From positions 192,809 through 256,808 of the forward strand of contig CAWGXL010000011.1 in assembly GCA_963826535.1 (NCBI GenBank): a stretch of 64,000 bases of DNA. Reading direction: 5' to 3'. Of this stretch, positions 1 to 64,000 are shown one piece after another (within the stretch, counting starts at the first letter, position 1; each line of letters opens with the position of its first letter). The stretch comes from an uncultured bacterium (GTDB lineage Bacteria > Patescibacteriota > Microgenomatia > Levybacterales > UBA12049). A program made the translations under genes and the position numbers. The notes beneath the pieces are model-generated. The model ran no database searches. It was not told where the DNA came from and was given only the letters and a program-made list of their open reading frames with translations.

Positions 1-764
1 TCAGCAAAATGATTTCCGAAGTCTATTTGCATACAATATTTTTACTTTCGCTCTACCTTGTCGACAGGATCATCATTATAAATGAAGAGTGGGAAAAATC
101 CTTTTCTAATACACATAATGTTTTAAAGAAGTTTAAAAATAAAATATCTATTGCTCCGAATGGAGTGAATAGTAAATTATTTAAACCGTTAAATCTTCCA
201 AGGAATAAAAATACAATTCTATTTATATCGATTCTCGATAAATCGCACAAATTTAAAGGCCTGGATTATTTACTGGAGTCTTTAATTAGTGTTAGAAAAA
301 CACATCCTGACGTTACACTTTGGATTATAGGCGGCGGTGACGATAAGAACTTTTACATACGAAAGACAAAAAAATTAGGACTTGCCAAAAACGTGAAATT
401 CTTAGGGCAAATGAGGCAATCTGACCTCTCGAGTTACTATAACAAGGCTTGCATGTTAGTATTGCCTTCAACAAGCCAGGAGGGTTTTGGAAATGTGTTA
501 TTAGAAGCCAATTCTTGTGAAATTCCCGTAATTACAACCGGTATTGTCGGGATAGCTAAAGAGATACAGCAATATAAATGCGGGCTGATAGTTAAAATAA
601 AAGATTCAACTCAATTAGCTCATGCCATTGTGAAGTTGTTGGATGATCCCATATTAAGAAAAAGCATGGGGGGAAATGGGAGAAAATTGATTAAAAGTAA
701 ATACAATTGGGAAGGAATTGCCAACACGAATATAAGTGTTTATAAGGAGATTCTCAATAAATGA
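1..764 (+). CDS. Glycosyltransferase family 4 (GT-B fold), C-terminal part. The 5' end is probably truncated by the window edge.
   Basis: Translation contains the GT4 C-domain signature EGFGNVLLEANSCEIPVITT and ISIAPNGVNSKLF. The ORF runs to the window edge. Confidence 0.7.
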   Translation, partial: SKMISEVYLHTIFLLSLYLVDRIIIINEEWEKSFSNTHNVLKKFKNKISIAPNGVNSKLFKPLNLPRNKNTILFISILDKSHKFKGLDYLLESLISVRKTHPDVTLWIIGGGDDKNFYIRKTKKLGLAKNVKFLGQMRQSDLSSYYNKACMLVLPSTSQEGFGNVLLEANSCEIPVITTGIVGIAKEIQQYKCGLIVKIKDSTQLAHAIVKLLDDPILRKSMGGNGRKLIKSKYNWEGIANTNISVYKEILNK

Positions 765-2623
765 AAATAGTGCAAGTTGTTGCTTACTACCCTCCAAATA
801 TTGGCGGTTTACAAAATTGTGTTAAAGAAATTTCCGAAAGGCTCGTTGAAAAAGGCCACATAGTAGAAGTTTTTACTTCTGATATAGATTGTAAGAATGG
901 AAAACAAAAATCATCAAGAAACAATAAAATTAATTATTTAAAAGGTTGGCAATTTGCTCATTCTGCAATCATACCTTCTCTTCTCTTAAGACTAGCTCTA
1001 AATGTAAATAATTCAATTATTCATGTACACGTTGCTCATGTTCTGATTCCGGAAATAGTTTACTTGGTTTCAAAAATTAGAAATATTCCCTACATAGCTA
1101 ATATTCATTCGGATGTTGAAAGTTCGGGAAAATTTGGTTTTCTTTTAAAGCCGTACAAAAAATATATCTTGAAGTATGTTTTAAAAAATGCCTCAAGAGT
1201 AGTTTGCGCAACAGCAGATCAGAGAAAAATAATTATTAATAAATATAAACTTATAGCGAGTAAAGTCGTAGTCATACCGGATGGAGTTGGAGAAGAACAT
1301 TTTATAAAAAGAAAAAAATTTGTTAAAAGAACCCCTAGAATTTTAAATGTCGGGAGATTTGATGTAATAAAAAATATTCCGCTTTTAATAAATTCAGTTT
1401 CAAAAATGCGAGAAGATGTAATTTTAGATTTGGTTGGGGATGGGGAAAGAAGAAGAGAGATAGAGAAAGCAATTGAAGAAAAAAAATTAAAAAATGTACA
1501 TATGCACGGTATGAGAGCAAAGAAAGAAATTATTAGTTTTTATAAAAATGCGGATGTTTTTGTAATATCCTCTCATAAGGAGGGTCTTTCAATTGCAGTG
1601 CTTGAAGCGATGGCAGCAGGGCTTCCAATAATTGGTACTAATGTTCCGGGAATCAGGGATTTAATAAAAGATGTTGGAATTTTGGTACCTGACAATAATC
1701 CAAAAAAACTAGCAGTAGCAATAGACTCACTAGTATCCAACAAAAAATTGCAAAAGGAGTTATCAAGCAAATCACTAAATGCTGCCAGAAAATATAAATG
1801 GAATGAGAATGTCCGAAAATTTGAAAAAATTTACAAAGACGTGCTGGAAGAAAAGAGTAATGGCGACAAACAGGTAATAGTAACTACAAGTTGGGACGAC
1901 GGGCATATTTTGGATTTAAAACTCGCAAAACTTTTAAAGAAATATGGCATCAAGGCAACTTTTTATATTCCTCCGAAAAATCGGGAAATCCTTAAAAAGG
2001 ATTTGTTGTCGGATGACAATATAAAAAGTCTTTCAAATGATTTTGAAATAGGTTCACACACAATGACACATCCGAGATTAACCGACGTAAGCAAAAAAGA
2101 AGCGTTAAAAGAAATTGTCGAATCCAAAAAATATTTGGAAGATTTAATTGGGAAAAAAATAAATCTGTTTTGTTATCCCGGAGGAGAATATAACCATGAG
2201 ATAAAAAACTTAGTTAAGAAAGCGGGTTTTTTGGGAGCAAGAACCACGAAGCAGATGATAACTTGCGACCCGAAAGACCTTTTTGAAATTGGCACAACAA
2301 TTCATGATTTTCCTCTTTCACCTCGGGTAGTTGCCGGTAGGATTAAACATGCAATTAAAAATAACATTAGACTCGCTCCAATGTTGTTGACAAGAGATTG
2401 GGCCAGGATGGCGATAAATACTTTTGATTATGTAAATAAAAACGGCGGCATTTGGCATTTGTGGGGGCATTCCTGGATGGTAGAAAAATATAAAGATTGG
2501 GACAAGCTAGAGAAAGTTCTGAGCTATGTAAGCCGAAAAAATAGAGTTAAATATCTGACAAATTCAAAGACTATTTTGGAATTTCATCAGAATAAATTGG
2601 GTAAAAAAAGCTATAAAAAATGA
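761..2623 (+). CDS. Bifunctional glycosyltransferase family 4 (N-terminal) fused to a polysaccharide deacetylase, CE4/NodB-type (C-terminal)
   Basis: N-terminal half has the GT4 motif EGLSIAVLEAMAAGLPIIGT. C-terminal 250 aa has the CE4 motifs TTSWDDGH (TFDDG-like), GSHTMTHP (HxxxHP) and LFCYPGG. The 4-nt start overlap with the upstream GT indicates an operon. Confidence 0.7.
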   Translation: MKIVQVVAYYPPNIGGLQNCVKEISERLVEKGHIVEVFTSDIDCKNGKQKSSRNNKINYLKGWQFAHSAIIPSLLLRLALNVNNSIIHVHVAHVLIPEIVYLVSKIRNIPYIANIHSDVESSGKFGFLLKPYKKYILKYVLKNASRVVCATADQRKIIINKYKLIASKVVVIPDGVGEEHFIKRKKFVKRTPRILNVGRFDVIKNIPLLINSVSKMREDVILDLVGDGERRREIEKAIEEKKLKNVHMHGMRAKKEIISFYKNADVFVISSHKEGLSIAVLEAMAAGLPIIGTNVPGIRDLIKDVGILVPDNNPKKLAVAIDSLVSNKKLQKELSSKSLNAARKYKWNENVRKFEKIYKDVLEEKSNGDKQVIVTTSWDDGHILDLKLAKLLKKYGIKATFYIPPKNREILKKDLLSDDNIKSLSNDFEIGSHTMTHPRLTDVSKKEALKEIVESKKYLEDLIGKKINLFCYPGGEYNHEIKNLVKKAGFLGARTTKQMITCDPKDLFEIGTTIHDFPLSPRVVAGRIKHAIKNNIRLAPMLLTRDWARMAINTFDYVNKNGGIWHLWGHSWMVEKYKDWDKLEKVLSYVSRKNRVKYLTNSKTILEFHQNKLGKKSYKK

Positions 2624-4935
2624 TAATAAATAGAAATAAATTATTTTCAGGGATTTTGCTATTTGCATTGATAACCGGTCTCTTGGTTTTTTTCGATATC
2701 AAATATTTATATCTTAGAGCGATTTTTTCGTTTCTCTTTTTGACATTTGTTCCGGGTTTTTTGGTAATGTTGATGCTTAAAGTCAGAAGAGTCGGTGGTT
2801 GGGAATATATAGCTTATACACTCGGTCTAAGTCTTTCATATTTAATATTTGTCGGTCTGGCTATAAACTGGATATTTCCGTGGCTGCAAATTACCGATAA
2901 GCCTCTTGCTTTGACGCCATTACTTTTCAGCTTCTATGTAACTCTCTCACTTGTCGGACTTATCGGTTATATACGAAATAAAAATATACCGTTTACAGTG
3001 AAATTCCCAAAGCTGGATCGTGTAAGTAATATCTTATTTATAATCCCTACCACTTTTCCAATACTGAGTATATTAGGAGCGAATACTCTTAATAACGGAG
3101 GTTCAAATTATTTAACAATGCTAACGCTTGGCGGAATTGCCGCTTTTGTTCTATTTGTAGTTTTAATAAGGGATAAATTAAAAGAAAACATTTACCCATG
3201 GTCAATTTTGATGATTTCCCTTTCATTGCTGTTAATGTTCTCTATGAGAAGCTGGCACATAATTGGGTGGGACATTAATCAGGAGTATGAAATGTTTAAA
3301 ACAGCAGCGCAAAACTTCCGCTGGAGCATGTCGGACTTTCCCAGACAGCCTTACAATGCCTGCTTGAGCATAACTATTCTTCCGACAATTCTGAATGCTT
3401 TTATGGATATCAATGACGAATATATTTTCAAACTATTTTCTCAAATTATTTTTTCATTTTCCGGCCTTGCGGTTTTCCTATTTCTTAAAAAATACGCGTA
3501 CAATGTCATTATATATTTGGCAAGTTTCTTCTTCATTGCCCAACCACAGTACATAATGGAAATGCCAACTCTTGTAAGGCAAGAGTTTGCCCTTCTTTTT
3601 TTCATTCTGTCCTTACTTGTTTTGTTTAACAACGCTATTAATTCAAAATTAAAAAATACCTTGTTTATTATTTTCGGGTTCTCAACTGTTGTTTCGCATT
3701 ACTCAACAGCATATATAACTACGACACTTTTTACCTTGATATATTTGGGAAGTTTAATGTATAGAAAAACTGAGAATAAGAAAATAATTTCTACTTTTTA
3801 CCGGAAACTTAGATTGAAAGGACGTAATAAGTTCGATAAGGCAAAGTATCATCTCAATGGGTTTTTGGTTATTGCACTCATTGTCTTCTCTTTTCTATGG
3901 CTTAATCAAGTAACAAAGGTATCGGATAGCTTGGTTGAATTGAGTCAGAAAACGCTCGTTAATATGGGAAGAATGTTTAGCGATGATATGCGAGTAGAAC
4001 ATACTTCTTTACTTAACCAATTCAATATACTTTATAAACCAAAAGATCAAGGAGAACTTTTAAAAAGTTATTTTAATAAAATAAATCTTGATTCTAGAGA
4101 TAGAAACTCAAGTTTATATTATCCTGCTTCACAATATTCATCATATAAACCTAAAGTTATTAATTCGAAAATTTTACCTTCAAATATTGACCCCGATTTT
4201 ACGCCCAAAATATTCATATTCTTAAGAATTATTGAAGTCTCCATCAAGTTATTGTTATTGGTCGGAATTTATTATATGGTAGTTACTAAATATAAAAACC
4301 AAAAGATGAATATAGAAATGGTGTTAATGATTATACTATCCGCATTTATAGTGGGAGCTGTGACCGTATTGCCGGTAGTATCTCTGCATTATCCTATTGA
4401 AAGATTATACCAACAAGCTTTAATTGCACTTTCCCTGCCGACAGTATTGGGGAGTTTATTTATTTTCAGACGTTTAGTAAATGAAAAAGTGGCAATAAGG
4501 ATTTCTGCTGTAATTCTGATAATACACTTTCTGTACGTATCGGGATTTATCCCACAGCTTGTTGGGGGATCAGAATCGCATGTAACTTTGAATAATTTTG
4601 GAAGAATATATGATCAAGTTCATACCAATGATGCTACCGTAATGTCAATTACTTGGTTGGCCAAAGAAAATAAACAACAAGCTCTTGTTCAGGCCGATAT
4701 ACACGGTCATTGGAGATTACAAGCATACGCCCTTACAAAAGATCCTTTGGCAGAGGTTATTCCACAAGTAATAAAGAAAGATGCATACGTCTATTCAAAT
4801 TACATAAATACAACTAAAAAACAAGGCTTCATAGCAGAGCTTGGCGTTGACATAGCGTATAACTTCCCTACTCTTTTTTTGAGCGAGAATAAAAATAAAA
4901 TTTATTCAAACGGTAGCACGGAGGTATTTAAATGA
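2620..4935 (+). CDS. Large polytopic membrane protein, more than 12 predicted TM helices, possibly an oligosaccharide polymerase-like or DUF2206-type protein
   Basis: 771 aa with hydrophobic helices throughout the N-terminal 600 aa. It lies inside the glycan locus and has overlapping start/stop with its neighbours. No specific motif was recognised. Confidence 0.35.
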   Translation: MIINRNKLFSGILLFALITGLLVFFDIKYLYLRAIFSFLFLTFVPGFLVMLMLKVRRVGGWEYIAYTLGLSLSYLIFVGLAINWIFPWLQITDKPLALTPLLFSFYVTLSLVGLIGYIRNKNIPFTVKFPKLDRVSNILFIIPTTFPILSILGANTLNNGGSNYLTMLTLGGIAAFVLFVVLIRDKLKENIYPWSILMISLSLLLMFSMRSWHIIGWDINQEYEMFKTAAQNFRWSMSDFPRQPYNACLSITILPTILNAFMDINDEYIFKLFSQIIFSFSGLAVFLFLKKYAYNVIIYLASFFFIAQPQYIMEMPTLVRQEFALLFFILSLLVLFNNAINSKLKNTLFIIFGFSTVVSHYSTAYITTTLFTLIYLGSLMYRKTENKKIISTFYRKLRLKGRNKFDKAKYHLNGFLVIALIVFSFLWLNQVTKVSDSLVELSQKTLVNMGRMFSDDMRVEHTSLLNQFNILYKPKDQGELLKSYFNKINLDSRDRNSSLYYPASQYSSYKPKVINSKILPSNIDPDFTPKIFIFLRIIEVSIKLLLLVGIYYMVVTKYKNQKMNIEMVLMIILSAFIVGAVTVLPVVSLHYPIERLYQQALIALSLPTVLGSLFIFRRLVNEKVAIRISAVILIIHFLYVSGFIPQLVGGSESHVTLNNFGRIYDQVHTNDATVMSITWLAKENKQQALVQADIHGHWRLQAYALTKDPLAEVIPQVIKKDAYVYSNYINTTKKQGFIAELGVDIAYNFPTLFLSENKNKIYSNGSTEVFK

Positions 4936-5987
4936 ATATAGGAATCGTTCTGGTTTCGGATGAGTGGGCAGGAGCCGAAAGAGTCGTATATAATTTGTCA
5001 AAAAACTTGTCAAAAATAAAGGGAGTAAGCGTTACTCTTTTTATTAATCAGGAAGTTTTTAAATTATACGATAATGTCGGAGTTAAAAGAGTAAATATTG
5101 GTAAATATTCAAACTCAAATAAGCTCGTACACTTAATAAGCTACCTTATTCTAAAAAGAAATCTAAAAAAAGAGATTAAAAAAAGAAATATTGATGTATT
5201 AAATTCACATATGGAAATGTCCTATTTAATTTCCCCCAAAGAGAATTTAATCATAGTAAATCATGGGGATGATATTAAAAACCTTCTAAATCCTCCAAGC
5301 TTATTTAGCAAACTATTTATTCAAAGATTATCTAAGTCCCGTTTTGATGCATGTGAAAAAATAATCAGCGTTTCTAATTGGCAAAAACAAAAATTACCAA
5401 AAATATATAAAGAAAAAACCGTCGTAATTCCAAATGGCATAAACACAAAGGTGTTTAAAAAATTAAGAAACATTAAGCAAGAAAAAGCCATTCTTTTTAC
5501 AGGTAGATATATTGAGAGAAAAGGGTTCTTGGAGGTTTTGAAAGTTGCCGGTAAGCTTCCTCAGTACAAGTTTTGGTTCGCAGGATTCGGACGTTTGGAA
5601 AATAAAATTAATTTACCCAATACGGTCAATCTGGGATTTAAAAATACAGATGAATTGGTCAAATTATACAACCAAGTAGAGCTTTGTATTTTTCCGGCAC
5701 TCTGGGAGGCCTTTCCACTCTGTGGATTAGAAGCTATGGCATGCGGCAGAGCTGTTATTGCAACTCCTTTGGGATTCTCGGAATATATTGAAAACGGAAA
5801 AGACGGACTTATTGTCCCTTCAAAGAATACTGAGGTTTTAAAAAAAACTATTTTGCAAGTGATGAACGACAGCAAATTGAGAAAAAAATTGGAGAAAAAT
5901 GCAAGGGCAAAAGCTTCTCAATATTCATGGGACAAAGTGGCAGTCTCTTATTTGAAAGTGTTTACAAATATTAAATATGGAGATTAA
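4932..5987 (+). CDS. Glycosyltransferase family 4
   Basis: C-domain motif EAFPLCGLEAMACGRAVIATPLGFSEYIENGKDGLIV. Translationally coupled to flanking genes. Confidence 0.75.
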   Translation: MNIGIVLVSDEWAGAERVVYNLSKNLSKIKGVSVTLFINQEVFKLYDNVGVKRVNIGKYSNSNKLVHLISYLILKRNLKKEIKKRNIDVLNSHMEMSYLISPKENLIIVNHGDDIKNLLNPPSLFSKLFIQRLSKSRFDACEKIISVSNWQKQKLPKIYKEKTVVIPNGINTKVFKKLRNIKQEKAILFTGRYIERKGFLEVLKVAGKLPQYKFWFAGFGRLENKINLPNTVNLGFKNTDELVKLYNQVELCIFPALWEAFPLCGLEAMACGRAVIATPLGFSEYIENGKDGLIVPSKNTEVLKKTILQVMNDSKLRKKLEKNARAKASQYSWDKVAVSYLKVFTNIKYGD

Positions 5988-7113
5988 AAATATATTTCAA
6001 AAATTGTCCATTAATAATAATCTCCATAAACCCGGAAATTATAGCTATACTGCCGATGTAATTCGCGTAATTGCAATAATGATGGTTCTCGCAATACATG
6101 TTTTTGGAACAATTATTTATTATAAAAATTATTTTGGAAGTTCAATTTGGTGGTTTGCAAACATTATTAATTCAATCGCACAAATATCCGTACCCTTATT
6201 CGTCATGCTTTCCGGGTATTTATTGTTGAGTAGTTCGAAATCCTATGGCGTGGGGGAGTTCTATAAAAGAAGAATAAAAAGAATAGGAGTGCCTTATATT
6301 GCATGGGCCATAATTTATTTAATACTGCAGTACGGCTTTTTAAGGGAGAGATTTTCTTTCCCCGACGTTTTAAGCAGAGTAATTAATGGTTCGGCATATT
6401 TTCATTTATACTTTGTAAATATAATCCTCGGTTTGTACCTCATTACTCCGGTACTCAAGAAATTTATAAGTTCGACTTCATCTAACATTCAGAGATACAT
6501 TTTAGCCGGGCTTTTTTCCGGTGTCTTTTTAATATATTTAATTAATTATATATTACGGCCGGCAGTTGACCCTTTTGACGGTTTAGGTATATTTATTCCC
6601 TACATTCCTTATTACCTTGCGGGGTATTATCTAAGGAATATAAAAATTTCAAAAAGAGCATTTTACTTAAGTTCTATTTTCGTTGTTGTCTTAATATCTC
6701 TAACGACAATATTGAATTATAAAAATATGCAGGCATTCGGTTGGGTAAACGTATTCAGTCCGAGAGGAGGATTTGATTATTTTTATCAGCATTTCAGTCT
6801 CAATGTAATCCTGATGTCCCTATTAGGATTCGTATTGTTGCATAATATGCCTTCACTATTCTCAAAAATAAGGACTCCGCTACTTAAAAAATCCGTATTT
6901 TTCGTTGCACCTCTCGTCTTTGGCATATATTTAATTCACCCCTTACTTATTGTTTTTATCGAACGCGTCCTTAAAGACCACGGCTTGTTATATTTCCAGG
7001 GAGAGCTCGTTTGGGCATTGTCATTCTTAAAATTTGTAATCGTATTTTTGATCTCCGGCTCAATTGTATATTTCGGCAAGAAAATTAAATACATAAATAA
7101 TATTTTTGGATGA
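5977..7113 (+). CDS. Acyltransferase family 3 (membrane O-acyl/acetyltransferase, OatA-like)
   Basis: About 10 TM helices. N-terminal VIAIMMVLAIHVFG and overall architecture are typical of acyltransferase_3. Confidence 0.65.
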   Translation: MEIKNIFQKLSINNNLHKPGNYSYTADVIRVIAIMMVLAIHVFGTIIYYKNYFGSSIWWFANIINSIAQISVPLFVMLSGYLLLSSSKSYGVGEFYKRRIKRIGVPYIAWAIIYLILQYGFLRERFSFPDVLSRVINGSAYFHLYFVNIILGLYLITPVLKKFISSTSSNIQRYILAGLFSGVFLIYLINYILRPAVDPFDGLGIFIPYIPYYLAGYYLRNIKISKRAFYLSSIFVVVLISLTTILNYKNMQAFGWVNVFSPRGGFDYFYQHFSLNVILMSLLGFVLLHNMPSLFSKIRTPLLKKSVFFVAPLVFGIYLIHPLLIVFIERVLKDHGLLYFQGELVWALSFLKFVIVFLISGSIVYFGKKIKYINNIFG

Positions 7114-8060
7114 TAGAAATTTTGGTTAAGGTTAAAAATAGAGTCGGTATCAAATTTCCCTTATTGACGGCTGTAGCTTATCAACTGCTCGGTAAAGAAA
7201 GAAGAGGGTTTGTTCCTGGCTCGGCAAGATATTGTTATTCCGTATGGTTACGGCATCTGGTCTTGATCTGCGAGAACGGGCTTTGTGCAAAATTAGATAC
7301 TGTCGGGGAACTCGGGCCCGGTGATTCATTCGGTGTGGGACTCGCTGCAATGTTATCCGGAGTAAATAAATACTATGCTTTTGATGTTGACAAGCACGCG
7401 AGTAGTCAAAAAAGTATTGAGATTCTTGATGAGTTGGTTGAGCTATTCCGCAAGCATGAGAATATTCCGGATGAAGACGAATTTCCGGAAGTAAAACCGA
7501 ATCTTGCCTCTTATGAATTTCCCAAAAAAATATTAACGGATGAATTACTTAACAAATCTCTGGCCAAAGATAGAGTCGCAAGTATTCGGAATGCTATTTT
7601 AAATAAAAGCAGGGATAAAAAGGTTGAAATAAAATATTTTGTCCCTTGGAATGATCTCAAGATTTTGAAAGAGAATTCGGTAGACTTAATTTTCTCTCAA
7701 GCGGTCCTGGAATATATCGAAAATCTTCCTCACGCTTATCAAGCGATGTATTATTGGTTAAAACCGGGAGGCATAATATCTCATACAATAGATTTCAGAT
7801 CTCATGGAACAGCAAGGAGATGGAATGGGCATTGGGCTCATTCGGATTTTATTTGGAATTTGATGAAGGGTAAGATAAACAGGCAGCCACATTCTGTATA
7901 TATTAATTATTTAAAAAAATATGGATATAAAATTGTTTGTGACAAAGTTGACAATAATGCAACCGGAATTAATAGAAAAAAACTTGCCAGCACATTTAAA
8001 AATTTATCTGATGAGGATTTAGTTACAAGCGGAGCTTTTATTCAAGCAGTTAAAGAATAA
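7110..8060 (+). CDS. Class I SAM-dependent methyltransferase
   Basis: Motif I LDTVGELGPGDSFGVGLAAMLSG. Motif-II/III-like DLIFSQAVLEYIENL ... LKPGGII. Confidence 0.55.
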   Translation: MIEILVKVKNRVGIKFPLLTAVAYQLLGKERRGFVPGSARYCYSVWLRHLVLICENGLCAKLDTVGELGPGDSFGVGLAAMLSGVNKYYAFDVDKHASSQKSIEILDELVELFRKHENIPDEDEFPEVKPNLASYEFPKKILTDELLNKSLAKDRVASIRNAILNKSRDKKVEIKYFVPWNDLKILKENSVDLIFSQAVLEYIENLPHAYQAMYYWLKPGGIISHTIDFRSHGTARRWNGHWAHSDFIWNLMKGKINRQPHSVYINYLKKYGYKIVCDKVDNNATGINRKKLASTFKNLSDEDLVTSGAFIQAVKE

Positions 8061-8092
8061 TGCATTTCCTAAATTGAAGATTTAAAAGGAGG

Positions 8093-9373
8093 CTATATAG
8101 TTTTTTTTGCGGAGGACTTATTAATAAAAAAGTTATATTTCCAAAGTATTATTAAGTATATAAGAGAAGTAATCGCTTCTCCGATCAGCCAACCCACTCC
8201 TACGCCATGCAAATTTGTTTTAATGAAAAGTAAGCTTAATGAAATAATCAAAAAAGCATTAATTATGTTTAAAAAAATCAGTAGCGATACTTTATGTTTT
8301 ATATAAAAAATAGAATTACCTATATAATTTATAGAAACAAAGATTCCGCTGAGCGCTAGTAACTGCAAGAAAATGACTCCTTCGCTTGAATATTCCTTTC
8401 CAAATGCTAAAAGAATATATTTTCCAAATAAAATTGTGATGGTAATTGAAGGTATAAGAAGTAAGGCTATTATTTTCACTGTTTTCTTAAGATGTGCTTT
8501 CAGGTAATTTTCGCTGCGGGAACCTTCTGCAAATAGGGATTGAGAAACAGCCATTGGTATTGAATAGAGAAGACTTGCAATCATCATGTCCATATAAAAA
8601 TATGCTGAAAATTTAGCTCCGATAGAATTTAATATTAATATCGGTAAAACCATCGCCGGTAATCCTCCGATAAATCCGGCAATATAATTTCCTAATGAGA
8701 ATTTAAACAATTTTTTTATAATACTCCCGTTTATTGTTAGTTTTAAAAAATAATTAAATTTTAAGATTAATAACAATAAGGTAAATGCAAAACCGACGGC
8801 ATAAGATATTCCTACTGACATAAAAATTCCGTATGCACCAAACGTAATCAGGAATATTGGAAGAGCTAATTTTACAACACTTAATAATATGGTTTTTATA
8901 AGAACGTATTTTGAAGATCTATAGGCTATAAAAATACTTTCGCTATTTTGGTTTAATGCAGATGCAACCACAAATAAGATGAATAATAAGGACAGAATAA
9001 CATCATCTTTAATAAAAGTAAGCGTTGGTGAAATGAATTTTACATTAATTAAAAAGAACAAAGCACCAACTATGGATGCAATACAAATGAGGGTAAATGT
9101 GGTATTTATTGTTTCGTTTTTTGACTTAGAAATCGGCAAATAGCGGACTAAGCTCGTTCCAAGACCAAGGGAGCTAAAGCTTGCGATTAATGCGACAACT
9201 GAAATAAGAGTTGTAGCAATTCCTACTTGTTCTGAGGAAAACAGTCTTGCATTGATAATCCAAAAGAAAAACCCTAAGAAGGCCATCACCCCCGTACTTA
9301 ACATCAAAAATATTGAATTTCTAAATAGGGAGTCTTTTGCCAATTGTTGGTAATAGTTTGAAATTATTTCCAT
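8093..9373 (-). CDS. Polysaccharide/oligosaccharide flippase (MOP superfamily, Wzx-like)
   Basis: 426 aa with about 12 TM helices, in glycan locus context. Architecture is typical of Wzx/PST family. Confidence 0.6.
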   Translation of the reverse strand: MEIISNYYQQLAKDSLFRNSIFLMLSTGVMAFLGFFFWIINARLFSSEQVGIATTLISVVALIASFSSLGLGTSLVRYLPISKSKNETINTTFTLICIASIVGALFFLINVKFISPTLTFIKDDVILSLLFILFVVASALNQNSESIFIAYRSSKYVLIKTILLSVVKLALPIFLITFGAYGIFMSVGISYAVGFAFTLLLLILKFNYFLKLTINGSIIKKLFKFSLGNYIAGFIGGLPAMVLPILILNSIGAKFSAYFYMDMMIASLLYSIPMAVSQSLFAEGSRSENYLKAHLKKTVKIIALLLIPSITITILFGKYILLAFGKEYSSEGVIFLQLLALSGIFVSINYIGNSIFYIKHKVSLLIFLNIINAFLIISLSLLFIKTNLHGVGVGWLIGEAITSLIYLIILWKYNFFINKSSAKKTI

Positions 9374-9425
9374 TTATAAATAAAATTATGTTGGGCATTT
9401 TAGCGTAATGTAACTTGTTATGAAA

Positions 9426-10319
9426 TTAAAACAACCTTACTTTTTTAAAAAATTGTTTGTTTGAAAAAGTATTAGTATGAAGTTCACGAATACCGAGAAT
9501 ATAGTTTCTGGATTGTAATGGAAGATGAAAAAAGATTTTTTTTAACAAATTTTTTAGGTGGGTTTTTATAAAATTGTTCTCAAGTTGCTTATTTTTGTTT
9601 TCGTACATAGTTAAATAATCGGATTGCATGGGAGGACTTGAAAATATGGGTTTTAGTTCAGTTCTTATGGCATGAATCATTATGGTTACAGGTTTTTTTG
9701 ATATTAAACTTACCCTACGTTTCAAAAAAGCCGGGTCAGTCACAGAATAGCATTTAACTCGGGTACTTAACTCAGGACCCGAGAAGGGGTGTTCTACAAC
9801 TATTATATCCTTAATTTCAAAACCATTTGTTTGCTGAAGTATCCTAAAAAATAATTCCGGGCTGAATTGATAAAATCCATGTCCGAAGTGATTGTTTGCC
9901 ATGGAAAAAATAAAAAAACTTCCTCCTTTTTTAACCATTTTCATACAGTTTTCTATAGCTACTGGGAAATTGAATATATGTTCCAGAGATCCACCATCAA
10001 TAACGACATCAAACTTTTCGTAATAGTTTGCACCTATTGGCTTATTCATGTCATGGATAATTTCGCTTCCTTCATAATCGGAGAAGTCGAGGCTTTTTAC
10101 ATCTTTTGCACCGAGAAAAGATTTTAAAAAGTTATCAGCATATTCTTCGTATGAAAATTTAGCTGTCCCAATGTTTATGTCGTAGAATTTACTTAGATGC
10201 TCTATTTTTTTCTGCGAAACATATAATGTTTGATGACCAATGGTTAATATCTTATCGAAACGTATATTATTTTTTTTTGCTTTAGCAAGTAAAGCAACAT
10301 CGTGATATGCGAGTCCCAT
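9426..10319 (-). CDS. Putative SAM-dependent methyltransferase (Methyltransf_11/23-like)
   Basis: Segment VVIDGGSLEHIFNFPVAIENCMKMVKKGGSF resembles the post-motif-II region of class I methyltransferases. No clean motif I was seen. Confidence 0.4.
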   Translation of the reverse strand: MGLAYHDVALLAKAKKNNIRFDKILTIGHQTLYVSQKKIEHLSKFYDINIGTAKFSYEEYADNFLKSFLGAKDVKSLDFSDYEGSEIIHDMNKPIGANYYEKFDVVIDGGSLEHIFNFPVAIENCMKMVKKGGSFFIFSMANNHFGHGFYQFSPELFFRILQQTNGFEIKDIIVVEHPFSGPELSTRVKCYSVTDPAFLKRRVSLISKKPVTIMIHAIRTELKPIFSSPPMQSDYLTMYENKNKQLENNFIKTHLKNLLKKIFFHLPLQSRNYILGIRELHTNTFSNKQFFKKVRLF

Positions 10320-10592
10320 TATTTCCTCCTTTTATACTTAGTGTTTTGTATTTTTTTCATATTGATTTAATTTAATTCAAATACTCCAGTACGAATATAA
10401 AAGTGTCCAGTAAATCCTGCGCAACTTGAACAGAGTTCTTATACAAAAAATCATTTTTGAAATGATAGTATTGGACAATAAGAGATTATACACTAAAGTA
10501 TACGCAGGCACAACTTTTATAAGCTTTACTATCTTAATGATAAAATTAAAATGATATAAACTAATACTGTTTGAAAATATTGGAAAAATTAG

Positions 10593-11246
10593 CTAAATAT
10601 TATTTAACACTGAGAAGGCTTTTTCAATATATTTTGTTTCCATTACAATTGTTAATTCGGTAAAGGTTGATATTATTTCGACAAAACTTATTTTTTCCCA
10701 TATTAATACCTTAAGAATTGAATAATATATTCCAACCATTTTTGTAGCGTCCGGGTGTATGCCAATCGTCAGGGAGGAAAGATTATTAAGGCTTGCTGAA
10801 ATAACTTCTTTTTTAAATATTTTTTTAATATCATTTTCGCAATTCACGCTTGCTATTATTGTTATCTGACTAACGCCGTGAGATACGGTTAGAAAAAGAT
10901 CTTTTCTTGCAGCAAATTTTTCAAGGAATTTATTTTGAGCACTTACAATAGTTGGAGAGTTGAGAAATGTGTAATCAACAAGATTTGAACGAAGAGTAAT
11001 ATCGCTCAAGTATTTGGAGAGGATTATATTACTGGGCAATTGTTTTTTTAACCTGAGAGTTGCTCTTTTCAATGCCATAATTATTGCGCCAGTCTTGATA
11101 TCTTTGAAGAGCTTTTTTTCAGCTTCAGGTTTAAGTAACCGCGCAAGAGAAGAATAATTAACAATATTACTGGTCAGCGCTGTTTCCAGTGAAGGCGTTT
11201 GTTTTATCAATTCATCCACTACTTGTGCTGTAGAAATCATGTTCAA
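10593..11246 (-). CDS. Hypothetical protein, possibly an ACT-like regulatory domain protein
   Basis: ORF only. Divergent from dapB. No confident motif. Confidence 0.25.
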   Translation of the reverse strand: MNMISTAQVVDELIKQTPSLETALTSNIVNYSSLARLLKPEAEKKLFKDIKTGAIIMALKRATLRLKKQLPSNIILSKYLSDITLRSNLVDYTFLNSPTIVSAQNKFLEKFAARKDLFLTVSHGVSQITIIASVNCENDIKKIFKKEVISASLNNLSSLTIGIHPDATKMVGIYYSILKVLIWEKISFVEIISTFTELTIVMETKYIEKAFSVLNNI

Positions 11247-11306
11247 TATTTAACATATTTTAATATATTTGTCAAAAAGTGTATTTTATTTGACTTTATA
11301 TTATTT

Positions 11307-12203
11307 ATGATTTATCCTGCTAAGATGTTTAGTGAACAAGCAAGATTATCATATCAACACTTAGGAGTAGAATCAGAGTTGAGACAAGACGTACCCCATG
11401 TTTTAGTCGTTGGACTTCCAGGTATAATGGCGACATTAGTTGCAGAGGCGCTGGTTCAGAATAAAAGTAAATATGAGTTATTGCCTTTTGCTATTACCTC
11501 CAATAGGCATAAAAGAGAATCTTTTCAAATTGGAGGTAAAAATATTAAATTATATGAATATTGCCCCAGAGGTGTTGGAGATATACCAGGCGTTATTGCG
11601 GTAGACTTCTCTTCCGGACGGGATGCAAATACTAATGCCCTCTTATATGTTATGAATGGAATTCCATTTGTAATGGGGACTACAGGAGGTGATAGTGACA
11701 CGATTGAGGAAAATGTAAGGAGAGGTTCGGTAAATGCGGTTATTGCTCCAAATATGGCTCCAGAAGTTGTACAGATTCAAATTGAGTTAGAAGATTTATT
11801 ACGAACTAATCCACATAAATACGCCGGGTGGAATGCCACTATTCTCGAGAGCCATCAGGCATCAAAGCAAGATGTAAGCGGGACAGCTATTGCGCTGCGT
11901 AAGCAACTGGAAGCACTCGGGGCGACTATAGGAAAGATCGATAGGATCCGTGATCCCAGAATTCAAAAAGAATTGGGCATACAAAACTTAGATGGACATG
12001 CATATCATTGGATTAACTTAGACGGTCCAAATGGAGAAACCCAAAAATACAATTCCGGAATTGAGGGACGCCAACCATATATTGATGGGACTTTAATGGC
12101 ACTTGATTTTCTTAATCTAGAAAATAAAAAAAAGAAAGCGGGATCGCCAGGTGAAGTTTTTTCAATGATTAAAGTTATTAGAGCAAGGAGGCAACATGAA
12201 TAA
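11307..12203 (+). CDS. dapB: 4-hydroxy-tetrahydrodipicolinate reductase
   Basis: NAD-binding N-terminus VLVVGLPGIMATLV. GTTG motif (MGTTGG). DapB signature E-x-HH-x2-K-x-D-x-SGTA present as ESHQASKQDVSGTA. Start moved from 11199 to an internal ATG (11307 or 11325) to avoid overlap with the divergent gene. Confidence 0.75.
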   Translation: MIYPAKMFSEQARLSYQHLGVESELRQDVPHVLVVGLPGIMATLVAEALVQNKSKYELLPFAITSNRHKRESFQIGGKNIKLYEYCPRGVGDIPGVIAVDFSSGRDANTNALLYVMNGIPFVMGTTGGDSDTIEENVRRGSVNAVIAPNMAPEVVQIQIELEDLLRTNPHKYAGWNATILESHQASKQDVSGTAIALRKQLEALGATIGKIDRIRDPRIQKELGIQNLDGHAYHWINLDGPNGETQKYNSGIEGRQPYIDGTLMALDFLNLENKKKKAGSPGEVFSMIKVIRARRQHE

Positions 12204-13122
12204 AGAAGGAGCGAATTTTGGAAGATTAATTACAGCGATGGTCACGCCGTTTGACGATCAAGGTAAGCTCAGCGTGGAGAGAACCAAAGAACTGGCAACG
12301 CATTTAGCCGATAAAAAAAGTGATCTTGTACTTGGCGGCACTACGGGACAATCGGCAGGCTTAACAGATAATGAAAGATGGACTTTGCTAGACACAGTAT
12401 TGGACGCGGTTGGTGACAGGGTAAAAGTTATTGCCGGAACAGGTACAAGTGATACAGCTGAAAGCGTGAAACGATCACGTTTAGCAGCGAAGCAAGGAGC
12501 ACACGGTTTATTATTGGTGACTCCGGCTTATGTTAAACCTTCGCAGGAAGGACTTATACGTCATTTTGGGGCAATTGCGGAAGAGGTAGATATACCTCAA
12601 ATATTATATAATGTACCAACAAGAACAGCTGTAAAAATGCTGCCAGAAACTGTTCTCCGACTTGATCAAGATCACGCAAAAATTGTTGGTTTAAAAGAGG
12701 CAATTGGGACAAGTAATGAAGAAGGGCAAAAACAAGTAGCGATGATTATTGAGGGGAAATCTGAAGGATTTGAAGTGTGGAGCGGTAATGATCAAGACAC
12801 TTTGTGGATTTTACGACACGGAGGACATGGGGTAGTGTCAGTTGCTAGTCATATTACAGGAGATTTAATCAGCAGAATGATACAACACCATATAGTTAAA
12901 GAGAATGATCAAGCTCAAGAATTACATGAATATCTCATGCCTCTTTTCGAAGCCTTATTTCCTCCAAAATCTCCTGAGCCATCACCTTCTGCAGTAAAAG
13001 CTATGTTAAATTTAACCGGAATGAAAGTTGGAGGACTTCGGCCCCCACTATTAGAAACGCCAGATACTTATAAAGATAAATTGCAGGTCCTTTTAGCTCA
13101 ATATAATTTAGTCCCCAAGTGA
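12196..13122 (+). CDS. dapA: 4-hydroxy-tetrahydrodipicolinate synthase
   Basis: TAMVTPFDDQGKLSVERTKEL ... LGGTTGQSAGLTDNE is the DapA/DHDPS family pattern. The 8-nt overlap with dapB indicates an operon. Confidence 0.85.
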   Translation: MNKEGANFGRLITAMVTPFDDQGKLSVERTKELATHLADKKSDLVLGGTTGQSAGLTDNERWTLLDTVLDAVGDRVKVIAGTGTSDTAESVKRSRLAAKQGAHGLLLVTPAYVKPSQEGLIRHFGAIAEEVDIPQILYNVPTRTAVKMLPETVLRLDQDHAKIVGLKEAIGTSNEEGQKQVAMIIEGKSEGFEVWSGNDQDTLWILRHGGHGVVSVASHITGDLISRMIQHHIVKENDQAQELHEYLMPLFEALFPPKSPEPSPSAVKAMLNLTGMKVGGLRPPLLETPDTYKDKLQVLLAQYNLVPK

Positions 13123-13188
13123 GCTTTTGGTATGAGTTATTCCATTTAATAAAATGACTACATATTTGGTATCTTTTTGACTAGCATT

Positions 13189-13602
13189 TCAAATTTCATT
13201 AAAAAACTTTAGGAATTGATCCGGAGTTACAATTTTTATTTCTTTATAAACTCCTGAGTCTAATAACTCTTTATCACCGGTAATAATATAATCACACCTT
13301 CCTTCCACTGCAGCTTCTAAGACACGGTTATCATCCATATCTTTTTGAATATTAATAGTATCTTTGGGATGAACAACCTTAAAGGATTCTTTTATTTCCT
13401 CTTCCACAAGCCCAATTTCACCTGCAGATAAAGAAAATTTCTTGATTAATACCTCAGTTAGCTCAGAAAAAAGTATAGGCGATATTATTCCTTGAAAATT
13501 CTCTTCATAGGCTAACTCCAAAATTTGTCTGGGTTTTCCTCTATAAATGATTGCAGATACAATAACGTTGGTATCAAGAACTGCTTGAAGTTTTTTTGCC
13601 AT
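13189..13602 (-). CDS. PIN-domain toxin (VapC-like)
   Basis: N-terminal VLDTNVIVSAI with the acidic residues of the PIN fold. Overlaps the upstream antitoxin gene. Confidence 0.65.
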   Translation of the reverse strand: MAKKLQAVLDTNVIVSAIIYRGKPRQILELAYEENFQGIISPILFSELTEVLIKKFSLSAGEIGLVEEEIKESFKVVHPKDTINIQKDMDDNRVLEAAVEGRCDYIITGDKELLDSGVYKEIKIVTPDQFLKFFNEI

Positions 13603-13840
13603 GTCTAAAGCCGTAGACTATTTTATCTATTTCTTCCTCGCTTTTAATCCCCATTCTTTTAGCTGCTTTTTCCCCTGCCTCAAAAATCCTGTTCCACTTA
13701 GCTTTCCTTTCTATATATGCGTGCAAGGCTTGTCTGATTAACTCACTACGATTTTTATATTCTTTTTTGGCAACTTCGTCAACTTTTTTGACTAAATCTT
13801 TTGGCAAAGCAATATTTAAAGTCTGTGTTTGCATATACAA
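13574..13840 (-). CDS. Ribbon-helix-helix (CopG/RHH) antitoxin
   Basis: 88 aa. ELIRQALHAYIERK is RHH-like. Overlaps the PIN gene by 29 nt. Confidence 0.55.
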   Translation of the reverse strand: MYMQTQTLNIALPKDLVKKVDEVAKKEYKNRSELIRQALHAYIERKAKWNRIFEAGEKAAKRMGIKSEEEIDKIVYGFRHGKKTSSSS

Positions 13841-13870
13841 TTATTGTATCAAACTTGTATATAATGTCAA

Positions 13871-16021
13871 TTACGAAAATTCTTTAAATAATTTTGTTTG
13901 TATCCATCCGATCTCTACATAGGAGTACTCTTCTCCCAGTTTTTCTTTCACGGGTGACAGACGTTCAATGCCGAGTTGGCGGAAGGCCTTAATGATAATT
14001 TTCTGTTTAGTCTGTGGCACGAATGCATCTATATTTATTGGTTTTCCTTGAAGATATGCTTGTTGCAGATGTCTGTGAATTGTTTCTTCTGTGAATCCGC
14101 GAAGGCCTGCAATTTGTGCGACTGTTTTTCCTTTTTGAAACAAGGCGTGCGTCACAGCAATAGTTTCAGGGTTGGTGGATATTCTTTTGATTTTCTTTTT
14201 TCGATTAGTTTGTAACGGTGTAATATTTAGCGGCTTACAGTAGGTTATAATTTCATTCAGAAAAATTTGTCCATACTTTTTTAGCTTTTCTTCTCCAACA
14301 CCGTACATATTAGAAAATTGCTCCAGGGTTTGCGGAAAAAAGGCCGACATATCTTTCAAGCTTGTATCTGCAAAAATAATATATGGCGGTACTTTTTGAT
14401 CATCAGCTATTTTCTTGCGTAATACACGCAGGCGATTAAAGAGTTGCTTATCGATTTGGGTGTCTGACTCCTCTACTTTTTCGCTTTTACGAATTATCTG
14501 CTCTTGGGGCTTAGTTAACTGCACCTTTTCGCGACCTTTGAGCACTGCGGTGCTTTTTGGGGTTAAAAAGAGAATGCCGTATTGGTCCTGGCTTTGTTTT
14601 AAAAATCCCTGTTGTATGAGCTCATAGATAAATGTTTTTACATCGCCCTTGTTAAACTCTTCAATAATGCCATAGGTTGAGAGTAAATGGTGATTGTAGC
14701 GCAAAACATTTTTGTCTTTAGAGCCGGTGAGAATGCGGACTATATGAGTGACTCCAAAACGCTGTTGCGTTCGGTAGATACAAGAGAGGATTTTTTGGGC
14801 GGTGATTGTGGCGTCGAAAGTTTCCTTCGGGGAAAGACAATTGTCACAGGCGTCACACTTTTGCACTGCCGAGGTTTCAGCAAAGTATTGTAGAAGTTGA
14901 ACTCTGCGGCATATTTTACTTTGAGCAAAGTCGATCATGCGCTGCAGTTGTGCTTTGGCAATACGCTGCTCATCTTCTGATTGCTTATCGGTGATAAAGC
15001 GTTCATAGAAAAATTTGTCTCCATAACTATAGAGCATGAGGCAAACGCTGGGAAGTCCGTCCCGTCCGGCGCGGCCGGTTTCTTGATAGTAATTTTCAAG
15101 ACTACGCGGGAGATCATAATGAATAATATAACGCACGTTGGGTTTATCAATGCCCATGCCAAAGGCAATTGTGGCGACAATTAAATCGACATCTTCACGG
15201 ATAAAGCGATCCTGGTTAAGTTTGCGGATATTGTCAGGTAGGCCGGCGTGATAAGGCAGAGCTTTTATGCCTTGGTCCTGCAGACGCCGGGCGATATTTT
15301 CAACTGTTTTTCTCGATTGGCTGTAAATAATCCCCGACTCACTTTTATGCTCAGAAATGTAATCATATGTTTGAGTAAACGCGTCAAGTTTCCGGGTAAT
15401 CCGATACATTAAATTCGGGCGGTTAAAACTTGCAGTATATGTTCGTACATTATATAAACCGAGCCGCTCAATGATATCGTTTTTCACCCGTGGCGTGGCG
15501 GTGGCGGTAAGAGCAACAAGTGGTTTGTCGGGAAATTGTTTCTTGATCAGGTCAAGCTGGCGATATTCAGGCCGGAAATCATGTCCCCATTGCGAGATGC
15601 AATGCGCCTCGTCGATGGCAAAAAAGTTAATTGGTAGTTGTTTGAGGATATCTAAAAAGTGATCCTGTACCAGTCTTTCCGGCGCAACATAGAGAAGCGT
15701 GAGCTTATTGGTTTGCAATTGTTGCAAAACATTATGCTGTTCACTTAGCAATAAAGAGCTATTTAAATATGCGGCCTGGATGCCGTTTTGGACAAGATTG
15801 TCGACCTGATCTTTCATGAGTGATATAAGCGGAGAGATGACGATTGTAACGCCTTTTTGCATAATGCTCGGCAGTTGATAGCACAATGATTTTCCCCCGC
15901 CTGTGGGCATAAGGACAAAGACGTCTTTATTCGCCAGGATATCCTGAATAATTTCTTTTTGCAAAGGTCGGAATGACGAATAGCCAAAATATTGTTGTAA
16001 CGCAGTTTCAAGTTCACTCAT
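13871..16021 (-). CDS. recQ: ATP-dependent DNA helicase RecQ. Start at ATG 16021, alternative ATG at 16066; the track start 16081 is a TTG.
   Basis: FGYSSFRPLQKEII, Walker A PTGGGKSL, DEAH (AIDEAHCISQWGHDFR). C-terminal RQC and HRDC-like regions. 716-731 aa. Confidence 0.9.
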   Translation of the reverse strand: MSELETALQQYFGYSSFRPLQKEIIQDILANKDVFVLMPTGGGKSLCYQLPSIMQKGVTIVISPLISLMKDQVDNLVQNGIQAAYLNSSLLLSEQHNVLQQLQTNKLTLLYVAPERLVQDHFLDILKQLPINFFAIDEAHCISQWGHDFRPEYRQLDLIKKQFPDKPLVALTATATPRVKNDIIERLGLYNVRTYTASFNRPNLMYRITRKLDAFTQTYDYISEHKSESGIIYSQSRKTVENIARRLQDQGIKALPYHAGLPDNIRKLNQDRFIREDVDLIVATIAFGMGIDKPNVRYIIHYDLPRSLENYYQETGRAGRDGLPSVCLMLYSYGDKFFYERFITDKQSEDEQRIAKAQLQRMIDFAQSKICRRVQLLQYFAETSAVQKCDACDNCLSPKETFDATITAQKILSCIYRTQQRFGVTHIVRILTGSKDKNVLRYNHHLLSTYGIIEEFNKGDVKTFIYELIQQGFLKQSQDQYGILFLTPKSTAVLKGREKVQLTKPQEQIIRKSEKVEESDTQIDKQLFNRLRVLRKKIADDQKVPPYIIFADTSLKDMSAFFPQTLEQFSNMYGVGEEKLKKYGQIFLNEIITYCKPLNITPLQTNRKKKIKRISTNPETIAVTHALFQKGKTVAQIAGLRGFTEETIHRHLQQAYLQGKPINIDAFVPQTKQKIIIKAFRQLGIERLSPVKEKLGEEYSYVEIGWIQTKLFKEFS

Positions 16022-16067
16022 ATCTATTTTAATTATAGCAGTTACTAAATCGACTGCACTTGACATT

Positions 16068-16107
16068 GAACGATTGTTCAATTATAGTAGGTCTTGAACG
16101 ATTGTTC
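16068..16107. promoter_or_regulatory. Two LexA operators (Cheo/SOS box GAAC-N4-GTTC) in the recQ-lexA divergent intergenic region
   Basis: TGAACGATTGTTCAAT at 16067-16080 and again at 16095-16108, identical 12-mers GAACGATTGTTC 28 bp apart. They lie immediately upstream of lexA (ATG 16120) and next to or overlapping the recQ start. Confidence 0.65.
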
Positions 16108-16119
16108 AATAAGGATACT

Positions 16120-16695
16120 ATGGATATTGAGGCAGCAAAGAGCAAGTTCCGGAAGTTTTACAGCAGGCAGAAACGGCTTCCAACTTATGAGGAGATCTGC
16201 CGGCTTTTTCATTTTAAGTCGAAGAACGCGAGCTTTTATTTGGTTAATAAACTCGTCAAGGCAGGGGTACTGGGGAAAGATGAAAAAGGTAAACTCTTTC
16301 CCCGCGGGCTTTTTCAGATCCCACAGCTGGGAATTATTCACGCAGGGTATCCGGCAGCAGCTGATGAAATGCATGATAATAGTCTTGATCTGTATCAATA
16401 TATTCTTGATCTTCCGGGACAGATCTTTTCCCTTATTGTGAAAGGCGATTCGATGATCGATGAGGGAATAGTAGACGGAGATATTGTGATCGTTGAGAAA
16501 GGACGCGAGCCAAGAAATGATGATGTCGTAGCGGCCTGCATTAACAATGAATGGACGGTCAAGTATTTTAAAAAACGGGACAATGAAGTACTACTAGTGC
16601 CGGCAAATTCACTTTATCCGGTTATTCATGCCAGCCAAAAGGATGAGCTATTAATCGGCGGGGTGGTTATTAGTGTTATCAGAAAATATCATTAG
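16120..16695 (+). CDS. lexA: LexA repressor (S24 peptidase)
   Basis: N-terminal wHTH. Ala-Gly cleavage region (IIHAGYPAAA). S24 motifs GDSMIDEGIVDGDIVIVEKG and catalytic Ser/Lys region. Start at internal ATG 16120. Confidence 0.85.
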   Translation: MDIEAAKSKFRKFYSRQKRLPTYEEICRLFHFKSKNASFYLVNKLVKAGVLGKDEKGKLFPRGLFQIPQLGIIHAGYPAAADEMHDNSLDLYQYILDLPGQIFSLIVKGDSMIDEGIVDGDIVIVEKGREPRNDDVVAACINNEWTVKYFKKRDNEVLLVPANSLYPVIHASQKDELLIGGVVISVIRKYH

Positions 16696-16727
16696 CTATT
16701 AAGAGTCTGTTTGAAAAACCTAAATCA

Positions 16728-16829
16728 CTTGTCATTGCGAGGAGGAGATCCTTCGCTATGCTCAGGACAGGCTGCGCAATCTCTATAATAAAGATTGCCA
16801 CGCTCCTTATCAGTCGCTCGCAATGACAA
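16728..16829. repeat. GC-rich long imperfect hairpin: 13-bp perfect inverted repeats TTGTCATTGCGAG / CTCGCAATGACAA extended by GGAGGAG/CTCCTT, with a loop of about 60 nt
   Basis: Seen directly, 33-134 nt downstream of the lexA stop. Local GC is well above the surrounding sequence. Confidence 0.4.
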
Positions 16830-16835
16830 AAAGAA

Positions 16836-17093
16836 ATGAATGAGATTATTAATGAGAAGGTCAGTGTCATTAGTAAATATGACAAAACGAGGGGTACTTT
16901 CTTGCCGGTCAAATTACAATGGCAGGGTAAGGTGAGGCTTATTACTCAAATTGGCTTCCATCATACAAAGCGGCAGGGAAGAAAACTTATTCATATTTTC
17001 AGTGTAACAGATACATCTTTGTGTTATTACCTCAGTCTTGATACTGAAACTTTGCACTGGATACTTTTGGAAGTGTCGGATGGAAACGGGTAA
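16836..17093 (+). CDS. Hypothetical small protein
   Basis: ORF only. Confidence 0.2.
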   Translation: MNEIINEKVSVISKYDKTRGTFLPVKLQWQGKVRLITQIGFHHTKRQGRKLIHIFSVTDTSLCYYLSLDTETLHWILLEVSDGNG

Positions 17094-17096
17094 GTA

Positions 17097-17223
17097 AATT
17101 CAAAATCCAAAGCACCAAATTCCAAATAAATTCTAATATCAAAATTCCAAATTAGAAACGTTTTGGATTTTGTTATTTGTATTTTGATATTATTTAGGAT
17201 TTGTAATTTTGGATTTGTAATTT
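17097..17223. repeat. AT-rich extended palindromic intergenic element, copy 1, abutting the dinB start codon
   Basis: A-rich left arm (AAAATCCAAA...), central AAACGTTT, T-rich right arm with tandem GGATTTGTAATTT x2. About 80% identical to 32361-32490. Confidence 0.45.
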
Positions 17224-18459
17224 ATGCAGTTAGCAATAAATAAAAATCCTCCGCTCATAATGCACATGGACCTCAACTCTGCCTTTGCTACTATTGAGCA
17301 GCAGGCTAATCCCCTGCTTCGCGGTAAGCCGATGGTGGTTGCCGCATATAATAGTCCTCGAGGATGCGTACTGGCGGCATCGATTGAAGCGAAACGATTT
17401 GGGATTAAAACCGGCATGAGAGTACAAGACGCAAAGCTATTATATAATAATTTGGTTGTCCGTACCCCGGATCCCACAAAATACCGGGCGGTTCATCTTA
17501 TGTTCATGCGGATTCTTCAGGATTACTCCCCTCACGTTACTCCGAAGTCGATTGATGAAGCAGTGATTGATTTTACCGATACATATGACTTAAATAAATG
17601 CGACCTTATTGATATTGGCCGCGAGATTAAACAACGATTCAGAAGAGAGATTGGCGAGTGGATTTTTTGTTCGATTGGCATTGGACCTAATAGGTTTTTG
17701 GCAAAACTGGCGGCATCCATGCACAAACCTGATGGCCTGGCAGTTATAGATCACACAAATCTAATTGGTACGTATAGTAGGGCAAAACTTATTGATTTGC
17801 ATGGCATTAATACGCGGTATCAGGCGCGACTGAATGCTTATGGCATTTTTACGCCGGTTGATTTTTTCCATGCTTCACTTGAGAAGTTGCAGAAACAGAT
17901 TTTTAGAAGCATCTTGGGGTACTACTGGTACACGCGACTTCGGGGATGGGAAATTGACGCAGTTGATTTTAAAAGGAAAAGTTATGGAAATAGTTATGCT
18001 TTGAAGAAACAAACAAATGATTCAAAGGTACTAGCTAAACTCTTGATGAAATTGTGTGAGAAAACGGGCAGGCGGCTGCGGAGAAATGGCTATTGCGGCC
18101 AAGGAGTCCATGTAGGATGCTTATATACAGATCACACATATTGGCATATGGGGAGAAAATTTGATCTTCCTGTGTATACAACGCAAGAAATTTATTTTCG
18201 AGCGCTTACGCTTATGAGTCTATCAGGATATAAAAAGAAAGTGGCGGAACTGGCAGTGAGGGTGTATGATCTTATACCAAATTCGGATGAACAGCTTAAA
18301 ATTTTCTCTTCGCCTACTCATGCGGTATCAAAAGCAATGGACGAGATTAATGATACTTATGGAGAGTTTGCGGTTACGTCGGGGCTCCTAATGGGGATGG
18401 GGAATACAATTATTGACAGGATCTCTTTTGGCGGAGTGCGAGAGCTTGAAGATATTTGA
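17224..18459 (+). CDS. dinB: DNA polymerase IV (Y-family translesion polymerase)
   Basis: MHMDLNSAFATIEQQANPLLRGKPMVVA is the IMS/UmuC-DinB N-terminal signature. Length and thumb/little-finger regions fit. Confidence 0.85.
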   Translation: MQLAINKNPPLIMHMDLNSAFATIEQQANPLLRGKPMVVAAYNSPRGCVLAASIEAKRFGIKTGMRVQDAKLLYNNLVVRTPDPTKYRAVHLMFMRILQDYSPHVTPKSIDEAVIDFTDTYDLNKCDLIDIGREIKQRFRREIGEWIFCSIGIGPNRFLAKLAASMHKPDGLAVIDHTNLIGTYSRAKLIDLHGINTRYQARLNAYGIFTPVDFFHASLEKLQKQIFRSILGYYWYTRLRGWEIDAVDFKRKSYGNSYALKKQTNDSKVLAKLLMKLCEKTGRRLRRNGYCGQGVHVGCLYTDHTYWHMGRKFDLPVYTTQEIYFRALTLMSLSGYKKKVAELAVRVYDLIPNSDEQLKIFSSPTHAVSKAMDEINDTYGEFAVTSGLLMGMGNTIIDRISFGGVRELEDI

Positions 18460-18468
18460 TGAATTATT

Positions 18469-19947
18469 TTATATAGCAATAGAGGGATTTAGAATTTCTA
18501 CCGAATAATTGTAATCCGGCGGGCAGTGGATTTGAATATAGGAATTTATTGCCCGGGTATCGTAGTCAAATATTATTACTTTTGCACGATAGAGATGCTG
18601 ACAATTGAATTGGGACGTTCTTAGAATATAAAAGGGGACTTTTTCTAAATTGTATGCCTGGCGCATATGATTTAGATCTTTATAGACAAAGTAATTTCTT
18701 TCGGAAAGCAGGAGGATGTTGTTTTGCTTGATATTATTTATTTGCGCATCTTGTAGAGATTTTATTAGCAATGCGGTACCGGTATAACCGGAAATGTTAA
18801 AAACCCCGATTTGGCTTAGATGGAAGTTCAGTAAAAGAACTAAGAACAGTATAGGAATTATAAAATAGTTGGGTATTTTTTTTAGAGCATAGAACAATGC
18901 AATGCCAGCAAACGCCGCTCCAAATGGCAAGAAAAAAATTCCTCTCGTAGTGGGGGCATAGGCATAGGGGGAGGTAAAACCAATAATAACGCACGCGCTA
19001 ATGTAGGCTAACAAGAGAAAAAGATATTTACTCTTTCGCAAATGGAAAATTACAATAAAGGTTCCCAGTAGGGCGAATATTATTGTTACAACATCAAGAT
19101 AGGGGCCTGCAACAAATTGATTAAAGAGATAATCATAATTCTTGTAAAATAGCAGGAAGTTATGAAAAATATTCTTTAGGATTTGTGTATTGTCTGTAAA
19201 TTCCATATGTATAATTGTTTTTCCGGCAGGGCCGCCCAATGAAGATAATTGCAAAAGTGCCGGTAAGAGTAAAGATACATATCCGAGAATAAAAAAAGGG
19301 CTAAGGCGCAAGGCTTGCTTTATTGTTTTTCCAGCTAACAGGGGCAACAGGAACGGCCATATTATTAAGGGGAAAATCGGTCCGATATAGATATAGAATG
19401 AAAAGCCCAGCAATATACCAAGAATAAAAAAGTTTTTCTTTGAGGGGTGTTTGGCGCAGACAACCGAGTAATATGAACAAATGATAAGTAATGCAAGGGC
19501 TTGCGGCATATTCTTGCCGACTTTGAAGAAATTAGCAAGATAAAAAGAACATTGAAGAAGTATTGTGCTAAAAAGAGCAATTTCCGGATTAAATGATTTC
19601 TTCATCCATTTATAAAAGAAAATCGTTATTGGGATTATGAGGACGATATTGGATAGCCGCCAGGCAAAATTTGAAAATCCGAATAGTTGCAAAAACAATG
19701 CCTGATAGATGCTGGAAAGAGTGGTGTTTTGCGAGTAAACACCATTAAAATCAAAAGGGTTTACGAGAAAATTTTTCATAACGATTTCTTTGGCAAAAAT
19801 ATAAAATGGCCATTCATCACCAACAAAGGAAAATTTCCAGGAATTAATATTCCAACTGTAGTAAATAAGGGCAAGACATGTTGTGAGAAATAGGATTTTT
19901 GTATGAGTATGGGTGGAGAAAAATTTTTTTAGGGAAATCTTGTCCAT
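18469..19947 (-). CDS. GT-C fold membrane glycosyltransferase (ArnT/PMT-like, GT39/GT83-type)
   Basis: Polytopic. First-loop acidic motif VGDEWPFY. Paralogous to the four following genes. Confidence 0.5.
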   Translation of the reverse strand: MDKISLKKFFSTHTHTKILFLTTCLALIYYSWNINSWKFSFVGDEWPFYIFAKEIVMKNFLVNPFDFNGVYSQNTTLSSIYQALFLQLFGFSNFAWRLSNIVLIIPITIFFYKWMKKSFNPEIALFSTILLQCSFYLANFFKVGKNMPQALALLIICSYYSVVCAKHPSKKNFFILGILLGFSFYIYIGPIFPLIIWPFLLPLLAGKTIKQALRLSPFFILGYVSLLLPALLQLSSLGGPAGKTIIHMEFTDNTQILKNIFHNFLLFYKNYDYLFNQFVAGPYLDVVTIIFALLGTFIVIFHLRKSKYLFLLLAYISACVIIGFTSPYAYAPTTRGIFFLPFGAAFAGIALFYALKKIPNYFIIPILFLVLLLNFHLSQIGVFNISGYTGTALLIKSLQDAQINNIKQNNILLLSERNYFVYKDLNHMRQAYNLEKVPFYILRTSQFNCQHLYRAKVIIFDYDTRAINSYIQIHCPPDYNYSVEILNPSIAI

Positions 19948-19982
19948 GCTAATAAGTATAATTGATTTATTAATAAAATTAT

Positions 19983-21788
19983 ATGTATGATAAGTATTAC
20001 ATGCATTTATTTAAATCAAAATTTATATTTTGGATTCTAATTATAGTTAGTGTTATAGCTTACTTATACTCGATGGTGATCGTAAAAATAGACACAAGCT
20101 TTGATTATCGCTGGCTTGCTTTCTGGCTACACATTTCATCTGTTTTACTGCTTTTGGTTTGTTACGCATCTAAAAGTGTTTCAAGGCTTAAAATTAAAAA
20201 ACTATTTTCGGAAGCCGAGATAAATTCAATTCTTATAATTATCATTGTTTCTGTGAGTGTGAATTTTTTACTTCTTCCAATATATCCATTCGTCAGCATA
20301 GCTGATGATTTACGGGATAGTGGGTTTGATGCAATGAGGATAGCGTCGGGTGATATAAAAAATATTTTTGATTACGGTAACTATAACGGTTATGGCCTAA
20401 TTATTCCCATATTTTCAAGTTTTTTCTATTATATTTTTGGTAGTAGTGTATTAACATACCGTTTCCCTGCAGCTTTACTTTCGACAATAGATATTCTTCT
20501 TCTTTATTTTTTAATACGTATTATTATTAACAAACAAGCTGCATTTTGGGGCGCAATTATTCTTGTTACATTACCTCTTCATCTTTACTTTGCGCGTACA
20601 CACGTAATTATGGCGTTCAATTTTTTTTGGATGCCTGTAATATTATTATTATTTTATAAACTGCTCAAGAAACACCGCCTTATAGATTATATTTTCTTAG
20701 GAGCGATTATAGGTTTTATATCCGGCTTCCATGCAGCGATTCGTTCTGTTGCATGCCTTGTACTTCTTATCATTCTCTTTTTAGATTTTAGAGAGATAAT
20801 ATTCAGAAAATTAATGCCTGACGAGAAAATACGTATCCGCCTGGTAAAAATAATTCTTTTGTTGCTCTTTGTATTTATAGGATTTGGCCCCCGTCTATTA
20901 TTTACAGGGCCGCAGAATTTCTTTCATACAAGCAGACTTCCTCTGGAAAATAAAATAGAAGCTGATTTGCCAATTAAATCAGATGATATAAATACAATTA
21001 AAGGTAACTATATTAAATCTCTAATGGGTTATTTTTATGAGCCGGTAACATTTTTTTATCACGACCCTAAACCAATCCTCTCTCCAATTCTGGCAATATT
21101 TTTTGTTCTGGGTATTGGTTATTCAGTTTTTGTATTAAAAAATTATTTTTTAAATATATTAATATTCATAATACTTGCGATACCGTTTCTCAATAGCGCT
21201 ATTACCGACTGGGTTAATGCAGATCACAGATTAAGTCCGATTTTCTCAATAGTCGCTATATTTGTCGCAATCGGTATAACATTTTGTTTAAATTTAATAA
21301 AAAATAAGATTTGGAAATATATTTTTGCTTCGTTTATAATTTTCTATATATCATGGCAGGCTATAATTTTTTACACTAATCAACCCGCAAATCTAAAATA
21401 TAAATTTCAAGACTATGTCTTAACACACGTCTTACGTTTTCTGCAAAATGAAAAAATATACCAGGCATCTCCTTTAATGAATTTGCAATATATGAGTTCA
21501 GCTAATCCACCCGGGCAAATTTGCCTCTTAGTGTCGTCTGCCAATTATAAATATTTCCATGGTAATGTTGGCATAATTGAGCAAAAAAAATATTTATTGC
21601 CAAGTGCCGATATCCAATTTGCCCCGGGTGATTCTATAAATGATAACGAGATATATATTGTGAGAAGTAGTTGCTCAGGAAAGGGCAACACACGCAGGTC
21701 CAATCAGACTTATACCCTTTCGTGTGTGTTGGGAAATAAATTTACCTGTCCTTTGAATTATATAGGGGACATAAAATTCCATTATTAA
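19983..21788 (+). CDS. GT-C fold membrane glycosyltransferase (ArnT/PMT-like)
   Basis: Polytopic 601 aa. Loop-1 acidic motif SIADDLRDSGFD. Family context. Confidence 0.45.
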   Translation: MYDKYYMHLFKSKFIFWILIIVSVIAYLYSMVIVKIDTSFDYRWLAFWLHISSVLLLLVCYASKSVSRLKIKKLFSEAEINSILIIIIVSVSVNFLLLPIYPFVSIADDLRDSGFDAMRIASGDIKNIFDYGNYNGYGLIIPIFSSFFYYIFGSSVLTYRFPAALLSTIDILLLYFLIRIIINKQAAFWGAIILVTLPLHLYFARTHVIMAFNFFWMPVILLLFYKLLKKHRLIDYIFLGAIIGFISGFHAAIRSVACLVLLIILFLDFREIIFRKLMPDEKIRIRLVKIILLLLFVFIGFGPRLLFTGPQNFFHTSRLPLENKIEADLPIKSDDINTIKGNYIKSLMGYFYEPVTFFYHDPKPILSPILAIFFVLGIGYSVFVLKNYFLNILIFIILAIPFLNSAITDWVNADHRLSPIFSIVAIFVAIGITFCLNLIKNKIWKYIFASFIIFYISWQAIIFYTNQPANLKYKFQDYVLTHVLRFLQNEKIYQASPLMNLQYMSSANPPGQICLLVSSANYKYFHGNVGIIEQKKYLLPSADIQFAPGDSINDNEIYIVRSSCSGKGNTRRSNQTYTLSCVLGNKFTCPLNYIGDIKFHY

Positions 21789-21799
21789 AAAGGCTGTAT

Positions 21800-24130
21800 T
21801 TATTGAACGATGTAGGTGACTTTTCCCTCAGATGAAACGTTTAGCCAATAAAATTTCCGGGTTGGGTAGGCTGAGCGCATTTGGGCAATAGCAACTTGAG
21901 AAGGAGCATACGCAAAGAGGACGTTACTCTGCCCCTTTGGATCATTCATTGCAGCAAGGATATGATAAAACAAATTCCAATCCTGAGTTAAGACAATCGC
22001 GTTCTGTAATTTATTATTGTATACGGGCGTCGTATCTAGTTTTGAATAATTAGGAAGTTCTAAAAAATGATAGTAAAGCTGCAAATGTCTTGGCGTATAA
22101 TACACTAGATTATAGAGTAAAAAGATAGCCACTAACAAAATTACCGGCCAAGCTAACTTGATTTGTTTTAGTTTTACAGTGGAAATGACCCAATTATTAA
22201 GCACAATTATTCCACGTGCAGTTAAGAACACGAGAAATGGCAATACTTCAAAGAGATGACGCGGCCCAATAGCAATACCATGATAATAAAATGGTATCTG
22301 TGTTACAAAAGTCATGATGGCGATTATTAAGCACAGATAGTCAAAGCGGTTAGCTTTTTGAAGTAAAAAAGGGATAGCAATAAATCCTAAGGTAAATGCA
22401 TATGGCCATCCGAATAGTTCGAATTGTATGCTTGTCATTAATTGATCAAGACTTACCAATCCGGCTGCGACTGTGTGCTCCCCAAAATGTCCGATATTTT
22501 TGCCAAATCCATATATATCCGATGAGGAATGCAACACTTTTGGCGTGAGGAACATATTGCCTGTCTGAAGATGATTATATAAAAGATATAAAAAAACAAA
22601 AAAGAAAAAAATAATTGTATATATTCCCACAATACGTATCAGCTTTTTTTTACTTATAACTAAACTTGCATTACTATGCGTTGACTTTTTAATGACTGGG
22701 AAAAAATGGATAAGAAAAATGCCGACAGCACAAATTCCTCCTATAACTATTGCTGCAAGCTCACGTGTCAAAAAGGCAAACCCTAAACATGCTGCGGATA
22801 ATATTATATAACGATATAGTATTTCGCCTGATTTTGCTTTTCTGCAAAATACCTGCCAAAAATAACTCATGAAGACCAGGAAAAACAGGCAAACAGTATG
22901 ACTTAAATATGATGCAGCCTGGAAACTATAAAAAGGTGAGAAGGCTACAAGCCCAAGGGCTAATATACCTGTTGGCCTGCCAAACCATTCTTTGGCTAAA
23001 AGATATATTCCAAAAAGGGATGCTACTCCCAGAACCGGCGTAACAATCCAGGGCATGTGTATTAACATTCCAAGAGCAAGGATCAGTGAGGTTCCGGGCG
23101 GGAAAATCATAAACCAATGATTGTCATGCATAACCATAAATGGGCTTCTCAACCAAATGTATTCCGGTGTTGCCGGAAGAGAAAGCTGGCCAAGAGCAAA
23201 TATCTTTGCTTGTGAGTAATACGCCAGCTCATCCAGAATGTGCGGCATAGATTGGAATTCATATACGGAGATAAAAAGCGTATATATTAAAGATGCCATT
23301 AATAAAATAATTACAAAAACAGTGAACAATTGGGAGGACTTGCGTAATAAGCGGTTGGTATATTTTCCTAAATGGTTAGTGTTAAATACATGGGAGACAA
23401 TTGGCCTGCCTATATAGGCTGCCAGTAAACAGCCAAGGCAGAGCAGAAAGCTAACCAGTAATATCCGGGCCAGTGAAATAAGATTCTCTCCGAGGAAGGG
23501 GCCGGGATCTCTGGGAAAGTATGTTTGATAAATATTTTGGTCCTCTCTGTCCGGAATAGAGGCAAATACTTTTAAAGTTCTATCATTCCGATTTAGAGAT
23601 ACCTTATAACTTGTTTTATTATTGGTAATAAACTGCAGGCTTATTTCTTTTACAGGATAGAACAGAGAGATTTGAATGTCTGTAAATTTTGAAATTTCCG
23701 GAAGTGTAATTGGAGAATCTGTGGCCGGTGATTGTGCATAATATATTTCTTTATGTGTCTCAGCATTAAAAACACGTAAATCCTGCCATTTATTGTAAGC
23801 ACTACCTCCCCTCATCCAATCAGATAGTTTGTAATAAAAAGAATTAGAAAGTGACTGAAAGTATGCAGCTTCATAATTGTGATTAGTTATTGAGTCTGAT
23901 CCATCAATTTGAAATTCATGTGCCAGCGGGTCCGGCTTTTCTAAAAATAATTGTGTTGTACTTGCCGCATCAAATGGAAGAGGAATTGTATTCCCATCAA
24001 TTAATAACCGTGCATTATTTTGTCTTATCTCTAATTTAAAATGTATAGCCGCAAAAGAAACACCGATACTGTACAAAATTAGAATAAAAATAAATACGCT
24101 TGTGAATATGATAATTTTCTTCATTACCAA
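21800..24130 (-). CDS. GT-C fold membrane glycosyltransferase (ArnT/PMT-like) with a large N-terminal extracytoplasmic domain
   Basis: 776 aa. N-terminal about 200 aa soluble after a signal anchor. Then a TM core with an HILDELAYY (DE) motif. Confidence 0.5.
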   Translation of the reverse strand: MVMKKIIIFTSVFIFILILYSIGVSFAAIHFKLEIRQNNARLLIDGNTIPLPFDAASTTQLFLEKPDPLAHEFQIDGSDSITNHNYEAAYFQSLSNSFYYKLSDWMRGGSAYNKWQDLRVFNAETHKEIYYAQSPATDSPITLPEISKFTDIQISLFYPVKEISLQFITNNKTSYKVSLNRNDRTLKVFASIPDREDQNIYQTYFPRDPGPFLGENLISLARILLVSFLLCLGCLLAAYIGRPIVSHVFNTNHLGKYTNRLLRKSSQLFTVFVIILLMASLIYTLFISVYEFQSMPHILDELAYYSQAKIFALGQLSLPATPEYIWLRSPFMVMHDNHWFMIFPPGTSLILALGMLIHMPWIVTPVLGVASLFGIYLLAKEWFGRPTGILALGLVAFSPFYSFQAASYLSHTVCLFFLVFMSYFWQVFCRKAKSGEILYRYIILSAACLGFAFLTRELAAIVIGGICAVGIFLIHFFPVIKKSTHSNASLVISKKKLIRIVGIYTIIFFFFVFLYLLYNHLQTGNMFLTPKVLHSSSDIYGFGKNIGHFGEHTVAAGLVSLDQLMTSIQFELFGWPYAFTLGFIAIPFLLQKANRFDYLCLIIAIMTFVTQIPFYYHGIAIGPRHLFEVLPFLVFLTARGIIVLNNWVISTVKLKQIKLAWPVILLVAIFLLYNLVYYTPRHLQLYYHFLELPNYSKLDTTPVYNNKLQNAIVLTQDWNLFYHILAAMNDPKGQSNVLFAYAPSQVAIAQMRSAYPTRKFYWLNVSSEGKVTYIVQ

Positions 24131-25947
24131 TTAAATGTGGGTTGAACTTTTTGGAAGATCATTATTTTGGGATGATCGTATACGGTAAAGGATTCATCGG
24201 CTTCTGAATCATTTATGGGAATCTTGAGAATTGGGAGGGTCGGATAGTTTGTGAACTCCGCAATTTTTTGGAAGCCTAATGAGCCATTAAATAGATCCTG
24301 ATAATATTCAGCAGTCAAAGTATAGCATTTGTCCTGGGGTAGGGACTTGCAGTCGGTTAATTTTTGCAAGGGGGTGTAGAGTCTATTGGAAGCAATGATA
24401 ATAAAGTCAGTTTGGGCAAGTATTTGATTGATATTTTGCCATTTTGCCGGCGTGTCAGGATCGTACAGCGGCAGAGTCACAATCCGATAATTTTGACCTC
24501 CGTATATGGGTACCGGATCATCCCAATGTTCCTGGGCTATAACTTTTCCGGCGGGGATGAATTCATTGATCCAAAGGGTCGCAGTTGTGCGTGGGTTAGG
24601 TACGGTGTAGGTACGGATAAAACTTATTGGCCAGATTAAAATAAGGGTAAATGGTATGGCGTAAAGGGTAAAGCGTAATAAACGGTTTTTTAGGTAATGT
24701 TTGAGATATTTCAGGAACATATATGCAGCCAGTGCGCCAAATATACACAACATGGGATAGAGAGGGAGCATATAGCGCATAAAGCCAATTGCGAATCTTC
24801 CGACTATTAAAAAATATGCAAGGAAGAAGATGGCTATAATAACTTCCAATGCCCATTTTCCCTGCCTCATAGGAGGAATGGCATGCAACTTGCGGGAAAA
24901 CGCATGCCGGAAAAAATAAATAGTGCCTATAAAGGAAATGATCCCCAACAGTGGCCCGAGACCCCAGAGGATGATGTTTTTAATTTCATAAAGATATGGT
25001 ATTTTACCTACATATTGAAGCGTATAGGGGAAGGTAAAGGCACTGCGCGTCATTTGTGATTGTTCCAGAGTTTGTCTCCAAAATTCCGGGAAATCAATTA
25101 TCGCGTATGGCGAGCAAATGGCAAAGACGAGGAAGGCTGCAATACTTATTATAAACGAAAAAGAAAAAACATGATTTATAGAAGCCGGAAGGCGAGATAA
25201 CCACAGACGCGGTTTGTGCGGCTGTCTGAGGATAAGCAAAGCAAAAGGCGCGATTAATGCCGCCGCGATCGGGAAGAACAGAACAAGAGCGCTTGTTTTG
25301 GTTGCCAATGCAAGACCTAAAAAAATACCTATAAAAAGGGCGTGTTTTATGGTTGGTTTTTCGTAAAATAAAATAAGCCGGTATAAAGCTGCCAGGATGA
25401 AAAATGTCAGAAGTGTATCTACCGCATAGAAATGAGAAAGCTGGATGGGTAGAACGCTTACCGCATAGAAAAAGGAGGCTATATATCCGACTTTTGCCCC
25501 AAATAGTTTTCTGCCAAGATAAAAGACCAAAGCTAACGTTCCCAGATCGAACAATGCTGAGGTGAACCGACCCGCAATATTGATCAAGTCATAACCGGTA
25601 AAAAACGGATTGAATGCTCCAAGTCCTTCACCTATAAATTTCAATAGATAAAACGGGAAGCTGCCGTAGGCGAAAAAATGCGGATTAAATGGGCTATCCG
25701 GAGAGAGAAAAGAATTCAGATCAGCGGGAAATTGTATTTTTACAACTGTCATAATAATTGCCCGTTCGTCCGGATGTAAATGATATCCCTGATCCCAATT
25801 GAGACCATAGAAGCGAAAAAGTGCTCCGAATAATAAAATAAGCAGCAATAGTTTTTTTTGTTGGTTTAATTTCATGTTTAAATTAATTTTTAATTTTTTC
25901 ATAGATATATACAACCGGCCTGTCAAAGACATTTGCCGTTTCTTCAA
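24124..25947 (-). CDS. GT-C fold membrane glycosyltransferase (ArnT/PMT-like)
   Basis: LNWDQGYHLHPDER matches the loop-1 DE motif of GT39/GT83. 607 aa polytopic. Clear paralog of 25883-27625. Confidence 0.6.
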   Translation of the reverse strand: MKKRQMSLTGRLYISMKKLKINLNMKLNQQKKLLLLILLFGALFRFYGLNWDQGYHLHPDERAIIMTVVKIQFPADLNSFLSPDSPFNPHFFAYGSFPFYLLKFIGEGLGAFNPFFTGYDLINIAGRFTSALFDLGTLALVFYLGRKLFGAKVGYIASFFYAVSVLPIQLSHFYAVDTLLTFFILAALYRLILFYEKPTIKHALFIGIFLGLALATKTSALVLFFPIAAALIAPFALLILRQPHKPRLWLSRLPASINHVFSFSFIISIAAFLVFAICSPYAIIDFPEFWRQTLEQSQMTRSAFTFPYTLQYVGKIPYLYEIKNIILWGLGPLLGIISFIGTIYFFRHAFSRKLHAIPPMRQGKWALEVIIAIFFLAYFLIVGRFAIGFMRYMLPLYPMLCIFGALAAYMFLKYLKHYLKNRLLRFTLYAIPFTLILIWPISFIRTYTVPNPRTTATLWINEFIPAGKVIAQEHWDDPVPIYGGQNYRIVTLPLYDPDTPAKWQNINQILAQTDFIIIASNRLYTPLQKLTDCKSLPQDKCYTLTAEYYQDLFNGSLGFQKIAEFTNYPTLPILKIPINDSEADESFTVYDHPKIMIFQKVQPTFNW

Positions 25948-27625
25948 AACTAAAGACCGGACTATTTAAATAGGTAATCCTACAAAAAATATCACATGGC
26001 GTAGCGTATATTTTTTGAAACCCGTTCATATGAGCGAATAATGCTGAATAAAAGGAGTACGCGAGGGGATAAGTTATTGGATCGTTAAGGCGAGTCTTCA
26101 GGATACGCTGGCTGGGCAGAATAATGTAATCTGAAACTGCCAATTGCTGTGCCAATCTGTCGGTCGTGTATTCAGGTGAATTATTATCTAAATCATAAAA
26201 GTTAAAGAGGGTTATATTAGGAAACGAATCATTAAATGGCGTGATGCCCATGTCAAACACTTCACTGAGGATTGCGGCATTTGATGGGACGTGTTGCAAG
26301 GCATAAATTTTAGCGGCGATGCGAGTGTCTGTTTGGATATAAGCAGTAATAAAATAGGAGATGGAAAATATGATGGTAATACAAACAAAAATCCCCCCAA
26401 CCCCCTTAAATAAAGGAGGTGTCCGTAGGACGGGAGATTTGCTCATTGCAATAAATTCTGAAAGCGAGAGGCTCATAATCAGGTACATAAATGGTAGTGT
26501 TGGTACCATATAGCGGATCCATTTTGCGTAAAGAAATGCCTGGGAAAGAAATAGTATTAAGAAGAAAATATTAAGCATTAAGTATTTGCTATTCTTTGTT
26601 TTTATGGAAATAAAAATTAAGTAAAAGAATGATGGTATAAATAAACATGTTAATAACGGATTAAGAAGGAAGGGATAAATGTGAAGAAACTGAAAAACGA
26701 CGGGGACTACGTTTTTAAACTCTCCTGTATAGAAAACAGACAGCGTACCCAAGGCTACGCGTGATTCATAAAACATGCTGCCATAGAACTCAGAGAAGTC
26801 GAAATAGACGAAGGGATTGGTGATAAAAAAGACAAGAATGGATACTGCGCAAAACAGGATGCAATTGCGGATAAAGTTAAAAATGCGGCGCACGCGATGC
26901 TCTTTATTTATAGGATAAAAATGAGAAAGGAAAAGCGCTAAAACCGGAAGCGGCAATAATGCTATGTGGGATACTTTGGTTGCAATTGCTGCGCCAAAGA
27001 CTAAAGCTGTAACGAGAAGAGGCAGGAAATCGAGCCTCCGCAAGAGACGGAGAGTAAACAGAAAAAGTAAAACACTTAGCAAGGTCAGCCACATTTCGAA
27101 GGTGCCGAAATGGGCATATTGAATTAAACCTGTACTAAATGTCGCAAAAAAAGCTGCTATCAGGCCGGTCTGATTACTCAAATCCCCCGCCTTCGGCACC
27201 CCCTTTAATAAAGGGGGTTGGGGGGATTTATTGGCACTTAGATATATTTTCTTTCCGATGAAAAACATAAGCGGGATTAGCAAGAGGGAAAATAAGGCGG
27301 AAAAAAATCTGCTAATTAAAATTGCTAGCTCGAAAGACACGGTAAAAATTGTCATATCATCTGCGGATAATTGAAAGGACAGGGGAAGAGATAAATAATT
27401 AACAAAAACGCCGGTGAGGTATATCGTGTAAATCGGCAATGATCCGTAGGCAAAAAAATGCGGGTTCAACTGGTCGGGGAATTTCAGTCCGGAGACTGCG
27501 GAGGCAATATTGCGTTCGTCAGGATGGAAATAAAATGGCGCACCCCAGTTGAGATTATAGAACCGAAGGATTGCTCCAATAATTATCAGAAGACACAGCA
27601 AGAAAAGAATATTTTTTTTCTTCAT
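25883..27625 (-). CDS. GT-C fold membrane glycosyltransferase (ArnT/PMT-like) carrying two in-frame palindromic-element insertions
   Basis: NLNWGAPFYFHPDER aligns residue by residue with the upstream paralog. Extra segments SANKSPQPPLLKGVPKAGDLSNQT and SPVLRTPPLFKGVGG are encoded by GC-rich palindromes. Confidence 0.6.
   Translation of the reverse strand: MKKKNILFLLCLLIIIGAILRFYNLNWGAPFYFHPDERNIASAVSGLKFPDQLNPHFFAYGSLPIYTIYLTGVFVNYLSLPLSFQLSADDMTIFTVSFELAILISRFFSALFSLLLIPLMFFIGKKIYLSANKSPQPPLLKGVPKAGDLSNQTGLIAAFFATFSTGLIQYAHFGTFEMWLTLLSVLLFLFTLRLLRRLDFLPLLVTALVFGAAIATKVSHIALLPLPVLALFLSHFYPINKEHRVRRIFNFIRNCILFCAVSILVFFITNPFVYFDFSEFYGSMFYESRVALGTLSVFYTGEFKNVVPVVFQFLHIYPFLLNPLLTCLFIPSFFYLIFISIKTKNSKYLMLNIFFLILFLSQAFLYAKWIRYMVPTLPFMYLIMSLSLSEFIAMSKSPVLRTPPLFKGVGGIFVCITIIFSISYFITAYIQTDTRIAAKIYALQHVPSNAAILSEVFDMGITPFNDSFPNITLFNFYDLDNNSPEYTTDRLAQQLAVSDYIILPSQRILKTRLNDPITYPLAYSFYSALFAHMNGFQKIYATPCDIFCRITYLNSPVFSFEETANVFDRPVVYIYEKIKN
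26388..26434. repeat. GC-rich miniature palindromic element, copy B (plus orientation), inside the GT-C CDS
   Basis: AAATCCCCCCAACCCCCTTAAATAAAGGAGGTGTCCGTAGGACGGG. Outer stem, a CCCCC/GGAGG hairpin and a CCGT-AGG-ACGG hairpin. Confidence 0.5.
27181..27229. repeat. GC-rich miniature palindromic element, copy A (inverted orientation), inside the same CDS
   Basis: Reverse complement AAATCCCCCCAACCCCCTTTATTAAAGGGGGTGCCGAAGGCGGGGGATTT matches copy B over the first about 33 nt. Substitutions in the small 3' hairpin preserve pairing. Confidence 0.5.
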
Positions 27626-27674
27626 GTCATTACAATAATTATGGTAACACAGGCGAGGTAGAAATTACAAAAAA

Positions 27675-30323
27675 TCAAAAGAGAGGGAATATATCAAAAA
27701 AGCTAGCGTCCGGGTTCTCGCCCCTACATTCTGGTTCCGGAGTGGATTTGTCGTCCCAGCAAGGGATATTCTGCGAATCTTTATTGTCTTTTACCCAAGT
27801 AGACGTTTGCTCGGGTTTCTCACCCTTGCATTCTGGTTCCGGAGTAGCTTTGTTGTCCCAGCAAGGGATATTCTGCGAATCTTTATTGTCTTTTACCCAA
27901 TTGTCCTTGACAGGCAGTGCGGGTTGATCGGGTTGCGCAGGCGGCTGGGGTTTATTCACTTCACATTCCTGTTTGGGTGTTTCAAGGTCGTCCCAACATG
28001 TGCCGCCTGCTCCGGATGGATCCGGCTTTTGTACCCAATTTCCTCCGGCGGGTTTTGCAGGTTGCGCAGGCTTGTCAGGTTGCGGCTTGACAGGATCCGC
28101 GGGTGGTACGTATCCCTTCTGACCAGGAGCGCGTAGGTTGCCCGGGGGATCCGATTCGCATTCTTTTACTTCAGTGGTTGTTGTGTCGTCCCAGCAGCCA
28201 CCTTCATATTCTACATAACTTGGTTTCGGCTGGCCGTCGGGACCGGGCTGAAACTCGCTGGCGGAGCAACCCGTTATATTTAAGGCGGTTCCGGCACTAT
28301 CAATACTTTTCCGTGCGGCAGTACATGAAGCTTCAGTATCACCGCACTTTTCTGCTGATGTATTTCCATCCTTATTCGTATAAGAGAAGCACCATCGTGT
28401 TTGTTTGGGAGGAAGTGCTTGATCGCAAGGCACAACTTTATTCACACCATTTATTTCCTTATTACACCATTTCGCCTCTGGCTCACTTTTGGTACTAGCC
28501 GGTATCTGGCAACGCGGGTCGTTGGGATCCTTGCAAATGCCGGGTATTTTTAAGATATCAACTACGATTAGCTGAAAAATAACAAAGGAGAAAATAATAA
28601 ATATAAGTCCAACTATAGCCGCGATTAACTGATCACGTCCCTGTTGTACTTGTTCCGGTTTGCCTGATGAGGTAATTAGTTTATAGCCGGCAAAAATCAT
28701 AAGAAGCAGCGCTATTCCTCCAGCGAAACCGAGGAGGATAGTAAAGAATCTTAATACGAACGCGGCCGGATCGGTGGGGATATCCTTTGTGTCATCCGTA
28801 TCGCCGGAAAAGGAAGTACGGATTTTTTTACACCCCCCTGTCTCCAACCACTCGACACATGGGGGAGAAGGATTAATAATAGTAGTCGGTTTTGGAACAG
28901 TGGTCGGCTCAATGTATTGATTCGCGGTTTCTACATCAACAATACCCTGATCTACAAGTTTGGCTATAGTGTTGTCATCCAGGCCGGTAAGTCCAAACTT
29001 TTTCAGGACGCCTTTTACGTTATCTATAACTGATGGATCGCTGGCAACTCCGCCCGGTTGGCCGCAACCTCCCGATGACGGAGCGCTGCTGTTTCCGCTT
29101 GGTTGCGATGTGTTCCCGGTTGGGGCTTGTGCTTCCTTCCTACATAATGTAACCGTATGATTGACTGACTTGAATGCTTCTTTTTTATCATCGCACAGCG
29201 ACTGAGTAGCGTCGCACTGCACGCCTTTCACACCCCAGCGATTTGTCGCTGTAAAACAAAACAACTCAGAGACCGATGGCTTAGTGGATGTGCCTTCGCA
29301 TTCGTTAATATTCGGAGTCAGAATGTTATCGCAATCGCTGGGCGGACTGGTGGTGTCGGCCAAAACGTCTCCTCCCCTAGGCCCGGTTTGGGTGCCTTGC
29401 ACGCCGGTTGAGTTTTGTGCGGGTTGTTCAACACAACCTGTGACCGTATGCTTGGCTACCTCAAATACCTTTCTCATACTAATGCAATCATCTTTAGTAG
29501 CGGAGCACTGAGGACCTTGTGCGCCAATCTCGGGTTGAGCTGTTGAATCGAAGCACCATTTTGGTTTGGCTCCACTTGGCGGAGTGTCCGAGCATTTTTC
29601 GACAATATTCGGAGTAACAGTACTATCGCATTTTTCATCTCCGCCTTCTGGCAAATTTTCTCCGCTTGGCGGCGGTTTGGCCGCGCCGGAGCCGGATTCG
29701 CCTCCACAAGTTATTGCCTTCATAATACCTTCTGGACTAAAAATACCTAAATCTTTGAGTTTGCCTACTGTACTGGAGGGTATCTTAACGCCAAACTGAC
29801 CCAGGAGAGAATGTATTGTGTCCTCTTGAGTAAAAATTCCCTGAAGCCCGCCCTGCAATATCCCTCCGAGACCGAGCGCACCCCCCACTTCGTCTACTAA
29901 AATATCTTTTAAACCCACGCCATTTAAAAATTTATCCATTATCGGCGATAATGACCCAAGACCGGCGTATCCCAAGATGCCCTTTGTTATAGCGCCATAG
30001 TTTTCCTGAGCTATGAAGTCATAAGTCTCTCTACCTACAGAATAGATTTCATGACCTGTTTTAACTGTTTCAATAATCCCCATCAATTGCTCGCTTTGCA
30101 GTACATAATCCTTTGCTTGTTTTACTAACCCCTGGGCTTGCAGTGCTAATTGCCCGATATCTTCTGTTAACCATTGAGCATTTGCCCGTTGAGGATATAA
30201 AAAATAAGAAGCTGCGGTTGAAAAAACTACCAAGGACAAGATAATTGCTATAAATAACTTTTTCACTCCTTCCAGCATGACAAAAAATGATAAAATTTGC
30301 AAGAGGAGTGCGAATCTTGACAA
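27675..30323 (-). CDS. Large secreted/membrane-anchored Cys-rich repeat protein with an internal VirB2/TrbC-pilin-like double-TM hairpin
   Basis: Signal peptide. Two 70-aa 8-Cys modules. Central segment FFTILLGFAGGIALLLMIFAGYKLITSSGKPEQVQQGRDQLIAAIVGLIFIIFSFVIFQLIVV has two hydrophobic helices split by a short basic loop. C-terminal tandem repeats WVKDNKDSQNIPCWD-K-TPEPEC. Nucleotide tandem repeat of about 90 bp at 27736-27905. Confidence 0.5.
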   Translation of the reverse strand: MSRFALLLQILSFFVMLEGVKKLFIAIILSLVVFSTAASYFLYPQRANAQWLTEDIGQLALQAQGLVKQAKDYVLQSEQLMGIIETVKTGHEIYSVGRETYDFIAQENYGAITKGILGYAGLGSLSPIMDKFLNGVGLKDILVDEVGGALGLGGILQGGLQGIFTQEDTIHSLLGQFGVKIPSSTVGKLKDLGIFSPEGIMKAITCGGESGSGAAKPPPSGENLPEGGDEKCDSTVTPNIVEKCSDTPPSGAKPKWCFDSTAQPEIGAQGPQCSATKDDCISMRKVFEVAKHTVTGCVEQPAQNSTGVQGTQTGPRGGDVLADTTSPPSDCDNILTPNINECEGTSTKPSVSELFCFTATNRWGVKGVQCDATQSLCDDKKEAFKSVNHTVTLCRKEAQAPTGNTSQPSGNSSAPSSGGCGQPGGVASDPSVIDNVKGVLKKFGLTGLDDNTIAKLVDQGIVDVETANQYIEPTTVPKPTTIINPSPPCVEWLETGGCKKIRTSFSGDTDDTKDIPTDPAAFVLRFFTILLGFAGGIALLLMIFAGYKLITSSGKPEQVQQGRDQLIAAIVGLIFIIFSFVIFQLIVVDILKIPGICKDPNDPRCQIPASTKSEPEAKWCNKEINGVNKVVPCDQALPPKQTRWCFSYTNKDGNTSAEKCGDTEASCTAARKSIDSAGTALNITGCSASEFQPGPDGQPKPSYVEYEGGCWDDTTTTEVKECESDPPGNLRAPGQKGYVPPADPVKPQPDKPAQPAKPAGGNWVQKPDPSGAGGTCWDDLETPKQECEVNKPQPPAQPDQPALPVKDNWVKDNKDSQNIPCWDNKATPEPECKGEKPEQTSTWVKDNKDSQNIPCWDDKSTPEPECRGENPDASFFDIFPLF

Positions 30324-30363
30324 GCAATACTTAATTACGCTACTGTTATTGTAGATAACAATT

Positions 30364-30921
30364 ATGATGAACAGGAAAAAGCTAATAGTTGGCGGAATTA
30401 TCGGAGTTATTATAGTATTTATTTTGGCGACTGTATTGCTGACGCCGCAAGAAAAACCTCCATTGCCCGCAGGAAATCAGATAAGTCCGACCGCGGGACA
30501 ACTTATCCGGGAAAACGCACCGTTGGATTACGATGAGTTTTTAAGCAGCGGAAGGTCGGAGATCTGCACTTTCGCGGTGACACAGGAAAATCAAAATGTT
30601 AGCGGGCTCGAGGTTCCATCTAAAATATCAACAGGAACCATCTTCGCGGCAAATGGCAAGATAAAAGGTGAATTTACGATGACTACCAGAGACGGGACAC
30701 TCCAACAGCATGTACTTGTTGATGCGTATACAGCATATTTATGGAATAATGTGAATAATGGCGGAGTTAAGTTTCTTGTGGGAAAGGAATCGCCGGATAA
30801 GTTAATCAAACCGCCACTGGTTTACAATTGTAAAAGCTGGACGCCAAATAATTCTGTATTCCAACTTCCGGTGGGTGTAGTATTTACCGAAATTACAGAT
30901 TTTAACGCGAGCACTCCCTGA
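30364..30921 (+). CDS. Hypothetical membrane-anchored/secreted protein
   Basis: N-terminal TM LIVGGIIGVIIVFILATVLL followed by a soluble domain. No motif recognised. Confidence 0.3.
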   Translation: MMNRKKLIVGGIIGVIIVFILATVLLTPQEKPPLPAGNQISPTAGQLIRENAPLDYDEFLSSGRSEICTFAVTQENQNVSGLEVPSKISTGTIFAANGKIKGEFTMTTRDGTLQQHVLVDAYTAYLWNNVNNGGVKFLVGKESPDKLIKPPLVYNCKSWTPNNSVFQLPVGVVFTEITDFNASTP

Positions 30922-30953
30922 CGGCCAATAGACTTCTTTTGAAAAAGCGCAAT

Positions 30954-32351
30954 TTAAATATCTCCGTTGAACCAGAAGTCTGCGGGGGTGGGATAGAGCA
31001 GGCTCTGTTGCATCTCCAGATTCTTCACCTCAAGATAGTTCTTTATCAAACTCGCAGCAAAAACTCCACTTTCTACTAAAATTTTATCTTTATTCAAACT
31101 TTCCAATGTCTCAAAAAGTGTGTGAGGTGTTTGCTTTAAGCTTCCTTTTTCCCAAATATTCTCGTCGTACGGACCGAAGCCTAATTTTACCGGGTCTAAT
31201 TTCTTCTTAATACCATCAATTCCGAAAACGAGTAGCGCCGGGAAGGCAAGATAAGGGTTAGCTGCAGGGTCGGGACAGCGGAATTCGAGACGTTTTCCTT
31301 TCTCCATATTTTTATAATATACCGGGATTCTAATGGCAGCGCTTCTATTTCTTTTGGAGAAGGCTATCGCGGTTGGGGCTTCAAAATGAGGCACAAGCCG
31401 GCGATAAGAATTCAGAGTCGGGTTGGTAATTGCCAGAAGTGTGCGGATATTTGTGAGAAGAGCGGCAAGATAGGAAAGAGCCGATTTTGATAACTCTCCA
31501 TATCCCTTGGGATCGAAAAACACATTTTTTCCATTTTTAAAGATACTCTGATTGGTATGCATTCCGGAACCGTTATCTCCAAAGATGGGCTTGGGTAAAA
31601 ATGTAGCATGCATGCCATACTTTTTGGCAAGATTGCGGGCGACGTATTTATATTTCATAACTTTATCCGCCATATTCACCAGACTGTCGAATCGCATATC
31701 AATTTCTACTTGTCCGGCAGTCGCGACTTCATGGTGGTGCACCTCAATTGGAACACCGATTGACTCGAGGATTGAAGTCATTTCCGATCGAAAGACTTGA
31801 AGTTTGTCCTGAGGGGGGACAGGAAAATAGCCGGTTTTGGGAAGGATTTTGCTACCGTCGCTTTCCTCATCCGGAAAATCCGGAATTTCGTCACTTCTAA
31901 TTTTTATATATGAATCGTGTGAACCTAAGTGAACAGAGAGTTTATTTAATACAAAAAATTCTATCTCCGGTCCCCAGTAGGAGACATCGCCAATGCCTGT
32001 TTTTTTCAAATAAATTTCGGCCTTTTTCGCAGTGAAGCGCGGATCTCTTTCAAAAGGTCCTGCGTCACCGGGATTGTAGACGTCGCAAATACAGACAAGT
32101 GTTTTTTCGAAGAAAGGATCTATAAAAAGTGTAGCTAGATCGGGCCTTAGAAGCATGTCGCTTTCAAATATACTGCAGAATCCTTTGATGCTGGAGCCGT
32201 CAAATCCGTAACCCTTTTCAATTCCCTGCATTGAAAATTCATGGGCGGTAAGGGTCATATGCTGCCAAACTCCACGCAGATCAATAAAGCGAAGGTCTAC
32301 AAACTGAATGTCACTTGATTTAATTAATGCAAAAGCTTTTTTAGGATCCAT
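30954..32351 (-). CDS. glnA: Glutamine synthetase type I
   Basis: 465 aa. N-terminal beta-grasp DIQFVDLRFIDLRGVWQHMT. Catalytic-domain motifs (e.g. GMHTNQS-like, NPYLAFPALL). Confidence 0.85.
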   Translation of the reverse strand: MDPKKAFALIKSSDIQFVDLRFIDLRGVWQHMTLTAHEFSMQGIEKGYGFDGSSIKGFCSIFESDMLLRPDLATLFIDPFFEKTLVCICDVYNPGDAGPFERDPRFTAKKAEIYLKKTGIGDVSYWGPEIEFFVLNKLSVHLGSHDSYIKIRSDEIPDFPDEESDGSKILPKTGYFPVPPQDKLQVFRSEMTSILESIGVPIEVHHHEVATAGQVEIDMRFDSLVNMADKVMKYKYVARNLAKKYGMHATFLPKPIFGDNGSGMHTNQSIFKNGKNVFFDPKGYGELSKSALSYLAALLTNIRTLLAITNPTLNSYRRLVPHFEAPTAIAFSKRNRSAAIRIPVYYKNMEKGKRLEFRCPDPAANPYLAFPALLVFGIDGIKKKLDPVKLGFGPYDENIWEKGSLKQTPHTLFETLESLNKDKILVESGVFAASLIKNYLEVKNLEMQQSLLYPTPADFWFNGDI

Positions 32352-32360
32352 AGTTTACTA

Positions 32361-32490
32361 AAACTCAAAATTCAAAGCACCAAATCACAAATAATATCAA
32401 AATTCAAATTTCCAAAATTCAAAACGTTTTGAATTTATTGCTTTGAACATTTGAATTTATTTGGGATTTGTAATTTTGAATTTGTAATTT
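32361..32490. repeat. AT-rich extended palindromic intergenic element, copy 2, abutting the glnA start on the opposite strand and upstream of the UbiA gene
   Basis: AAAATTCAAAACGTTTTGAATTT core. Tandem GATTTGTAATTTTGAATTTGTAATTT. Aligned with 17097-17223. Paired changes tccaaa/tttgga to ttcaaa/tttgaa. Confidence 0.45.
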
Positions 32491-32645
32491 ATTTTTGGGG
32501 ACTTCGATGTCACCGAATTTTAGTGAGGACTTCTTTGTCTTCTTGTCTTCGTAATGAAGATAATGATATTAAAGCACATTAATATTGCTGTGTCAATAAT
32601 TATAAACAAGACTTATGCTACAATTTCTTTATAGAAAAACTGCGT

Positions 32646-34256
32646 TTGGCTGCCAAAAATATACCTATGAGCCTTGAATCATGGCTTATTTCTTTTGTGG
32701 GAATAACATTGGTCAGGACTTTTATTGAGCAGTTTTCAAATGGTGACCGTTTGCGATTTGTTCTGATTGATCCACCAACTATCATCCATTATTCTATCTT
32801 TTACCTTTGTGCCGCAGTATGCATCATGACAATATTTATGCTCGCAGGTGGTAAAACAAAAACAGAAAAAAGAAAAATAGATATGCGGGAAATTACAGGT
32901 TTATGTATTTTTGGCGCCTTAATAATTTGTCTGCCTCCAATTATAGATCTTATAATTGGCGGAAAGGGCGGTTTTGTTATGACTTACCTTTTCTTACCTC
33001 CTGACGAGCTTTTAGTGAGATTCCTTACTTTTTTTGGCGGTCATATTTCTCTAGGCGCAACTCTCGGGATTCAGGTTGAGGTGGCTATAATAACTATTGC
33101 ATCTTTTTTTTATATACGATCGGTTACCGGAAAGGCGCTGCGAGCAGTTGTTACTGCGCTCTCAGTTTACAGCATTATTTTTATTCTCGGAGCCTTGCCA
33201 TCAGTGGTCAGTTTGATTACACCAATTCATACAACTGTACAACAGACATTTTTAGAGTCAGTGACGGGGTCGCATATCATCACAAACAATATTCATCCCG
33301 GATTTACAGGTTCACCCTTAGCGCTAATCGACCTTGGTTTTAACAAGATCATGACTGCGTTCTTTACTTTAATTACCATCTTTTCAGGTACAGTATTTTT
33401 TTACCTCGGAACCCGTGAAAAATTCCTAATGATTATAAAAAACAGCCGGCCGGAACGAATTTCACACTATCTTTTACTTATCATACTAGGTGTTATATTT
33501 GGTGGCTTGGGGGTCCCATGGAATTGGATAGATGCGATAGCACTTCTTTTAACTTTGGTCTCGTTTGCAAGCGCATGGCTATTCGCTGTTTGCCAAAATG
33601 ACATTCACGACGAATCCATTGACCGCATATCAAACCCAAATCGTCCTTTGATAAAAGGGGGCTTGCCCAAAAGTGATCTAGTCTTTGCCTCAAAAATATT
33701 TCTCATCGTTGCGATAATTTCTGCCTATGCAGTAAGTCTCTACAGCGCGTTTTTCGTGGTTTTATTTATTTTCCTTTCTCACATTTACTCAATCTGGCCG
33801 CTTAGGCTTAAGAGGTTTCCAATGGTGGGATCTTTTATTATTAGCCTGGCCTGCCTATGTACTGTGCTCGCGGGCTTTTTCCTTTTTCACCAGGACAAAA
33901 GTATCCTGGCTTTTCCTTTAAAATTTATAGTATGGATCGTCTTAATTTTTACACTTAGTTCAAATGTGCGCGATATTAAAGATATTGCCGGAGATAAGGC
34001 GGATGGGATACAAACTCTGCCGGTCATTTTTGGTGAAAGAAGAGGTAAGCAAATTATTGCCATTATGGTTGCATTTGGATTTATTGTTACGCCTTTTTTC
34101 TTCTGGATTGAAGCACTTATGGTGCCTTCTATTGCATGCGCAGTGCTATCTTACAAGTTTATAACAGAAAGTAATTACAAGGAGAAAAAATTCTTTTACG
34201 TCTATCTTACATATTTTGCACTACTTATACTGTGCATTTTATTTAATATCAGGTAA
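32646..34256 (+). CDS. UbiA-family prenyltransferase with an N-terminal polytopic extension of about 280 aa
   Basis: C-terminal half has UbiA motif 1 NDIHDESIDRISNPNRPL (NDxxDxxxD) and motif 2 RDIKDIAGDKADGIQTLPV. 536 aa, all membrane. Confidence 0.65.
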   Translation: MAAKNIPMSLESWLISFVGITLVRTFIEQFSNGDRLRFVLIDPPTIIHYSIFYLCAAVCIMTIFMLAGGKTKTEKRKIDMREITGLCIFGALIICLPPIIDLIIGGKGGFVMTYLFLPPDELLVRFLTFFGGHISLGATLGIQVEVAIITIASFFYIRSVTGKALRAVVTALSVYSIIFILGALPSVVSLITPIHTTVQQTFLESVTGSHIITNNIHPGFTGSPLALIDLGFNKIMTAFFTLITIFSGTVFFYLGTREKFLMIIKNSRPERISHYLLLIILGVIFGGLGVPWNWIDAIALLLTLVSFASAWLFAVCQNDIHDESIDRISNPNRPLIKGGLPKSDLVFASKIFLIVAIISAYAVSLYSAFFVVLFIFLSHIYSIWPLRLKRFPMVGSFIISLACLCTVLAGFFLFHQDKSILAFPLKFIVWIVLIFTLSSNVRDIKDIAGDKADGIQTLPVIFGERRGKQIIAIMVAFGFIVTPFFFWIEALMVPSIACAVLSYKFITESNYKEKKFFYVYLTYFALLILCILFNIR

Positions 34257-34287
34257 TTGAGTTGAGTAACGTAAAAATTTGTAGTTA

Positions 34288-35385
34288 TTAAAAGTTGGAT
34301 GAGCCTTTATATACTTTGGGAGCTAACCAATCATTGGGAGCATCTTGTTCATCAGGAGCTTCCTGTTCGTCCGGAGCTACCATTGGCGCAACTTGCGCAT
34401 CCCGAGCTTTTTGTTCTACCATTGGCGCATCATCTTCAGCCCAAGGATTTTGCTCTGACTTTGGCGCTGCTTGTTCATCCTGCTTCCCTTGTGTTATTTC
34501 AGGCTCAACTGTAGGAAATCTAGGTTCAGGTTTTGCTTGTGTTTTTTGAATCTCATTTGTTGGAAATCTAAGTTGCGGATTTGCCGGTTTTTCTTGTGGC
34601 CTAGATTCACGAGCGTATCTTTGACTTGGTTGTTTTTGCGAGGTGGTAACAGATTCCCGACGGGCTCCATTTCTCATAAGAACTGAGGCTATCTCAAAAG
34701 CCAGGGGGCTTGTTGAATCATCCTGGAAATTTTTGGTAGCGTAGATAATGCCACTCATCAAATTTTGGGCAACATCCTGATCAATGCGTAAACCTAAAGA
34801 AAGGACGATATCCGCAACCAGTTCGCTTACTGAGGAGAAATCAGGTGAAACGGCAACAATATCACCGTATCCTTGATTTTCCTGTTTATTATCGATATTA
34901 ATTATTTTCGTATCGCGTATCTTATCAGAACTTATAATATCTCCAAGATCAGACAAAATGGGTGTACCAATAACGAACAGCAAGCTGAATGCGGCTCCTC
35001 CACCTTTGGTATATTTGACATCTTTTTCATCGAAGGTAAGCTCTTTTCCTGCGGCTTTTACTATAATATTGAGAAATCCATTTTCTAAAGTGTATGAGAC
35101 CTTTTCAATTTCACCTTCAACATATGGGAATGAGACAACTAAATCTCCTCCATCAGGACCTTCAAGTTTATTTGAGACTTTGTCAATGCCTACCAGATTT
35201 GATAATTCTACTATCGGCTGCGTGGGACAAGCAATGGTGACATTCTTATTTGCTTCTTTCAGCAATAAGTACAAAGATAATGAGGCTGCCATTTCATCCA
35301 TTGATGGATTTTTACCGAGCGTTATTGCGATATTATCGTTTTTGGAGAGCTCCTCTTTAATTTTTTGTATTAAAGCATTATCCAT
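34288..35385 (-). CDS. NrnA-like DHH-family protein with degenerate catalytic motifs and an acidic Pro/Glu/Ala-rich C-terminal tail
   Basis: NIDNKQENQGYGDIVAVSPDFSSVSELVADIV parallels the NrnA segment KIDHHPNEDPYGDLLWVDTSASSVSEMIYEL, with DHH replaced by DNK. The N-terminal DxD region is replaced by PSMDE. No DHHA1 domain. Confidence 0.45.
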   Translation of the reverse strand: MDNALIQKIKEELSKNDNIAITLGKNPSMDEMAASLSLYLLLKEANKNVTIACPTQPIVELSNLVGIDKVSNKLEGPDGGDLVVSFPYVEGEIEKVSYTLENGFLNIIVKAAGKELTFDEKDVKYTKGGGAAFSLLFVIGTPILSDLGDIISSDKIRDTKIINIDNKQENQGYGDIVAVSPDFSSVSELVADIVLSLGLRIDQDVAQNLMSGIIYATKNFQDDSTSPLAFEIASVLMRNGARRESVTTSQKQPSQRYARESRPQEKPANPQLRFPTNEIQKTQAKPEPRFPTVEPEITQGKQDEQAAPKSEQNPWAEDDAPMVEQKARDAQVAPMVAPDEQEAPDEQDAPNDWLAPKVYKGSSNF

Positions 35386-35395
35386 AGGTCTAAAA

Positions 35396-36106
35396 CTAAC
35401 TATGGGATAGTATCATATCCCCCACTTGTATGTCAAGAGGGGTGGCAATAAGCAAACCTGCTTCATGGCCTTTTTCAACCTTGGAAACCGGATTCTTGCC
35501 TACCCGGAGGGAGCCGATTGACGCTTCGCCCAGCACAGATTCCCCACGCATGATACGAATTCTGTCTCCACGCGCCACCCTTCCGGCGTTAACTTGAACC
35601 CCAAAAGCCACGGTTTTCTCAAAGGGAAATTTGGCAAGTACTTTGGCTTTACCAAAAATTTGTTCCATTTGAGCCTGTAATTTCCCCTCAAGCGCGTCTT
35701 TTATTTCGTCAAGCATCTCATAGATAATTGAATAGTTACGCAGAAGTACTTTTTCAGTCATGGCTAGCTTGAGGATTTCCGGACGTATTTTGGTATTAAA
35801 ACTCAGGACAATACTACCGGTTGATTTGGCGAGCAAAACATCAGCTTCAGATACTTCGCCGGTTTTCTGCATAATAATCTTTATTTTTTTAGGTAGCGCA
35901 TAACAGATCGCTTCGAGTGATCCTTTGGTGTCGGCCGCAAGGATTACAGAAAGGGTTATTTCTTCATCTTTTTTTTGATATACCGATTCTCTTTTTAGGG
36001 GTTGCGCCTGTGCCTGAGAAGCCTGGACTAAAGCTGTATTGGATTTTGAACTAATTATACTTCCAACAGCCGGAACATTCTTCGAGACCGAGTATTTCAA
36101 CCGCAT
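35396..36106 (-). CDS. infB: Translation initiation factor IF-2, C-terminal half (domains C1-C2). Separated from the G-domain half by a frameshift.
   Basis: SVILAADTKGSLEAICYAL matches IF-2 (VNIVLKADVQGSVEAI). NVPAVGS follows the EILGL motif of IF-2 domain II. Confidence 0.7.
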   Translation of the reverse strand: MRLKYSVSKNVPAVGSIISSKSNTALVQASQAQAQPLKRESVYQKKDEEITLSVILAADTKGSLEAICYALPKKIKIIMQKTGEVSEADVLLAKSTGSIVLSFNTKIRPEILKLAMTEKVLLRNYSIIYEMLDEIKDALEGKLQAQMEQIFGKAKVLAKFPFEKTVAFGVQVNAGRVARGDRIRIMRGESVLGEASIGSLRVGKNPVSKVEKGHEAGLLIATPLDIQVGDMILSHS

Positions 36107-36884
36107 CTCCGACTGTACTTTCTTTTAGTTGTTGGCCGCGGTCATTTATAATTGTACGAATTTTGCCGCTAATTGCATCTGTTTGAATTTCGTCTCTGAT
36201 TTTTATAGTTCCGTTTTTAATAACAATTGTTGCCCTAGGTCCGACCCGGGGATCAAGCCTGCTTTCAATAACAATTGCCTTCAACTGTCCATTTGCGGAT
36301 ATTTTATTCTCCTCAACAACGGGCGCATGCATATCAAATACTAACAATATAAGATCGAGAAGCTCTTTGATATTGGAATTTGTTTTCGCTGAAACAGCGA
36401 TTGCAGGAATTTCGCCACCGTATTCTTCCAGGGTTATTTGCTCTTTTAGAAGTTCCTGCTTAACTTTATCTAAATTTTTGGTGGCTAAATCTGCTTTGGT
36501 GATCACAACAATAAATCGGGTGTTGGTGCCTCTAAGTAGTTCTATACTCTCTTTTGTTTGTGGTTTCAGTCCTTCATTTGAGGCTACGACTAACAGTGCG
36601 AGGTCAGCAACCTGAGCTCCCCTACCGCGCATATGCGAGAAAGCTTCATGGCCTGGGGTATCAATAAAAGTGACTGAACGTTTATGGCCTTCATGAATTA
36701 TATCTATTGATGATGCTCCAATTTTTTGAGTGATCCCACCGACCTCGCGTTCGGCGATTGATGTTTTTCTAATCGCGTCAAGGAGGGTAGTCTTGCCATG
36801 ATCAACATGACCAAGTACGGCTACAACCGGCGGAAATTGAAGCCCAGAAGCTTTGACCTGTTTAACGTCTTTTGTTTTTGCCAT
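36051..36884 (-). CDS. infB: Translation initiation factor IF-2, N-terminal G-domain half. Ends at a stop created by an apparent frameshift.
   Basis: PPVVAVLGHVDHGKTTLLDAIR (G1). DTPGHEAF (G3). NKADL-like TKADL (G4). Ends GDAVEILGLEECSGCWKYN*. Confidence 0.75.
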   Translation of the reverse strand: MAKTKDVKQVKASGLQFPPVVAVLGHVDHGKTTLLDAIRKTSIAEREVGGITQKIGASSIDIIHEGHKRSVTFIDTPGHEAFSHMRGRGAQVADLALLVVASNEGLKPQTKESIELLRGTNTRFIVVITKADLATKNLDKVKQELLKEQITLEEYGGEIPAIAVSAKTNSNIKELLDLILLVFDMHAPVVEENKISANGQLKAIVIESRLDPRVGPRATIVIKNGTIKIRDEIQTDAISGKIRTIINDRGQQLKESTVGDAVEILGLEECSGCWKYN

Positions 36885-36925
36885 AAGTATTCAGAGATTA
36901 TGTAAATTTTAAAAATGTACATAAT

Positions 36926-38062
36926 TTAAGCCTCTTTTTTTGCCTCTTTTGATTCTACTGCGGTAGTCTCTGTTAAATCCGGTGATTTTTTTTCTTTGGG
37001 TTTTTTCTTCTCGGCTTTTTTTGTTACTTCCTGCCTGCCGGCAGGCAGGTCTTTTTCTTTTGCTTTTTTAACTTTAACTGCTGCGGATTTTTCCTCATCT
37101 ATCGAAGGCGCTTCTTCGCGTCCTTCTATTTCAATCCTGTACTGTGTTAATTTGTATGCCAGGCGGACATTTTGGCCTTCCTTACCGATTGCAAGGGATA
37201 GTTCTTCTTTGGGTACAACAACATTGGCGATTTTATCATCTTCATTTACGGTTACAGTGACGTTTTTAGCAGGAGAAAGTGCCTGGGCAATATAGGTTTT
37301 GGTGTCTTCCGACCACTGTATAATATCGATTTTTTCGAGACCGCCTAATTCCTGAATTATAGCTTGTACCCGGACACCTTTCTGACCGACACATGAACCA
37401 ACCGGATCAATGCCCGGTTGTCCGGAAAAAACAGCGACTTTTGCACGATTGCCCGGTTCGCGTACGATTGCTTTTATCTGAACGCTGCCCTGGGCAACTT
37501 CCGGAACTTCTCTTTTAAATAATCCATCTATAAGACCATTATTGGCGCGGGAGACTATTATCTCTTCTCCTTTGACGCCTTGTTTTATATCTGAGAGGTA
37601 AAAAATCAGGCGCTGATTTAAATGATATTTTTCGCTGGGTATTTGTTCCTGAGCCGGCATGATCGCTTCTGCTTTACCGATATCGACGATGATATTTGAT
37701 CCGGCAAAGCGGAGAATCATACCATTAACTATAGTGCCGATTTTAACTTTATAGTCTGTCAGGATCGCTTCTTTTTCTTTTTCACGTATTTTTTGCAGGA
37801 TGACTTGTTTGGCTGTTTGAGCCGCAATTCTACCAAATCCCGGCGGCGTTACATCTGTGTCGCCTTGAAAAATATGCGCTTCTCCGGTTGCGGAATTGAG
37901 TTCAGCGCGAAATTCTTCGAGTTCAACACCGGGATGATCCTTCCGGTAAGCTGCAAGGATCGCGTTTTTTACTGTTTCAAGTACGACATCTGTGTCTACT
38001 CCACGCTCGGAGGCGACTTGATTTAATGCTAATGCAAATTCACTTCTTTGTATCGCAGGCAT
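36926..38062 (-). CDS. nusA: Transcription termination/antitermination factor NusA with a Lys-rich C-terminal tail
   Basis: N-terminal domain, S1 and KH (GxxG: IGKEGQNV) regions. Sits directly upstream of infB, as in the conserved nusA-infB operon. Confidence 0.85.
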   Translation of the reverse strand: MPAIQRSEFALALNQVASERGVDTDVVLETVKNAILAAYRKDHPGVELEEFRAELNSATGEAHIFQGDTDVTPPGFGRIAAQTAKQVILQKIREKEKEAILTDYKVKIGTIVNGMILRFAGSNIIVDIGKAEAIMPAQEQIPSEKYHLNQRLIFYLSDIKQGVKGEEIIVSRANNGLIDGLFKREVPEVAQGSVQIKAIVREPGNRAKVAVFSGQPGIDPVGSCVGQKGVRVQAIIQELGGLEKIDIIQWSEDTKTYIAQALSPAKNVTVTVNEDDKIANVVVPKEELSLAIGKEGQNVRLAYKLTQYRIEIEGREEAPSIDEEKSAAVKVKKAKEKDLPAGRQEVTKKAEKKKPKEKKSPDLTETTAVESKEAKKEA

Positions 38063-38117
38063 GGAGGTAGTATAGCAAAATCAGCTCTAACCTACAACCC
38101 TTAAGCAAAACCGGAGA

Positions 38118-39023
38118 CTAAAATTTCCAGCCAAGCTCTTTTTTGATCTCTTTTTGGGCTAGAACGAACTGGTCTTTTGTTAGTTGGTTGTTGAGGATAC
38201 AGTATTTTTTATTCTTAAGCCCTATACAGCCGATGCAATCAGTGCAATTCAAAAGCCATTCTCCATAGTAACAGTTAGTACTATTTTCCGATACATGAAG
38301 AAAGGCACAATTAAAACAAGAGGTTGCATAGGTCATTTGATAGCACCTTTCGCTAAAAGAATTAGTGCCCGGATTTCCGCCTGAGCGATAGGAATCCCAA
38401 CAGTTTCTGGACCTTGAACAATTAAAAGTATATCCGGAATTTTCAATATATAAAGTATTAAAAGACCAATAACAGTTTTTTGAGTTGTAAATATTATCTC
38501 CATATGGACAATTATCATTATTTGATTGTTGACTTGCCGGATGCGGGATTTGTTTTTTTAACTCAAACATTTGAGCCAGTAACTTTTGAGGATCTTGTTT
38601 TTTTAATTCTTCAATTTTTTTAAAATATTCCTCTTTGGTATATTGCTTATTAAAAATACAATACTTTTTATGGACCAACCCGACACATCCGAAACAATCA
38701 GTACAGGCATTTAACAAAACGGAGAAATGGCAATCCGTATTGTTACTACAATCCGAAAGGTAAGTACAGCTATAACATTTGCTTGAATCAGCAGACTGAT
38801 AACACTTTTCAGATTCGAAAACAGACATACAATCTACCAGTTTTTTTCCATAAGCCGCAAGCGCAGTATAAATACAATCTTCCAGATAGTACCCTTCCGA
38901 ATAGTAGGAATTTTTGCTCATAAAAGTGGCGTCAACAAATTCACAATTTTCAATATGATCAACCAATACAGCGGGAACGGGAATGGATTTCTTCAGAAGC
39001 TCGTATTTTTGGAGAAAGGTCAT
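38118..39023 (-). CDS. Cys-rich internally duplicated protein of unknown function
   Basis: Two halves each ending ...C-TDC-GC-GL--KKYCI-N-Q-TK. Many [ST]xC[YFW] repeats, about 40 Cys in 301 aa. Confidence 0.3.
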   Translation of the reverse strand: MTFLQKYELLKKSIPVPAVLVDHIENCEFVDATFMSKNSYYSEGYYLEDCIYTALAAYGKKLVDCMSVFESEKCYQSADSSKCYSCTYLSDCSNNTDCHFSVLLNACTDCFGCVGLVHKKYCIFNKQYTKEEYFKKIEELKKQDPQKLLAQMFELKKQIPHPASQQSNNDNCPYGDNIYNSKNCYWSFNTLYIENSGYTFNCSRSRNCWDSYRSGGNPGTNSFSERCYQMTYATSCFNCAFLHVSENSTNCYYGEWLLNCTDCIGCIGLKNKKYCILNNQLTKDQFVLAQKEIKKELGWKF

Positions 39024-39302
39024 TTACTCTTTTGTCAGGTCTACGGTGTTGCGAAACTCCGTATAACAGGGGATGCAATAAACGATTAACTTTTTATCGG
39101 GGTTATGGGTTGTTACCATGTCTTTGCCGCATTTGGCACAGGGATATTTATAGAATTTTCTTTCATTACGCATTGCTTCGCGGAGTTCCTGTCTACATGT
39201 CGGGCAATTATCAGGATGAGGGAGTCCCATTTCCTTATAGAATTCAAGCTCCTGCTTGATCATCTTAAATTTGGCTCCGCAGCGCTTACATGTTCTTTCC
39301 AT
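39024..39302 (-). CDS. Zinc-ribbon protein (four CxxC pairs)
   Basis: CKRC...CPTC...CAKC...CIPC. Stop is adjacent to the start of the downstream Cys-rich gene. Confidence 0.4.
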   Translation of the reverse strand: MERTCKRCGAKFKMIKQELEFYKEMGLPHPDNCPTCRQELREAMRNERKFYKYPCAKCGKDMVTTHNPDKKLIVYCIPCYTEFRNTVDLTKE

Positions 39303-39397
39303 AATTTAGTTTTGGGTAGTATGAATGTTATCCTGTCTATTAGAGTTTATCACAAGTATTTTTGCTGTCAAGACTAAAAATGTATTTGTAATGGGTT

Positions 39398-40522
39398 TTA
39401 AAAATATGAATAGGCCCAGTAACTGAAGGAAGTTATTCCTTTTTGTTTGAGGTAAACTTGTTTTCGTTTTATTGACTCCATGTCTTCGTACCATATAATA
39501 TGATCTTTGTTGTCTGAGTCTGTATAGCGGATTTGTGATTCGGCGGCTTCTTTATCCCTGATAAGCTCACAATTGGTAAATTCGCAAGAACCTACAAATT
39601 TTTGTTTTATTTGTGACAGGCTCAGGGATTGGGCAGCCTGGACTGACTGCTCTTTTTCGGTAACCAACCAATCATAGCCGTATGCACCGAAGATGACAGT
39701 TATTTTTTGCGGTGGTACAACTTCCAGGAAGTCATCTGTCATAATGCTTAAATCGTAACCGAACTTTTTAGCTCCAAGAAGGGGGAAATTTGGTCCGGGA
39801 TTGCCGCCGGCTTTATGGAGATCGTAGGCCATGATCATAATTGTATCCGCATTTTGCGCTAGTGTTTTTACATCATAAGGCCTGGCGCGGTAAAATATAT
39901 CACCATAAAGTGTAAGAGCAAAGGTGAGGTTGTTTTTCTGGCTTGCAGCGTAAAATGTAGTTGTGAATTTATTGATTTTTTTGATAAGAGAATCAAAAGG
40001 AATTGCCGCGACCTCCAGGTCCAGAACGATTCCGTTCATATTGTTAATTTGGGCAATTTCGATAGTTTGATCAATAATTTGCTGCTGCAGTGATGGATCT
40101 TCCAAGATATCTAAATTTTCCTGACTGCCGGTCATGCGCAGAGCCAATAATTTTTGAGTACCGGCAGGTAAAGAGTTGTTGAATTCAACTAACTGTATTT
40201 CTTCCTGTTCAGTCATACTAATTCCTTGTTTGTCCGGCTTGATACCGAAATAAATTATTTTGTCAAATCCATCAGTCTCAATCGTGGTGTCGGATAACGT
40301 CCAATATGGTACGAAGAGTGAGAGGGTTGTTTTGTTTCCTGAAATTGCCGGCAGAGTAGTTGGTCGCGGTATAGACGTTGGGGCGAAGACCGGCTGAGAA
40401 AGATCTTTGTTCAGTTTATTTTTAAAAAGGATCGCAGTGCCGAAAAGCACAAAAATAATTAACGCGAGAAGCACAGTTCTTTTCATCCCCCCTATTATAC
40501 GGGAGAAGTAGGCGGCTGGCAA
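39398..40522 (-). CDS. Secreted glycoside-hydrolase family 18-like (chitinase-like) protein
   Basis: N-terminal signal anchor. FVPYWTL... and NGIVLDLEVAA resembling the GH18 DGxDxDWE region (weak). Confidence 0.35.
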   Translation of the reverse strand: MPAAYFSRIIGGMKRTVLLALIIFVLFGTAILFKNKLNKDLSQPVFAPTSIPRPTTLPAISGNKTTLSLFVPYWTLSDTTIETDGFDKIIYFGIKPDKQGISMTEQEEIQLVEFNNSLPAGTQKLLALRMTGSQENLDILEDPSLQQQIIDQTIEIAQINNMNGIVLDLEVAAIPFDSLIKKINKFTTTFYAASQKNNLTFALTLYGDIFYRARPYDVKTLAQNADTIMIMAYDLHKAGGNPGPNFPLLGAKKFGYDLSIMTDDFLEVVPPQKITVIFGAYGYDWLVTEKEQSVQAAQSLSLSQIKQKFVGSCEFTNCELIRDKEAAESQIRYTDSDNKDHIIWYEDMESIKRKQVYLKQKGITSFSYWAYSYF

Positions 40523-41481
40523 AAACGGGCAATTTTTAGCTCAGAGATCAGATCGCTGCAAAGGTTATCAACAGCGTCATCCGAATCTAAGGCTGCAACC
40601 AGGAATGGACGGGCCAGCCCTGCCAAAGCGCAGCCAAGGTGAAGTACTTTGGCAATATCCAAACCGGTTCTCACACCTCCGGAGCCGAGAATAGTTAGTC
40701 CTTTAATTTGAGTACAAGCTTGGATGGACTCATAAGTGGTTAAGCCAAAATGTTTAAAAACTTCGGCTTTTCGATCCTCCCCTGCAATTTTGGCTTCGAT
40801 CCATGACCAGGAGGTGCCGCCTACTCCTGCGGTATCAATAATCTTTACGCCGATGTTAAATAAATTTCGTGCGGTATGAAGGTCAATACCGTGACCTACT
40901 TCTTTGAAAATTACGGGAACATTTATTTTTTTTATAACCTGCTCGATTTTTGGCAGCAAGTCATGAAAATTCGTGCTGCCGCCCGGCTGCAAGGCTTCTT
41001 GTAAGGGATTGAGATGCAAGACTAAAGCGTCGGCTTCTATAAGATCAACAGCTTTTTGACAATCAATCCACGTAAGTCCGTCGTTAAGTGTGCTGGCTCC
41101 AAGATTGGCCATAAGCGGGATGGTTGGGGCAAATTTACGAACCTGAAACGTAGGCAATAGTTCAGGGTAACGCAGGGCAATACGGATACTTCCGAGTCCT
41201 AAGGGTATATTGAACTTCTGAGCGGACCGGGCAAGGCGGGTGTTTAAACTCAAGGCTTTTTGGGGGCCGCCGGTCATGCAGGAAATAAAAAAAGGGTAGG
41301 AGATTTTTTTTCCTAAGAATTTGGCTGATAGATCGATTTCGTCGAGAGAACGATCAGGTAAAGCGCAATAGGGCAAGATTACTTTTTCCAAGCCATTGGT
41401 GCCTGTTTGCGACAGGGGGTCTAGGGCAAATTGTAAATGCATGGACTTTCGTTTTTTTATGGTATCTTTAGTCGTGGTCAT
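40495..41481 (-). CDS. fni: Isopentenyl-diphosphate delta-isomerase type 2 (FMN-dependent)
   Basis: IDLSAKFLGKKISYPFFISCMTGG and a TIM-barrel FMN-binding GSGGVRTG region, characteristic of IDI-2. Confidence 0.75.
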   Translation of the reverse strand: MTTTKDTIKKRKSMHLQFALDPLSQTGTNGLEKVILPYCALPDRSLDEIDLSAKFLGKKISYPFFISCMTGGPQKALSLNTRLARSAQKFNIPLGLGSIRIALRYPELLPTFQVRKFAPTIPLMANLGASTLNDGLTWIDCQKAVDLIEADALVLHLNPLQEALQPGGSTNFHDLLPKIEQVIKKINVPVIFKEVGHGIDLHTARNLFNIGVKIIDTAGVGGTSWSWIEAKIAGEDRKAEVFKHFGLTTYESIQACTQIKGLTILGSGGVRTGLDIAKVLHLGCALAGLARPFLVAALDSDDAVDNLCSDLISELKIARFCQPPTSPV

Positions 41482-41517
41482 AAGAATGCATTATACCTTA
41501 CTTATTTGTAGAGCGCT

Positions 41518-41979
41518 ATGCTATACTTAATTGGTACTCTGGGTATGAAAAATTCTATTATTCTAATTTTACAATTTATATTGGTTTTATATATTATTTT
41601 TCTTTCTGGGCCATATTTTATTTTTACGGTTCCTTTTGTAGTGATTCAGACTTTAAGCGTTTTGCTTATTTTTTGGGCATTACTGGTAAAAAAGCTGCAA
41701 AAAGTGCGGGTATTTAGTGGAGCGTCGAGGGGGGTTTATTTAATTAAGGATGGTCCATATGAATTTATCAGGCATCCGGTATATGTGGGCTTGTTGCTTT
41801 TTGTATCAACTTACGTTCAGGAATATTTTACACCGGAACGATTTTTGGCCTTTGTACTTATAGTAATTCTTGTACTTTTACGGATACGCAGCGATGAGAG
41901 ACGAACTGAAATTCATTTTAAGCATGAGTACAGCACACATAAGAAGAAAACTAAGATGCTAATCCCCTACGTCTACTGA
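41518..41979 (+). CDS. ICMT/PEMT-family membrane methyltransferase (isoprenylcysteine carboxyl methyltransferase-like)
   Basis: YEFIRHPVYVGLLLF contains the RHPxY motif. C-terminal E...R region. 4 TM helices. Confidence 0.55.
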   Translation: MLYLIGTLGMKNSIILILQFILVLYIIFLSGPYFIFTVPFVVIQTLSVLLIFWALLVKKLQKVRVFSGASRGVYLIKDGPYEFIRHPVYVGLLLFVSTYVQEYFTPERFLAFVLIVILVLLRIRSDERRTEIHFKHEYSTHKKKTKMLIPYVY

Positions 41980-41991
41980 AATAAGTTTTAT

Positions 41992-42309
41992 TCAAAAGAC
42001 TCCTTTTAGGAGGAATAGTACAAGGCCTATGATTATGGCGATAATCAATATGCTTGAAAGGCCGGCAAAGGCTAGGATTCCCAGAACTGAGAGTATCCAA
42101 AGAACTAGAAGCACTCCTGCAATTTCTCTGAATGGACTGGGAAGAACGCCGATAATTGCGCCAATTACTGCAAGCGTGAGAAGGTTCCAAAGTGTAACGG
42201 GCTGTCCGTTGATGGTAAAAAGTATAATATTGGGAAGGTTTACATTTCCGACAGAGATGTAGCCAAAGTACCAGAGAATGATGAGAATAATTAGTAGCCC
42301 AATTAACAT
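41992..42309 (-). CDS. Small hydrophobic membrane protein
   Basis: 105 aa with 3 TM helices. ORF only. Confidence 0.3.
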   Translation of the reverse strand: MLIGLLIILIILWYFGYISVGNVNLPNIILFTINGQPVTLWNLLTLAVIGAIIGVLPSPFREIAGVLLVLWILSVLGILAFAGLSSILIIAIIIGLVLFLLKGVF

Positions 42310-42376
42310 AATTTAATGCTAGAGCTTGAAGGTGAAAATGAGTTAAAGATGAGGTAAGAGATATGCAAGAGCTTTT

Positions 42377-42766
42377 TTAGATTTTTAACATTGGGAGGTT
42401 ATATTTTACGATTTTATCATCAGTAGTAATAAGCGTGAGCTTCTCGACAATGGCTTGAGAAATTAAGATTCTATCAAATGGATCTTTATGATGAAGAGGG
42501 AGTATATCAATACCAAACACATGGTCTATTTCTATAGGAAGGACGCTAAACTTGCTTTTCTGCACACTAACTTTCATATCCATAGATAGATCTAGTTTTT
42601 TCTTTCTTTTTTTTAAAACTATCTCCCAAACACTAACTACACTTAAAAAAATCTTATTATGAGGATTATTTAAAAGATCAAAAAGTTCTTGAGGGAGTTT
42701 ATTGCTTTTTTCCATCCACCATATAAATATATGTGTATCTATTAGATATCCGTTATTATTCACCAT
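42377..42766 (-). CDS. vapC: PIN-domain toxin (VapC family). Start taken at an internal Met; the ORF track extends it to 42907.
   Basis: YLIDTHIFIWW ... TDDKIVKY are PIN acidic motifs. Overlaps the upstream antitoxin gene. Confidence 0.6.
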   Translation of the reverse strand: MVNNNGYLIDTHIFIWWMEKSNKLPQELFDLLNNPHNKIFLSVVSVWEIVLKKRKKKLDLSMDMKVSVQKSKFSVLPIEIDHVFGIDILPLHHKDPFDRILISQAIVEKLTLITTDDKIVKYNLPMLKI

Positions 42767-42989
42767 AAAAAAGCTTATTAATTTCCTCGTCTTCATCATC
42801 AAAATCATCAGATACCCATACCTTACCCTTCCATAATCCCGGCTTTCGGGGCTTAAGGTCTTCCTTATAAGCAACAAGCTTTGCCACAGGTTTTCCTGCT
42901 TTGGCAATTATGACATCCTCGCCTTGCAAAGTTTTCTCTATTAATTTTGACAGATTCGTTTTTGCTTGATGAATATTTACAGTCTGCAT
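42756..42989 (-). CDS. Phd/YefM-family antitoxin
   Basis: MQTVNIHQAKTNLSKLIEKTLQGEDVIIAKAGKPVAKLV is the canonical Phd/YefM N-terminus. Confidence 0.65.
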   Translation of the reverse strand: MQTVNIHQAKTNLSKLIEKTLQGEDVIIAKAGKPVAKLVAYKEDLKPRKPGLWKGKVWVSDDFDDEDEEINKLFYGE

Positions 42990-43086
42990 ATAGGTACATA
43001 TTAGCTAATTTAGCTAAGTGTGTCAATAACTTGAACAAAATGTTTTATGCCTGGAAGCTAACGCGGCTTAGGCAAACGATTCTTGA

Positions 43087-45204
43087 TTATTGTTGTGCAG
43101 AGATTCGGCCGGTGAAGGTGGATTTGGCCAGCATTTGTTCCAGGATGTTCTTGGGGACGATTTCATAATGGCTTGGTTCCATGTAGTAATGGGCGCGGCC
43201 TTGAGTGAGGCTGCGGAGTTGGGTGGCGTAGCCTGATAGACTTTCTAAGGGGACCATGGCGAGGATGATTGTCGCAGTACCGTGTTCTTCGGAGCCTAAG
43301 ATTTGGGCGCGTTTGGAGGAGAGATCGCCTATGACTTCGCCCATAAATTCGGACGGAGTGGTGACTTCGACTTTCATGATAGGCTCAAGTAGTGTAAGGC
43401 CGGCTCTTTTGGTCGCGGCTTGAAGCGCTTGGCTGGCGGCGATTTTAAAGGCAATGTCGGATGAGTCGACATCATGATATGATCCGTCGTAACAGGTGAC
43501 TTTCATGTCTACGACCGGATAGCCAAGCAGGATACCGTTATCCATAGTTTCGACAATGCCTTTTTGGATTGAGGAAATAAATTCCTGCGGGATGGCGCCG
43601 CCTTTGACTGCATTGACAAATTCGAAGCCCTCACCTCTTGCCTGGGGTTCGACGCGGAGGAAACAGTGACCATATTGGCCGCGGCCGCCGGACTGGCGGA
43701 TGTATTTGCCTTCGGCTTCGGCAGGTTTCTCGATAGTTTCTTTGTAGGCTACTTGGGGAGCGCCAACATTGGCTTCGACATTGAATTCACGTTTCATACG
43801 GTCAACCATGATCTCGAGCTGGAGTTCACCGATTCCGGAAATAATTGTCTGGCCTGTCTCGTGGTTGGTCTTGACTGTGAATGTCGGATCTTCTTCCATG
43901 AGACGCTTTAAGGAAAAACCAAGTCTCTCCTGATCGGATTTGGTTTTGGGCTCGATGGCAAGCGAGATAACCGGTTCGGGGAAGGTGATTTTCTCGAGGA
44001 TAATTGGCTTGGCTTCGTCACAAAGAGTATCGCCGGTACCTGTTTCTTTTAAGCCGACGATTGCAACTATTTCGCCTGCGTAGGCTTCTTTGATTTCTTC
44101 ACGATTATTGGCATGCATAAGAAGCAGGCGGCCGATGCGTTCCTTGGTGTCTTTGGTACTATTATATGTATAGGAACCGGCGCTTAATTTTCCTGAATAG
44201 ACGCGGAAGTAGGTTAATTTACCAACATGAGGATCGTTTTGTATTTTGAAGGCCAGGCCGGAAAATGAGTCTTCGAGCGTAAGCTTGCGGACTTCGGGGC
44301 TTCCGGTTTTGGGGTGGATGCCTTTGACTTCATCGAGATCTACCGGGGAGGGGAGATAATCAATAACGGCATCGAGGAGTGGCTGCACGCCTTTGTTGCG
44401 AAGGGATGAGCCGGCGAAAATGGGGACTAATTTATAGGCAATTACTGCGGCGCGAAGGCTTTTTTTGAGTTCTTCAACCGGCAGATCCTTGCCGCTTAGA
44501 TATTTTTCCAGAAGTACGTCATCGGTTTCGGCGATTTTCTCGATGAGTTTAGCCCGGTATTCTTCGACCTGTTGCTTCATGTCTTCGGGGATTTTGTCGG
44601 AGACTTCGAATTTGGCGCCGAGTTCTTCAGATCCCCAGATCAGTGCTTTACGGGTAAGCAGGTCGACTGTTCCAATGAATGTATTTTCTGCTCCGATGGG
44701 AAGAACCATAATTGCGGGATTGGCGCCGAGTCTGACTTCAATTGTCTTGATAGTATGGAGGAAATCAGCACCCAGCTTGTCCATTTTGTTAACGAAACAA
44801 ATACGCGGGACTTTATATTTATCCGCTTGGCGCCAGACGGTTTCGGATTGAGATTGCACGCCTTCTTCAGCGTCAAGTACAGTAATTCCTCCATCGAGAA
44901 CACGGAGGGAGCGCTCTACTTCGGCGGTGAAGTCAACGTGTCCGGGAGTGTCGATAATATTTATGCGATGATCTTTCCAAAAAGTAGTAGTGGCTGCGGA
45001 TACAATAGTGATGCCTCTTTCTCTTTCCTGGGCCATCCAGTCCATTTGTGTGCTACCTTCATCAATGTCGCCGATTTTGTAAGTTTTGCCTGTGTAGAAC
45101 AAGATGCGTTCGGTTGTGGTGGTCTTGCCCGCGTCAATGTGGGCAATAATGCCGATATTACGGATCTTGTCGAGCGGGAAATTGCGTGATTTTGGGTCGT
45201 CCAT
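43087..45204 (-). CDS. fusA: Elongation factor G
   Basis: [28 protein letters not shown], and domains II-V conserved throughout. 705 aa. Confidence 0.95.
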
Positions 45205-45388
45205 AAATAAAAAAGTTAAAAATTCAAAGTGAAAAGTTCAAAGTTACTATGTCTAATTAAAAATTCTAAAGCTGCACAGTAACTCAAAAAAATTTAACTT
45301 TTAAACTTTTAACCGTCTTAAATTATAGCATAATTTGATGGGGCTGGCTATAGTAAAGAAGTGTTTTATTTACTGTATAATAGCCCAT

Positions 45389-46348
45389 ATGAAATCTTTT
45401 TGGAAAAAATTACCGCGGCCGTTTACCGCGCTTGCACCCTTGGACGGGGTGACTGATGCAGTATTTCGTCAGATGGTGACGGAAATTGGCAAGCCGGATG
45501 TGCTTTTTACAGAATTTACTGCTTGCGGGGGTTTGGTGTCAGAGGGAAGAAGTCATGCGGCTCGGAATCTGTTGTTTAAGCCTAACGAGCAGCCGATTGT
45601 CGCGCAGATCTGGGGAACGGAGCCCTCGGACTTTCTTACTGTTGCGCAGGATTTAAGGGCGCGAGGATTTGCGGGGATTGATATTAATATGGGTTGTCCT
45701 GTGCGCGCAATTATTAAGGATGGTTCGTGTTCGGCGCTTATGAAGAATACTAAGCTTGCAGGTGAGATTATTCAGGCCACTAAAAAGGGGGCAAAAGACG
45801 TACCTGTGAGCGTGAAGACGCGAATAGGTTTTGATAAAACTAATATAAAGGAGTGGATCGGATTTCTCTTAAAACAGGATTTGGCGGCTTTGACTGTGCA
45901 TCTGCGGACTGTGGCGGAGATGTCCAAATTTCCTGCGCATTGGGAGTTGATGCCTGAGATTGTCTCAATGCGCAACGAATTGGCGCCTCAGACTTTGATC
46001 ATTGGGAACGGTGATATTGTTGTGCTTTCTGAGGTGGAGGAGAAGTTTAAAAAATACGGATGCGAGGGAATTATGATCGGGCGGGGAATTTTTGCCAATC
46101 CTTGGATATTTAATAGACCGGTGGATATGAAAGAGAAGACTGAAAAAGCGCGGGTTGCGTTGTTTTTGCGTCACATTGAGCTTTTTGAAAAAGAGTGGAA
46201 GGGGCGGCGGAAATTTGATCCGCTTAAGAAATTTGCGAAGGTGTATTTAAGTAATTTCGATGGGGCAGCTGACTTGAGGATGGAGCTTATGAAAGCTAAG
46301 AGTCTTGAGGAGATGAAACTTACGCTTAAAGATTATAAAACTTCTTAA
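45389..46348 (+). CDS. dus: tRNA-dihydrouridine synthase. Start at internal ATG 45389; the track starts at 45335.
   Basis: LAPLDGVTDAVFRQM, IDINMGCPV and the catalytic Cys region of the Dus family. Confidence 0.8.
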   Translation: MKSFWKKLPRPFTALAPLDGVTDAVFRQMVTEIGKPDVLFTEFTACGGLVSEGRSHAARNLLFKPNEQPIVAQIWGTEPSDFLTVAQDLRARGFAGIDINMGCPVRAIIKDGSCSALMKNTKLAGEIIQATKKGAKDVPVSVKTRIGFDKTNIKEWIGFLLKQDLAALTVHLRTVAEMSKFPAHWELMPEIVSMRNELAPQTLIIGNGDIVVLSEVEEKFKKYGCEGIMIGRGIFANPWIFNRPVDMKEKTEKARVALFLRHIELFEKEWKGRRKFDPLKKFAKVYLSNFDGAADLRMELMKAKSLEEMKLTLKDYKTS

Positions 46349-46420
46349 GGGATAAAAATCAATCCAAATCTATACAATGGCATAACTAACCCTTTACAAA
46401 CTCTGTGTTAGAACTGCCTA

Positions 46421-46696
46421 TTAAGATTGATTTTGTAGATGATCCATGATCCACATTCTTGCAAGTGTTGTTGGGCCGATTCCTTTTTTATGTGCAAGTG
46501 TACGAAGTTTATTTAAAGTAGGAGAATCAAACCGTATAGTGATTCCTTCCGATAGATTTTTGGCAAAACGTGCTTTGATAGGATGGAATTCATCTATAAA
46601 ATCAGCTATGCTGTGTGTTTCCCAAAAATTTGCTTCTTCTTCACGACTAGCAAATGTAGGAATTTTAGTTAATCTTTTAGTTTTTGTTTTCATCAT
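46421..46696 (-). CDS. brnA: BrnA-family antitoxin
   Basis: EEEANFWETHSIADFID ... RFD motif typical of BrnA. 1-nt junction with the upstream BrnT. Confidence 0.6.
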   Translation of the reverse strand: MMKTKTKRLTKIPTFASREEEANFWETHSIADFIDEFHPIKARFAKNLSEGITIRFDSPTLNKLRTLAHKKGIGPTTLARMWIMDHLQNQS

Positions 46697-46980
46697 TATT
46701 TTTCACCTCCTTTCAAACGATTATAAAGCGCAATTTCTTTCTTATCCGCTTGATATGCTGTAATAGGATAATATCTCCCATTACCTTGTGTCTCCAGTAC
46801 TACTGCCAATATTTGATTTTCTTCAGTCGGACCCAGAAGTACTAATCGTCCTTTTTGCTGGCCAAGTAGTACCAATGGTGATCCATAGCAAACTGCTTCT
46901 ACTTTTTCCGGAACAATCTTATGATTCGCTATATGCTGCACATTCCAAGAATCCCAGATTAGTTTACGTATTAAGAGCAC
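46696..46980 (-). CDS. brnT: BrnT-family (DUF497) ribonuclease toxin
   Basis: WDSWNVQHIANHKI is the WDxxNxxHIxxHxV BrnT signature. Confidence 0.65.
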   Translation of the reverse strand: MLLIRKLIWDSWNVQHIANHKIVPEKVEAVCYGSPLVLLGQQKGRLVLLGPTEENQILAVVLETQGNGRYYPITAYQADKKEIALYNRLKGGEK

Positions 46981-47094
46981 ATTTTTATTGTAACACGATG
47001 CGTTACATAGTCAAGGGTTAGGTGAAAAATCCACTTCGAAGTTGGCAATTCTTTCAGCCCACTCAAAAACTTGAATTGAAGTGGTATAATTGTA

Positions 47095-47298
47095 TTGGAG
47101 GAAAAAGTTATGGAAAAGGAAGTGATAGGTGCAGCAGCTTTTGAAACTGTAGCGGCTTCAGATGTAGCAGGAGTAGAAAGTAGTGCCGGTGACGCAGGAG
47201 CTACAGAAGTAGGAGTTGGCGGGGGAGATTTTTTGGGGTTATTATTTTTTGGGTTCGCTTTGTATCTATTAAGTTCGATGACTTCTAATAGTAGATAA
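47095..47298 (+). CDS. Small protein (67 aa) with an Ala/Gly/Val-rich acidic N-terminus and a hydrophobic C-terminal helix
   Basis: ORF with locally elevated GC. No homology recognised. Confidence 0.2.
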   Translation: MEEKVMEKEVIGAAAFETVAASDVAGVESSAGDAGATEVGVGGGDFLGLLFFGFALYLLSSMTSNSR

Positions 47299-47345
47299 AT
47301 CAGAATATTTATTGCCGATGGGAATGAAATTCTACAATTAAGTTT

Positions 47346-48032
47346 CTAAAAAGGGATAGTGGGGTCTGTTCCGGGAGAATTATTTACAAAATGATTTCTG
47401 TAAATGCACAATTTGCAGGCTTCTGAAGGGATGGGTAATGGGCCATTTAATACTTCTGAAATTGATTTAATTAAAGTATAAAAACTTTGCATATTTTCTT
47501 CTATCGGATGCCAGGTTGGTTTAGCGGTAAAGAGTATTTTTCCATCTACGAGTTCCATTTGTTCAGGGTTTATACTGACTACTCCCATTCTTGAGATTTT
47601 AATTGGAGGCTTTCCATTATTGGGATTCTCGAGGGCATATTTGTAAGCATGGAGTTGAGATGCGTATTTTTGAATTTTTTCTTCGTCGGGTGTGGTGATT
47701 TTGAAATCAATGACTGTATAACTTCCGTCGTCCAACTTTGTGAGTATATCAAATCGGCCTGAGACAAAACAATCTTTTGTTCCCGGTATAGGGAGTGATT
47801 TTATAAATCCTTCTTGTATTTCTATGAGTCCTGATGGAAGAGTTGGATGGACATCTTTAAGATTCTTACCCATGATCGAGTTTTGAAGGAGACCGTTTAT
47901 TCTTCCAAACATAGAGGGGAATATACCGCTGGAGGAAATACCAAATTTTACTTTTTGATAATAGCAATGTTTACATTCTTCCCAAAGGTAGGAAAAATCA
48001 GAAGGGCTTAATTTATATAATTTAGGATTCAT
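47346..48032 (-). CDS. PD-(D/E)xK nuclease of the Cas4/RecB-like clade with a 4-Cys cluster
   Basis: N-terminal LSPSDFSYLWEECKHCYY (Cas4 S-x-S...C motif). GRFDIL ... VIDFKIT (D...D/ExK). QLHAYKYAL (QxxxY). C-terminal CKLC. Confidence 0.5.
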   Translation of the reverse strand: MNPKLYKLSPSDFSYLWEECKHCYYQKVKFGISSSGIFPSMFGRINGLLQNSIMGKNLKDVHPTLPSGLIEIQEGFIKSLPIPGTKDCFVSGRFDILTKLDDGSYTVIDFKITTPDEEKIQKYASQLHAYKYALENPNNGKPPIKISRMGVVSINPEQMELVDGKILFTAKPTWHPIEENMQSFYTLIKSISEVLNGPLPIPSEACKLCIYRNHFVNNSPGTDPTIPF

Positions 48033-48128
48033 ACTTAACAGTAACTACTGCAGAGATTATTATACTATAAGTTGTGGAGAAAAGCTAATTCCAGAGTTTT
48101 TGGAGTTGGGAGAGGGTTTGCTTCAGTC

Positions 48129-48247
48129 CTGGCAGGGTGAGTCTTTTTGGTTTTAATCAGATGCAGGTGATTGTAAGTGGGGAGTATTCTGAGTGCAATA
48201 AAGCGATTACGATTGACAATCAATCCAATATACAACTGCTCAGGTAA
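48129..48247. repeat. About 120-bp direct repeat, copy 1, upstream (minus-strand sense) of the Cas4-like nuclease gene
   Basis: GGTGAGTCTTTTTGGTTTTAATCAGATGCAGGTGATTGTAAGTGG ... GCGATTACGATTGACAATCAATCC. About 90% identical to 49093-49213 with small non-triplet indels. Confidence 0.6.
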
Positions 48248-48322
48248 CCACAGCAAGTATATTGGGAATATAAAGCTACCAAGCTAATTCAAGTCGAAGG
48301 TTGTAATTTAAGCGGCATTATT

Positions 48323-48832
48323 TTATATAATACCCTTACTTTTTAATTCTTGAAACATTGTTATCGATCTTTCAACACCCGACATCTTAAGAGCTTCAAT
48401 ATCTTTACCTTCTTTTAATTCTTTTATAGCTATATAAGCAAAATTTTGGGTCACTCTGGGTTCCATTTTTTTAGTAACGAGAAGCGTTTTGACTTGCCCA
48501 TCATCTTTATAAAATTTTCCATTTAAAACATCCAGTATGGTCTTAGCCATATTGTCTACATCTCGCGATTTATAGTCTTTTTGTGATACGAAATACTGAA
48601 CTATAAAAACAAAAACCTCTTTGTCTGTAGGAAATTGCTTTGTGTGTTTTAAGTCGCTTTCTACTCTTTGAAGAAAAGTTTGTCTGAATGTCCCCAAGCC
48701 GCTTTTTTCATCTTTTCTTCTTGCCTCAGAAAAATTGTCCTTTTTAAAGGCTTCTTGAGTTGAAGGAATAATCATATCAATGCCGATATCAAAATCTACA
48801 GAAGTTTTAATATTTGCATTTTTCCTCGCCAT
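48323..48832 (-). CDS. RusA-like Holliday-junction resolvase (phage-type)
   Basis: SRDVDNMAKTILDVLNGKFYKDDGQV parallels E. coli RusA [27 protein letters not shown]. Confidence 0.5.
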   Translation of the reverse strand: MARKNANIKTSVDFDIGIDMIIPSTQEAFKKDNFSEARRKDEKSGLGTFRQTFLQRVESDLKHTKQFPTDKEVFVFIVQYFVSQKDYKSRDVDNMAKTILDVLNGKFYKDDGQVKTLLVTKKMEPRVTQNFAYIAIKELKEGKDIEALKMSGVERSITMFQELKSKGII

Positions 48833-48842
48833 TGGGGATATT

Positions 48843-49007
48843 TCAGGCTGTAATAAATGTGTAGAGCCTTACGCCTGTTTTGGTATTTTCTCTTTCTACT
48901 TTCTTTTCGGGTATTTCTTTACCTTCTTTTGTATAGAATGAAACTTTTGCCGGATTGTTTTTGTATTTTGTAGCTATAAAATAAACTTCTTTTTTTAACT
49001 TTTTCAT
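48843..49007 (-). CDS. Small hypothetical protein (54 aa) upstream of the RusA-like gene
   Basis: ORF below the track cut-off: MKKLKKEVYFIATKYKNNPAKVSFYTKEGKEIPEKKVERENTKTGVRLYTFITA. Confidence 0.2.
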   Translation of the reverse strand: MKKLKKEVYFIATKYKNNPAKVSFYTKEGKEIPEKKVERENTKTGVRLYTFITA

Positions 49008-49092
49008 AGTGTAGTTTATAGTATATAAGTATTTAGATAAAAATCAAGGCCTCTTACTGTTTTCAAACAAAATTTCGATGGTGCAGTTGTGT

Positions 49093-49213
49093 CTGGCAGC
49101 AGGGGTGAGTCTTTTTGGTTTTAATCAGATGCAGGTGATTGTAAGTGGAGTATTCTGCGTGCAATAAAGCGATTACGATTGATAATCAATCCAACATCCA
49201 ACTGCTAAGGTAA
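49093..49213. repeat. About 120-bp direct repeat, copy 2, between the hsdR 3' end and the small ORF/RusA cassette
   Basis: See copy 1. Contains the small hairpin GATTGA-TAA-TCAATC. Confidence 0.6.
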
Positions 49214-49312
49214 GTTCAACAAGTAAATATAGAATTATTTTATAAAGAAGAAAAGGTGCGAAGCTATTTCAGATGGATGGTGCAGTTATTTTAAATATTC
49301 GTTTTAATAATT

Positions 49313-52300
49313 TTATGCACCAACAAAGCTTGTTGAATCATGATAGTGCTCATAAACAAAGTTATATATTTCTACTCCTTTACTATCACAGTCTTGTTTT
49401 GAATAAGTCGGTTCAGGTAGTGAATCATATAGAATATCAGAAATTGTTGTTTTAACTCCTGCGCGAGCTATCTCTTTTTCTCTCCAATCAATGACAAGCT
49501 TTTCATGTTTAAGTTTTGCTAAAAGATCTTTTGCAATCTTTTTTACTTTTTCTCGCTCATCAGGATTCAAGTTATCCTTTTGTAGAAGATCAAAAATTGC
49601 GAGTTCCTCTTCAGTCAAATTTTCTTTTACTGCTCTTTGTTCTTCTTCGCTTAACTCTTTCGCAAGTTCAACGAGGTCATCGAAAAGCTGATCGATATCA
49701 TGAGCTCCGGTGTTATACACATTTAGCATTGCCAAAAGTCTGTCCATGAACTTTGCACGTATTTTATTTTTTTTCATCATATCGATAATCTTTTTTTCCA
49801 GATCATCTCTTAGTGCCTCAACTTGTAAGTTTTTATTTTCAATCTTGTAAAAGAATTCATGTAAAGCATCGACATCGAGTGCGCTTAAATCCTTGAGTCT
49901 TTTATAATGTGGGACAACGTATTCACCAGCTCTAATTGACTTATCCAATAATAATTCCAAGTCTCTTTTTACCGGTGAAGTATCAATACTTCGAGCGCCA
50001 ACGTCTCTTATGCGCGAAGCAATTATACGAATTGCGGTTACCTCATTGTAATAATCTTCTGCTGAAGGATCAGGTAAAACAGATTTGTAGGCAGAATAAA
50101 GGTCTGCTGACAGGTTTAAAAATTCATTCTTTCTTTTTTGATCCACTAAAATTTGGTTGGCGTATTTATCGATAAGCAATAATTTCTGTTCATTAGGTGA
50201 TTTAAGCAAAACTTCAATATCTATTTTTAATCCTTTAAGCATTTCTTTAGTTTGCTTTAAAATATTTAACAAATCTTTCAAAAGCTCATCTTTACTTTTG
50301 ATTATTTCATCGTCTCCTGACTTGGTCGCAGCATAAAGGGCTAATGCTTTTTCAACGTTCTTAAAGACTCCAATATAATCAACTATCATGCCGTTTGTTT
50401 TCCCTTCGGATACCCGATTTGCTCTCGCAATTGCTTGCATCAAGGTATGATTTTTTAAAGGCTTGTCAAGATAAAGTGTTGAAAGCGTCGGGACATCAAA
50501 ACCGGTTAGCCACATTGCGCAAACAAATACAATTTTTAGATTGCTATCATCTTTCTTGAATTCTTCTTCAAGGTTTTCATTCTGTATTCGAGCTCGAAGC
50601 GGTCTCATTTCTATTTCAAACGGTTCAAGATCAGCAATTTCATTCTGTGATTGACTTACGACGACAGCCATATCTATTTTTTCAAGTTTTTCAATTTCTT
50701 CACGAATTTTCTCTTGCTCAAAATCATTCTCTGCTCTTGATAAATCCAACCGCAATTTAGCTAAATGCCTATCCCATTCAGCTTTTACTTTTGTATACAT
50801 ACGCACTGTTGTTTTTTTATCGATTGAGACGACCATTGCTTTTCCCTGATAACCCCGTCCGACAAAATGCTGCACAATATCCCTTGCTATCGCATTTAAT
50901 CTGTCTTCACGGGTTATCAAATGATAGAAAGTTGAAAATTCCTGTTCTACCTTTTCCTCTTCCTCATCGTTCATTTCGTAGTAATTCATTATTTTGCCAA
51001 GTTCTACTTCAAGCTGTGGGTTGATATTCTCAAGTTTGGCTACGCGATTTTCATAATATAAAGGAACCGTTGACCCATCTTTTACTGATTGACCAAAATT
51101 ATATACGGACACATATTCTCCAAAAGTACTCTTTGTTTTTTCTTCACCACGACTTAAAAGTGGAGTTCCTGTAAAACCAATAAATGAAGCATTTGGTAGT
51201 GCTTTTCTCATGTTCTGGGCGTAAGTATCGTATTGGCTTCTATGAGCCTCATCCGTCATAACAATAACATCATCCCGATCTGACACCGCTCCTGGGATAT
51301 CCTGAAACTTCTGAATAGTCGTAAAAATTTGTCTGTGATCCTCTTTTAGTAATAATTTTAAATCTTTAATTGAATCAGCCCTTACATGTTTTTCATAAAC
51401 TGCACCCACGTTGGCAAAATTTTTATATGCTTGGCCATCGAGTTGTTCGCGATCAGTAACAATAATAAAAGTAAAATTCCCAGGAATTTTTCTGAATACT
51501 TTTTGTGAGAGATAAACCATAGCAAAAGATTTTCCAGATCCCTGTGTATGCCAAAAAACTCCAAGTTTTCCGTTGAGTTCTTTTCTCTTTATAACTCTTT
51601 CAAATGCACGATTGACTCCGTAGTACTGAAAATACCTGGGAACTATTTTTTTAGTTTCTCCAAGTGATTCATCATAAAGAATAAAGTTTTCAAATATATC
51701 AAGAAGTCTTTTTTTGTCACAAATTCCTTTGACAAGAGTAGCTAAATCTTTTTTTGTCTCATCTTTTTCAGATTCAACTTTTTTCCACTCGTTAAAATAT
51801 TCAAAAGGGGATGTTAGGGAACCAAATTTATTCTCAATGCCATTGGAAATTACGATTCCCATGTTGTACCAGAAGAGGTGTGGAATGGTGTCTTTATAAT
51901 CCCGGATATTGTCTTTATACGCATCTACCAAACTTTTATGAGAGGCTTTTAGCTCTAATAGAAGGAGGGGAATACCATTAACAAAAAGAACTACATCTGT
52001 TCGTCTCGTGTACATCTCGCCCACCACCCATAGCTGGGAAACACAAAGAAAATTATTGTTTTCAGGGATTTCAAAATCAAAAAACTTCACATTCTCAATT
52101 TTTGAATTTCCATCTTGTGTTTTTATGTTTACGCTGAATCCATCTTTTAATAGTTTGTAGACTTCTTGGTTGGCTTTAACTAAAGTTGTATTTGATCTGT
52201 CTCTGGTTATCTCAGCAACTGACTGTTGCAAGGCTTTTTCAGGTAATGATGGGTTTATTTTGGTTAGAGCAGGGAGTAAATACTTTTTGAGGATTACTTC

Positions 52301-52438
52301 GCCGCGGTGTTCCCGGCCAAACTTTGCGTCTTCCGCGTCTATAAAAGCATTTATATGACAGGTTTCATCAGTCCACGCTTCTTTAATGAGTTTTATGACT
52401 GTTTGTTCAACTAAATTGTCTTCGCTAAATTGATTCAT
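49313..52438 (-). CDS. hsdR: Type I restriction enzyme R subunit
   Basis: HsdR N-terminal domain. Walker A HTQGSGKS. DEAH (MTDEAHRSQY). Helicase motifs throughout. 1041 aa. Confidence 0.9.
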   Translation of the reverse strand: MNQFSEDNLVEQTVIKLIKEAWTDETCHINAFIDAEDAKFGREHRGEVILKKYLLPALTKINPSLPEKALQQSVAEITRDRSNTTLVKANQEVYKLLKDGFSVNIKTQDGNSKIENVKFFDFEIPENNNFLCVSQLWVVGEMYTRRTDVVLFVNGIPLLLLELKASHKSLVDAYKDNIRDYKDTIPHLFWYNMGIVISNGIENKFGSLTSPFEYFNEWKKVESEKDETKKDLATLVKGICDKKRLLDIFENFILYDESLGETKKIVPRYFQYYGVNRAFERVIKRKELNGKLGVFWHTQGSGKSFAMVYLSQKVFRKIPGNFTFIIVTDREQLDGQAYKNFANVGAVYEKHVRADSIKDLKLLLKEDHRQIFTTIQKFQDIPGAVSDRDDVIVMTDEAHRSQYDTYAQNMRKALPNASFIGFTGTPLLSRGEEKTKSTFGEYVSVYNFGQSVKDGSTVPLYYENRVAKLENINPQLEVELGKIMNYYEMNDEEEEKVEQEFSTFYHLITREDRLNAIARDIVQHFVGRGYQGKAMVVSIDKKTTVRMYTKVKAEWDRHLAKLRLDLSRAENDFEQEKIREEIEKLEKIDMAVVVSQSQNEIADLEPFEIEMRPLRARIQNENLEEEFKKDDSNLKIVFVCAMWLTGFDVPTLSTLYLDKPLKNHTLMQAIARANRVSEGKTNGMIVDYIGVFKNVEKALALYAATKSGDDEIIKSKDELLKDLLNILKQTKEMLKGLKIDIEVLLKSPNEQKLLLIDKYANQILVDQKRKNEFLNLSADLYSAYKSVLPDPSAEDYYNEVTAIRIIASRIRDVGARSIDTSPVKRDLELLLDKSIRAGEYVVPHYKRLKDLSALDVDALHEFFYKIENKNLQVEALRDDLEKKIIDMMKKNKIRAKFMDRLLAMLNVYNTGAHDIDQLFDDLVELAKELSEEEQRAVKENLTEEELAIFDLLQKDNLNPDEREKVKKIAKDLLAKLKHEKLVIDWREKEIARAGVKTTISDILYDSLPEPTYSKQDCDSKGVEIYNFVYEHYHDSTSFVGA

Positions 52439-53957
52439 TTTCTGATATTTCTGGTAGGTACTTTTTCAATACGTCCACCATGGAATTCTTTTTATCGCCT
52501 GAGGTCAAAAAAGATAAAATTAGATTTTGATAGCCATTTTTAGCTAGCTCAAGATCAGTTTGAATTTCTTTTACAAGTCCTTTGTGAGGATAAGATTTTA
52601 ATATTTCAACTATATCTGCGTCATCTGAAGGTAGGTTAATTTTCTCCATTTCAGTATCCATCTCCGAAATAATACTTTTTTTGAAAGATTCGTAATCAGT
52701 CTTAGATTTCAAGGCTCCAAATTTTTCATCAAAAAGCCTATTTATTCTATACTTTGAAGCACTAAATAAAACTTCGTCCTTTCGTTGTTTGTATATACTT
52801 TTTATTTTTTCAGTCACCTGTGCTTTCTTATCGGTTTTTGACAAATGTTGAAGCACAAAATCAATGAACTCTGGAACCAGGAATATATTCTCAATTTCAT
52901 TTAAAGCAATGTTAAAAATAGATTCGGATTTTAAAGACTCTAGTTGGTTATCTGATCTAAAATCTCTATCTATTAAACCAAACACTTTTTTGTCGTGCAG
53001 AGATGTATTATTTCTAAGTCCTTTGACTGATTCGATAACTTTTTCACCCGAACCTCTGGCAATTACTGTGAAATTTTCGTAGTAAATCTGGTAAATTTGA
53101 GAATCAAGCGAACCTTTGTCACCCTCTACGAATAAAATTGGCTTCCTGCTTCCAAGAATCTCAAGGAAAAGTTCATCCGGGATAATTCCATTTTGGTCAA
53201 CTTCTTTCCACTCCCATGTGTTTTCTTTAAATGATTGAACCCATATGACTTTGCTGGCGGGTTTACTTACAGCAAAATCTAAATCGTGTGTTATGTAAAC
53301 AAATGAACAATCACTCCGGAATTCTTCAAGTTTGTTCCATAACCGTACCATTAACGCTTTATGTAAATGCAATTCGGGCTCATCAATTATCAGAATGCAG
53401 TTATCTTCAGCTAAGACGGTCTGAGATATTAAATACAAACCCACTTTTTCCCCATCACTCATTTCAGCTCCAGAATATTCGTTATTATCGCTTACCGCTC
53501 GAATACGATCTTTTTCCAACTTTAGCGGCCTGTAAGGGAAAATAAAATTCCAAACCTCCAAAACTTTTTCCTTAACGGAAACTGGTGTATCTTCTTTAGT
53601 AATACTGCCATTTAGATTTATGCTTTTAATTACCTCCTCATTTCTTGTTGCTTCTTGAGCAAATAACGAGATTAAGACTTGTTGATAATCATTTTGAGGC
53701 TCTACTGGGGGATGATTTTTATAACTGCTTCTTAATTGAGTATTTGCCGTCTCATAATCTTGCCTTTGTACTACCTCAGACAATTGTAAATATCTTTGGG
53801 CGGATATTCGTTTTGTAGGGTTGTTAATCTGTTCAAGCTTAGAGCCCAACCTGGTTTTCCCAGCCCCGTTTGCCCCAACTATTACTATGTTTTTTTCAAA
53901 TTCGAAAGATTCCACGACTGAGGATACGCCAGATTTAGGAAATTGAATAGTTTTCAT
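52425..53957 (-). CDS. ABC-type ATPase (AAA_15/21-like) fused to a C-terminal TOPRIM (DUF4435/OLD-like) domain, inserted between hsdS and hsdR
   Basis: Walker A VGANGAGKT. Walker B/D-loop ILIIDEPELHLH. C-terminal LFVEGDKGSLDS and FGLIDRDFRSD (TOPRIM Glu and DxD). Overlaps hsdR by 14 nt and hsdS by 4 nt. Confidence 0.6.
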   Translation of the reverse strand: MKTIQFPKSGVSSVVESFEFEKNIVIVGANGAGKTRLGSKLEQINNPTKRISAQRYLQLSEVVQRQDYETANTQLRSSYKNHPPVEPQNDYQQVLISLFAQEATRNEEVIKSINLNGSITKEDTPVSVKEKVLEVWNFIFPYRPLKLEKDRIRAVSDNNEYSGAEMSDGEKVGLYLISQTVLAEDNCILIIDEPELHLHKALMVRLWNKLEEFRSDCSFVYITHDLDFAVSKPASKVIWVQSFKENTWEWKEVDQNGIIPDELFLEILGSRKPILFVEGDKGSLDSQIYQIYYENFTVIARGSGEKVIESVKGLRNNTSLHDKKVFGLIDRDFRSDNQLESLKSESIFNIALNEIENIFLVPEFIDFVLQHLSKTDKKAQVTEKIKSIYKQRKDEVLFSASKYRINRLFDEKFGALKSKTDYESFKKSIISEMDTEMEKINLPSDDADIVEILKSYPHKGLVKEIQTDLELAKNGYQNLILSFLTSGDKKNSMVDVLKKYLPEISENESI

Positions 53958-55096
53958 GATTTTAATTCCCTCATTCCTGTCACAAGCTGAGGGATAAGTA
54001 TATCACAAATTTTTTCCAGGCTATAACTCTGTGCTTCAAGGTTATCTCGTAAATTGAAAATTTTTTGGACATTTATAGTAAATTGATTAAGTAGGCTGTT
54101 AGGCGGAACTATTATCTTTTTACCATATACATAGCTTCTATTAAGCCCTGGTACTGCTGCGTCTCCGGCAATATAACTTTGAGATTTTAAAAGATAATAA
54201 ATGAATTCTAAGTTCAAAGATGATTTAACATAATAAGTGGTGTCAATTGGATAAAAGTCATTTTTAACCCAAAATACAGAGCCTATATTGCCCTTTCTGC
54301 CTATTACAATTCCCGGTCCCGGAACAAATTTTTCGTTATGAAAACCAACTCTACCACTAGAACCATATACAGAAATATTTCCGTTAACTCTTGAGTCTTC
54401 TTTTAATGCTTTTCCATATGCAAGCTCTAATATATCACTGAGCTTCTTAACTTCCCACCCTTCTGGTATTTTGCCTAGAAGAGAATCGATCATTTTTACA
54501 TTTTCATGCCCGGGGAAATTGAATTTTATGAACCATTCTGTATAAAGCGTTTGTGCCATTTCCTCCAAAATCTTTATCCGCTTTTCGTTGTTTTCAATTA
54601 AATCGTTGTAGGCAGAAAGGACAGAAGAAATTTGAACTTGGGTTTTCAGATCAGGTAGATTTATAATTATATTTCTTAAATCTTCGAGTCTAATACCTGT
54701 AACTGTTGACCCATTCCCTATGTTTTGTAACTTAATTCCTGAATAAATTAAAGTCCAAAGTAAAAAATCATTATTAATTTTCTCATTAGGGTAAACTGCT
54801 TTTAAATCTTGATTTATTGCAGTACCAATTGTTGTTTTTACTACACGTCCCAATCCCATCCTAGTTGGCATTACTATGGTTCCAGCACTGACGAAATTTG
54901 AGGCACTATTATCTAAACCTTCTTGAGTAATATAATCTTGAGTTGAATCTAAATAATATCTGCCGTCTTCAAAGTCTTTAACACTTGCCCAAGGAATTGC
55001 ACCTCCCCAATATTGTAGATTACTTTTTGATGGAGTCCCCCCTCCTACAACCTTCTCTAACACATCTCCTAATTTTTGTTTTGTCCAAGTTGTCAT
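53954..55096 (-). CDS. hsdS: Type I restriction-modification specificity subunit (two target-recognition domains)
   Basis: N-terminal WTKQKLGDVLEKVVGGGTPSKSNLQYWGGAIPWASVKDF and a repeated central/C-terminal conserved region. 380 aa. Confidence 0.8.
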   Translation of the reverse strand: MTTWTKQKLGDVLEKVVGGGTPSKSNLQYWGGAIPWASVKDFEDGRYYLDSTQDYITQEGLDNSASNFVSAGTIVMPTRMGLGRVVKTTIGTAINQDLKAVYPNEKINNDFLLWTLIYSGIKLQNIGNGSTVTGIRLEDLRNIIINLPDLKTQVQISSVLSAYNDLIENNEKRIKILEEMAQTLYTEWFIKFNFPGHENVKMIDSLLGKIPEGWEVKKLSDILELAYGKALKEDSRVNGNISVYGSSGRVGFHNEKFVPGPGIVIGRKGNIGSVFWVKNDFYPIDTTYYVKSSLNLEFIYYLLKSQSYIAGDAAVPGLNRSYVYGKKIIVPPNSLLNQFTINVQKIFNLRDNLEAQSYSLEKICDILIPQLVTGMRELKS

Positions 55097-55098
55097 TG

Positions 55099-56094
55099 TT
55101 ATTTTTTCTTCAAATATTTTTTTACTTCTTTGTCAAAGTCGGAGAAGTATTTTTTGTCTTCATCTTTTCGATATTTTTCATACTCGTTATGAGCTATGGT
55201 TTCTGCTTTTTTGGCGCTGATTGATCCTGCGTCTTTTAGTATTTGTTTTTCGCTTAATTTCAAAAATTTATCGAGCTTAGACACCCAATCACTCATTTTC
55301 ATCAATCTGGCATTTGTTGCTTGTAGCTCGGCAAAGTCTAAATAAAGCGACACAATCAAATTTAATTGTTTGATTTCCGGTTCTGAGAGATAATTTTTGG
55401 CGATTGTTGTATCTGAGGCATGGATCTTTGATCCTTTGAAACTTGTTAAACCCATGTTTGGTTGTTTGCTATTGGCTCTTGTCGCGATAACTTCGGCGGC
55501 TGTGTGTCCATGGACTGCGTAGTGCATTTTATTTTGCACAGTTGCAAAAAATTCTTGAGTTAACTTATTATCTTTGCTGTAATCAATACTTGTGGCGTAT
55601 ATATCAGTGACTTTTTGATAAAAGTTTCGCTCACTGGCTCGAATATCCCGTATGCGCTCCAGAAGTTCATCGAAATAGGATGCTTTTCTGCCACCTTCTT
55701 TAAGACGCTCGTCATCAAGCGTAAAGCCTTTGACTATATATTCCCGGAGTCTTTGTGTGGCCCAAATACGAAATTGAGTGCCGCGAATTGATTTAACACG
55801 ATAGCCCACGGAAATAATTACATCGAGATTGTAGTATTCAACAGAACGCTTTTTCTCAACACCACCTTCTGTTTGAACTGTCAAGTAATCCTTGACAGTT
55901 GATTCTCTTGATAATTCAGCTTCTTTATAAATATTATTGACATGGAGACTAATGTTTTGTTTTGTGGTTTCAAATAGCTCAGTCATTTGAGCCTGGTTTA
56001 ACCAGGCTGTTTCGCCTTCAAAACGTACATCAACTTTTGTTTTACCGTCTGGTGTTTGGTAGAGAATAATCTCTGATTTATTTTTGCTTGTCAT
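55099..56094 (-). CDS. RhuM-family (virulence_RhuM) protein embedded in the type I R-M operon
   Basis: YQTPDGKTKVDVRFEGETAWLNQAQMTELF is the hallmark N-terminus of RhuM-family proteins. The hsdM-hsdS slot is the usual genomic position for this family. Confidence 0.7.
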   Translation of the reverse strand: MTSKNKSEIILYQTPDGKTKVDVRFEGETAWLNQAQMTELFETTKQNISLHVNNIYKEAELSRESTVKDYLTVQTEGGVEKKRSVEYYNLDVIISVGYRVKSIRGTQFRIWATQRLREYIVKGFTLDDERLKEGGRKASYFDELLERIRDIRASERNFYQKVTDIYATSIDYSKDNKLTQEFFATVQNKMHYAVHGHTAAEVIATRANSKQPNMGLTSFKGSKIHASDTTIAKNYLSEPEIKQLNLIVSLYLDFAELQATNARLMKMSDWVSKLDKFLKLSEKQILKDAGSISAKKAETIAHNEYEKYRKDEDKKYFSDFDKEVKKYLKKK

Positions 56095-56143
56095 AGTTAC
56101 CTTTCTTATTTTACTTTTCAGGCCAAAAGTATAATATGGATTT

Positions 56144-57721
56144 CTATATTATAGTTTTCCAATCTTCTTCAATTTTCTTTTCTAAGCTGTGTGCCTCTTT
56201 TGTGAGAGTTTTGAATTCCGATGTTAGTTCGTTCATTCGTGCTTCAAATTCCACATTATCCATTTCTTTCTCAACTATTTCGATATATCTTCCAGGATTT
56301 AAGGAATAATCATTTTCTTTTATTTCATCAAGGGTGGCAGCTTTGCAACGGCCTTTTATGTCTTCATATTTTCCGTATCCTTCCTCACCACGATATCGCC
56401 TGACAATTCCTGCGATTTCCTGTATTTGTTCATCGCTCCAGTTGTTATGTGCGCGATCTACTGGGGTAAAGATATTTTGTGTGTTGATAAACAATATTTT
56501 ATTTTGTCTATCTGTTCCTTTTTTACCTTTGTCCAAAAACCATAATGTGGAAGAAAGTGTTACATTTAGAAACATATTGGGCGGTGTTGAAATAATCACA
56601 TCAACAAAATTTTTCTCAATAAGTTTTTTTCTAATCTCCTTCTCAGCATGTCCAGCATCAGTTGCGGAGTTGGCCATGACAAAACCAGATCTACCATTAG
56701 AATTTAAGGCGCTCGCAAAGATTTGCATCCAAAGGTAGTTTGCATTTGTAATGTTGCCTTGTTGGGTAGTAGGAAGTCCAAGAAAATAACGTGGATCGCG
56801 GTGTAAGCGCTCTGGATCAATAATTACTTGACCATTCTCGTCAACACCAGCAACATTAAATGGTGGATTAGCTAGAACAAAATCAAATTTACCGATACTG
56901 TTGTGTGCGTCTTCATAATATGAGTTTGCCGGAAGAATCTTTCCTGATAGACCATGAATTGCTAAATTCATTTTGGCAATTTTAATTGTTGCGTCTTTAG
57001 ACTCTTGACCATAAATTGTTACTTGATCCATTACTTTGGATTTATTTTTTAAATGTTCTTCGACAAACTTAGCTGAATGAACGAACATTCCACCGCTTCC
57101 ACAAGCCGGATCAAAGATCCGGCCATGGTATGGCTCTATAACTTCAACCAAAAGCTTAACTATAGATTGAGCTGTAAAAAATTCTCCACCATTTTTCCCT
57201 TCTGCAAGAGCAAAATTTCCTAAAAAATATTCATAGATCTCTCCAAACGCATCTCCTTCAATGTCTTCTGGAATCTGATTAAAATTTTTAAGAAGAGTAA
57301 TAAGGATCCTATTATTTTCATCTGCTTTTTGCGAGAGAAGTGAGTAATTTTGAGGCAGAACACCAGCGAGATCTCTGTTATATTCTTCAATTGACTTCAT
57401 TGCTTCGTTAATTGCTTTGCCTATGTTTTCATTTTCTGGAAGGCTGATTAGATGTGAATATGTGGCTTTTTCTGGTACATATAATACGCCTCTAGCTTTG
57501 TAGTCTTCTGGAGAGACTGGTCGCTGTCTGGTTGACTGTGAAGAAATTCTATCTTTCCCTATTTTTACTTTGACTTTTTTAAATCGTACATCGGCAAATT
57601 TAAGAAAAATGAGTCCTAGAATTGGAGCAGAAATTTCATTTAAATTTAGCCCACTATTGGCACGCATTTGCTCAGCCGATGCCCACAGTTGATCTTGAAG
57701 TTGCTTTTTTTGTGCAGTCAT
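56144..57721 (-). CDS. hsdM: Type I restriction-modification N6-adenine DNA methyltransferase subunit
   Basis: HsdM N-terminal domain. Motif I DPACGSGGMF. Motif IV VLANPPFN. Confidence 0.9.
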   Translation of the reverse strand: MTAQKKQLQDQLWASAEQMRANSGLNLNEISAPILGLIFLKFADVRFKKVKVKIGKDRISSQSTRQRPVSPEDYKARGVLYVPEKATYSHLISLPENENIGKAINEAMKSIEEYNRDLAGVLPQNYSLLSQKADENNRILITLLKNFNQIPEDIEGDAFGEIYEYFLGNFALAEGKNGGEFFTAQSIVKLLVEVIEPYHGRIFDPACGSGGMFVHSAKFVEEHLKNKSKVMDQVTIYGQESKDATIKIAKMNLAIHGLSGKILPANSYYEDAHNSIGKFDFVLANPPFNVAGVDENGQVIIDPERLHRDPRYFLGLPTTQQGNITNANYLWMQIFASALNSNGRSGFVMANSATDAGHAEKEIRKKLIEKNFVDVIISTPPNMFLNVTLSSTLWFLDKGKKGTDRQNKILFINTQNIFTPVDRAHNNWSDEQIQEIAGIVRRYRGEEGYGKYEDIKGRCKAATLDEIKENDYSLNPGRYIEIVEKEMDNVEFEARMNELTSEFKTLTKEAHSLEKKIEEDWKTII

Positions 57722-57807
57722 ATATTATTCCCTTATTAACTTAAAACTGATCCTTATTATAACCGGTATTGGGATGTTTTGCGAGTTGATGTAATGATGG
57801 GTGTATC

Positions 57808-57912
57808 ACTTTGGAATATAGCTGGTAAAAATTTCTGAGCAGCTGTAGGCGTGGCAGACGATGCAGCTGTAATTGTAGTCTGCTAGTATTGCGTCGCGGT
57901 GGATTTTGTCGG
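57808..57912. repeat. About 104-bp direct repeat, copy 1: a duplicated 3' fragment of the CAP-domain gene, 35 codons plus stop
   Basis: Reverse-strand translation DKIHRDAILADYNYSCIVCHAYSCSEIFTSYIPK* versus the real C-terminus DKIHRDAILADYTYSCIACHAHNCSEIFTSYIPK*. About 90% nucleotide identity with 58629-58732. Confidence 0.6.
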
Positions 57913-58033
57913 GTTTGCGAACCGAAATATTGTTGGGGAGTGTATGGCTCAAATTATAATCTGCTATAATAGCCTTACAAAGTTATAATATTACTATGTT
58001 ATACTGATTAGGTTATATCAGGAAAGGATATTT

Positions 58034-58330
58034 ATGAGCACAGCAACAACTATCACATTTTCAATTGATCCGGCACTTAAGAAGAGAGCAAAAGAAAAAG
58101 TTGAGAAACTAGGCTTTAGTCTTGATTTACTTGTTGGTTCTTTTGTTGATAAATTACTTACAGTAGTCGCGGATAAAGAAAATGCTGACGCAGAAATAGT
58201 TCTTCATTTAGAAAAACCAAATGAGTATTTTAAACGGGCTATCAAAAAATCCAGAGGTGATAGAAAAGCGGGAAAAGCATCCCCCACCTTTGAAAAAGCT
58301 GAAGATGCGATTGAGTGGCTACATAAATGA
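58034..58330 (+). CDS. RelB/DinJ-family antitoxin
   Basis: ITFSIDPALKKRAKEKVEKLGFSLDLLVGSFVDKL resembles the DinJ N-terminus (RHH-like). A RelE-type toxin remnant lies immediately downstream. Confidence 0.5.
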   Translation: MSTATTITFSIDPALKKRAKEKVEKLGFSLDLLVGSFVDKLLTVVADKENADAEIVLHLEKPNEYFKRAIKKSRGDRKAGKASPTFEKAEDAIEWLHK

Positions 58331-58336
58331 GCCATT

Positions 58337-58618
58337 ATGAAAGTTAAATTTAGCCCGGAGTTATCCGCAAGGCAGTTGATGAGAAAATAAAAATCTTCCA
58401 AAAAGATCCACAGAATTCAGATTTACATAATCATGAACTTCGTGATGAGTATAAAGGACTACGGAGTATTAATATTACCAATGACTATCGAGCAATCTAT
58501 GAGGAAATAAAAGAAAGGAAAGACACGATAACAGCGTACTTTTCTTTACTTGGAACACATAAAGAGCTCTACGAAGTAAAGAGATTTAGAGTCAGAGTAA
58601 GGTTTAAAAGACAATAAA
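58337..58618 (+). pseudogene. RelE/YafQ-family toxin gene disrupted by a frameshift
   Basis: Frame 1 gives MKVKFSPELSARQLMRK*. From 58372 another frame gives AVDEKIKIFQKDPQNSDLHNHELRDEYKGLRSINITNDYRAIYEEIKERKDTITAYFSLLGTHKELYEVKRFRVRVRFKRQ*, the RelE/YafQ core pattern. Confidence 0.5.
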
Positions 58619-58626
58619 TAACTATA

Positions 58627-59517
58627 TTACTTTGGAATATAGCTGGTGAAAATCTCTGAGCAGTTGTGGGCGTGGCAGGCGATGCAGCTGTAGGTGTAGT
58701 CTGCTAAGATTGCGTCGCGGTGGATTTTGTCGTTGATCCACCAATTAAATGCGTGTTGCTCGGTTGTAAAATTGATTATGTTTTCATTAACGTAATAAGG
58801 CAGATTCATTGCTCTTAAGCCTGAGTGCATGGCGCTGTTACCGTAGATTTCATTGTAAACCTCAGGGGCTCTGTTTTGGGCGATGGCACAGACTGCTTCG
58901 TCTTTTTTAAAGGGGGGTAGATCAAAAGTGCTTCTATAATTATTGACCATAGCAAACAATTCATTTGCGTTAAGCCCGTTCACAGGCGCTGCTTGCTTAG
59001 TAATAGTCGGAATTGGAAAAGGAGTTGGGGTGGGCGTACTGGTAGGTTTGGGGGCTTGCCCCGATTGAACTTTGATTTTTTCACTGGGTTTTGCGGTTAC
59101 AATCGGGGTATCGGGGGAGCCCGGGGTGGGCGTAGACGTTGGTTTTAATGTCGGCTTGGGCGCTCGCTCCGATTTTATCGGGGTTAAAGTCCCTGCTGTT
59201 GGGAGGTTTGAAGTGGGTATTAAAATTTTATCTTCTGCAGGTGCACGATGTACTGATGAAAGGATATTGGGGGCCTGCCCCGATTTTATCGAGGTTGGGT
59301 ATAAGGTAATATTCTTTAGTTCCTTTTCGAGTGCCAAAACTTCCATTTCCATTTTTTGAAGCTCGGGGTCGTGGCCTGATTTAAGCGGAGCCGGAGTAGA
59401 TTTAATAACAACTTTCTTAATAATTGCTGAGTTACTTTTGTTAATTGGCAGCCCCGGAATAATACTTGAGGTAAAAGTACTCGCCATTAAGAAAAATGAA
59501 GTCAAAAGCTCAAACAT
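58627..59517 (-). CDS. Secreted CAP/SCP (YkwD-like) domain protein with a Pro/Thr-rich linker
   Basis: Signal peptide. PTSTPTPTPFPIPT linker. C-terminal NYRSTFDLPP ... WINDKIHRDAIL ... YSCIACH parallels the YkwD/CAP motifs (WMNSPGHRANIL). Confidence 0.55.
   Translation of the reverse strand: MFELLTSFFLMASTFTSSIIPGLPINKSNSAIIKKVVIKSTPAPLKSGHDPELQKMEMEVLALEKELKNITLYPTSIKSGQAPNILSSVHRAPAEDKILIPTSNLPTAGTLTPIKSERAPKPTLKPTSTPTPGSPDTPIVTAKPSEKIKVQSGQAPKPTSTPTPTPFPIPTITKQAAPVNGLNANELFAMVNNYRSTFDLPPFKKDEAVCAIAQNRAPEVYNEIYGNSAMHSGLRAMNLPYYVNENIINFTTEQHAFNWWINDKIHRDAILADYTYSCIACHAHNCSEIFTSYIPK
58629..58732. repeat. About 104-bp direct repeat, copy 2 (the functional 3' end of the CAP-domain gene)
   Basis: See 57808-57912. 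Together the copies bracket the DinJ-RelE(pseudo) cassette. Confidence 0.6.
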
Positions 59518-59572
59518 ATTATTACTATACCATTTTTTGCTAATAAAATTTATCTATCCCAGCGTAGAAGGG

Positions 59573-60085
59573 TTAGGGAGTGTATCGGAATGAATGGGCG
59601 ATTTGGTCGAGGTCGGAGAATAATTCTTTAAATTCTGTTTTAATCGAGAAAACCCAGCTATTAGCGTAAATTGAATAGTATGTCTCTTCTCCAATTTTCT
59701 CTTTTACAGCTTCATGATTATTTATTACTAGTTTTTCTTTTTCTTTGATAATTAGATTGTTTTTTTGATTTAAATCATTTAGGTATCCTTCTAGAGAATT
59801 ATAGTTTGTTCCTGCTCTAGACAAAACAATTTCACGTTTTCCATTTTTTTCTTTTAAGGTAATCGTTCCGAATTTTTCTTCAACTGAGTAATTTACGGGC
59901 ACATCAATTGTAATTTTAAGAAGTTTTGATGTGTAACTTCTTGTTAACTCTTGTGAATTGGTTGCACTATTATCTACTTTTGTTATTTGATTTCGCGGTA
60001 GAATATAGTAGCCAAGAATAATGATAATAATGACTACACCCAATAGCCATAAATAGTTTTTATTTCCTTTTGTATTCTTTGCCAT
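59573..60085 (-). CDS. Hypothetical membrane-anchored secreted protein
   Basis: N-terminal TM LWLLGVVIIIIILGYYIL. No motif recognised. Confidence 0.3.
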   Translation of the reverse strand: MAKNTKGNKNYLWLLGVVIIIIILGYYILPRNQITKVDNSATNSQELTRSYTSKLLKITIDVPVNYSVEEKFGTITLKEKNGKREIVLSRAGTNYNSLEGYLNDLNQKNNLIIKEKEKLVINNHEAVKEKIGEETYYSIYANSWVFSIKTEFKELFSDLDQIAHSFRYTP

Positions 60086-60086
60086 A

Positions 60087-62987
60087 TTAATATTTATATT
60101 TCAGACTACCTTGTTGAGTAAATAATTGCAATAGAATAATGCCAGGCTTGATTTCACTTGTGTAGGTGGTAGTACCAGGACTTTTGGTATAGATTTTTGT
60201 TGTGTTGCTTGAAGACGAATAAAGTGTAAAGATTTTTTTGTCATCTTTGAGACTGTAATATTGATCCAATTGTTTTATTTTATTGGTTTTATCAGTAAGA
60301 GCCAGGGTAAAAAAGACATTTGGGTCAAGAGATAGAGATGGGTTGCTATTGTATTGCAGACTATTAACGTTTAGTGCAACTTGCTTATCAATCTTTACTT
60401 TACCAATGGTTAAGAGAAGCTTATTGCCTGCCTGATCGGCAATAGTGTATTTCGGGCGAAGTGGTTGGGTTTTATCAACTGTAAAGGTGGTTGATCCCAA
60501 ATTATCTTTTCCTGTAACTATACTGTCAAAACTTGATAAGTCGTAACCGATTTGTGCTTCGGGTGAAGTTTTATCAATATTTATTCCATTAAAGTTTAAT
60601 TCACTTTTATTCCCTGCATTATCTTCACAAATACTTTTTACCGACTGATTCTTGCCCTCGGTTTTTACAATAATTGGTTCACTAACTATTTTTACACCTG
60701 AAGTATTGTCTGTGCAATTAAACTTAACTTGCACATCTGCATTGGTCCATGAACCACTAGCATATGGTAACCCTTTTGTAAAAGCAACGGCAGATAAGGT
60801 TGGGGGTTTTGAATCATATTTGAAATTAAATGAAGTAGAACCGATATTTCCCGCTTTATCGGTACAATATCCCTCAACGATAGCATTCTCATTATCCGGT
60901 TCTTTGTAGATGATTGATTCTGTGCAGTTGTCAATTCCTGAGTCGTAGTCCTGTCCGGTAAATGAAATAGTTACCGGATGATTATACCAGTCGTTTGTGT
61001 CAGGGGTTCTATCAGCAGATGCTGATAAAGCCGGTGGAGTTTTATCGATGTCAAATTCTATTGAATTTATGTCCTCAATGTTACCATCGTTATCTTCAGA
61101 GTAATATTCAATTTTATGATGGCCTTCGGTAGTAAACATAAGTGGGTCGGAATATTTTTGCCAATCCCCGCTCTCCAGTTTATAAGCGGTATATTTGACT
61201 CCCAAACCCCCATCATTATCTATAGAATTAAAAATTAATTGAGTCTCAGATCTGAACCAATTCAACTGTCCTTTTTCGCCTTGTAAATCTGCGCTCGTTG
61301 TGGGAGCAATTGTATCCAGTCTTTCTCCCATTAGGGCAAAATATGTCAGGTGGTCTACTTGAGCGCTTGCTTTATTATTGAGAAAATTAATTAATGATTC
61401 TTCTTTTACCCAATTCTCGCGATCTGTGCTTGAGTAAATAGATAAAGAACCTATCTTATAACGGGAAATATCGGCTTGCGTGAAGTCAATAACCACAAGC
61501 ATTGGATTAGTTAGAATAGTTATTAAGGAGCCAAGGGGGTCTTTAAGTATAATATCCATTACAGATCCGACAGATTCCAGATTGTCTGAGGATTTTGCTG
61601 CGGGTGCAGCTTTCATTTCAATAGTTGATCCAACAGCTACCGTGTTTGCTGGAAGCTCGACCAAGTATTTTCCTGTTTTAAAAATAACCCCATTGGCAGG
61701 AATAGTTGCGTCAAGTGCATCAAGCTTTTTATTCCATAGATAGTAACTTTTATTTCCGGTTTTCTGCTTGCTATTATAGATGAAGGAATAATTTTCCCAC
61801 GGATCTTGGTCTATAGACTGCCAGCCAAACGGATCAACAAGTCCATCAGGAATATTGTCTTCAAAATTTCCGTCCTTGTTCTTGTCTTCAATTACCATAA
61901 AATGGATATGGGCACCAACTTCTCCAGCCGGACTCACGTTTCCTGTGAAACCTACTTTGCCAATAATTTGTCCGGAATTTACACTGACAGGCTGATTTGG
62001 AGTGTGTGTAATAAGACCTTTATGATCCAGATGATAGTATCTTGTTTGGAATCCGTTTTCATGATCTATATGAATGGCATTGCCACATGCACCGCAAGTA
62101 TTTACAAAGGTAGCAATGCCAGATGCTGCTGCAAGGACATTGTCTTCAAATTCTACTTCGGCAGGGTTTCCGTAGTCATAACCATCATGGCGGGAGTAAC
62201 TTAGTCTAGTACTTATTTCATTTTTATAAGTTGTAATTTGGTTTAAAAAATCTTTAGGTTCGATTAGTCCACTACTTAATAATGGATATGTATGATCAAA
62301 AAAGGTATTAATAGACATTGCCGCCTCATTAAAGTCCATTCCTTTTTCTTCATAATCCCACGGTAAATCGAGGAATGGTTGAGGGGGTGTGGGGGTGGGT
62401 GGAGATGTAGGGGTTGGCGTGGGAGTGGGGGTTGGTGATGGGCCGGGGGCGTTGGTGTTTACTAGATGTATTGGGTCGCTGGCTATGCTGAAACCACAGA
62501 TATCGTAGAGCGCAACATGCACTCTGTTTGCTCCGACTCCAAAGAGGTGGGTGATGTCTTTGGGTGGAAAGGAATCAAGTTGGGTGCAGTTTGTTTGATA
62601 TGAATGGGTAAATGATAATGGCGAGCTATTGTCTCTGGTAACTGTGATATTAATCGCATCGTCGGCCCAGGTATTACCCGAACCATCGGAATTGCGGCTG
62701 AGTATAATATTGCCAGAGGTATAATTAATAATGATATCCTTTTGAAAAAACGTCTCACCAACAGTTGTAGGCGGACGCGCTGGAACACCGGAGGTGATAA
62801 GGTAGGGAAATGTTGCGGCAAGTGCTTTCTGTGGAAAGATAGTAAATAATAATATAAGAATCAGAATAATACGAGAAAAGTAGTAAAATTTAGTAATAGG
62901 ATTGTGAAGATTTCTCATTTTCATTATTATAGTTATACGAGAGTTGTAACTATTTATAATATAGAGATAATAGTTGGGATTTGTCAA
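60087..62987 (-). CDS. Giant secreted M23-family metallopeptidase (LytM-like) with a Pro/Thr linker and C-terminal Ig-like repeats
   Basis: Signal peptide. PTPTPTPTPTSPPTPTPP linker. M23 motifs HDGYDYG (HxxxD) ... GAHIHFMV (HxH). Repeated beta-rich C-terminal modules. 966 aa. Confidence 0.7.
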   Translation of the reverse strand: MTNPNYYLYIINSYNSRITIIMKMRNLHNPITKFYYFSRIILILILLFTIFPQKALAATFPYLITSGVPARPPTTVGETFFQKDIIINYTSGNIILSRNSDGSGNTWADDAINITVTRDNSSPLSFTHSYQTNCTQLDSFPPKDITHLFGVGANRVHVALYDICGFSIASDPIHLVNTNAPGPSPTPTPTPTPTSPPTPTPPQPFLDLPWDYEEKGMDFNEAAMSINTFFDHTYPLLSSGLIEPKDFLNQITTYKNEISTRLSYSRHDGYDYGNPAEVEFEDNVLAAASGIATFVNTCGACGNAIHIDHENGFQTRYYHLDHKGLITHTPNQPVSVNSGQIIGKVGFTGNVSPAGEVGAHIHFMVIEDKNKDGNFEDNIPDGLVDPFGWQSIDQDPWENYSFIYNSKQKTGNKSYYLWNKKLDALDATIPANGVIFKTGKYLVELPANTVAVGSTIEMKAAPAAKSSDNLESVGSVMDIILKDPLGSLITILTNPMLVVIDFTQADISRYKIGSLSIYSSTDRENWVKEESLINFLNNKASAQVDHLTYFALMGERLDTIAPTTSADLQGEKGQLNWFRSETQLIFNSIDNDGGLGVKYTAYKLESGDWQKYSDPLMFTTEGHHKIEYYSEDNDGNIEDINSIEFDIDKTPPALSASADRTPDTNDWYNHPVTISFTGQDYDSGIDNCTESIIYKEPDNENAIVEGYCTDKAGNIGSTSFNFKYDSKPPTLSAVAFTKGLPYASGSWTNADVQVKFNCTDNTSGVKIVSEPIIVKTEGKNQSVKSICEDNAGNKSELNFNGINIDKTSPEAQIGYDLSSFDSIVTGKDNLGSTTFTVDKTQPLRPKYTIADQAGNKLLLTIGKVKIDKQVALNVNSLQYNSNPSLSLDPNVFFTLALTDKTNKIKQLDQYYSLKDDKKIFTLYSSSSNTTKIYTKSPGTTTYTSEIKPGIILLQLFTQQGSLKYKY

Positions 62988-63005
62988 GTAAGAATATACT
63001 TATGT

Positions 63006-63710
63006 CTAGGGATGCTTTACTGTGTTTTCTCTAAAACTGAAGTAGGAATTGCGGCCGATTATTAGGTGGTCGAGCATGTTGATGCCCATGATTTTGCCTG
63101 CTTCGAAGAGGAGTTTGGTTACTTTGGTGTCTTCGTCGGAGGGGTCGGGGTCGCCGGAGGGGTGGTTGTGGGCGACGATGAAGGCGGCGGCGTGGCGGCG
63201 GATGGCGGCTTCTAGGGTTTCTCTGGGATGGACGAGGCTTGAGGTGAGGGTGCCGATAAAAATTGTGTCTATGGCGAGAATTTGGCTTTTGGTGTTGAGG
63301 GAGATGACGACAAAATGTTCTTTGGCTGAGTTTCCGATTTTGTTCTTAACAGAGGAATAAATTTCTTCTGGTGAAATTGGTTTTTGTTTGCTTTTGATTG
63401 TTATAGGAATGGAATTTCGCTCGAGACGGCGGGCTAATTCCAGACTGGCTTTGATCTGACAGGCTTTGGCAAACCCCAGACCTTTTATGGTTTGAAGATC
63501 TTGCAGGGAGGCTTCATTGAGTCCTTCTAACGATCCGAAATGGCTGAGGAGTTTTTGGCTGGTTGTTATGACGGATTCGCCGGCGATGCCCCGTCCAAGA
63601 ATGATTGCGAGTAATTCATGGATTGAAAGTGCATCCGGTCCTAGGTTGGCAAGCCGTTCTCTGGGGCGTTCTTCGGGTGGCAGGTCGCGGATGGTATAGG
63701 TATTTCTCAT
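63006..63710 (-). CDS. radC: RadC-family JAB/MPN domain protein
   Basis: N-terminal HhH (LSIHELLAIILGRG). JAMM motif HNHPSGDPDPSDED. Markedly GC-richer than the flanking genes. Confidence 0.85.
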   Translation of the reverse strand: MRNTYTIRDLPPEERPRERLANLGPDALSIHELLAIILGRGIAGESVITTSQKLLSHFGSLEGLNEASLQDLQTIKGLGFAKACQIKASLELARRLERNSIPITIKSKQKPISPEEIYSSVKNKIGNSAKEHFVVISLNTKSQILAIDTIFIGTLTSSLVHPRETLEAAIRRHAAAFIVAHNHPSGDPDPSDEDTKVTKLLFEAGKIMGINMLDHLIIGRNSYFSFRENTVKHP

Positions 63711-63836
63711 ATGATTAGAGTAGCAGAGAAGTTAGTTTTGCTCAATAATTAAAAAAGGTTCACTTCAATTTATGTAACTAATAAAAAAACGCTCAATTGG
63801 CGGTTTTATGCGTTCCTTATAAACAAGTATTATTTA

Positions 63837-64000
63837 GTCTTTGAACTAAACTCATTTGTTGCTTGCCAAGCTAAATTATTTGCTGCATTAAAGTCCTCTC
63901 TAGTAACAATTTTTATCCGTTGTCCGGGTTGATATCCTAATTCTTCAGCAAGGCGAGTTCGTGATTGTCGGGAAACTATTGCCAGTCTCAATCTATCATT
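63837..64000 (-). CDS. Partial ORF (3' end only), possibly the C-terminus of an IS200/IS605-family TnpB-like protein. Truncated by the window edge.
   Basis: Translation ...RLAEELGYQPGQRIKIVTREDFNAANNLAWQATNEFSSKTK*. The D-x-NAA-N motif resembles TnpB C-termini. Only 54 codons are visible. Confidence 0.2.

Follow-up and report, generated by a model that had tools for sequence, protein, structure and literature searches.

Two short nested palindromes, termed elements A and B, lie in frame and in mutually opposite orientations within a glycosyltransferase gene in the window (the whole 64-kb stretch of DNA that was analysed). They are probably copies of a small palindromic element that is dispersed across bacterial phyla, here called the C-run family, and that is resident and translated in two inter-helix loops of the encoded protein. 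The family has perhaps spread together with nuclease genes of the DUF559 group.

Structure and location of the two elements

In each element, an outer stem (AAATCCCCC/GGGGGATTT) encloses two smaller structures, a hairpin (CCCCCTTTA..TAAAGGGGG) and a mini-hairpin whose loop is G-N-A (Table 1). Folding predicts a three-way structure for both, with negative z scores either as DNA (A, -18.6 kcal/mol, z = -4.0; B, -8.7 to -11.4 kcal/mol, z = -2.1 to -3.3) or as RNA (z = -3.0 for A and -3.4 for B). An earlier note on this DNA had rightly placed two palindromes within the coding sequence, but both limits are corrected here; because it cut element B at 26434, it missed the right arm of B, GGGAGATTT. 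The inverted 33-nucleotide match that it reported holds, with 91% agreement between the reverse complement of A and B, and the resulting inverted pair is separated by 775 nucleotides. The small 3' hairpin that it described is also found in both copies, but the better pairing is, for A, GCC-GAA-GGC and, for B, GTCC-GTA-GGAC. Selection on this hairpin, as the note supposed, is supported by the alignment of family members, where changes on both sides of the stem leave pairing intact in 20 of 20 cells and each of the four pairs covaries, a result reached by none of 500 shuffles.

The window contains two copies of the 17-mer AAATCCCCCCAACCCCC and no more, where 0.15 matches would be expected even if three mismatches were allowed. 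Both segments have a GC content and codon usage foreign to the host gene. A covariance model (R1), built only from 13 non-CPR copies of the family, matches A with 43.1 bits (E=6.6e-11) and B with 18.8 bits (E=0.004) in the 64-kb window, and nothing else there scores below E=0.2. Rfam covariance models give only noise on the elements (E >= 0.76, far under the gathering scores).

Table 1. Positions of the host gene, its paralogs and the parts of elements A and B in the window
Feature	Position	Strand	Description
Host gene	25883-27625	-	GT-C fold glycosyltransferase of PMT_2 type, 580 aa; intact ORF, third of three tandem paralogs
Tandem paralogs	21800-24130, 24124-25947, 25883-27625
Net extra coding segment, site A	27182-27244	-	Residues 128-148, YLSANKSPQPPLLKGVPKAGD; ortholog consensus is KKL-KDExTGL
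Element A	27180-27229	- (canonical orientation on coding strand)	50 nt, AAATCCCCCCAACCCCCTTTATTAAAGGGGGTGCCGAAGGCGGGGGATTT; from fold and covariance model R1
A outer stem arms	27180-27188 and 27221-27229		From fold
A hairpin 1	27198-27218		ACCCCCTTT / AAT / AAAGGGGGT on + strand; from fold
A hairpin 2	27189-27197		GCC-TTC-GGC on + strand; 3-bp stem, G-N-A triloop; from fold and covariation
Element B	26389-26440	+ (canonical, antisense to gene)	52 nt, AAATCCCCCCAACCCCCTTAAATAAAGGAGGTGTCCGTAGGACGGGAGATTT; from fold and covariance model R1
B hairpin 1	26401-26419		CCCCCTTAAATAAAGGAGG; partly decayed, one stem mismatch; from fold
B hairpin 2	26421-26431		4-bp stem, G-N-A triloop; from fold and covariation

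Both copies preserve the reading frame, as the earlier note had stated. Element A codes for K133-D148 (KSPQPPLLKGVPKAGD), and the reverse complement of B codes for K396-I412 (KSPVLRTPPLFKGVGGI). Alignment with the adjacent paralog also bears out the note's view that the element near 27181 adds a segment absent from that paralog, with about 21 residues more in the host protein. This extra segment is the loop joining predicted helices 98-131 and 146-162. Both inserts map to short inter-helix loops of the GT-C fold, which is predicted with confidence (pLDDT of 80 overall and of 60-73 at the inserts); in this model, the right arm of B encodes the first turn of the following transmembrane helix. 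The Pfam PMT_2 match begins only past insert A and reaches 20 bits, compared with a curated cutoff of 26.1. Promoter and terminator scans are at background level. The terminator scan flags A on the antisense strand only, four candidates were found in total versus 3.9 expected from shuffles, and both copies lie within the ORF. The + strand between A and B contains no ORF of at least 80 aa.

A family of nested palindromes in many phyla

The C-run family is defined by an outer stem AAATCCCCCC/GGGGGGATTT around a hairpin CCCCCCTTTA-NN-AAAGGGGGG, as scored by R1, and A and B conform to this definition. Within the family, the inner hairpin takes the form CCCCCTTTA-NN-AAAGGGGG. A degenerate pattern search finds at least 120 stretches across phyla, where about 1-5 would be expected by chance; the matches listed come from Nitrospirota, Desulfobacterota, Chloroflexi, Planctomycetes, Margulisbacteria, CPR and others. 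The wider palindromic family that the earlier note suspected therefore exists, but it is found across phyla and is not special to one lineage.

Elements are 45-52 nucleotides long, and composites extend to about 105 nucleotides. All 45 full copies listed have the ends AAATCC.../...GGATTT, cyanobacterial copies have GATC.../...GATC ends, and many family members end in ATTTT. The flanks of the 45 full copies listed contain no direct repeat, target-site duplication or other insertion scar. One subfamily is marked by a second mini-hairpin with a G-N-A loop, located between hairpin 1 and the right arm, and its carriers are A, B, L148, L149, L145 and two copies in L029.

Family copies are mostly intergenic: 18% of the genome matches listed lie in long open frames, compared with 64% of random positions. 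Many copies nevertheless lie in frame within housekeeping genes, with examples in KdsB, AroC, PurL, CobQ, FolD and AckA-like genes, and those in KdsB and AroC correspond to gaps relative to solved homologs. A near-identical copy of A, hairpin 2 included, occurs in a FolD-like ORF of another organism. Three or four of the six frames of the element are open and encode a linker rich in Pro, Gly and Lys (..NPPxPP(L/F)xKGGxGG(F/I)..). Insertion into a tolerant protein loop would therefore let a copy survive in frame. One 8-kb Nitrospirae locus contains seven or eight copies. The element is rare in viral contigs, with 14 matches. A literature search by sequence, peptide and keyword returned no description of the C-run family or of a link between DUF559 and the repeat, and a match on GATCCCCCC concerned CRISPR repeats instead. 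The family is apparently undescribed until now.

Association with DUF559 genes

DUF559, a domain of unknown function, denotes a very common family of nucleases. When 601 ORFs neighbouring the elements were clustered all against all, DUF559 was the sole recurrent family, occurring in five lineages, and there was no transposase cluster. Moreover, 54 of 120 close DUF559 homologs terminate inside an element, with the ending I/N-P-P-x-P-P, as compared with 0 of 120 controls. Copies flank the DUF559 gene in Calothrix, Pannus, Margulisbacteria and others, and flanking copies have been gained or lost between the near-identical strains L164, L165 and L166.

The 64-kb window contains no DUF559 gene, and the element is absent from 26 more distant DUF559 loci on viral contigs. 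The latter observation indicates that the link is confined to one DUF559 clade, and that it may represent co-residence rather than mobilisation. Carriage by phages is unsupported, in view of these viral DUF559 loci and of the rarity of the element in viral contigs. The Vsr/DUF559 group is known to contain a homing endonuclease (PMC3424549).

Genes of this clade run at their 3' ends into the element and have flanking copies. The most likely model of spread would be a unit of DUF559 nuclease plus palindrome, with solo palindromes as non-autonomous derivatives, as with RAYT and REP. The DUF559 link is a lead rather than an established mechanism. It is possible, and we propose it only tentatively, that the elements act as non-autonomous partners to the endonuclease genes of a single DUF559 clade (Vsr-like PD-(D/E)XK). 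Together they would form a selfish nuclease-plus-palindrome system, parallel to RAYT-REP but with a different mechanism, that passes from phylum to phylum and plants Pro/Gly/Lys linkers of 15-17 residues in proteins, among them the core enzymes KdsB, AroC, PurL, CobQ and FolD.

Comparison with known palindromic repeats

Rickettsia palindromic elements (RPEs) are about 100-150 bp long and confined to Rickettsia. RPE-1 to RPE-10 are covered by Ogata et al. 2000 and by Claverie and Ogata 2003, as cited in PMC11602168 and PMC3733652. Both RPEs and C-run elements are dispersed palindromes with stable hairpins, found between genes and in frame in housekeeping ORFs, where the protein survives the short surface or loop peptide that is added. 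In neither kind is a target duplication obvious. The earlier note's proposal of RPE-like insertion is supported in this respect, since here and in other hosts a palindromic repeat lies in frame in an ORF and adds a peptide segment, with insert A a gap in nearly all orthologs listed and both inserts in inter-helix loops. However, the two kinds of element are set apart by their descriptions: C-run elements have C/G runs and occur in many phyla, and those in the present Patescibacteria-type host are 50 and 52 nucleotides long. A candidate partner gene (DUF559) is visible for C-run elements, whereas none is established for RPEs. Thus, the C-run element acts like an RPE but is not one, because it has about one third of the length and an apparently unrelated sequence.

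REP and REPIN sequences, which carry a conserved GTAG or CGTC tetranucleotide as a tag at one end of a palindrome of 20-40 nucleotides, are associated with RAYT transposases in REPtrons (PMC3733652, PMC3116915). Both REP and C-run elements are short (20-50 nucleotides), imperfect palindromes that are mostly extragenic, occur singly, in pairs or in clusters, and flank a small nuclease-type gene. In both, copy number differs between strains (L164, L165 and L166 for the C-run family), and copies are occasionally found inside genes. In contrast to REPs, C-run elements have AAAT.../...ATTT ends (or the GATC ends of cyanobacteria) and lack the GTAG or CGTC tag; the only GTA is that in the loop of hairpin 2 of B. 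The flanked gene encodes a PD-(D/E)XK DUF559 nuclease rather than an HUH tyrosine transposase, and clustering of the 601 neighbouring ORFs gives no group of RAYT (IS200-like HUH Y1) or other transposase genes. Also, the repeat sequence is common to many phyla in the C-run family, whereas REPs are species-specific.

MITEs such as Correia/NEMIS, Nezha and RUP resemble C-run elements in being small, non-coding, structured and dispersed, and some are co-transcribed or translated with genes; for both, a protein acting in trans is assumed. However, MITEs have terminal inverted repeats from a parent IS together with a direct target-site duplication. In the C-run family, a single nested palindrome makes up the entire element, there is no known parent IS, and no such duplication is seen in the 45 full copies listed.

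Other palindromes in CPR, of GTCAT...ATGAC types that encode HPEFISGS..MLKQVQHD and VIARSxATKQS, likewise place an outer stem around one or two hairpins and lie in frame in the same two GT-C loops, but they are A/T-richer and unrelated to C-run elements in sequence. One intergenic copy of a GTCAT...ATGAC-type palindrome is present in the window (16731-16827).

Orthologs and the history of the insertions

Of the 119 other orthologs listed, a single one has C-run peptides, and 118 of 120 lack the elements. The ortholog comparison that the earlier note suggested thus supports it as regards the peptides; at site B, however, the alignment gives no clear length excess, because loop length varies among orthologs. 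The lone other carrier, L001 (GCA_021733405.1), is from an independent assembly and its protein is 60% identical. Its copies, A' and B', occupy the same two codon positions in the same orientations as A and B. Measured against conserved flanks, the right ends of A and A' coincide to the codon, as do those of B and B', and B and B' are both exactly 52 nucleotides long. Across hairpin 1 plus the right arm, B and B' agree at 27 of 31 positions, whereas in the decayed left arm and hairpin 2 of B' only 10 of 21 positions are identical, and hairpin 2 is missing from A'. The frame in which hairpin 1 is read differs between A and A'.

Third-codon identity between the window gene and its L001 ortholog is saturated at 0.40, and the Gly codons common to the elements of both orthologs all remain GGG, which is rare elsewhere in the gene. 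The identity of the elements and the retention of GGG despite this saturation fit constraint or renewal better than passive relics. Recent transfer of a segment between the two orthologs was considered and is rejected, since identity at third positions stays near 0.4 throughout the gene. In a neighbour-joining tree, the window protein and P0003 (the L001 ortholog) are not sisters (44 of 200 bootstraps), so a single ancestral insertion requires that the tree be poorly resolved or that several losses occurred.

Most likely, the insertions of A and B would predate the split from the GCA_021733405.1 lineage, as part of a family of nested palindromes that is dispersed through many bacterial phyla and mostly intergenic. 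The elements would now be resident and translated rather than actively moving in this gene. Mobility, which the earlier note had entertained, leaves no current sign in the window, because there are only two copies, in one gene, shared position for position with a 60%-identical ortholog; activity of the family in this lineage is unproven. It is instead conceivable, if somewhat unlikely, that the window and L001 lineages separately and fairly recently gained their copies at two hot or permissive loops, with the family active, or recently so, in these CPR. The tree that does not unite the two proteins and the frame difference between A and A' point this way, as does the conservation of the elements, which far exceeds that of synonymous sites. 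Additionally, A and B have common subfamily marks (a CAA spacer, and TG plus the GNA mini-hairpin) that recur in L148, L149 and L145 and are absent from the L001 counterparts, and at least two other palindromic families occupy these same two loops in nine other orthologs. Nevertheless, separate gains would have to account for right ends at an identical codon in both pairs and for the equal length and orientation of B and B', making four coincidences of position and orientation without a visible shared target sequence. Moreover, neither the 64-kb window nor the L001 contig (4.1 kb) contains a further copy.

The retention of canonical nucleotides in both lineages, including rare GGG and AAG codons, while synonymous sites are saturated, raises the question of whether A and B have been co-opted for a function of their own, such as an mRNA hairpin that affects translation or decay, a site of recombination or inversion, or needed protein loops. 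The start of a transmembrane helix is encoded by the right arm of B, and the 91% inverted pair could be a recombination substrate; among predicted inversion targets, there is an enrichment of DUF559-type genes that have inverted repeats on their flanks (PMC9881135). Co-option is quite improbable, however, given the 118 orthologs without the elements and the terminator scan at background. The decay of B' and the missing hairpin 2 of A' indicate that the full structure is not conserved. A programmed inversion between A and B is considered unlikely, since the ORF would not survive it; there is also no long + strand frame between the elements. Finally, the lack of a clear length excess at site B is what might be expected if there were no insertion, and the loops were coded by native palindromic sequence or arose as an assembly artefact. 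This reading is effectively refuted: the same 33-50 nucleotides recur in many phyla, both within unrelated genes and between genes, the covariance model made from copies in other phyla recognizes A, the segments are foreign to the gene in composition, and an independent assembly has elements at the same sites.

Conclusions

In-frame insertion of palindromes has hitherto been regarded largely as a curiosity of Rickettsia. The same type of behaviour is now seen in a much smaller element, in Nitrospirota, Desulfobacterota, Chloroflexi, Planctomycetes, Margulisbacteria, cyanobacteria and CPR. Some genomes have about one copy per kilobase, and some single housekeeping genes contain several. Such inserts split Pfam domain matches, as in the host protein studied here, which falls under the PMT_2 cutoff; they also create spurious "PPLxKGG" ORFs and place strong hairpins and inverted pairs within genes. 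The consistent junction between one DUF559 clade and the palindrome provides a concrete candidate substrate for these nucleases, and could explain both the role of DUF559 and the spread of the repeat.

The palindromes and their host gene

Elements A and B are two copies of a C-run nested-palindrome family. As the earlier note had proposed, they lie in frame and in opposite orientations (A sense, B antisense) within one intact 580-aa open reading frame, and they form an inverted pair that matches at 91% over 33 nt. Both palindromes described in that note exist, but their limits were slightly off: B was cut six bases short and its right arm was missed.

Features of the window
Feature	Position	Strand	Description
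Element A	27180-27229	-	50 nt; coding strand AAATCCCCCCAACCCCCTTTATTAAAGGGGGTGCCGAAGGCGGGGGATTT
Element B	26389-26440	+	52 nt; AAATCCCCCCAACCCCCTTAAATAAAGGAGGTGTCCGTAGGACGGGAGATTT
GT-C glycosyltransferase gene	25883-27625	-	Host of A and B
T4SS-pilin-type (PF18895) gene	27675-30323	-	882-aa Cys-rich protein; directly upstream of GT-C trio
Tandem repeats in PF18895 gene	27709-27900		102-nt units; third related unit near 28170
VIARSxATKQS-coding palindrome	16731-16827		Intergenic, ~97 nt; GTCATTGCGAGGAG...CGCTCGCAATGAC
AT-rich repeat blocks	17096-17225; 32361-32492		~130 nt, 76-91% identical, partly self-complementary; AAATTCCAAAT-like units
Direct repeat pair	48135-48269; 49103-49235		135 nt, 85-100% identical
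Direct repeat pair	57804-57911; 58625-58732		108 nt, 91% identical

Each element adopts a three-way fold in which an outer stem (AAATCCCCC/GGGGGATTT) is combined with an inner hairpin 1 (CCCCCTTTA..TAAAGGGGG) and a small hairpin 2. Folded as DNA, A gives -18.6 kcal/mol (z = -4.0) and B is weaker (-8.7 to -11.4 kcal/mol, z = -2.1 to -3.3); RNA folding gives z = -3.0 and -3.4, respectively. Four of six frames are open in A and three of six in B, and the resulting peptides are rich in Pro, Gly and Lys.

Hairpin 2 is a subfamily mark, and its loop is G-N-A (GAA or GTA) in every copy that carries it. Its stems are GCC/GGC in A and locus L148, GCT/AGC in L149, TGAC/GTCA in L145, GTCC/GGAC in B, and GCCC/GGGC in two copies in L029. 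The suggestion that this structure is under selection is borne out in a sample of only five distinct sequences, registered by hand: 20 of 20 cells are paired, all four pairs vary on both sides, and none of 500 shuffles equals this. Among DNA mini-hairpins, C-GNA-G closed triloops such as d(GCGAAGC) stand out for their stability, which would suit a role for single-stranded DNA.

The host protein has a GT-C fold (a Foldseek search with the AF2 model retrieves STT3, PglB, ArnT and Pmt4), is encoded by one of three tandem PMT_2 paralogs, and has relatives named Levybacteria, Roizmanbacteria or Patescibacteria. The extra segment seen earlier relative to the adjacent paralog is recovered by alignment as about 21 additional residues at site A. 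When the window protein was aligned with 30 orthologs, almost every ortholog had KKL-KDExTGL at this site, versus KKIYLSANKSPQPPLLKGVPKAGDLSNQTGL in the window protein. C-run peptides are confined to two of the 120 listed proteins, the window protein and its ortholog P0003. In the predicted model, site A is the loop joining helices 98-131 and 146-162, and site B lies between helices 370-395 and 409-430, with the right arm of B coding for the beginning of the latter; pLDDT at the inserts is 60-73. Insert A splits the Pfam PMT_2 match, which covers the protein only from residue 150 onward; its 20 bits fall short of the 26.1 cutoff that both tandem paralogs clear.

A family found across phyla

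A degenerate pattern (AAATCYCC-N(1-5)-CCCCCTTWA-N(1-4)-AAAGG) matched at least 120 stretches in 596 Gb, versus roughly 1-5 expected by chance according to our own estimate from pattern information. The matches listed come from Desulfobacterota, Nitrospirota, Dehalococcoidia, Chloroflexia, Scalindua and Brocadiia, Margulisbacteria, Melainabacteria, Thiomargarita, Bacteroidota, Burkholderiales, Peribacteria and others. Viral contigs have only 14 matches. A wider palindromic family, as had been anticipated for this lineage, thus exists, but it crosses phyla. In its canonical form it is a nested palindrome of 45-46 nt, AAATCCCCCC-AT-CCCCCCTTTA-NN-AAAGGGGGG-YRA-GGGGGGATTT; composites have two hairpins inside. 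Thirteen non-CPR copies were used to build a covariance model, which recovers A (E=6.6e-11) and B (E=0.004), with no other match below E=0.2 in the 64-kb window. Some matches (L003, L012, L026, L069) run into tandem arrays of CCTTTAnnAAAGGGGG plus spacer, with a period of ~30-35 nt and no right arm. In L043, a run similar to the AT-rich blocks of the window comes after the C-run element.

Only 22 of 123 genome matches (18%) lie in long open frames (150 nt or more to either side), versus 64% of random positions, so the element is mainly intergenic. In-frame copies occur in AroC-, PurL-, KdsB-, WaaA-, CobQ-, NifS- and GT1-like genes of Nitrospirota and other phyla, often two or three per gene, and the element peptides correspond to gaps relative to solved KdsB (1vh3) and AroC (1q1l). 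Locus L050 (Nitrospirae bacterium NC_groundwater_1560, 1366-7028) has 7-8 copies in 8 kb, about one per kilobase, several of them inside one CobQ-like gene. A metagenome scan found the window subfamily at 19 loci, including a near-identical match to A, with hairpin 2, within a FolD-like ORF (L148) and further in-frame copies in a radical-SAM/ELP3-like gene and an AckA-like gene.

A candidate partner gene

Clustering of 601 ORFs adjoining copies gave a single family that recurred across loci: DUF559 (PF04480), whose members are Vsr-like PD-(D/E)XK nucleases (L005, L029, L051, L084, L119). In L029, copies are located on either side of the DUF559 gene, which ends within one of them. Among 120 close homologs of this protein, many of them cyanobacterial, 54 have the C-terminus I/N-P-P-x-P-P(-L-x-K-G-G), which places the stop codon inside the element, always equally far past a conserved VC motif. 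The I/N-P-P-x-P-P motif is absent from all of 120 GT-C C-terminal tails and from the remaining 30-aa segments of the DUF559 proteins. Nested C-run palindromes flank the gene on both sides in Calothrix PCC 7716, Pannus brasiliensis, a 5.8-Mb JGI genome and the P0132 loci, and the cyanobacterial element ends are GATCCCCCC/GGGGGGATC.

Three near-identical strains (L164, L165, L166) encode the same DUF559 protein and differ in its flanking copies: one has an additional 155-nt unit upstream of the gene, and another has the full downstream composite, which is truncated in the other two. These differences are direct evidence of recent turnover. At these loci (L164, 1179-1921), the composite element and a ~50-nt spacer form the 155-nt unit, which is tandemly duplicated in one strain, and the element is bracketed by an imperfect ~35-nt direct repeat (CACAATGGAACTTGTT...).

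The element is absent at 26 more distant DUF559 loci, all on viral contigs, and the 64-kb window contains no DUF559 gene. Predicted programmed-inversion targets show a 14-fold enrichment of DUF559 proteins (PMC9881135), and a group I intron homing endonuclease belongs to the Vsr/DUF559 group (PMC3424549); both reports point the same way as the link with the element. Judged from sequence, DUF559 is a candidate partner gene.

Age of the insertions

The ortholog P0003 (locus L001, assembly GCA_021733405.1) is 60% identical to the window protein and has family copies, A' and B', at both sites; this independent assembly rules out an assembly artefact. Insertion before the split of the two lineages is favored because the copies match in site, orientation and right-end codon. 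B' has exactly the 52-nt length of B. Four observations complicate this reading. The ortholog tree is nearly a star in which the two proteins are not sisters (44 of 200 bootstraps). Third-codon identity between the genes is 0.40 throughout, with no rise close to the elements, and yet B and B' agree at 27 of 31 positions in hairpin 1 and the right arm, against 10 of 21 in the left part. Wherever the elements share a Gly codon it is GGG, which is found at one of 13 conserved Gly codons in the rest of the gene. Finally, A and B have subfamily marks in common, present also in copies from other organisms, that A' (AAATCTCCACCCCCTTTATCAAAGGGGGAAAGGGGGATTT, without hairpin 2) and B' lack.

Repeated insertion at the same two loops is a live rival. 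Nine other orthologs have other palindromic families there, so these loops tolerate or attract such inserts repeatedly. One family, coding for HPEFISGS..MLKRVQHD, is at site A in P0017 and P0034 and at site B in P0011; the other, coding for VIARSxATKQS, is at site A in P0028, P0039, P0044, P0079 and P0082 and at site B in P0025. The DNA of both has a GTCAT...ATGAC outer stem around one or two hairpins. Our preferred reading is that the insertions are old and have decayed in part in L001, with better preservation in the window.

Repeat-like peptides also occur in a periplasmic loop of the GT-C orthologs P0007 and P0011 (PLLLGEGQGEV, alignment columns 120-140) and in the FolD-like ORF of L148 (LRACPRPDRERGQREV, 1-230), and suggest yet another palindromic family. 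The two direct repeat pairs of the window, each with copies ~0.8-1 kb apart, are probably duplicated gene segments.

Relationship to known repeats

Rickettsia palindromic elements (RPEs) differ from A and B in size, sequence and host, and A and B are rejected as RPEs on these grounds. The lack of a GTAG or CGTC tag and of a RAYT gene rules out REPs, and the lack of any visible target duplication rules out MITEs. No Rfam family corresponds to the C-run nested palindrome, and no description was found in Rfam or the searchable literature. The nested-palindrome family of A and B is distinct and widespread. The RPE-like interpretation in the earlier note is supported by in-frame palindromes in the window gene and in genes of other phyla, and the family's behavior is RPE-like on a far wider taxonomic scale. 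In the window, A and B have the appearance of resident insertions, translated within two loops that tolerate them, and inserts like A can leave true family members looking unannotated.

Follow-up and report, generated by a model that had tools for sequence, protein, structure and literature searches.

What is a conjugative-pilin-like hairpin doing in the middle of a large, secreted, Cys-rich protein whose gene stands apart from any T4SS cluster? The open reading frame that raises this question occupies positions 27675..30323 of the window, the 64,000-nucleotide stretch of DNA analyzed here, and lies on the minus strand, as do all the features described below. Its length of 882 aa, read from TTG 30323, is confirmed. 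The likely start is ATG 30278, which gives a protein of probably 867 aa, since the public copy P0001, 100% identical to the window protein, is called from M16 and the N-termini of the orthologues match this start. Judged by its sequence, the protein is an unusually large member of the Patescibacteria-type VirB2-like pilin family with Cys-rich domains on both sides of its pilin module. The gene has a GC content of 0.47 compared with about 0.39, and its GC3 of 0.42 equals that of neighboring genes in a codon comparison. The GC excess is therefore confined to codon positions 1 and 2 and reflects a Gly/Pro/Ala-rich composition. A foreign origin, suspected from the high GC content, was rejected because GC3 equals that of the neighbors.

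The protein carries a predicted Sec signal peptide, MLEGVKKLFIAIILSLVVFSTAASYFLYPQRANA (30177..30278), recognized by hydropathy and inspection. Its N-terminal hydrophobic segment is followed by ANA|Q, after which cleavage would probably occur, and the orthologues keep its features: the KK n-region, the hydrophobic core, and PQKAEA (PQ(K/R)A(E/N)A) are conserved at the signal position in the alignment. Hydropathy peaks at aa ~20-40, 525-548, and 565-587 predict an in-out-in-out topology for the window protein. All 32 Cys residues fall outside the predicted membrane helices and their loop, with 16 on each side of the hairpin. Signal peptide, topology, and the 16 + 16 Cys on the predicted outside together fit what a sequence-only reading of this DNA had proposed, a fusion of a pilin-like module with large disulfide-rich domains outside the cell.

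The VirB2-like helical hairpin (28554..28769; aa 519-590) consists of helix 1, a loop SSGKPEQVQQGRDQ that is predicted to be cytoplasmic, and helix 2; the central segment quoted in the sequence-only reading is present verbatim at aa 526-588. Directly before the hairpin, the Cys pair C489 and C498 and a small three-stranded sheet (28776..28859) form the start of a conserved module of ~120 aa at aa ~475-596, in which a disulfide-type Cys pair on a small beta-sheet is combined with two helices of ~33 aa and a short Lys/Arg-containing loop between them. The P, C, and C of the pre-hairpin segment are nearly invariant in an alignment of 148-150 relatives. The AF2 model of aa 418-626 (pLDDT 81) is a two-helix hairpin with helices at model residues 102-134 and 139-173 (pLDDT about 90), preceded by strands at model residues 72-75, 81-85, and 97-99. 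The motif that follows the hairpin, KIPGICKDPNDPRC (28509..28550), is common to orthologues with a Cys-rich C-terminal tail (P0003-P0006, L002).

The hairpin matches the T4SS_pilin family PF18895 with 29.3 bits in the 882-aa form and 30.8 bits in the 867-aa form, against a gathering cut-off (GA) of 26.6. The match runs from aa 526 to 586 and takes in positions 12-71 of the 71 in the model. Because this score exceeds the cut-off, the segment does not behave as generic TM helices without pilin-profile similarity, the outcome against which the sequence-only reading had set its proposal. The NCBIfam model NF045849 (Mbov_0395 family) matches aa 526-587 at 31.4 bits (E=1.1e-7), below its cut-off of 40, and also matches seven of the eight orthologues (best E=5.5e-9).

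The classical TrbC/VirB2 model PF04956, which had been named as the search to run, finds no match in the window protein at E<=1. It reaches 17.0 and 18.2 bits on orthologues P0003 and P0005 against a GA of 27.9, and matches 3 of 116 relatives with a best E of 5.9e-4. The proposed VirB2-type pilin hairpin is thus upheld by PF18895, above its gathering cut-off, and not by PF04956. In hhalign, the module aligns with seven real VirB2/TrbC proteins at P=9.7e-4 (probability 22%, 56 columns) with the TDPxxF motif in register, whereas the cross-control against VirB5 gives P=0.058. Foldseek on the module model returns nothing significant: the conjugative pilins 8dfu (E=3.5, TM(target) 0.61) and 8exh (E=8.7) are weak matches, and opsins and needle proteins are likewise returned at E>1. 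An hmmsearch of the module profile against PDB sequences found no pilin. Since neither the PDB profile search nor Foldseek gave a significant match, the evidence for homology to solved VirB2 pilins is a weak profile likeness.

The module has a very large family. Exhaustive phmmer returned 9,509 cluster representatives at E<=1e-3, sharing query aa 460-581 (867-aa numbering); at E<=1e-10 the homologues with this module still number in the thousands. Hairpin identity is 50-70% between 50%-clustered representatives, while the passengers diverge freely. PF18895 is carried by all 116 relatives scanned, whose passengers are mostly without a Pfam match; the exceptions are PG_binding_1 (three), Kelch+DUF2341 (one), and Peptidase_C39_2 (one). 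Most module relatives bear variable, Cys-rich N-terminal passengers. The module stands at the C-terminal end in most of the best 150 of the 9,509 relatives, and more than 100 aa precede it in 132 of 149 of the best relatives, with a median of 18 Cys. Among these best 150, the window protein alone continues for more than 200 aa beyond the hairpin. What is new here is a variant of a known pilin family, PF18895, that bears large passengers on both termini.

Relatives of the module are often found in pilin arrays. On metagenome contigs, a long pilin gene often heads the array and is followed by three small pilins, and small pilins lie downstream in 20 of 35 strong-module genes that have at least 1.5 kb of downstream sequence. 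VirB4 is found downstream in at least 8 metagenome loci, as are PrgI/VirB3-like genes where the contig is long enough. The L012 cluster has the order long pilin, three small PF18895 pilins, PrgI, P-loop_TraG/AAA_10 ATPase, and a weak SLT match below cut-off. VirB2-like pilins are widespread in Patescibacteria; they form arrays close to virB4, and in Southlakia they are essential (PMC12102498, PMC10633639, PMC12857230). T4SS genes and VirB2-like pilin arrays are essential to the epibiotic growth of a cultivated Saccharibacterium. In the literature, pilin genes lie near virB4 in 1,135 of 1,948 assemblies, so that proximity is common and not obligatory.

These relatives bear on whether the protein belongs to the pilin family at all. 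Two other readings are very improbable: a type IV pilus or competence pilin, and a membrane protein of unrelated origin with helices that resemble those of a pilin by chance. The competence reading goes back to a mention in the sequence-only reading and finds no support: the N-terminus MLEGVKKLFIAIILSLVVF... lacks the class III prepilin G|F/M-T-L-x-E motif, the hydrophobic hairpin is central and not N-terminal, and no T4P family is matched in Pfam or NCBIfam. A chance likeness could appeal to the two-helix hairpin being a low-complexity fold, for which Foldseek brings up unrelated proteins too. However, both versions are contradicted by the PF18895 score above a curated cut-off, the spread of homologues, and the relatives linked to VirB4.

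The window gene itself is encoded alone. It sits between glnA (30954..32351), a conserved upstream neighbor that serves as a synteny marker and is not a functional part, and a downstream GT-C-type membrane glycosyltransferase-like gene (25883..27625), a conserved neighbor with a weak PMT_2 match. The order of this trio recurs in the relative L001, with identities of 86% for GlnA, 55% for GT-C, 62% for the module, and 37% for the N-domain. The positional orthologue lacks a 212-aa insert and the 286-aa tail of the window protein. It is less than half the size, which makes the pair a natural comparison for the role of the extra modules.

The sequence-only reading had noted no other T4SS genes in the window, and none was detected. 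Pfam on the 46 window ORFs gave no T4SS gene among the matches listed (for 26 of these ORFs, the 25 commonest of 39 matched families), a patescibacterial VirB4 HMM had no match in the window at E<=10, and neither paralogues nor small pilins were found there. Contigs L001 and L002, which carry orthologues, likewise yielded no T4SS gene or small pilin; taken with the window, this weighs against a T4SS link. The organism itself is presumably one of the Patescibacteria. Further orthologues were sought by other routes. A scan of genome contigs with N-domain patterns found one, L002, and the first metagenome scan with these patterns found none. Queried with the whole protein, with the N-domain, and with an alignment of the orthologues, a word-indexed homology search (8,000 word-richest candidates scored) returned only the protein itself and P0002; P/Q/T-rich low-complexity words are suspected to have crowded out true relatives.

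A solitary gene among housekeeping and glycosyltransferase genes could encode a protein in which the hairpin serves as membrane anchor and nothing else. The protein would then be a monoderm surface protein that forms no filament and needs no T4SS, and its Cys-rich passengers would be wall-spanning or S-layer-associated adhesins or structural proteins. This account is doubtful, although several observations are consistent with it: 15 of the 35 strong-module genes with downstream sequence have no small pilins after them, the passengers of relatives are large and diverse, and big passengers on both termini would be sterically awkward in a helical pilus. However, the hairpin, 62% identical to that of P0002, is far more conserved than a mere anchor requires, with passengers that diverge freely, and many relatives head pilin arrays upstream of virB4.

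The passengers of the window protein are built from repeated units. Three Cys modules with six Cys each, M1 (29433..29630; aa 232-297), M2 (29142..29333; aa 331-394), and, on the C-terminal side of the hairpin, M3 (28266..28466; aa 620-686), share the pattern C-x10-12-C-x11-13-C-x13-15-C-x6-C-x16-18-C. M2 is a repeat of M1 (score 107, z=15 against shuffles), M1 and M3 resemble each other at z=5.5 against shuffles, and M1 is absent from the positional orthologue P0002. Cys modules had been expected from the sequence, as two units of 70 aa with eight Cys; their presence is borne out, and their number, size, and Cys count are corrected to three of ~66 aa with six Cys each. A 'mid' unit of three short helices (28911..29036; aa 430-471; AF2 pLDDT about 90) repeats the final ~40 aa of the N-domain, an internal repeat that phmmer detected.

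The C-terminal region also contains CWD..EC motifs, recognized earlier and here counted as four loops. Loop 0 lies at 28158..28196 (aa 710-722) and loop 1 at 27963..27998 (aa 776-787), whereas loops 2 and 3 (aa 821-832 and 855-866) are held in a tandem duplication of 102 bp (34 aa) with the repeat WVKDNKDSQNIPCWD[ND]K[AS]TPEPEC at 27711..27900, established by TRF and codon comparison. The TRF period is 102 with 1.9 copies, 92% matches, and a score of 329. The duplication had been described as about 90 bp at 27736-27905; the repeat is real, and its period and boundaries are revised. For M1-M3 and the CWD..EC repeats, no homologue could be detected in a set of about 1,900 relatives and neighbor ORFs or in the top 150 of the exhaustive search, with the sole exception of a single CWDNPATAEIEC at the C-terminus of P0004.

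The N-domain (29709..30176; aa 50-205) begins with a helical stretch, beyond which lies a conserved Gly-rich region with the consensus GILGxYGLGxLSPIMDKxLxGxGLKDLLxDEVGGxIGxGGxLxGGLxG. This is the Gly/Leu-rich region of the sequence-only reading and the most conserved part of the domain among orthologues. The N-domain is restricted to the small orthologue group, and its AF2 model (aa 50-207, eight sequences) is all-helical and unreliable at pLDDT 47. The mature N-terminus of the orthologues carries a weak, sub-threshold VirB5/TrbJ-like motif that is not clearly present in the window protein. PF07996 (VirB5) matches aa 32-70 of P0002 at E=7e-5 and 23.7 bits against a GA of 24.7, over model positions 2-43 of 197. 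Weak NCBIfam matches in one or two of the eight orthologue members include TIGR02780 TrbJ (two of eight, E=0.0019) and TIGR02791 VirB5 (E=0.0038), and PRK13879 matches weakly within the group (E=0.012).

It is quite unlikely that the protein is a VirB5-VirB2 fusion acting as a tip or nucleator. Its N-terminal domain would be a VirB5/TrbJ-type minor pilin, and its hairpin would supply the first layer of VirB2. Five such proteins would make up the pilus tip and prime assembly of the small pilins beneath it, and the Gly-rich N-terminal region would touch the host membrane or insert into it. In the R388 T4SS, a VirB5 pentamer is pushed out atop VirB2 layers, and the N-terminal part of VirB5 resembles pore-formers (PMC9259494), an arrangement that would suit such a fusion. 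The family matches above point the same way, as do the similar mature N-termini of Bradyrhizobium VirB5 (EIVFDPSVYARQFEQLTELKKQ) and P0005 (EIVFDPAAFANLVKQLVELEKL), the hhalign result of P=0.001 over 31 columns for the N-domain against VirB5 (control 0.51), and the four distinct orthologues that rank within the top 15 of 2,453 sequences in a search with a small VirB5 HMM. However, the PF07996 match spans about 40 of 197 model positions, and every match falls under its curated cut-off. The window protein has no VirB5 or TrbJ match in Pfam or NCBIfam, and its motif is degenerate (LTEDIGQL for IVFDPAAF). A PDB search with the N-domain profile found no VirB5, and the N-domain model is unusable. 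The likeness to VirB5/TrbJ minor (tip) pilins covers the first ~40 mature residues of the orthologue group and would extend to the role, proposed to be at the far end of a VirB2 filament, whereas the rest of the N-domain is Gly-rich, unlike VirB5, and VirB5 has no membrane hairpin.

Compared with known systems, the window protein is closest in its hairpin to the Patescibacterial PF18895 pilins of the Southlakia epibionticum ML1 and Nanosynbacter lyticus TM7x arrays: its hairpin scores above the GA of their family, and a predicted Sec-type leader is present. As in the published arrays, module relatives precede genes for PrgI/VirB3-like proteins and VirB4. In publications these pilins are taken to be small proteins, whereas the window protein has 867-882 aa, about 470 before and about 290 after the hairpin, and its gene stands alone, adjoining glnA, with no T4SS cluster in the 64-kb window. 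Within its sub-family, conservation of the module also goes far beyond the roughly 25% identity that has been reported for Patescibacterial arrays. According to the literature on Patescibacteria pilins, a pilus made of PF18895 proteins has still to be observed. It would be difficult for a VirB2-type helical filament to accommodate roughly 750 aa of passenger on each of its subunits, which speaks against a filament role.

Diderm TrbC/VirB2 pilins (PF04956; A. tumefaciens T-pilus 8exh) share with the window protein a long leader, two hydrophobic helices with a short basic loop, both termini outside (predicted here), and a TDPxxF motif before helix 1. Unlike them, the window protein lacks a PF04956 match and VirB2-type neighbors, and VirB2 lacks passengers. 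The Mycoplasma ICE pilin-like protein (NF045849) aligns with the hairpin at model positions 16-77 of 80. The two are alike in being pilin-like and in their assignment to wall-less or monoderm T4SS of the MPF-FATA type; the score is below the equivalog cut-off, and size and passengers differ.

The two-helix pilin module flanked by big Cys-rich domains suggests that the window protein is most likely a surface contact protein. The reading we lean towards, by a little over even chances, is that of a Sec-exported, passenger-bearing VirB2-like pilin that is docked to a T4SS pilus, or built into it at low copy, as an adhesin. Sec would export the protein, and the signal peptide would be removed by a cut after ANA. 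The hairpin would insert into the membrane with its loop in the cytoplasm, placing outside the cell the 470-aa N-terminal region (N-domain, M1, M2, and mid unit) and the 290-aa C-terminal region (M3 and the four CWD..EC loops), each presumably disulfide-bonded through its 16 Cys. The highly conserved hairpin may dock to the T4SS, or co-assemble at low copy or at the tip with small VirB2-like pilins, and the Cys-rich passengers would thereby be displayed as a host-contact surface. These passengers would evolve fast through module insertion and tandem duplication.

A broader proposal, speculative and unlikely as it stands, is that the conserved Cys-pair-plus-hairpin module serves as a general 'pilus display' device of the Patescibacteria-type T4SS. 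Long passenger-pilins, the window protein among them, would then be tip or adhesin domains covalently fused to a VirB2-like subunit, VirB5/TrbJ-derived in this orthologue group, that nucleate or cap the small-pilin pilus and decide which host surface is engaged. No T4SS adhesin was reported in a survey that covered 3,035 genomes (PMC12102498). If true, the 'pilus display' reading would account for two functions that these monoderm T4SS are reported to lack, those of the adhesin and of VirB5. The window gene is an extreme case, with passengers on both termini, a recent module insertion, and a recent tandem duplication. With their extremely conserved hairpin and fast-evolving Cys-rich passengers, sometimes predicted to be peptidoglycan-binding or lectin-like, pilins of this passenger-bearing kind offer concrete candidates for the part of the Patescibacterial T4SS that makes contact with the host.

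The pilin-like open reading frame identified in the sequence-only reading (27675-30323, minus strand) is real and, read from a TTG start, 882 aa long. Its public copy, P0001, is 100% identical, lies on an 894,453-bp NCBI/ENA contig, and is annotated with the ATG at 30278 as its start, for a length of 867 aa. Because orthologues begin at the aligned equivalent of this ATG, the 867-aa form is the likelier product. Hydropathy analysis reveals three hydrophobic stretches, at aa ~20-40, 525-548, and 565-587 (882-aa numbering). The first has KK before it and PQRANA, then QW, after it; cleavage would fall between PQRANA and QW, and the motif PQ(K/R)A(E/N)A is kept at this position in orthologues. From these features it looks like a Sec signal peptide, as previously proposed.

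The window protein contains 32 Cys residues, 16 N-terminal and 16 C-terminal of a central hairpin, with 0/32 in the hairpin's helices or loop. Two modules with eight Cys each had been described; there are actually three with six Cys each, M1 (aa 232-297), M2 (aa 331-394), and M3 (aa 620-686), whose similarity relative to shuffled sequences is z=15 for M1/M2 and z=5.5 for M1/M3. The protein also contains four CWD..EC loops, the last two inside a tandem duplication at 27711-27900 (period 102 bp or 34 aa, 1.9 copies, 92% matches, TRF score 329). This duplication had been recognized earlier, but as a repeat of about 90 bp at 27736-27905. The original observation is real, with several of its numbers corrected.

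The hairpin is a pilin module. The central segment quoted in the sequence-only reading occurs verbatim in the protein, and aa 526-586 score 29.3 bits on Pfam T4SS_pilin (PF18895), above the gathering score of 26.6. The proposed architecture, a pilin-like hairpin fused to disulfide-rich domains predicted to be extracellular, holds. An NCBIfam Mycoplasma ICE pilin-like model scores 31.4 bits on the hairpin, under its cut-off of 40. Among 1.84 billion cluster representatives searched exhaustively with phmmer, 9,509 relatives matched at E<=1e-3, of which 2,484 reached E<=1e-10. Their common region (aa ~475-596, 882-aa numbering) is built from a P-C...C pair that hardly varies, a TDPxxF motif, and two helices. 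The AF2 model of aa 418-626 (148 sequences, pLDDT 81) has a small sheet of three strands at the Cys pair, together with three short helices and two longer ones, 33 and 35 residues in length.

Resemblance of the hairpin to solved VirB2 pilins is weak. Foldseek with the module model found no significant match, and its matches at E>1 include the archaeal conjugative pilus 8dfu and the T-pilus 8exh; hmmsearch of the module profile against the PDB found no match. The TrbC/VirB2 model PF04956, which the sequence-only reading had singled out as a check, does not match the window protein and reaches 17-18 bits in two orthologues. Alignment of the module with seven real VirB2/TrbC sequences by hhalign gave P ~1e-3, and the cross-control gave 0.058. 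The main rival reading, that the hairpin is a membrane anchor and nothing more, is somewhat unlikely given the hairpin's strong conservation and the T4SS linkage of relatives.

Among the best 150 of the 9,509 relatives, the median length is 387 aa with a median of 18 Cys, the module usually lies at the very C-terminus, and more than 100 aa precede it in 132 of 149; only the window protein carries more than 200 aa after the hairpin. PF18895 is present in 116/116 relatives scanned, and their passengers, the regions flanking the module, mostly lack a Pfam match, apart from PG_binding_1 (3), Kelch+DUF2341 (1), and Peptidase_C39_2 (1). One phmmer relative, P0118 (820 aa), is a "poly-pilin", a single polypeptide in which eight VirB2-like hairpins stand in tandem (8 matched stretches).

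A metagenome scan with the module recovered 80 loci. Downstream sequence reaches 1.5 kb or more in 35 cases, and in 20 of these the long gene is followed by small pilin genes, typically a set of three (~105, 140, and 105 aa). The recurrent four-gene array is one long passenger-pilin whose module is highly conserved (140-185 bits) followed by three small divergent pilins (30-65 bits), found at L012, L022, L030, L032, L036, L043, L044, L050, L054, L059, L061-L063, L068, L069, L081, L082, L084, L088, and L089. VirB4 lies downstream of the long pilin gene in eight metagenome loci, L012 and seven others. L012 encodes, in order, the long pilin, three small PF18895 pilins, PrgI (VirB3-like), an ATPase of the P-loop_TraG/AAA_10 type, and a protein whose SLT match is weak and below cut-off. 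This arrangement agrees with the published patescibacterial T4SS, which has VirB2-like arrays near virB4, is essential in Southlakia, and for which an adhesin was not detected (PMC12102498, PMC10633639, PMC12857230).

As noted earlier from the sequence, no other T4SS gene was detected in the 64-kb window among the matches listed, nor was a small pilin or paralogue; the Pfam scan covered 46 ORFs, with the 25 commonest of 39 matched families considered for 26 of them. T4SS genes are also absent from L001, the contig carrying the orthologue P0002, and from L002, a contig with another orthologue. The L002 MAG (CAZLZN010000022.1) is titled "uncultured Gammaproteobacteria bacterium", which is odd for a PF18895 passenger-pilin, and its label or binning may be wrong.

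The orthologue group is small (P0002-P0007, P0061, and the L002 protein) and is marked by two features, an N-domain that starts helical and continues with a conserved Gly-rich region, and a "mid" unit of three helices. The mid unit (aa 430-471; 28911-29036; AF2 pLDDT ~90) repeats, within the same protein, the final ~40 N-domain residues (aa ~158-198; 29730-29850), and the same duplication occurs in P0004, P0007, and P0061. L001 is syntenic with the window: glnA lies immediately upstream of the P0002 gene, and the gene downstream resembles a GT-C-type membrane glycosyltransferase. Identity between the two is 86% for GlnA, 55% for the GT-C gene, 62% for the pilin module, 37% for the N-domain, and 24% for the mid unit. 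P0002 (363 aa) has neither the M1-M2 insert (212 aa) nor the C-terminal region (286 aa), which suggests that passengers change fast through insertion and duplication around a constrained hairpin. The raised GC of the window gene reflects amino-acid composition, and its GC3 equals that of its neighbours; there is therefore no sign of foreign origin.

The GT-C gene (25883-27625, minus strand) is one of five consecutive PMT_2-type (GT-C) membrane glycosyltransferase-like genes at 18469-27625. Because this conserved neighbour adjoins the pilin-like gene, the S/T/P-rich passenger linkers are conceivable glycosylation targets. Between glnA and the pilin-like gene lies a divergently transcribed 185-aa ORF (30364-30921, plus strand) that carries a hydrophobic segment at its N-terminus, lacks any Pfam match, and is missing from L001. 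Elsewhere, IF2 is apparently split into overlapping minus-strand ORFs (GTP_EFTU and IF-2 domain parts; 35396-36106 and 36051-36884), which could be a frameshift, assembly error, or pseudogene. Two inserted genes, one of the RhuM family and one for a DUF4435/AAA_21 ATPase, separate subunit genes of a type I restriction-modification operon (hsdM, hsdS, hsdR; 49313-57721, minus strand). In a 966-aa protein (60087-62987, minus strand), Pfam recognizes only an M23 peptidase domain (aa 266-369); the protein may be a large hydrolase secreted to act on the cell wall. No tRNA genes (ARAGORN) or Rfam families at gathering score were found in the window (1-64000).

In orthologues, the start of the N-domain may resemble VirB5/TrbJ. 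The mature N-terminus of P0002 (TIPVIDYSVLAKV...) scores 23.7 bits against PF07996 (VirB5; gathering score 24.7, E=7e-5), over just model positions 2-43 of 197, and NCBIfam TrbJ and VirB5 models weakly match 1-2 of 8 orthologue-group members. A plasmid VirB5 N-terminus, EIVFDPSVYARQFEQLTELKKQ, resembles EIVFDPAAFANLVKQLVELEKL of the orthologue P0005; hhalign of the N-domain with VirB5 gave P=0.001 (control 0.51); and a small VirB5 HMM placed four distinct orthologues in the top 15 of 2,453 sequences. In the window protein the motif is degenerate and no VirB5/TrbJ model matches, and the AF2 N-domain model is unusable (pLDDT 47). That the protein is a covalent VirB5-VirB2 fusion acting as pilus tip or nucleator is improbable. 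Such a tip would echo the R388 model, where growing VirB2 layers push a VirB5 pentamer outward (PMC9259494).

The evidence shows that the window protein combines a conserved PF18895 module with passengers and that its relatives are linked to T4SS genes. The protein would be exported via Sec, its leader cleaved, and its hairpin inserted with the K/R-containing loop inside, which would place both Cys-rich regions outside the cell in disulfide-bonded form. In VirB2-type pili, both termini face outward (F- and T-pilus structures), so that a passenger at either end would be displayed. The ~750 aa carried per subunit argue against a major pilus subunit. On the likeliest reading, the protein docks to a T4SS or enters a filament of small VirB2-like pilins at low copy or at the tip, and would thereby present its passengers for host contact. 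Within an already known and abundant family, it stands out as a new and extreme variant.

Follow-up and report, generated by a model that had tools for sequence, protein, structure and literature searches.

The two direct repeats, R1 and R2, that bracket a cassette of a small ORF and a RusA-type resolvase gene in the window (the whole stretch of DNA analysed, 64,000 nucleotides) probably represent a recombination scar with an att-like layout. The duplicated segment would be the 3′ end of a gene, referred to here as Y, together with the spacer that follows it, and the duplication would have arisen as modules were stacked at the flank of a hotspot. Read from their sequence, R1 and R2 (together, R) are coding relics, two copies of the tail end of the broken gene Y. 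The scar is of an ordinary kind, yet it recurs unusually often around the RusA cassette.

The first-pass annotation of this locus had described direct repeats of about 120 bp, each 5′ of a minus-strand gene, with indels of 4 nt and 2 nt and a GATTGA-NNN-TCAATC hairpin, and all of these observations were confirmed. The high-identity cores lie on the + strand at 48129–48262 (R1) and 49093–49228 (R2) and are ~91% identical. BLAST aligned 128 nt of the two at 90.6% identity (E=4e-46) and detected no third copy in the 64-kb window; a perfect block of 46 nt (48135–48180 and 49103–49148) has two matches in the window compared to none in 100 shuffles. The copies are positioned 85–97 nt upstream of the start codons at 49007 and 48032, and the hairpin is found in both. 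Beyond the cores, weaker homology runs on to about 48329 and 49297, i.e., as far as the RusA and hsdR stop codons (p=0.008 relative to shuffles), and a three-way alignment showed that this low-identity extension is also common to L115, a syntenic relative. The extensions of R1 (48263–48329, + strand) and R2 (49229–49312, + strand) are thus best read as the native spacer between the Y stop codon and the stop codon of a convergent gene, which for R2 is hsdR; the R1 extension here abuts and overlaps the RusA stop codon (48323–48325). Upstream of R2, a junction segment (49071–49096, + strand) probably continues the Y relic, over about codons 24–33, as judged from weak similarity. It contains a 17-mer, ATTTCGATGGTGCAGTT (49072–49088), that recurs at 49266–49288 (local p=0.001). 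Two other origins of this 17-mer were considered and set aside: a target duplication or templated filler around R2, for which continuation of the Y relic is the simpler account, and a dusA-type att site, suggested by its likeness to the 3′ end of dus, a match that is not significant window-wide (E 0.16).

The same annotation had taken the repeats to be noncoding and the indels to exclude protein coding, and in this it was mistaken. Both copies hold one shared + strand open frame with a common stop codon (48245–48247 in R1, 49211–49213 in R2) that encodes the C-terminal peptide …EYS(E/A)CNKAITIDNQSNIQLLR*, and the identity between R1 and R2 collapses directly past this stop. The 4-nt indel falls at the left edge of the repeat, which is the edge of the junction, and the 2-nt indel (GTGGGGAG compared to GTGGAG) is a frameshift of the second copy. 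In R1 an ORF at 48137–48247 is still open, within a frame open from 48089, while in R2 the 2-nt deletion near 49148 shifts the frame and leaves an in-frame tail at 49145–49213. Four of the five in-frame substitutions between the copies are synonymous third positions (p about 0.02; n=5 substitutions), and the hairpin itself sits within the coding frame (T-I-D-N-Q-S). The R peptide shares 86% identity with the C-terminal end of a 71-aa protein, P0241 (E=1.6e-10), and also matches the C-terminus of P0244, a 212-aa protein of another genome; in L115 gene Y is 71 aa long, while another genome has a version of 212 aa. At a further locus, L125, the genes that flank Y gave no match in Pfam. R therefore has the marks of a protein-coding relic, i.e., a shared frame, a synonymous bias and a real protein with the same stop, with the R1 core corresponding to the last ~37 codons of Y and the R2 core to the same 3′ relic in frameshifted form. 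The synonymous pattern could also mean that the 36-aa ORF of R1 is a still-functional small gene.

A shared promoter, leader or small RNA driving both genes had been proposed for the repeats. That R is a cis-regulatory element or small RNA gene shared by the two minus-strand genes downstream is very improbable. The distance of the copies from the start codons would suit such an element, as would the conservation of the 6-bp hairpin, whose one substitution falls in the loop, and the minus strand of R1 can be read as containing a weak TTGCAC-17-TACAAT. The substitution pattern in R, however, is that of + strand codons, and in L115 the R sequence forms the end of an ORF, upstream of neither gene. 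A search of related loci, put forward in the first-pass annotation, found R absent upstream of the RusA and PD-(D/E)xK orthologues examined, among them RusA cassettes 79–85% identical and PD-(D/E)xK orthologues 74–80% identical to those of the window. Folding gave MFE z-scores of 0.0–0.4 for both strands of both copies, which is no fold signal, and RNAalifold with L115 added detected covariation in 0 among 18 and 30 predicted pairs, at the low power of only three sequences. Rfam returned no match at gathering and none at the E<=10 level beyond noise, and ARAGORN predicted no tRNA or tmRNA. In a consensus scan the R core contained no promoter or terminator, and both genes had promoter-like sites of their own outside R.

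We further compared the window with L115, in which nucleotide identity is 95% for EF-G, 83% for dus, 69% for BrnT/CopG and 88% for the CAP-domain gene. The gene order there is CopG< Y> <hsdR: Y (7240–7455) is single-copy and directly convergent with hsdR (7604–10618), and between the two there is neither a RusA cassette nor a PD-(D/E)xK gene. R1 aligns to L115 7347–7451 at 90.5% nucleotide identity and R2 to 7344–7451 at 89.8%, and no second copy is present in the 17 kb of L115. This corresponds to the uninterrupted locus whose comparison had been suggested, with one Y tail by hsdR and no cassette, and on these grounds the R copies are read as duplicated relics of a hotspot flank. Since L115 retains Y codons 1–33, which are missing from the window, the state of the window is the derived one. 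The hsdR products of L115 and the window are 34% identical in amino acids despite flanks at 88–95% nucleotide identity; cargo is therefore exchanged between conserved flanks. L115 is not conspecific with the window and differs from it further in having no PD-(D/E)xK gene and another RM system. Because this amounts to more than one event, we infer the order and number of events from the comparison. A Pfam scan of the unnamed L115 genes gave no match.

The resolvase gene of the cassette (48323–48832, minus strand, 169 aa) scores 40.1 bits against PF05866 (cutoff 22.8), and the residues R90 D91 D93 N94 … D110 D111 are invariant in its homologues. A PDB profile search with the RusA alignment gave spurious helical-repeat matches only and did not reach the RusA entries, so that a fold search was needed. 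With a predicted model (pLDDT only 70), the top Foldseek matches were E. coli RusA, 2h8c/1q8r (prob 1.0, TM 0.7 on target). The score above gathering, the RusA fold and the conserved acidic residues place the product in the RusA family of Holliday-junction resolvases, with catalysis predicted. The gene is preceded by a conserved small ORF of 54 aa (48843–49007, minus strand), which tblastn matched at every homologous RusA locus but L026, where RusA itself has only a partial match; the small ORF belongs to no Pfam or PHROG family. At about 109 CPR loci the two genes occur together as a conserved chromosomal module. The 5′ end of the cassette (49008–49070, minus strand), delimited by homology and a consensus scan, holds a promoter-like TTGATT-16-TATACT (49047–49020) and a leader. 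Compared with the nearest cassettes (L027 and L028), nucleotide homology ends at 49067–49070, and the unit from 49070 to 48323 is common to L027–L029, whose flanks are not shared with the window. As homology to the closest relatives spans this interval only, the cassette is a discrete unit. Between R1 and R2, 760 nt of cassette are unique.

The first-pass annotation had also offered the repeats as att-like boundaries of a decayed prophage or satellite. The att-like layout stands: the copies are direct, they flank a discrete unit that is found elsewhere in other contexts, and the relative has a single copy. A phage or satellite origin does not, as the module is a conserved chromosomal pair; the cassette had no blastn or tblastn match among 50,697 phage genomes, its matches in IMG/VR are partial and confined to the catalytic core, and its PHROG similarity is remote, at family level only. 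Neither the cassette nor the ~49 window ORFs that were scanned yielded an integrase, resolvase or transposase domain (Phage_integrase, Resolvase). R1 and R2 might nonetheless be attL and attR proper, in that a tyrosine or serine recombinase, encoded elsewhere in the genome or on a helper element, inserts integrase-less, CIME-like cassettes into the Y 3′ end, with the incoming DNA bringing a replacement gene end. We consider this distinctly unlikely. It would explain what is a classical signature of accretion, namely direct repeats of a 3′ end with its stop codon, the 46-nt identical block, the single copy in the relative and a triple array at another locus (L015). Against it, no recombinase domain was found in the ORFs scanned, the cassettes measure only 0.7–1.1 kb, and independent insertions lack a common core: with unrelated, coreless repeats of 22 to ~200 nt, nearly every locus would need an integrase specificity of its own.

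The same architecture is present elsewhere, including within the window. The CAP-domain gene (58627–59517) has a displaced second copy of its final 35 codons and stop at 57804–57911 on the minus strand; the partner of this copy is 58625–58732 (91% identical), and between them is a TA-like cassette (58034–58620, + strand) made up of a RelB-like ORF (58034–58330) and a frameshifted RelE-like toxin. The 3′ end of the CAP-domain gene is likewise duplicated in L115, around another TA cassette. In L015 the 3′ end of glyS is present three times, and gene ends are also duplicated in L023, L110, L107 and others. TA, RhuM, NUDIX and ADH cargo is flanked by repeats in the same way. Relative to neighbouring genes, direct repeats are enriched around RusA: they flank 11/60 testable RusA genes and 9/221 neighbouring genes (18% vs 4%; odds ratio 5.3, p=6e-4). 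This enrichment hints at a cassette-specific factor beyond a generic hotspot model. From one homologous RusA cassette to the next, the flanking repeats show no sequence relationship; they are 22 to ~200 nt long and 76–100% identical, and a comparison of 21 repeat families revealed no common 7- or 8-mer core beyond the level seen in shuffles. The copies in L023 have 5 differences, all of them synonymous, and both keep a stop; in L110 all 5 differences fall in a single codon phase. The copies at these loci would therefore have diverged as functional alleles before they were joined.

These data also bear on whether the small-ORF+RusA module is a mobile element with a long and variable target-site duplication (TSD), R1 and R2 being a TSD made in situ, which we regard as improbable. 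The enrichment of repeats around RusA speaks for it, and so does the precision of one boundary, as in five independent loci the downstream copy begins 0–10 nt past the stop codon of RusA, with inserts of a constant 720–763 nt; the contexts all differ among loci. However, a copy made in situ should start identical and decay neutrally, and instead R, L023 and L110 show synonymous differences and kept stops; a purely in-situ TSD was rejected, since the differences in L023, in L110 and in R are synonymous only. The lengths and identities of the repeats are too variable for a stagger defined by a transposase, and no terminal inverted repeats or conserved 5′ end were seen, nor any transposase among the ORFs scanned. 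In addition, about 80% of RusA cassettes have no flanking repeat, and the other kinds of cargo are flanked alike. A literature search on RusA-based mobile elements or long-TSD cassette insertion found nothing relevant. A broader proposal, speculative and on balance unlikely, is that Patescibacteria have, in the small-ORF+RusA pair, a minimal mobile cassette not described before, and that CPR bacteria may generally move cassettes reaching from promoter to stop codon (RusA, TA pairs and RhuM among them) independently of integrases, duplicating 30–200 nt of target; the resolvase activity of RusA might then help to resolve an intermediate into an insertion.

Two further explanations were considered. 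It is scarcely probable that R is a dispersed, MITE- or REP-like genome repeat with two copies close together by chance. Its size of ~130 nt is suitable and the 17-mer occurs on both sides of R2 (local p=0.001), but the 64 kb analysed of the 894-kb genome contain just two copies and the 17 kb of L115 a single one, no terminal inverted repeats are seen, and a protein family has the R sequence as its conserved C-terminus. Moreover, 21- and 22-mers of the core had no match in genome, metagenome and viral collections, among which the source genome is not represented. An assembly artefact that joined two strain variants of one locus head to tail is the least credible of all, and extremely improbable. 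The source is of metagenome type, and the ~8% divergence of the copies is plausible at strain level; against this, a unique cassette of 760 nt separates the copies, the flanks are unique to each (the HD relic on one side and the hsdR spacer on the other), and the same layout occurs in independent assemblies of other projects (L003, L023, L052, L069, L107 and L115).

More broadly, the region from 47 to 59 kb is an array of cargo modules, in which a PD-(D/E)xK gene comes first, then the RusA cassette, the type I RM operon and finally a TA pair. Relics of gene 3′ ends lie between the modules, and a relative carries other cargo within the same flanks. The PD-(D/E)xK gene, for a Cas4-like nuclease (47346–48032, minus strand), was assigned by domain and homologue searches and is widely conserved in Microgenomates-type CPR genomes, with differing defence genes alongside it in different relatives. 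Its upstream region is made up of the relic of an HD-domain gene (48085–48138, minus strand), the last 17 codons and stop (TLPGLKQTLSQLQKLWN*), which joins R1 via a short overlap (CTGGCAGGGTG). This relic is 81% identical in nucleotides to L115 5915–5988 and corresponds to the C-terminal end of the HD gene in L115 (5933–6577). On the other side, hsdR (49313–52438, minus strand, from a domain scan) shares its operon with a DUF4435/AAA ATPase gene (52425–53957), hsdS (53954–55096), RhuM (55099–56094) and hsdM (56144–57721).

We propose that a hotspot for variable defence-island cargo in this ultra-small CPR/Patescibacteria bacterium has the 3′ end of Y as its constant flank. The ancestral piece that was duplicated would comprise the last ~37 codons of Y, the stop codon and a spacer of ~80–100 nt up to the convergent gene. 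In L115 the single tail faces the type I hsdR; in the window the Y tail of R2 faces hsdR and that of R1 faces the small-ORF+RusA cassette. The repeats would accordingly mark the boundary between two cargo modules accreted successively at one flank, the cassette and the type I RM operon. DNA of a related lineage, with the same flank and other cargo, may have entered by homology-anchored recombination. This could have been a Campbell-type event with a single crossover, or one end may have crossed over by homology and the other been joined illegitimately; both versions of the flank would have been left in place. Y itself is destroyed, with R1 joined to the HD-gene 3′ relic and R2 frameshifted. 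On this account the repeats themselves require no function; incidentally, they would offer about 130 nt of homology for excision or exchange of the cassette.

For this locus, a checkable evolutionary history replaces a reading in terms of a riboregulator or a prophage boundary, and it illustrates that what looks like a noncoding repeat can turn out to be the remains of a gene on the other strand. If flank duplication is as common in CPR bacteria as the ~100 sampled loci suggest, it would provide a handle on how defence and repair genes are gained and swapped in tiny, integrase-poor genomes, and a simple sequence signature for locating such cargo.

Genomic islands inserted in gene 3′ ends, including integrase-less CIMEs and islands grown by tandem accretion, are bounded by attL/attR repeats. 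The present locus resembles them in its direct repeats around an insert, in the repeat being a target-gene 3′ end with its stop codon, in the one copy of the relative and in arrays where cargo units are parted by the same gene end. It differs in that neither the unit nor its vicinity yielded an integrase, the units span 0.7–1.1 kb, the repeats at homologous cassettes are unrelated, variable in length and coreless, and the target gene is itself a relic. A general description of att sites is given in passages of PMC3191183. Integron attC arrays likewise hold compact, ORF-trimmed cargo in a row between similar repeats, TA modules included. Here, by contrast, the repeats are coding relics of local genes rather than imperfect palindromic attC sites, there is no IntI or attI, and the cassettes have mixed orientation; an integron reading was rejected on the first of these points and the absence of IntI. 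The microcin H47 island of E. coli is characterized, in the relevant sections of PMC3191183 and PMC5426353, as small, flanked by direct repeats and moving without a recombinase of its own. The RusA cassette is similar in being small cargo within direct repeats, with no encoded site-specific recombinase and with excision across the repeats possible. The organism is another one, the repeats of the island are termed ‘short’ in those sections, compared to ~130–200 nt at ~8% divergence here, and mobility of the RusA cassette is putative. Finally, homology-facilitated illegitimate recombination (HFIR) is defined in a passage of PMC3240628. The usual outcome of HFIR is a loss of recipient DNA, not its duplication, and for the present case such a route is deduced from sequence. 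HFIR and Campbell-type insertion-duplication in transformable bacteria nevertheless share with this locus homology on one side, a variable junction on the other and a duplicated anchor, and they would account for anchor copies that resemble alleles diverged under selection rather than decaying duplicates.

The repeat pair encloses a RusA cassette, made up of a 54-aa small ORF (48843-49007) and a RusA gene (48323-48832; PF05866), which lies between hsdR (49313-52438) and a PD-(D/E)xK nuclease gene (47346-48032; PF12705). All four genes are on the minus strand, and these calls of the first-pass annotation were upheld. Direct reading and a repeat scan likewise placed the two direct copies where they had been reported, copy 1 at 48129-48262 and copy 2 at 49093-49228 on the plus strand. 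They share a perfect 46-nt block (48135-48180 = 49103-49148), past which a 2-nt indel is followed by ~85 nt at 85-92% identity; a 4-nt indel separates them at the left edge of the repeat. Exact matches to the 46-mer number two in the window and zero in 100 dinucleotide shuffles, and sensitive BLAST aligned the copies over 128 nt at 90.6% identity (E=4e-46). Weaker homology extends rightwards to ~48329 and ~49297, reaching the RusA and hsdR stop codons (p=0.008 against shuffles). The identical block would fit a crossover segment, and by our estimate a perfect run of 46 nt at 8% divergence is statistically not unusual (p about 0.2). The same BLAST search returned no third copy in the 64 kb; of the five rival explanations, that of a dispersed repeat ranks fourth in likelihood, and an assembly artefact ranks last. 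A separate motif, AATTTCGATGGNGCAGNTG, recurs at 46253-46271, in the dus 3' coding region, and on either side of copy 2, at 49071-49089 and, with a 5-nt insert, at 49266-49288; its recurrence is significant locally (p 0.001-0.002), not window-wide (E 0.16).

The repeats had been described as noncoding, which their reading frames contradict. In both copies a plus-strand frame closed by TAA (48245-48247; 49211-49213 in copy 2) reads EYS(E/A)CNKAITIDNQSNIQLLR up to the stop. Past the 2-nt indel the copies differ at 48192, 48217, 48229, 48232 and 48241, four of these five substitutions in the shared frame being at synonymous third positions; differences are dense from 48248 on, identity collapsing straight past the shared stop. 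In copy 1 the frame runs open from 48089 and has a candidate GTG start codon at 48137; in copy 2 it is shifted by the 2-nt deletion. The hairpin GATTGA-NNN-TCAATC is present as reported, and is not noncoding, since it falls within this frame (T-I-D-N-Q-S). Searched against proteins, the copy 1 peptide gave a sole match, P0241 (71 aa; 86% over its C-terminal half, E=1.6e-10). An exhaustive HMMER search added P0244 (212 aa), the last 73 residues of which align with the whole of P0241; the remaining matches were uninformative, being beta-solenoid-like internal repeats. The repeat is a relic of coding sequence on the opposite strand: the duplicated tail of a gene, here called Y, together with its spacer.

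A regulatory element, third of the rivals by likelihood, had been proposed in the form of a shared promoter, leader or small RNA serving the genes beside each copy. Rfam gave no match at gathering level in the whole window and only noise at the locus at E<=10, and there were no tRNAs or tmRNA. Folding energies of both strands of both copies were like those of shuffles (z 0.0 to 0.4), so that folding the repeat transcript, a check called for earlier, yielded no stability signal. A consensus scan of the high-identity core found no sigma-70-like promoter and no intrinsic terminator; the small ORF has its own promoter-like TTGATT-16-TATACT (49047-49020), and ~30 nt ahead of the nuclease gene start, outside the repeat, is a TATAAT box. 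The repeat is also missing from contigs with RusA cassettes 79-85% identical in protein, where nucleotide homology to the window spans only 49070 to 48323, and from upstream of PD-(D/E)xK orthologues 74-80% identical. These results do not support an RNA element or a conserved leader.

P0241 is encoded on L115, a 104-kb contig of a syntenic relative that is collinear with the window (nucleotide identity: EF-G 95%, dus 83%, BrnT/CopG 69%, CAP-domain gene 88%). Its gene order is dus (rightward) … CopG (leftward), Y (rightward, 7240-7455), hsdR (leftward, 7604-10618), hsdS and hsdM. The single Y tail, directly convergent with hsdR, is 90% identical in nucleotides to copy 1 and copy 2 alike, and neither the RusA cassette nor the PD-(D/E)xK gene is in the 17 kb of the contig retrieved. 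The comparison with an uninterrupted locus that the first-pass annotation had suggested thus found a near-empty site, with one Y tail and no cassette. In a three-way alignment, homology common to L115 and both copies starts ~10 nt before GGTGAGTC, passes the stop and is patchy into the spacer. Y codons 1-33 are kept in L115, matching P0244 residues 139-171, and are missing from the window, which makes the window arrangement the derived one. Window-L115 homology ends at 47017, ~22 nt short of the expected Y start, and resumes only in both Y tails. Between 47017 and the RusA cassette lie a 67-aa ORF, the PD-(D/E)xK gene, a relic of an HD-domain gene and copy 1. This relic (48085-48138, minus strand, 54 nt) is the last 17 codons, TLPGLKQTLSQLQKLWN, plus the stop of a gene intact in L115 at 5933-6577; it is fused to copy 1 and forms the upstream region of the PD-(D/E)xK gene. 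At the join, a ~11-nt overlap, CTGGCAGGGTG, resembles both parental sequences and may be a microhomology junction.

Assignment of the main cassette gene to the RusA family is supported by Pfam (40.1 bits, cutoff 22.8), by invariant RD.DN and DD motifs, and by an AlphaFold model (pLDDT 70) whose best PDB matches were E. coli RusA (2h8c, 1q8r; probability 1.0, TM ~0.7 on target), entries that the sequence profile alone failed to reach. Homologues of the RusA protein number hundreds at 55-85% identity across CPR phyla. The subfamily carries N- and C-terminal extensions. It had no full-length match in IMG/VR and no match whatever in 50,697 phage genomes, and its PHROG similarity is remote; the earlier label 'phage-derived' therefore holds only at superfamily level. 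The proposed borders of a decayed prophage or satellite fare similarly: the att-like layout and the near-empty site stand, and the prophage, given a RusA not found in phage genomes, is not supported. An ORF of ~55 aa always precedes RusA, save at L026, which has only a partial RusA match; across the other collected loci (L001-L114) it is 54-59 aa, basic, reads …YFIATKYKNNPA.VSFYTK.G… and lies from a few to ~50 nt upstream of RusA. It matched no Pfam or PHROG family.

RusA loci were collected from genomes (24) and metagenomes (80). Direct repeats flank the cassette at L003, L023 and the window, and at roughly a dozen of the metagenome loci. Five cases (the window, L052, L069, L107 and L113) share a layout in which the downstream copy starts 0-10 nt past the RusA stop, the insert measures 720-763 nt and 27-85 nt separate the end of the upstream copy from the small-ORF start. 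The repeats are unrelated in sequence from locus to locus, 22 to ~200 nt long and 76-100% identical, and their sources include a TrmB-like gene 3' end, the first 9 codons of a GT2 gene, an hsdS conserved region and promoter-like intergenic DNA. A control at gene level, run on 84 non-redundant loci (flanked, local score >=25; comparison genes <=1.5 kb), scored 11/60 RusA genes as flanked compared with 9/221 other genes (odds ratio 5.3, Fisher p=6e-4). TA pairs, RhuM, NUDIX, an alcohol dehydrogenase and an M48 peptidase are among the further units with such flanks. That the pattern recurs around RusA cassettes makes it a lead deserving a systematic census.

Among duplicated pieces that are coding, copies differ in the manner of alleles under selection: at L023 all five changes are synonymous, with TAG and TGA as the stops, and at L110 all five fall in one codon phase. 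Such differences argue against in-situ duplication left to decay, and for flank versions that diverged in separate lineages and were then joined. They weigh against the second most likely rival, an autonomous RusA cassette creating long target duplications. The likeliest rival is a trans-acting site-specific integrase, as in a CIME-like element; no k-mer core is shared among 21 repeat families, and a domain scan of ~49 window ORFs found neither integrase nor transposase. L015 has the 3' end of a glycyl-tRNA synthetase gene three times (3353-3429, 5753-5829, 6540-6580), delimiting successive small cargo units, the RusA module and a HicAB pair among them; tandem accretion at a single gene end is clear in this case. 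At L088, an intergenic element present three times (~3531-3571, 4738-4820, 5537-5597) separates an alcohol-dehydrogenase gene and an uncharacterised gene, in an integron-like layout without attC features. At L005, a RhuM-family gene lies between two copies (5002-5060, 6160-6218) of the opening 59 nt of a PD-(D/E)xK gene, with its start codon, and the upstream copy runs into a premature stop.

The region is an array of cargo modules set apart by gene-end relics. A second direct-repeat pair (57804-57911 and 58625-58732; 108 nt, 91%), made up of the final 35 codons and the stop of the CAP-domain gene (58627-59517), encloses a TA-like unit of a RelB-like ORF and a RelE-like toxin frameshifted near its start (58034-58620). 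In L115 this gene end is likewise duplicated (15151-15248 and 15911-16016), enclosing a different TA pair, DUF5615/DUF433. The type I RM operons at the same position (window, 49313-57721; L115, 7604-15039) are non-orthologous, hsdR having only 34% amino acid identity within flanks 88-95% identical in nucleotides on both sides. Cargo has therefore been exchanged between conserved flanks, and the Y tail, one such flank, is present twice because the RusA cassette and the RM operon now adjoin. Within the window operon, a RhuM gene and a DUF4435/AAA ATPase sit between hsdM/hsdS and hsdR.

Elsewhere in the window, an AT-rich intergenic repeat (~130 nt, 76-91% identical) has copies 15 kb apart, one (17096-17225) ending at the start of a dinB-like gene (17224) and the other (32361-32492) ~150 nt upstream of a UbiA-like gene (32646). 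A tandem 102-nt repeat at 27709-27900 (two 90-nt copies, 91%) lies within a large ORF (27675-30323). Translation initiation factor IF-2 is apparently split (35396-36884, minus strand) into two ORFs, for the GTPase and the C-terminal part, in different frames overlapping at 36051-36106; a frameshift, a sequencing error and a truly split gene are candidate explanations.

The repeat pair is an ordinary recombination scar. In the relative one copy stands without the cassette, which is itself a discrete unit, and flanks carry different cargo from genome to genome. We infer that DNA from a related lineage, with the same flank beside different cargo, entered through recombination anchored by homology. 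One possible route is a Campbell-type single crossover of a circular form; another is a homologous crossover at one end with an illegitimate join at the other, as HFIR is defined in PMC3240628. By either route both flank versions would remain. Either the RusA cassette or the RM operon could have arrived second. Our literature search turned up neither a RusA-based mobile cassette nor this pattern of duplication for CPR genomes, an absence that is weak evidence. The att-like repeats of islands share the layout, with direct repeats formed by the 3' end of the target gene and tandem accretion at a hotspot. Unlike att-type islands, the present case yielded no recombinase, and its cargo units are tiny; its duplicated segments are variable and unrelated in sequence, and the gene serving as target has already become a relic. 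Small islands that have direct repeats at their borders and no recombinase of their own are known (PMC3191183, PMC5426353).
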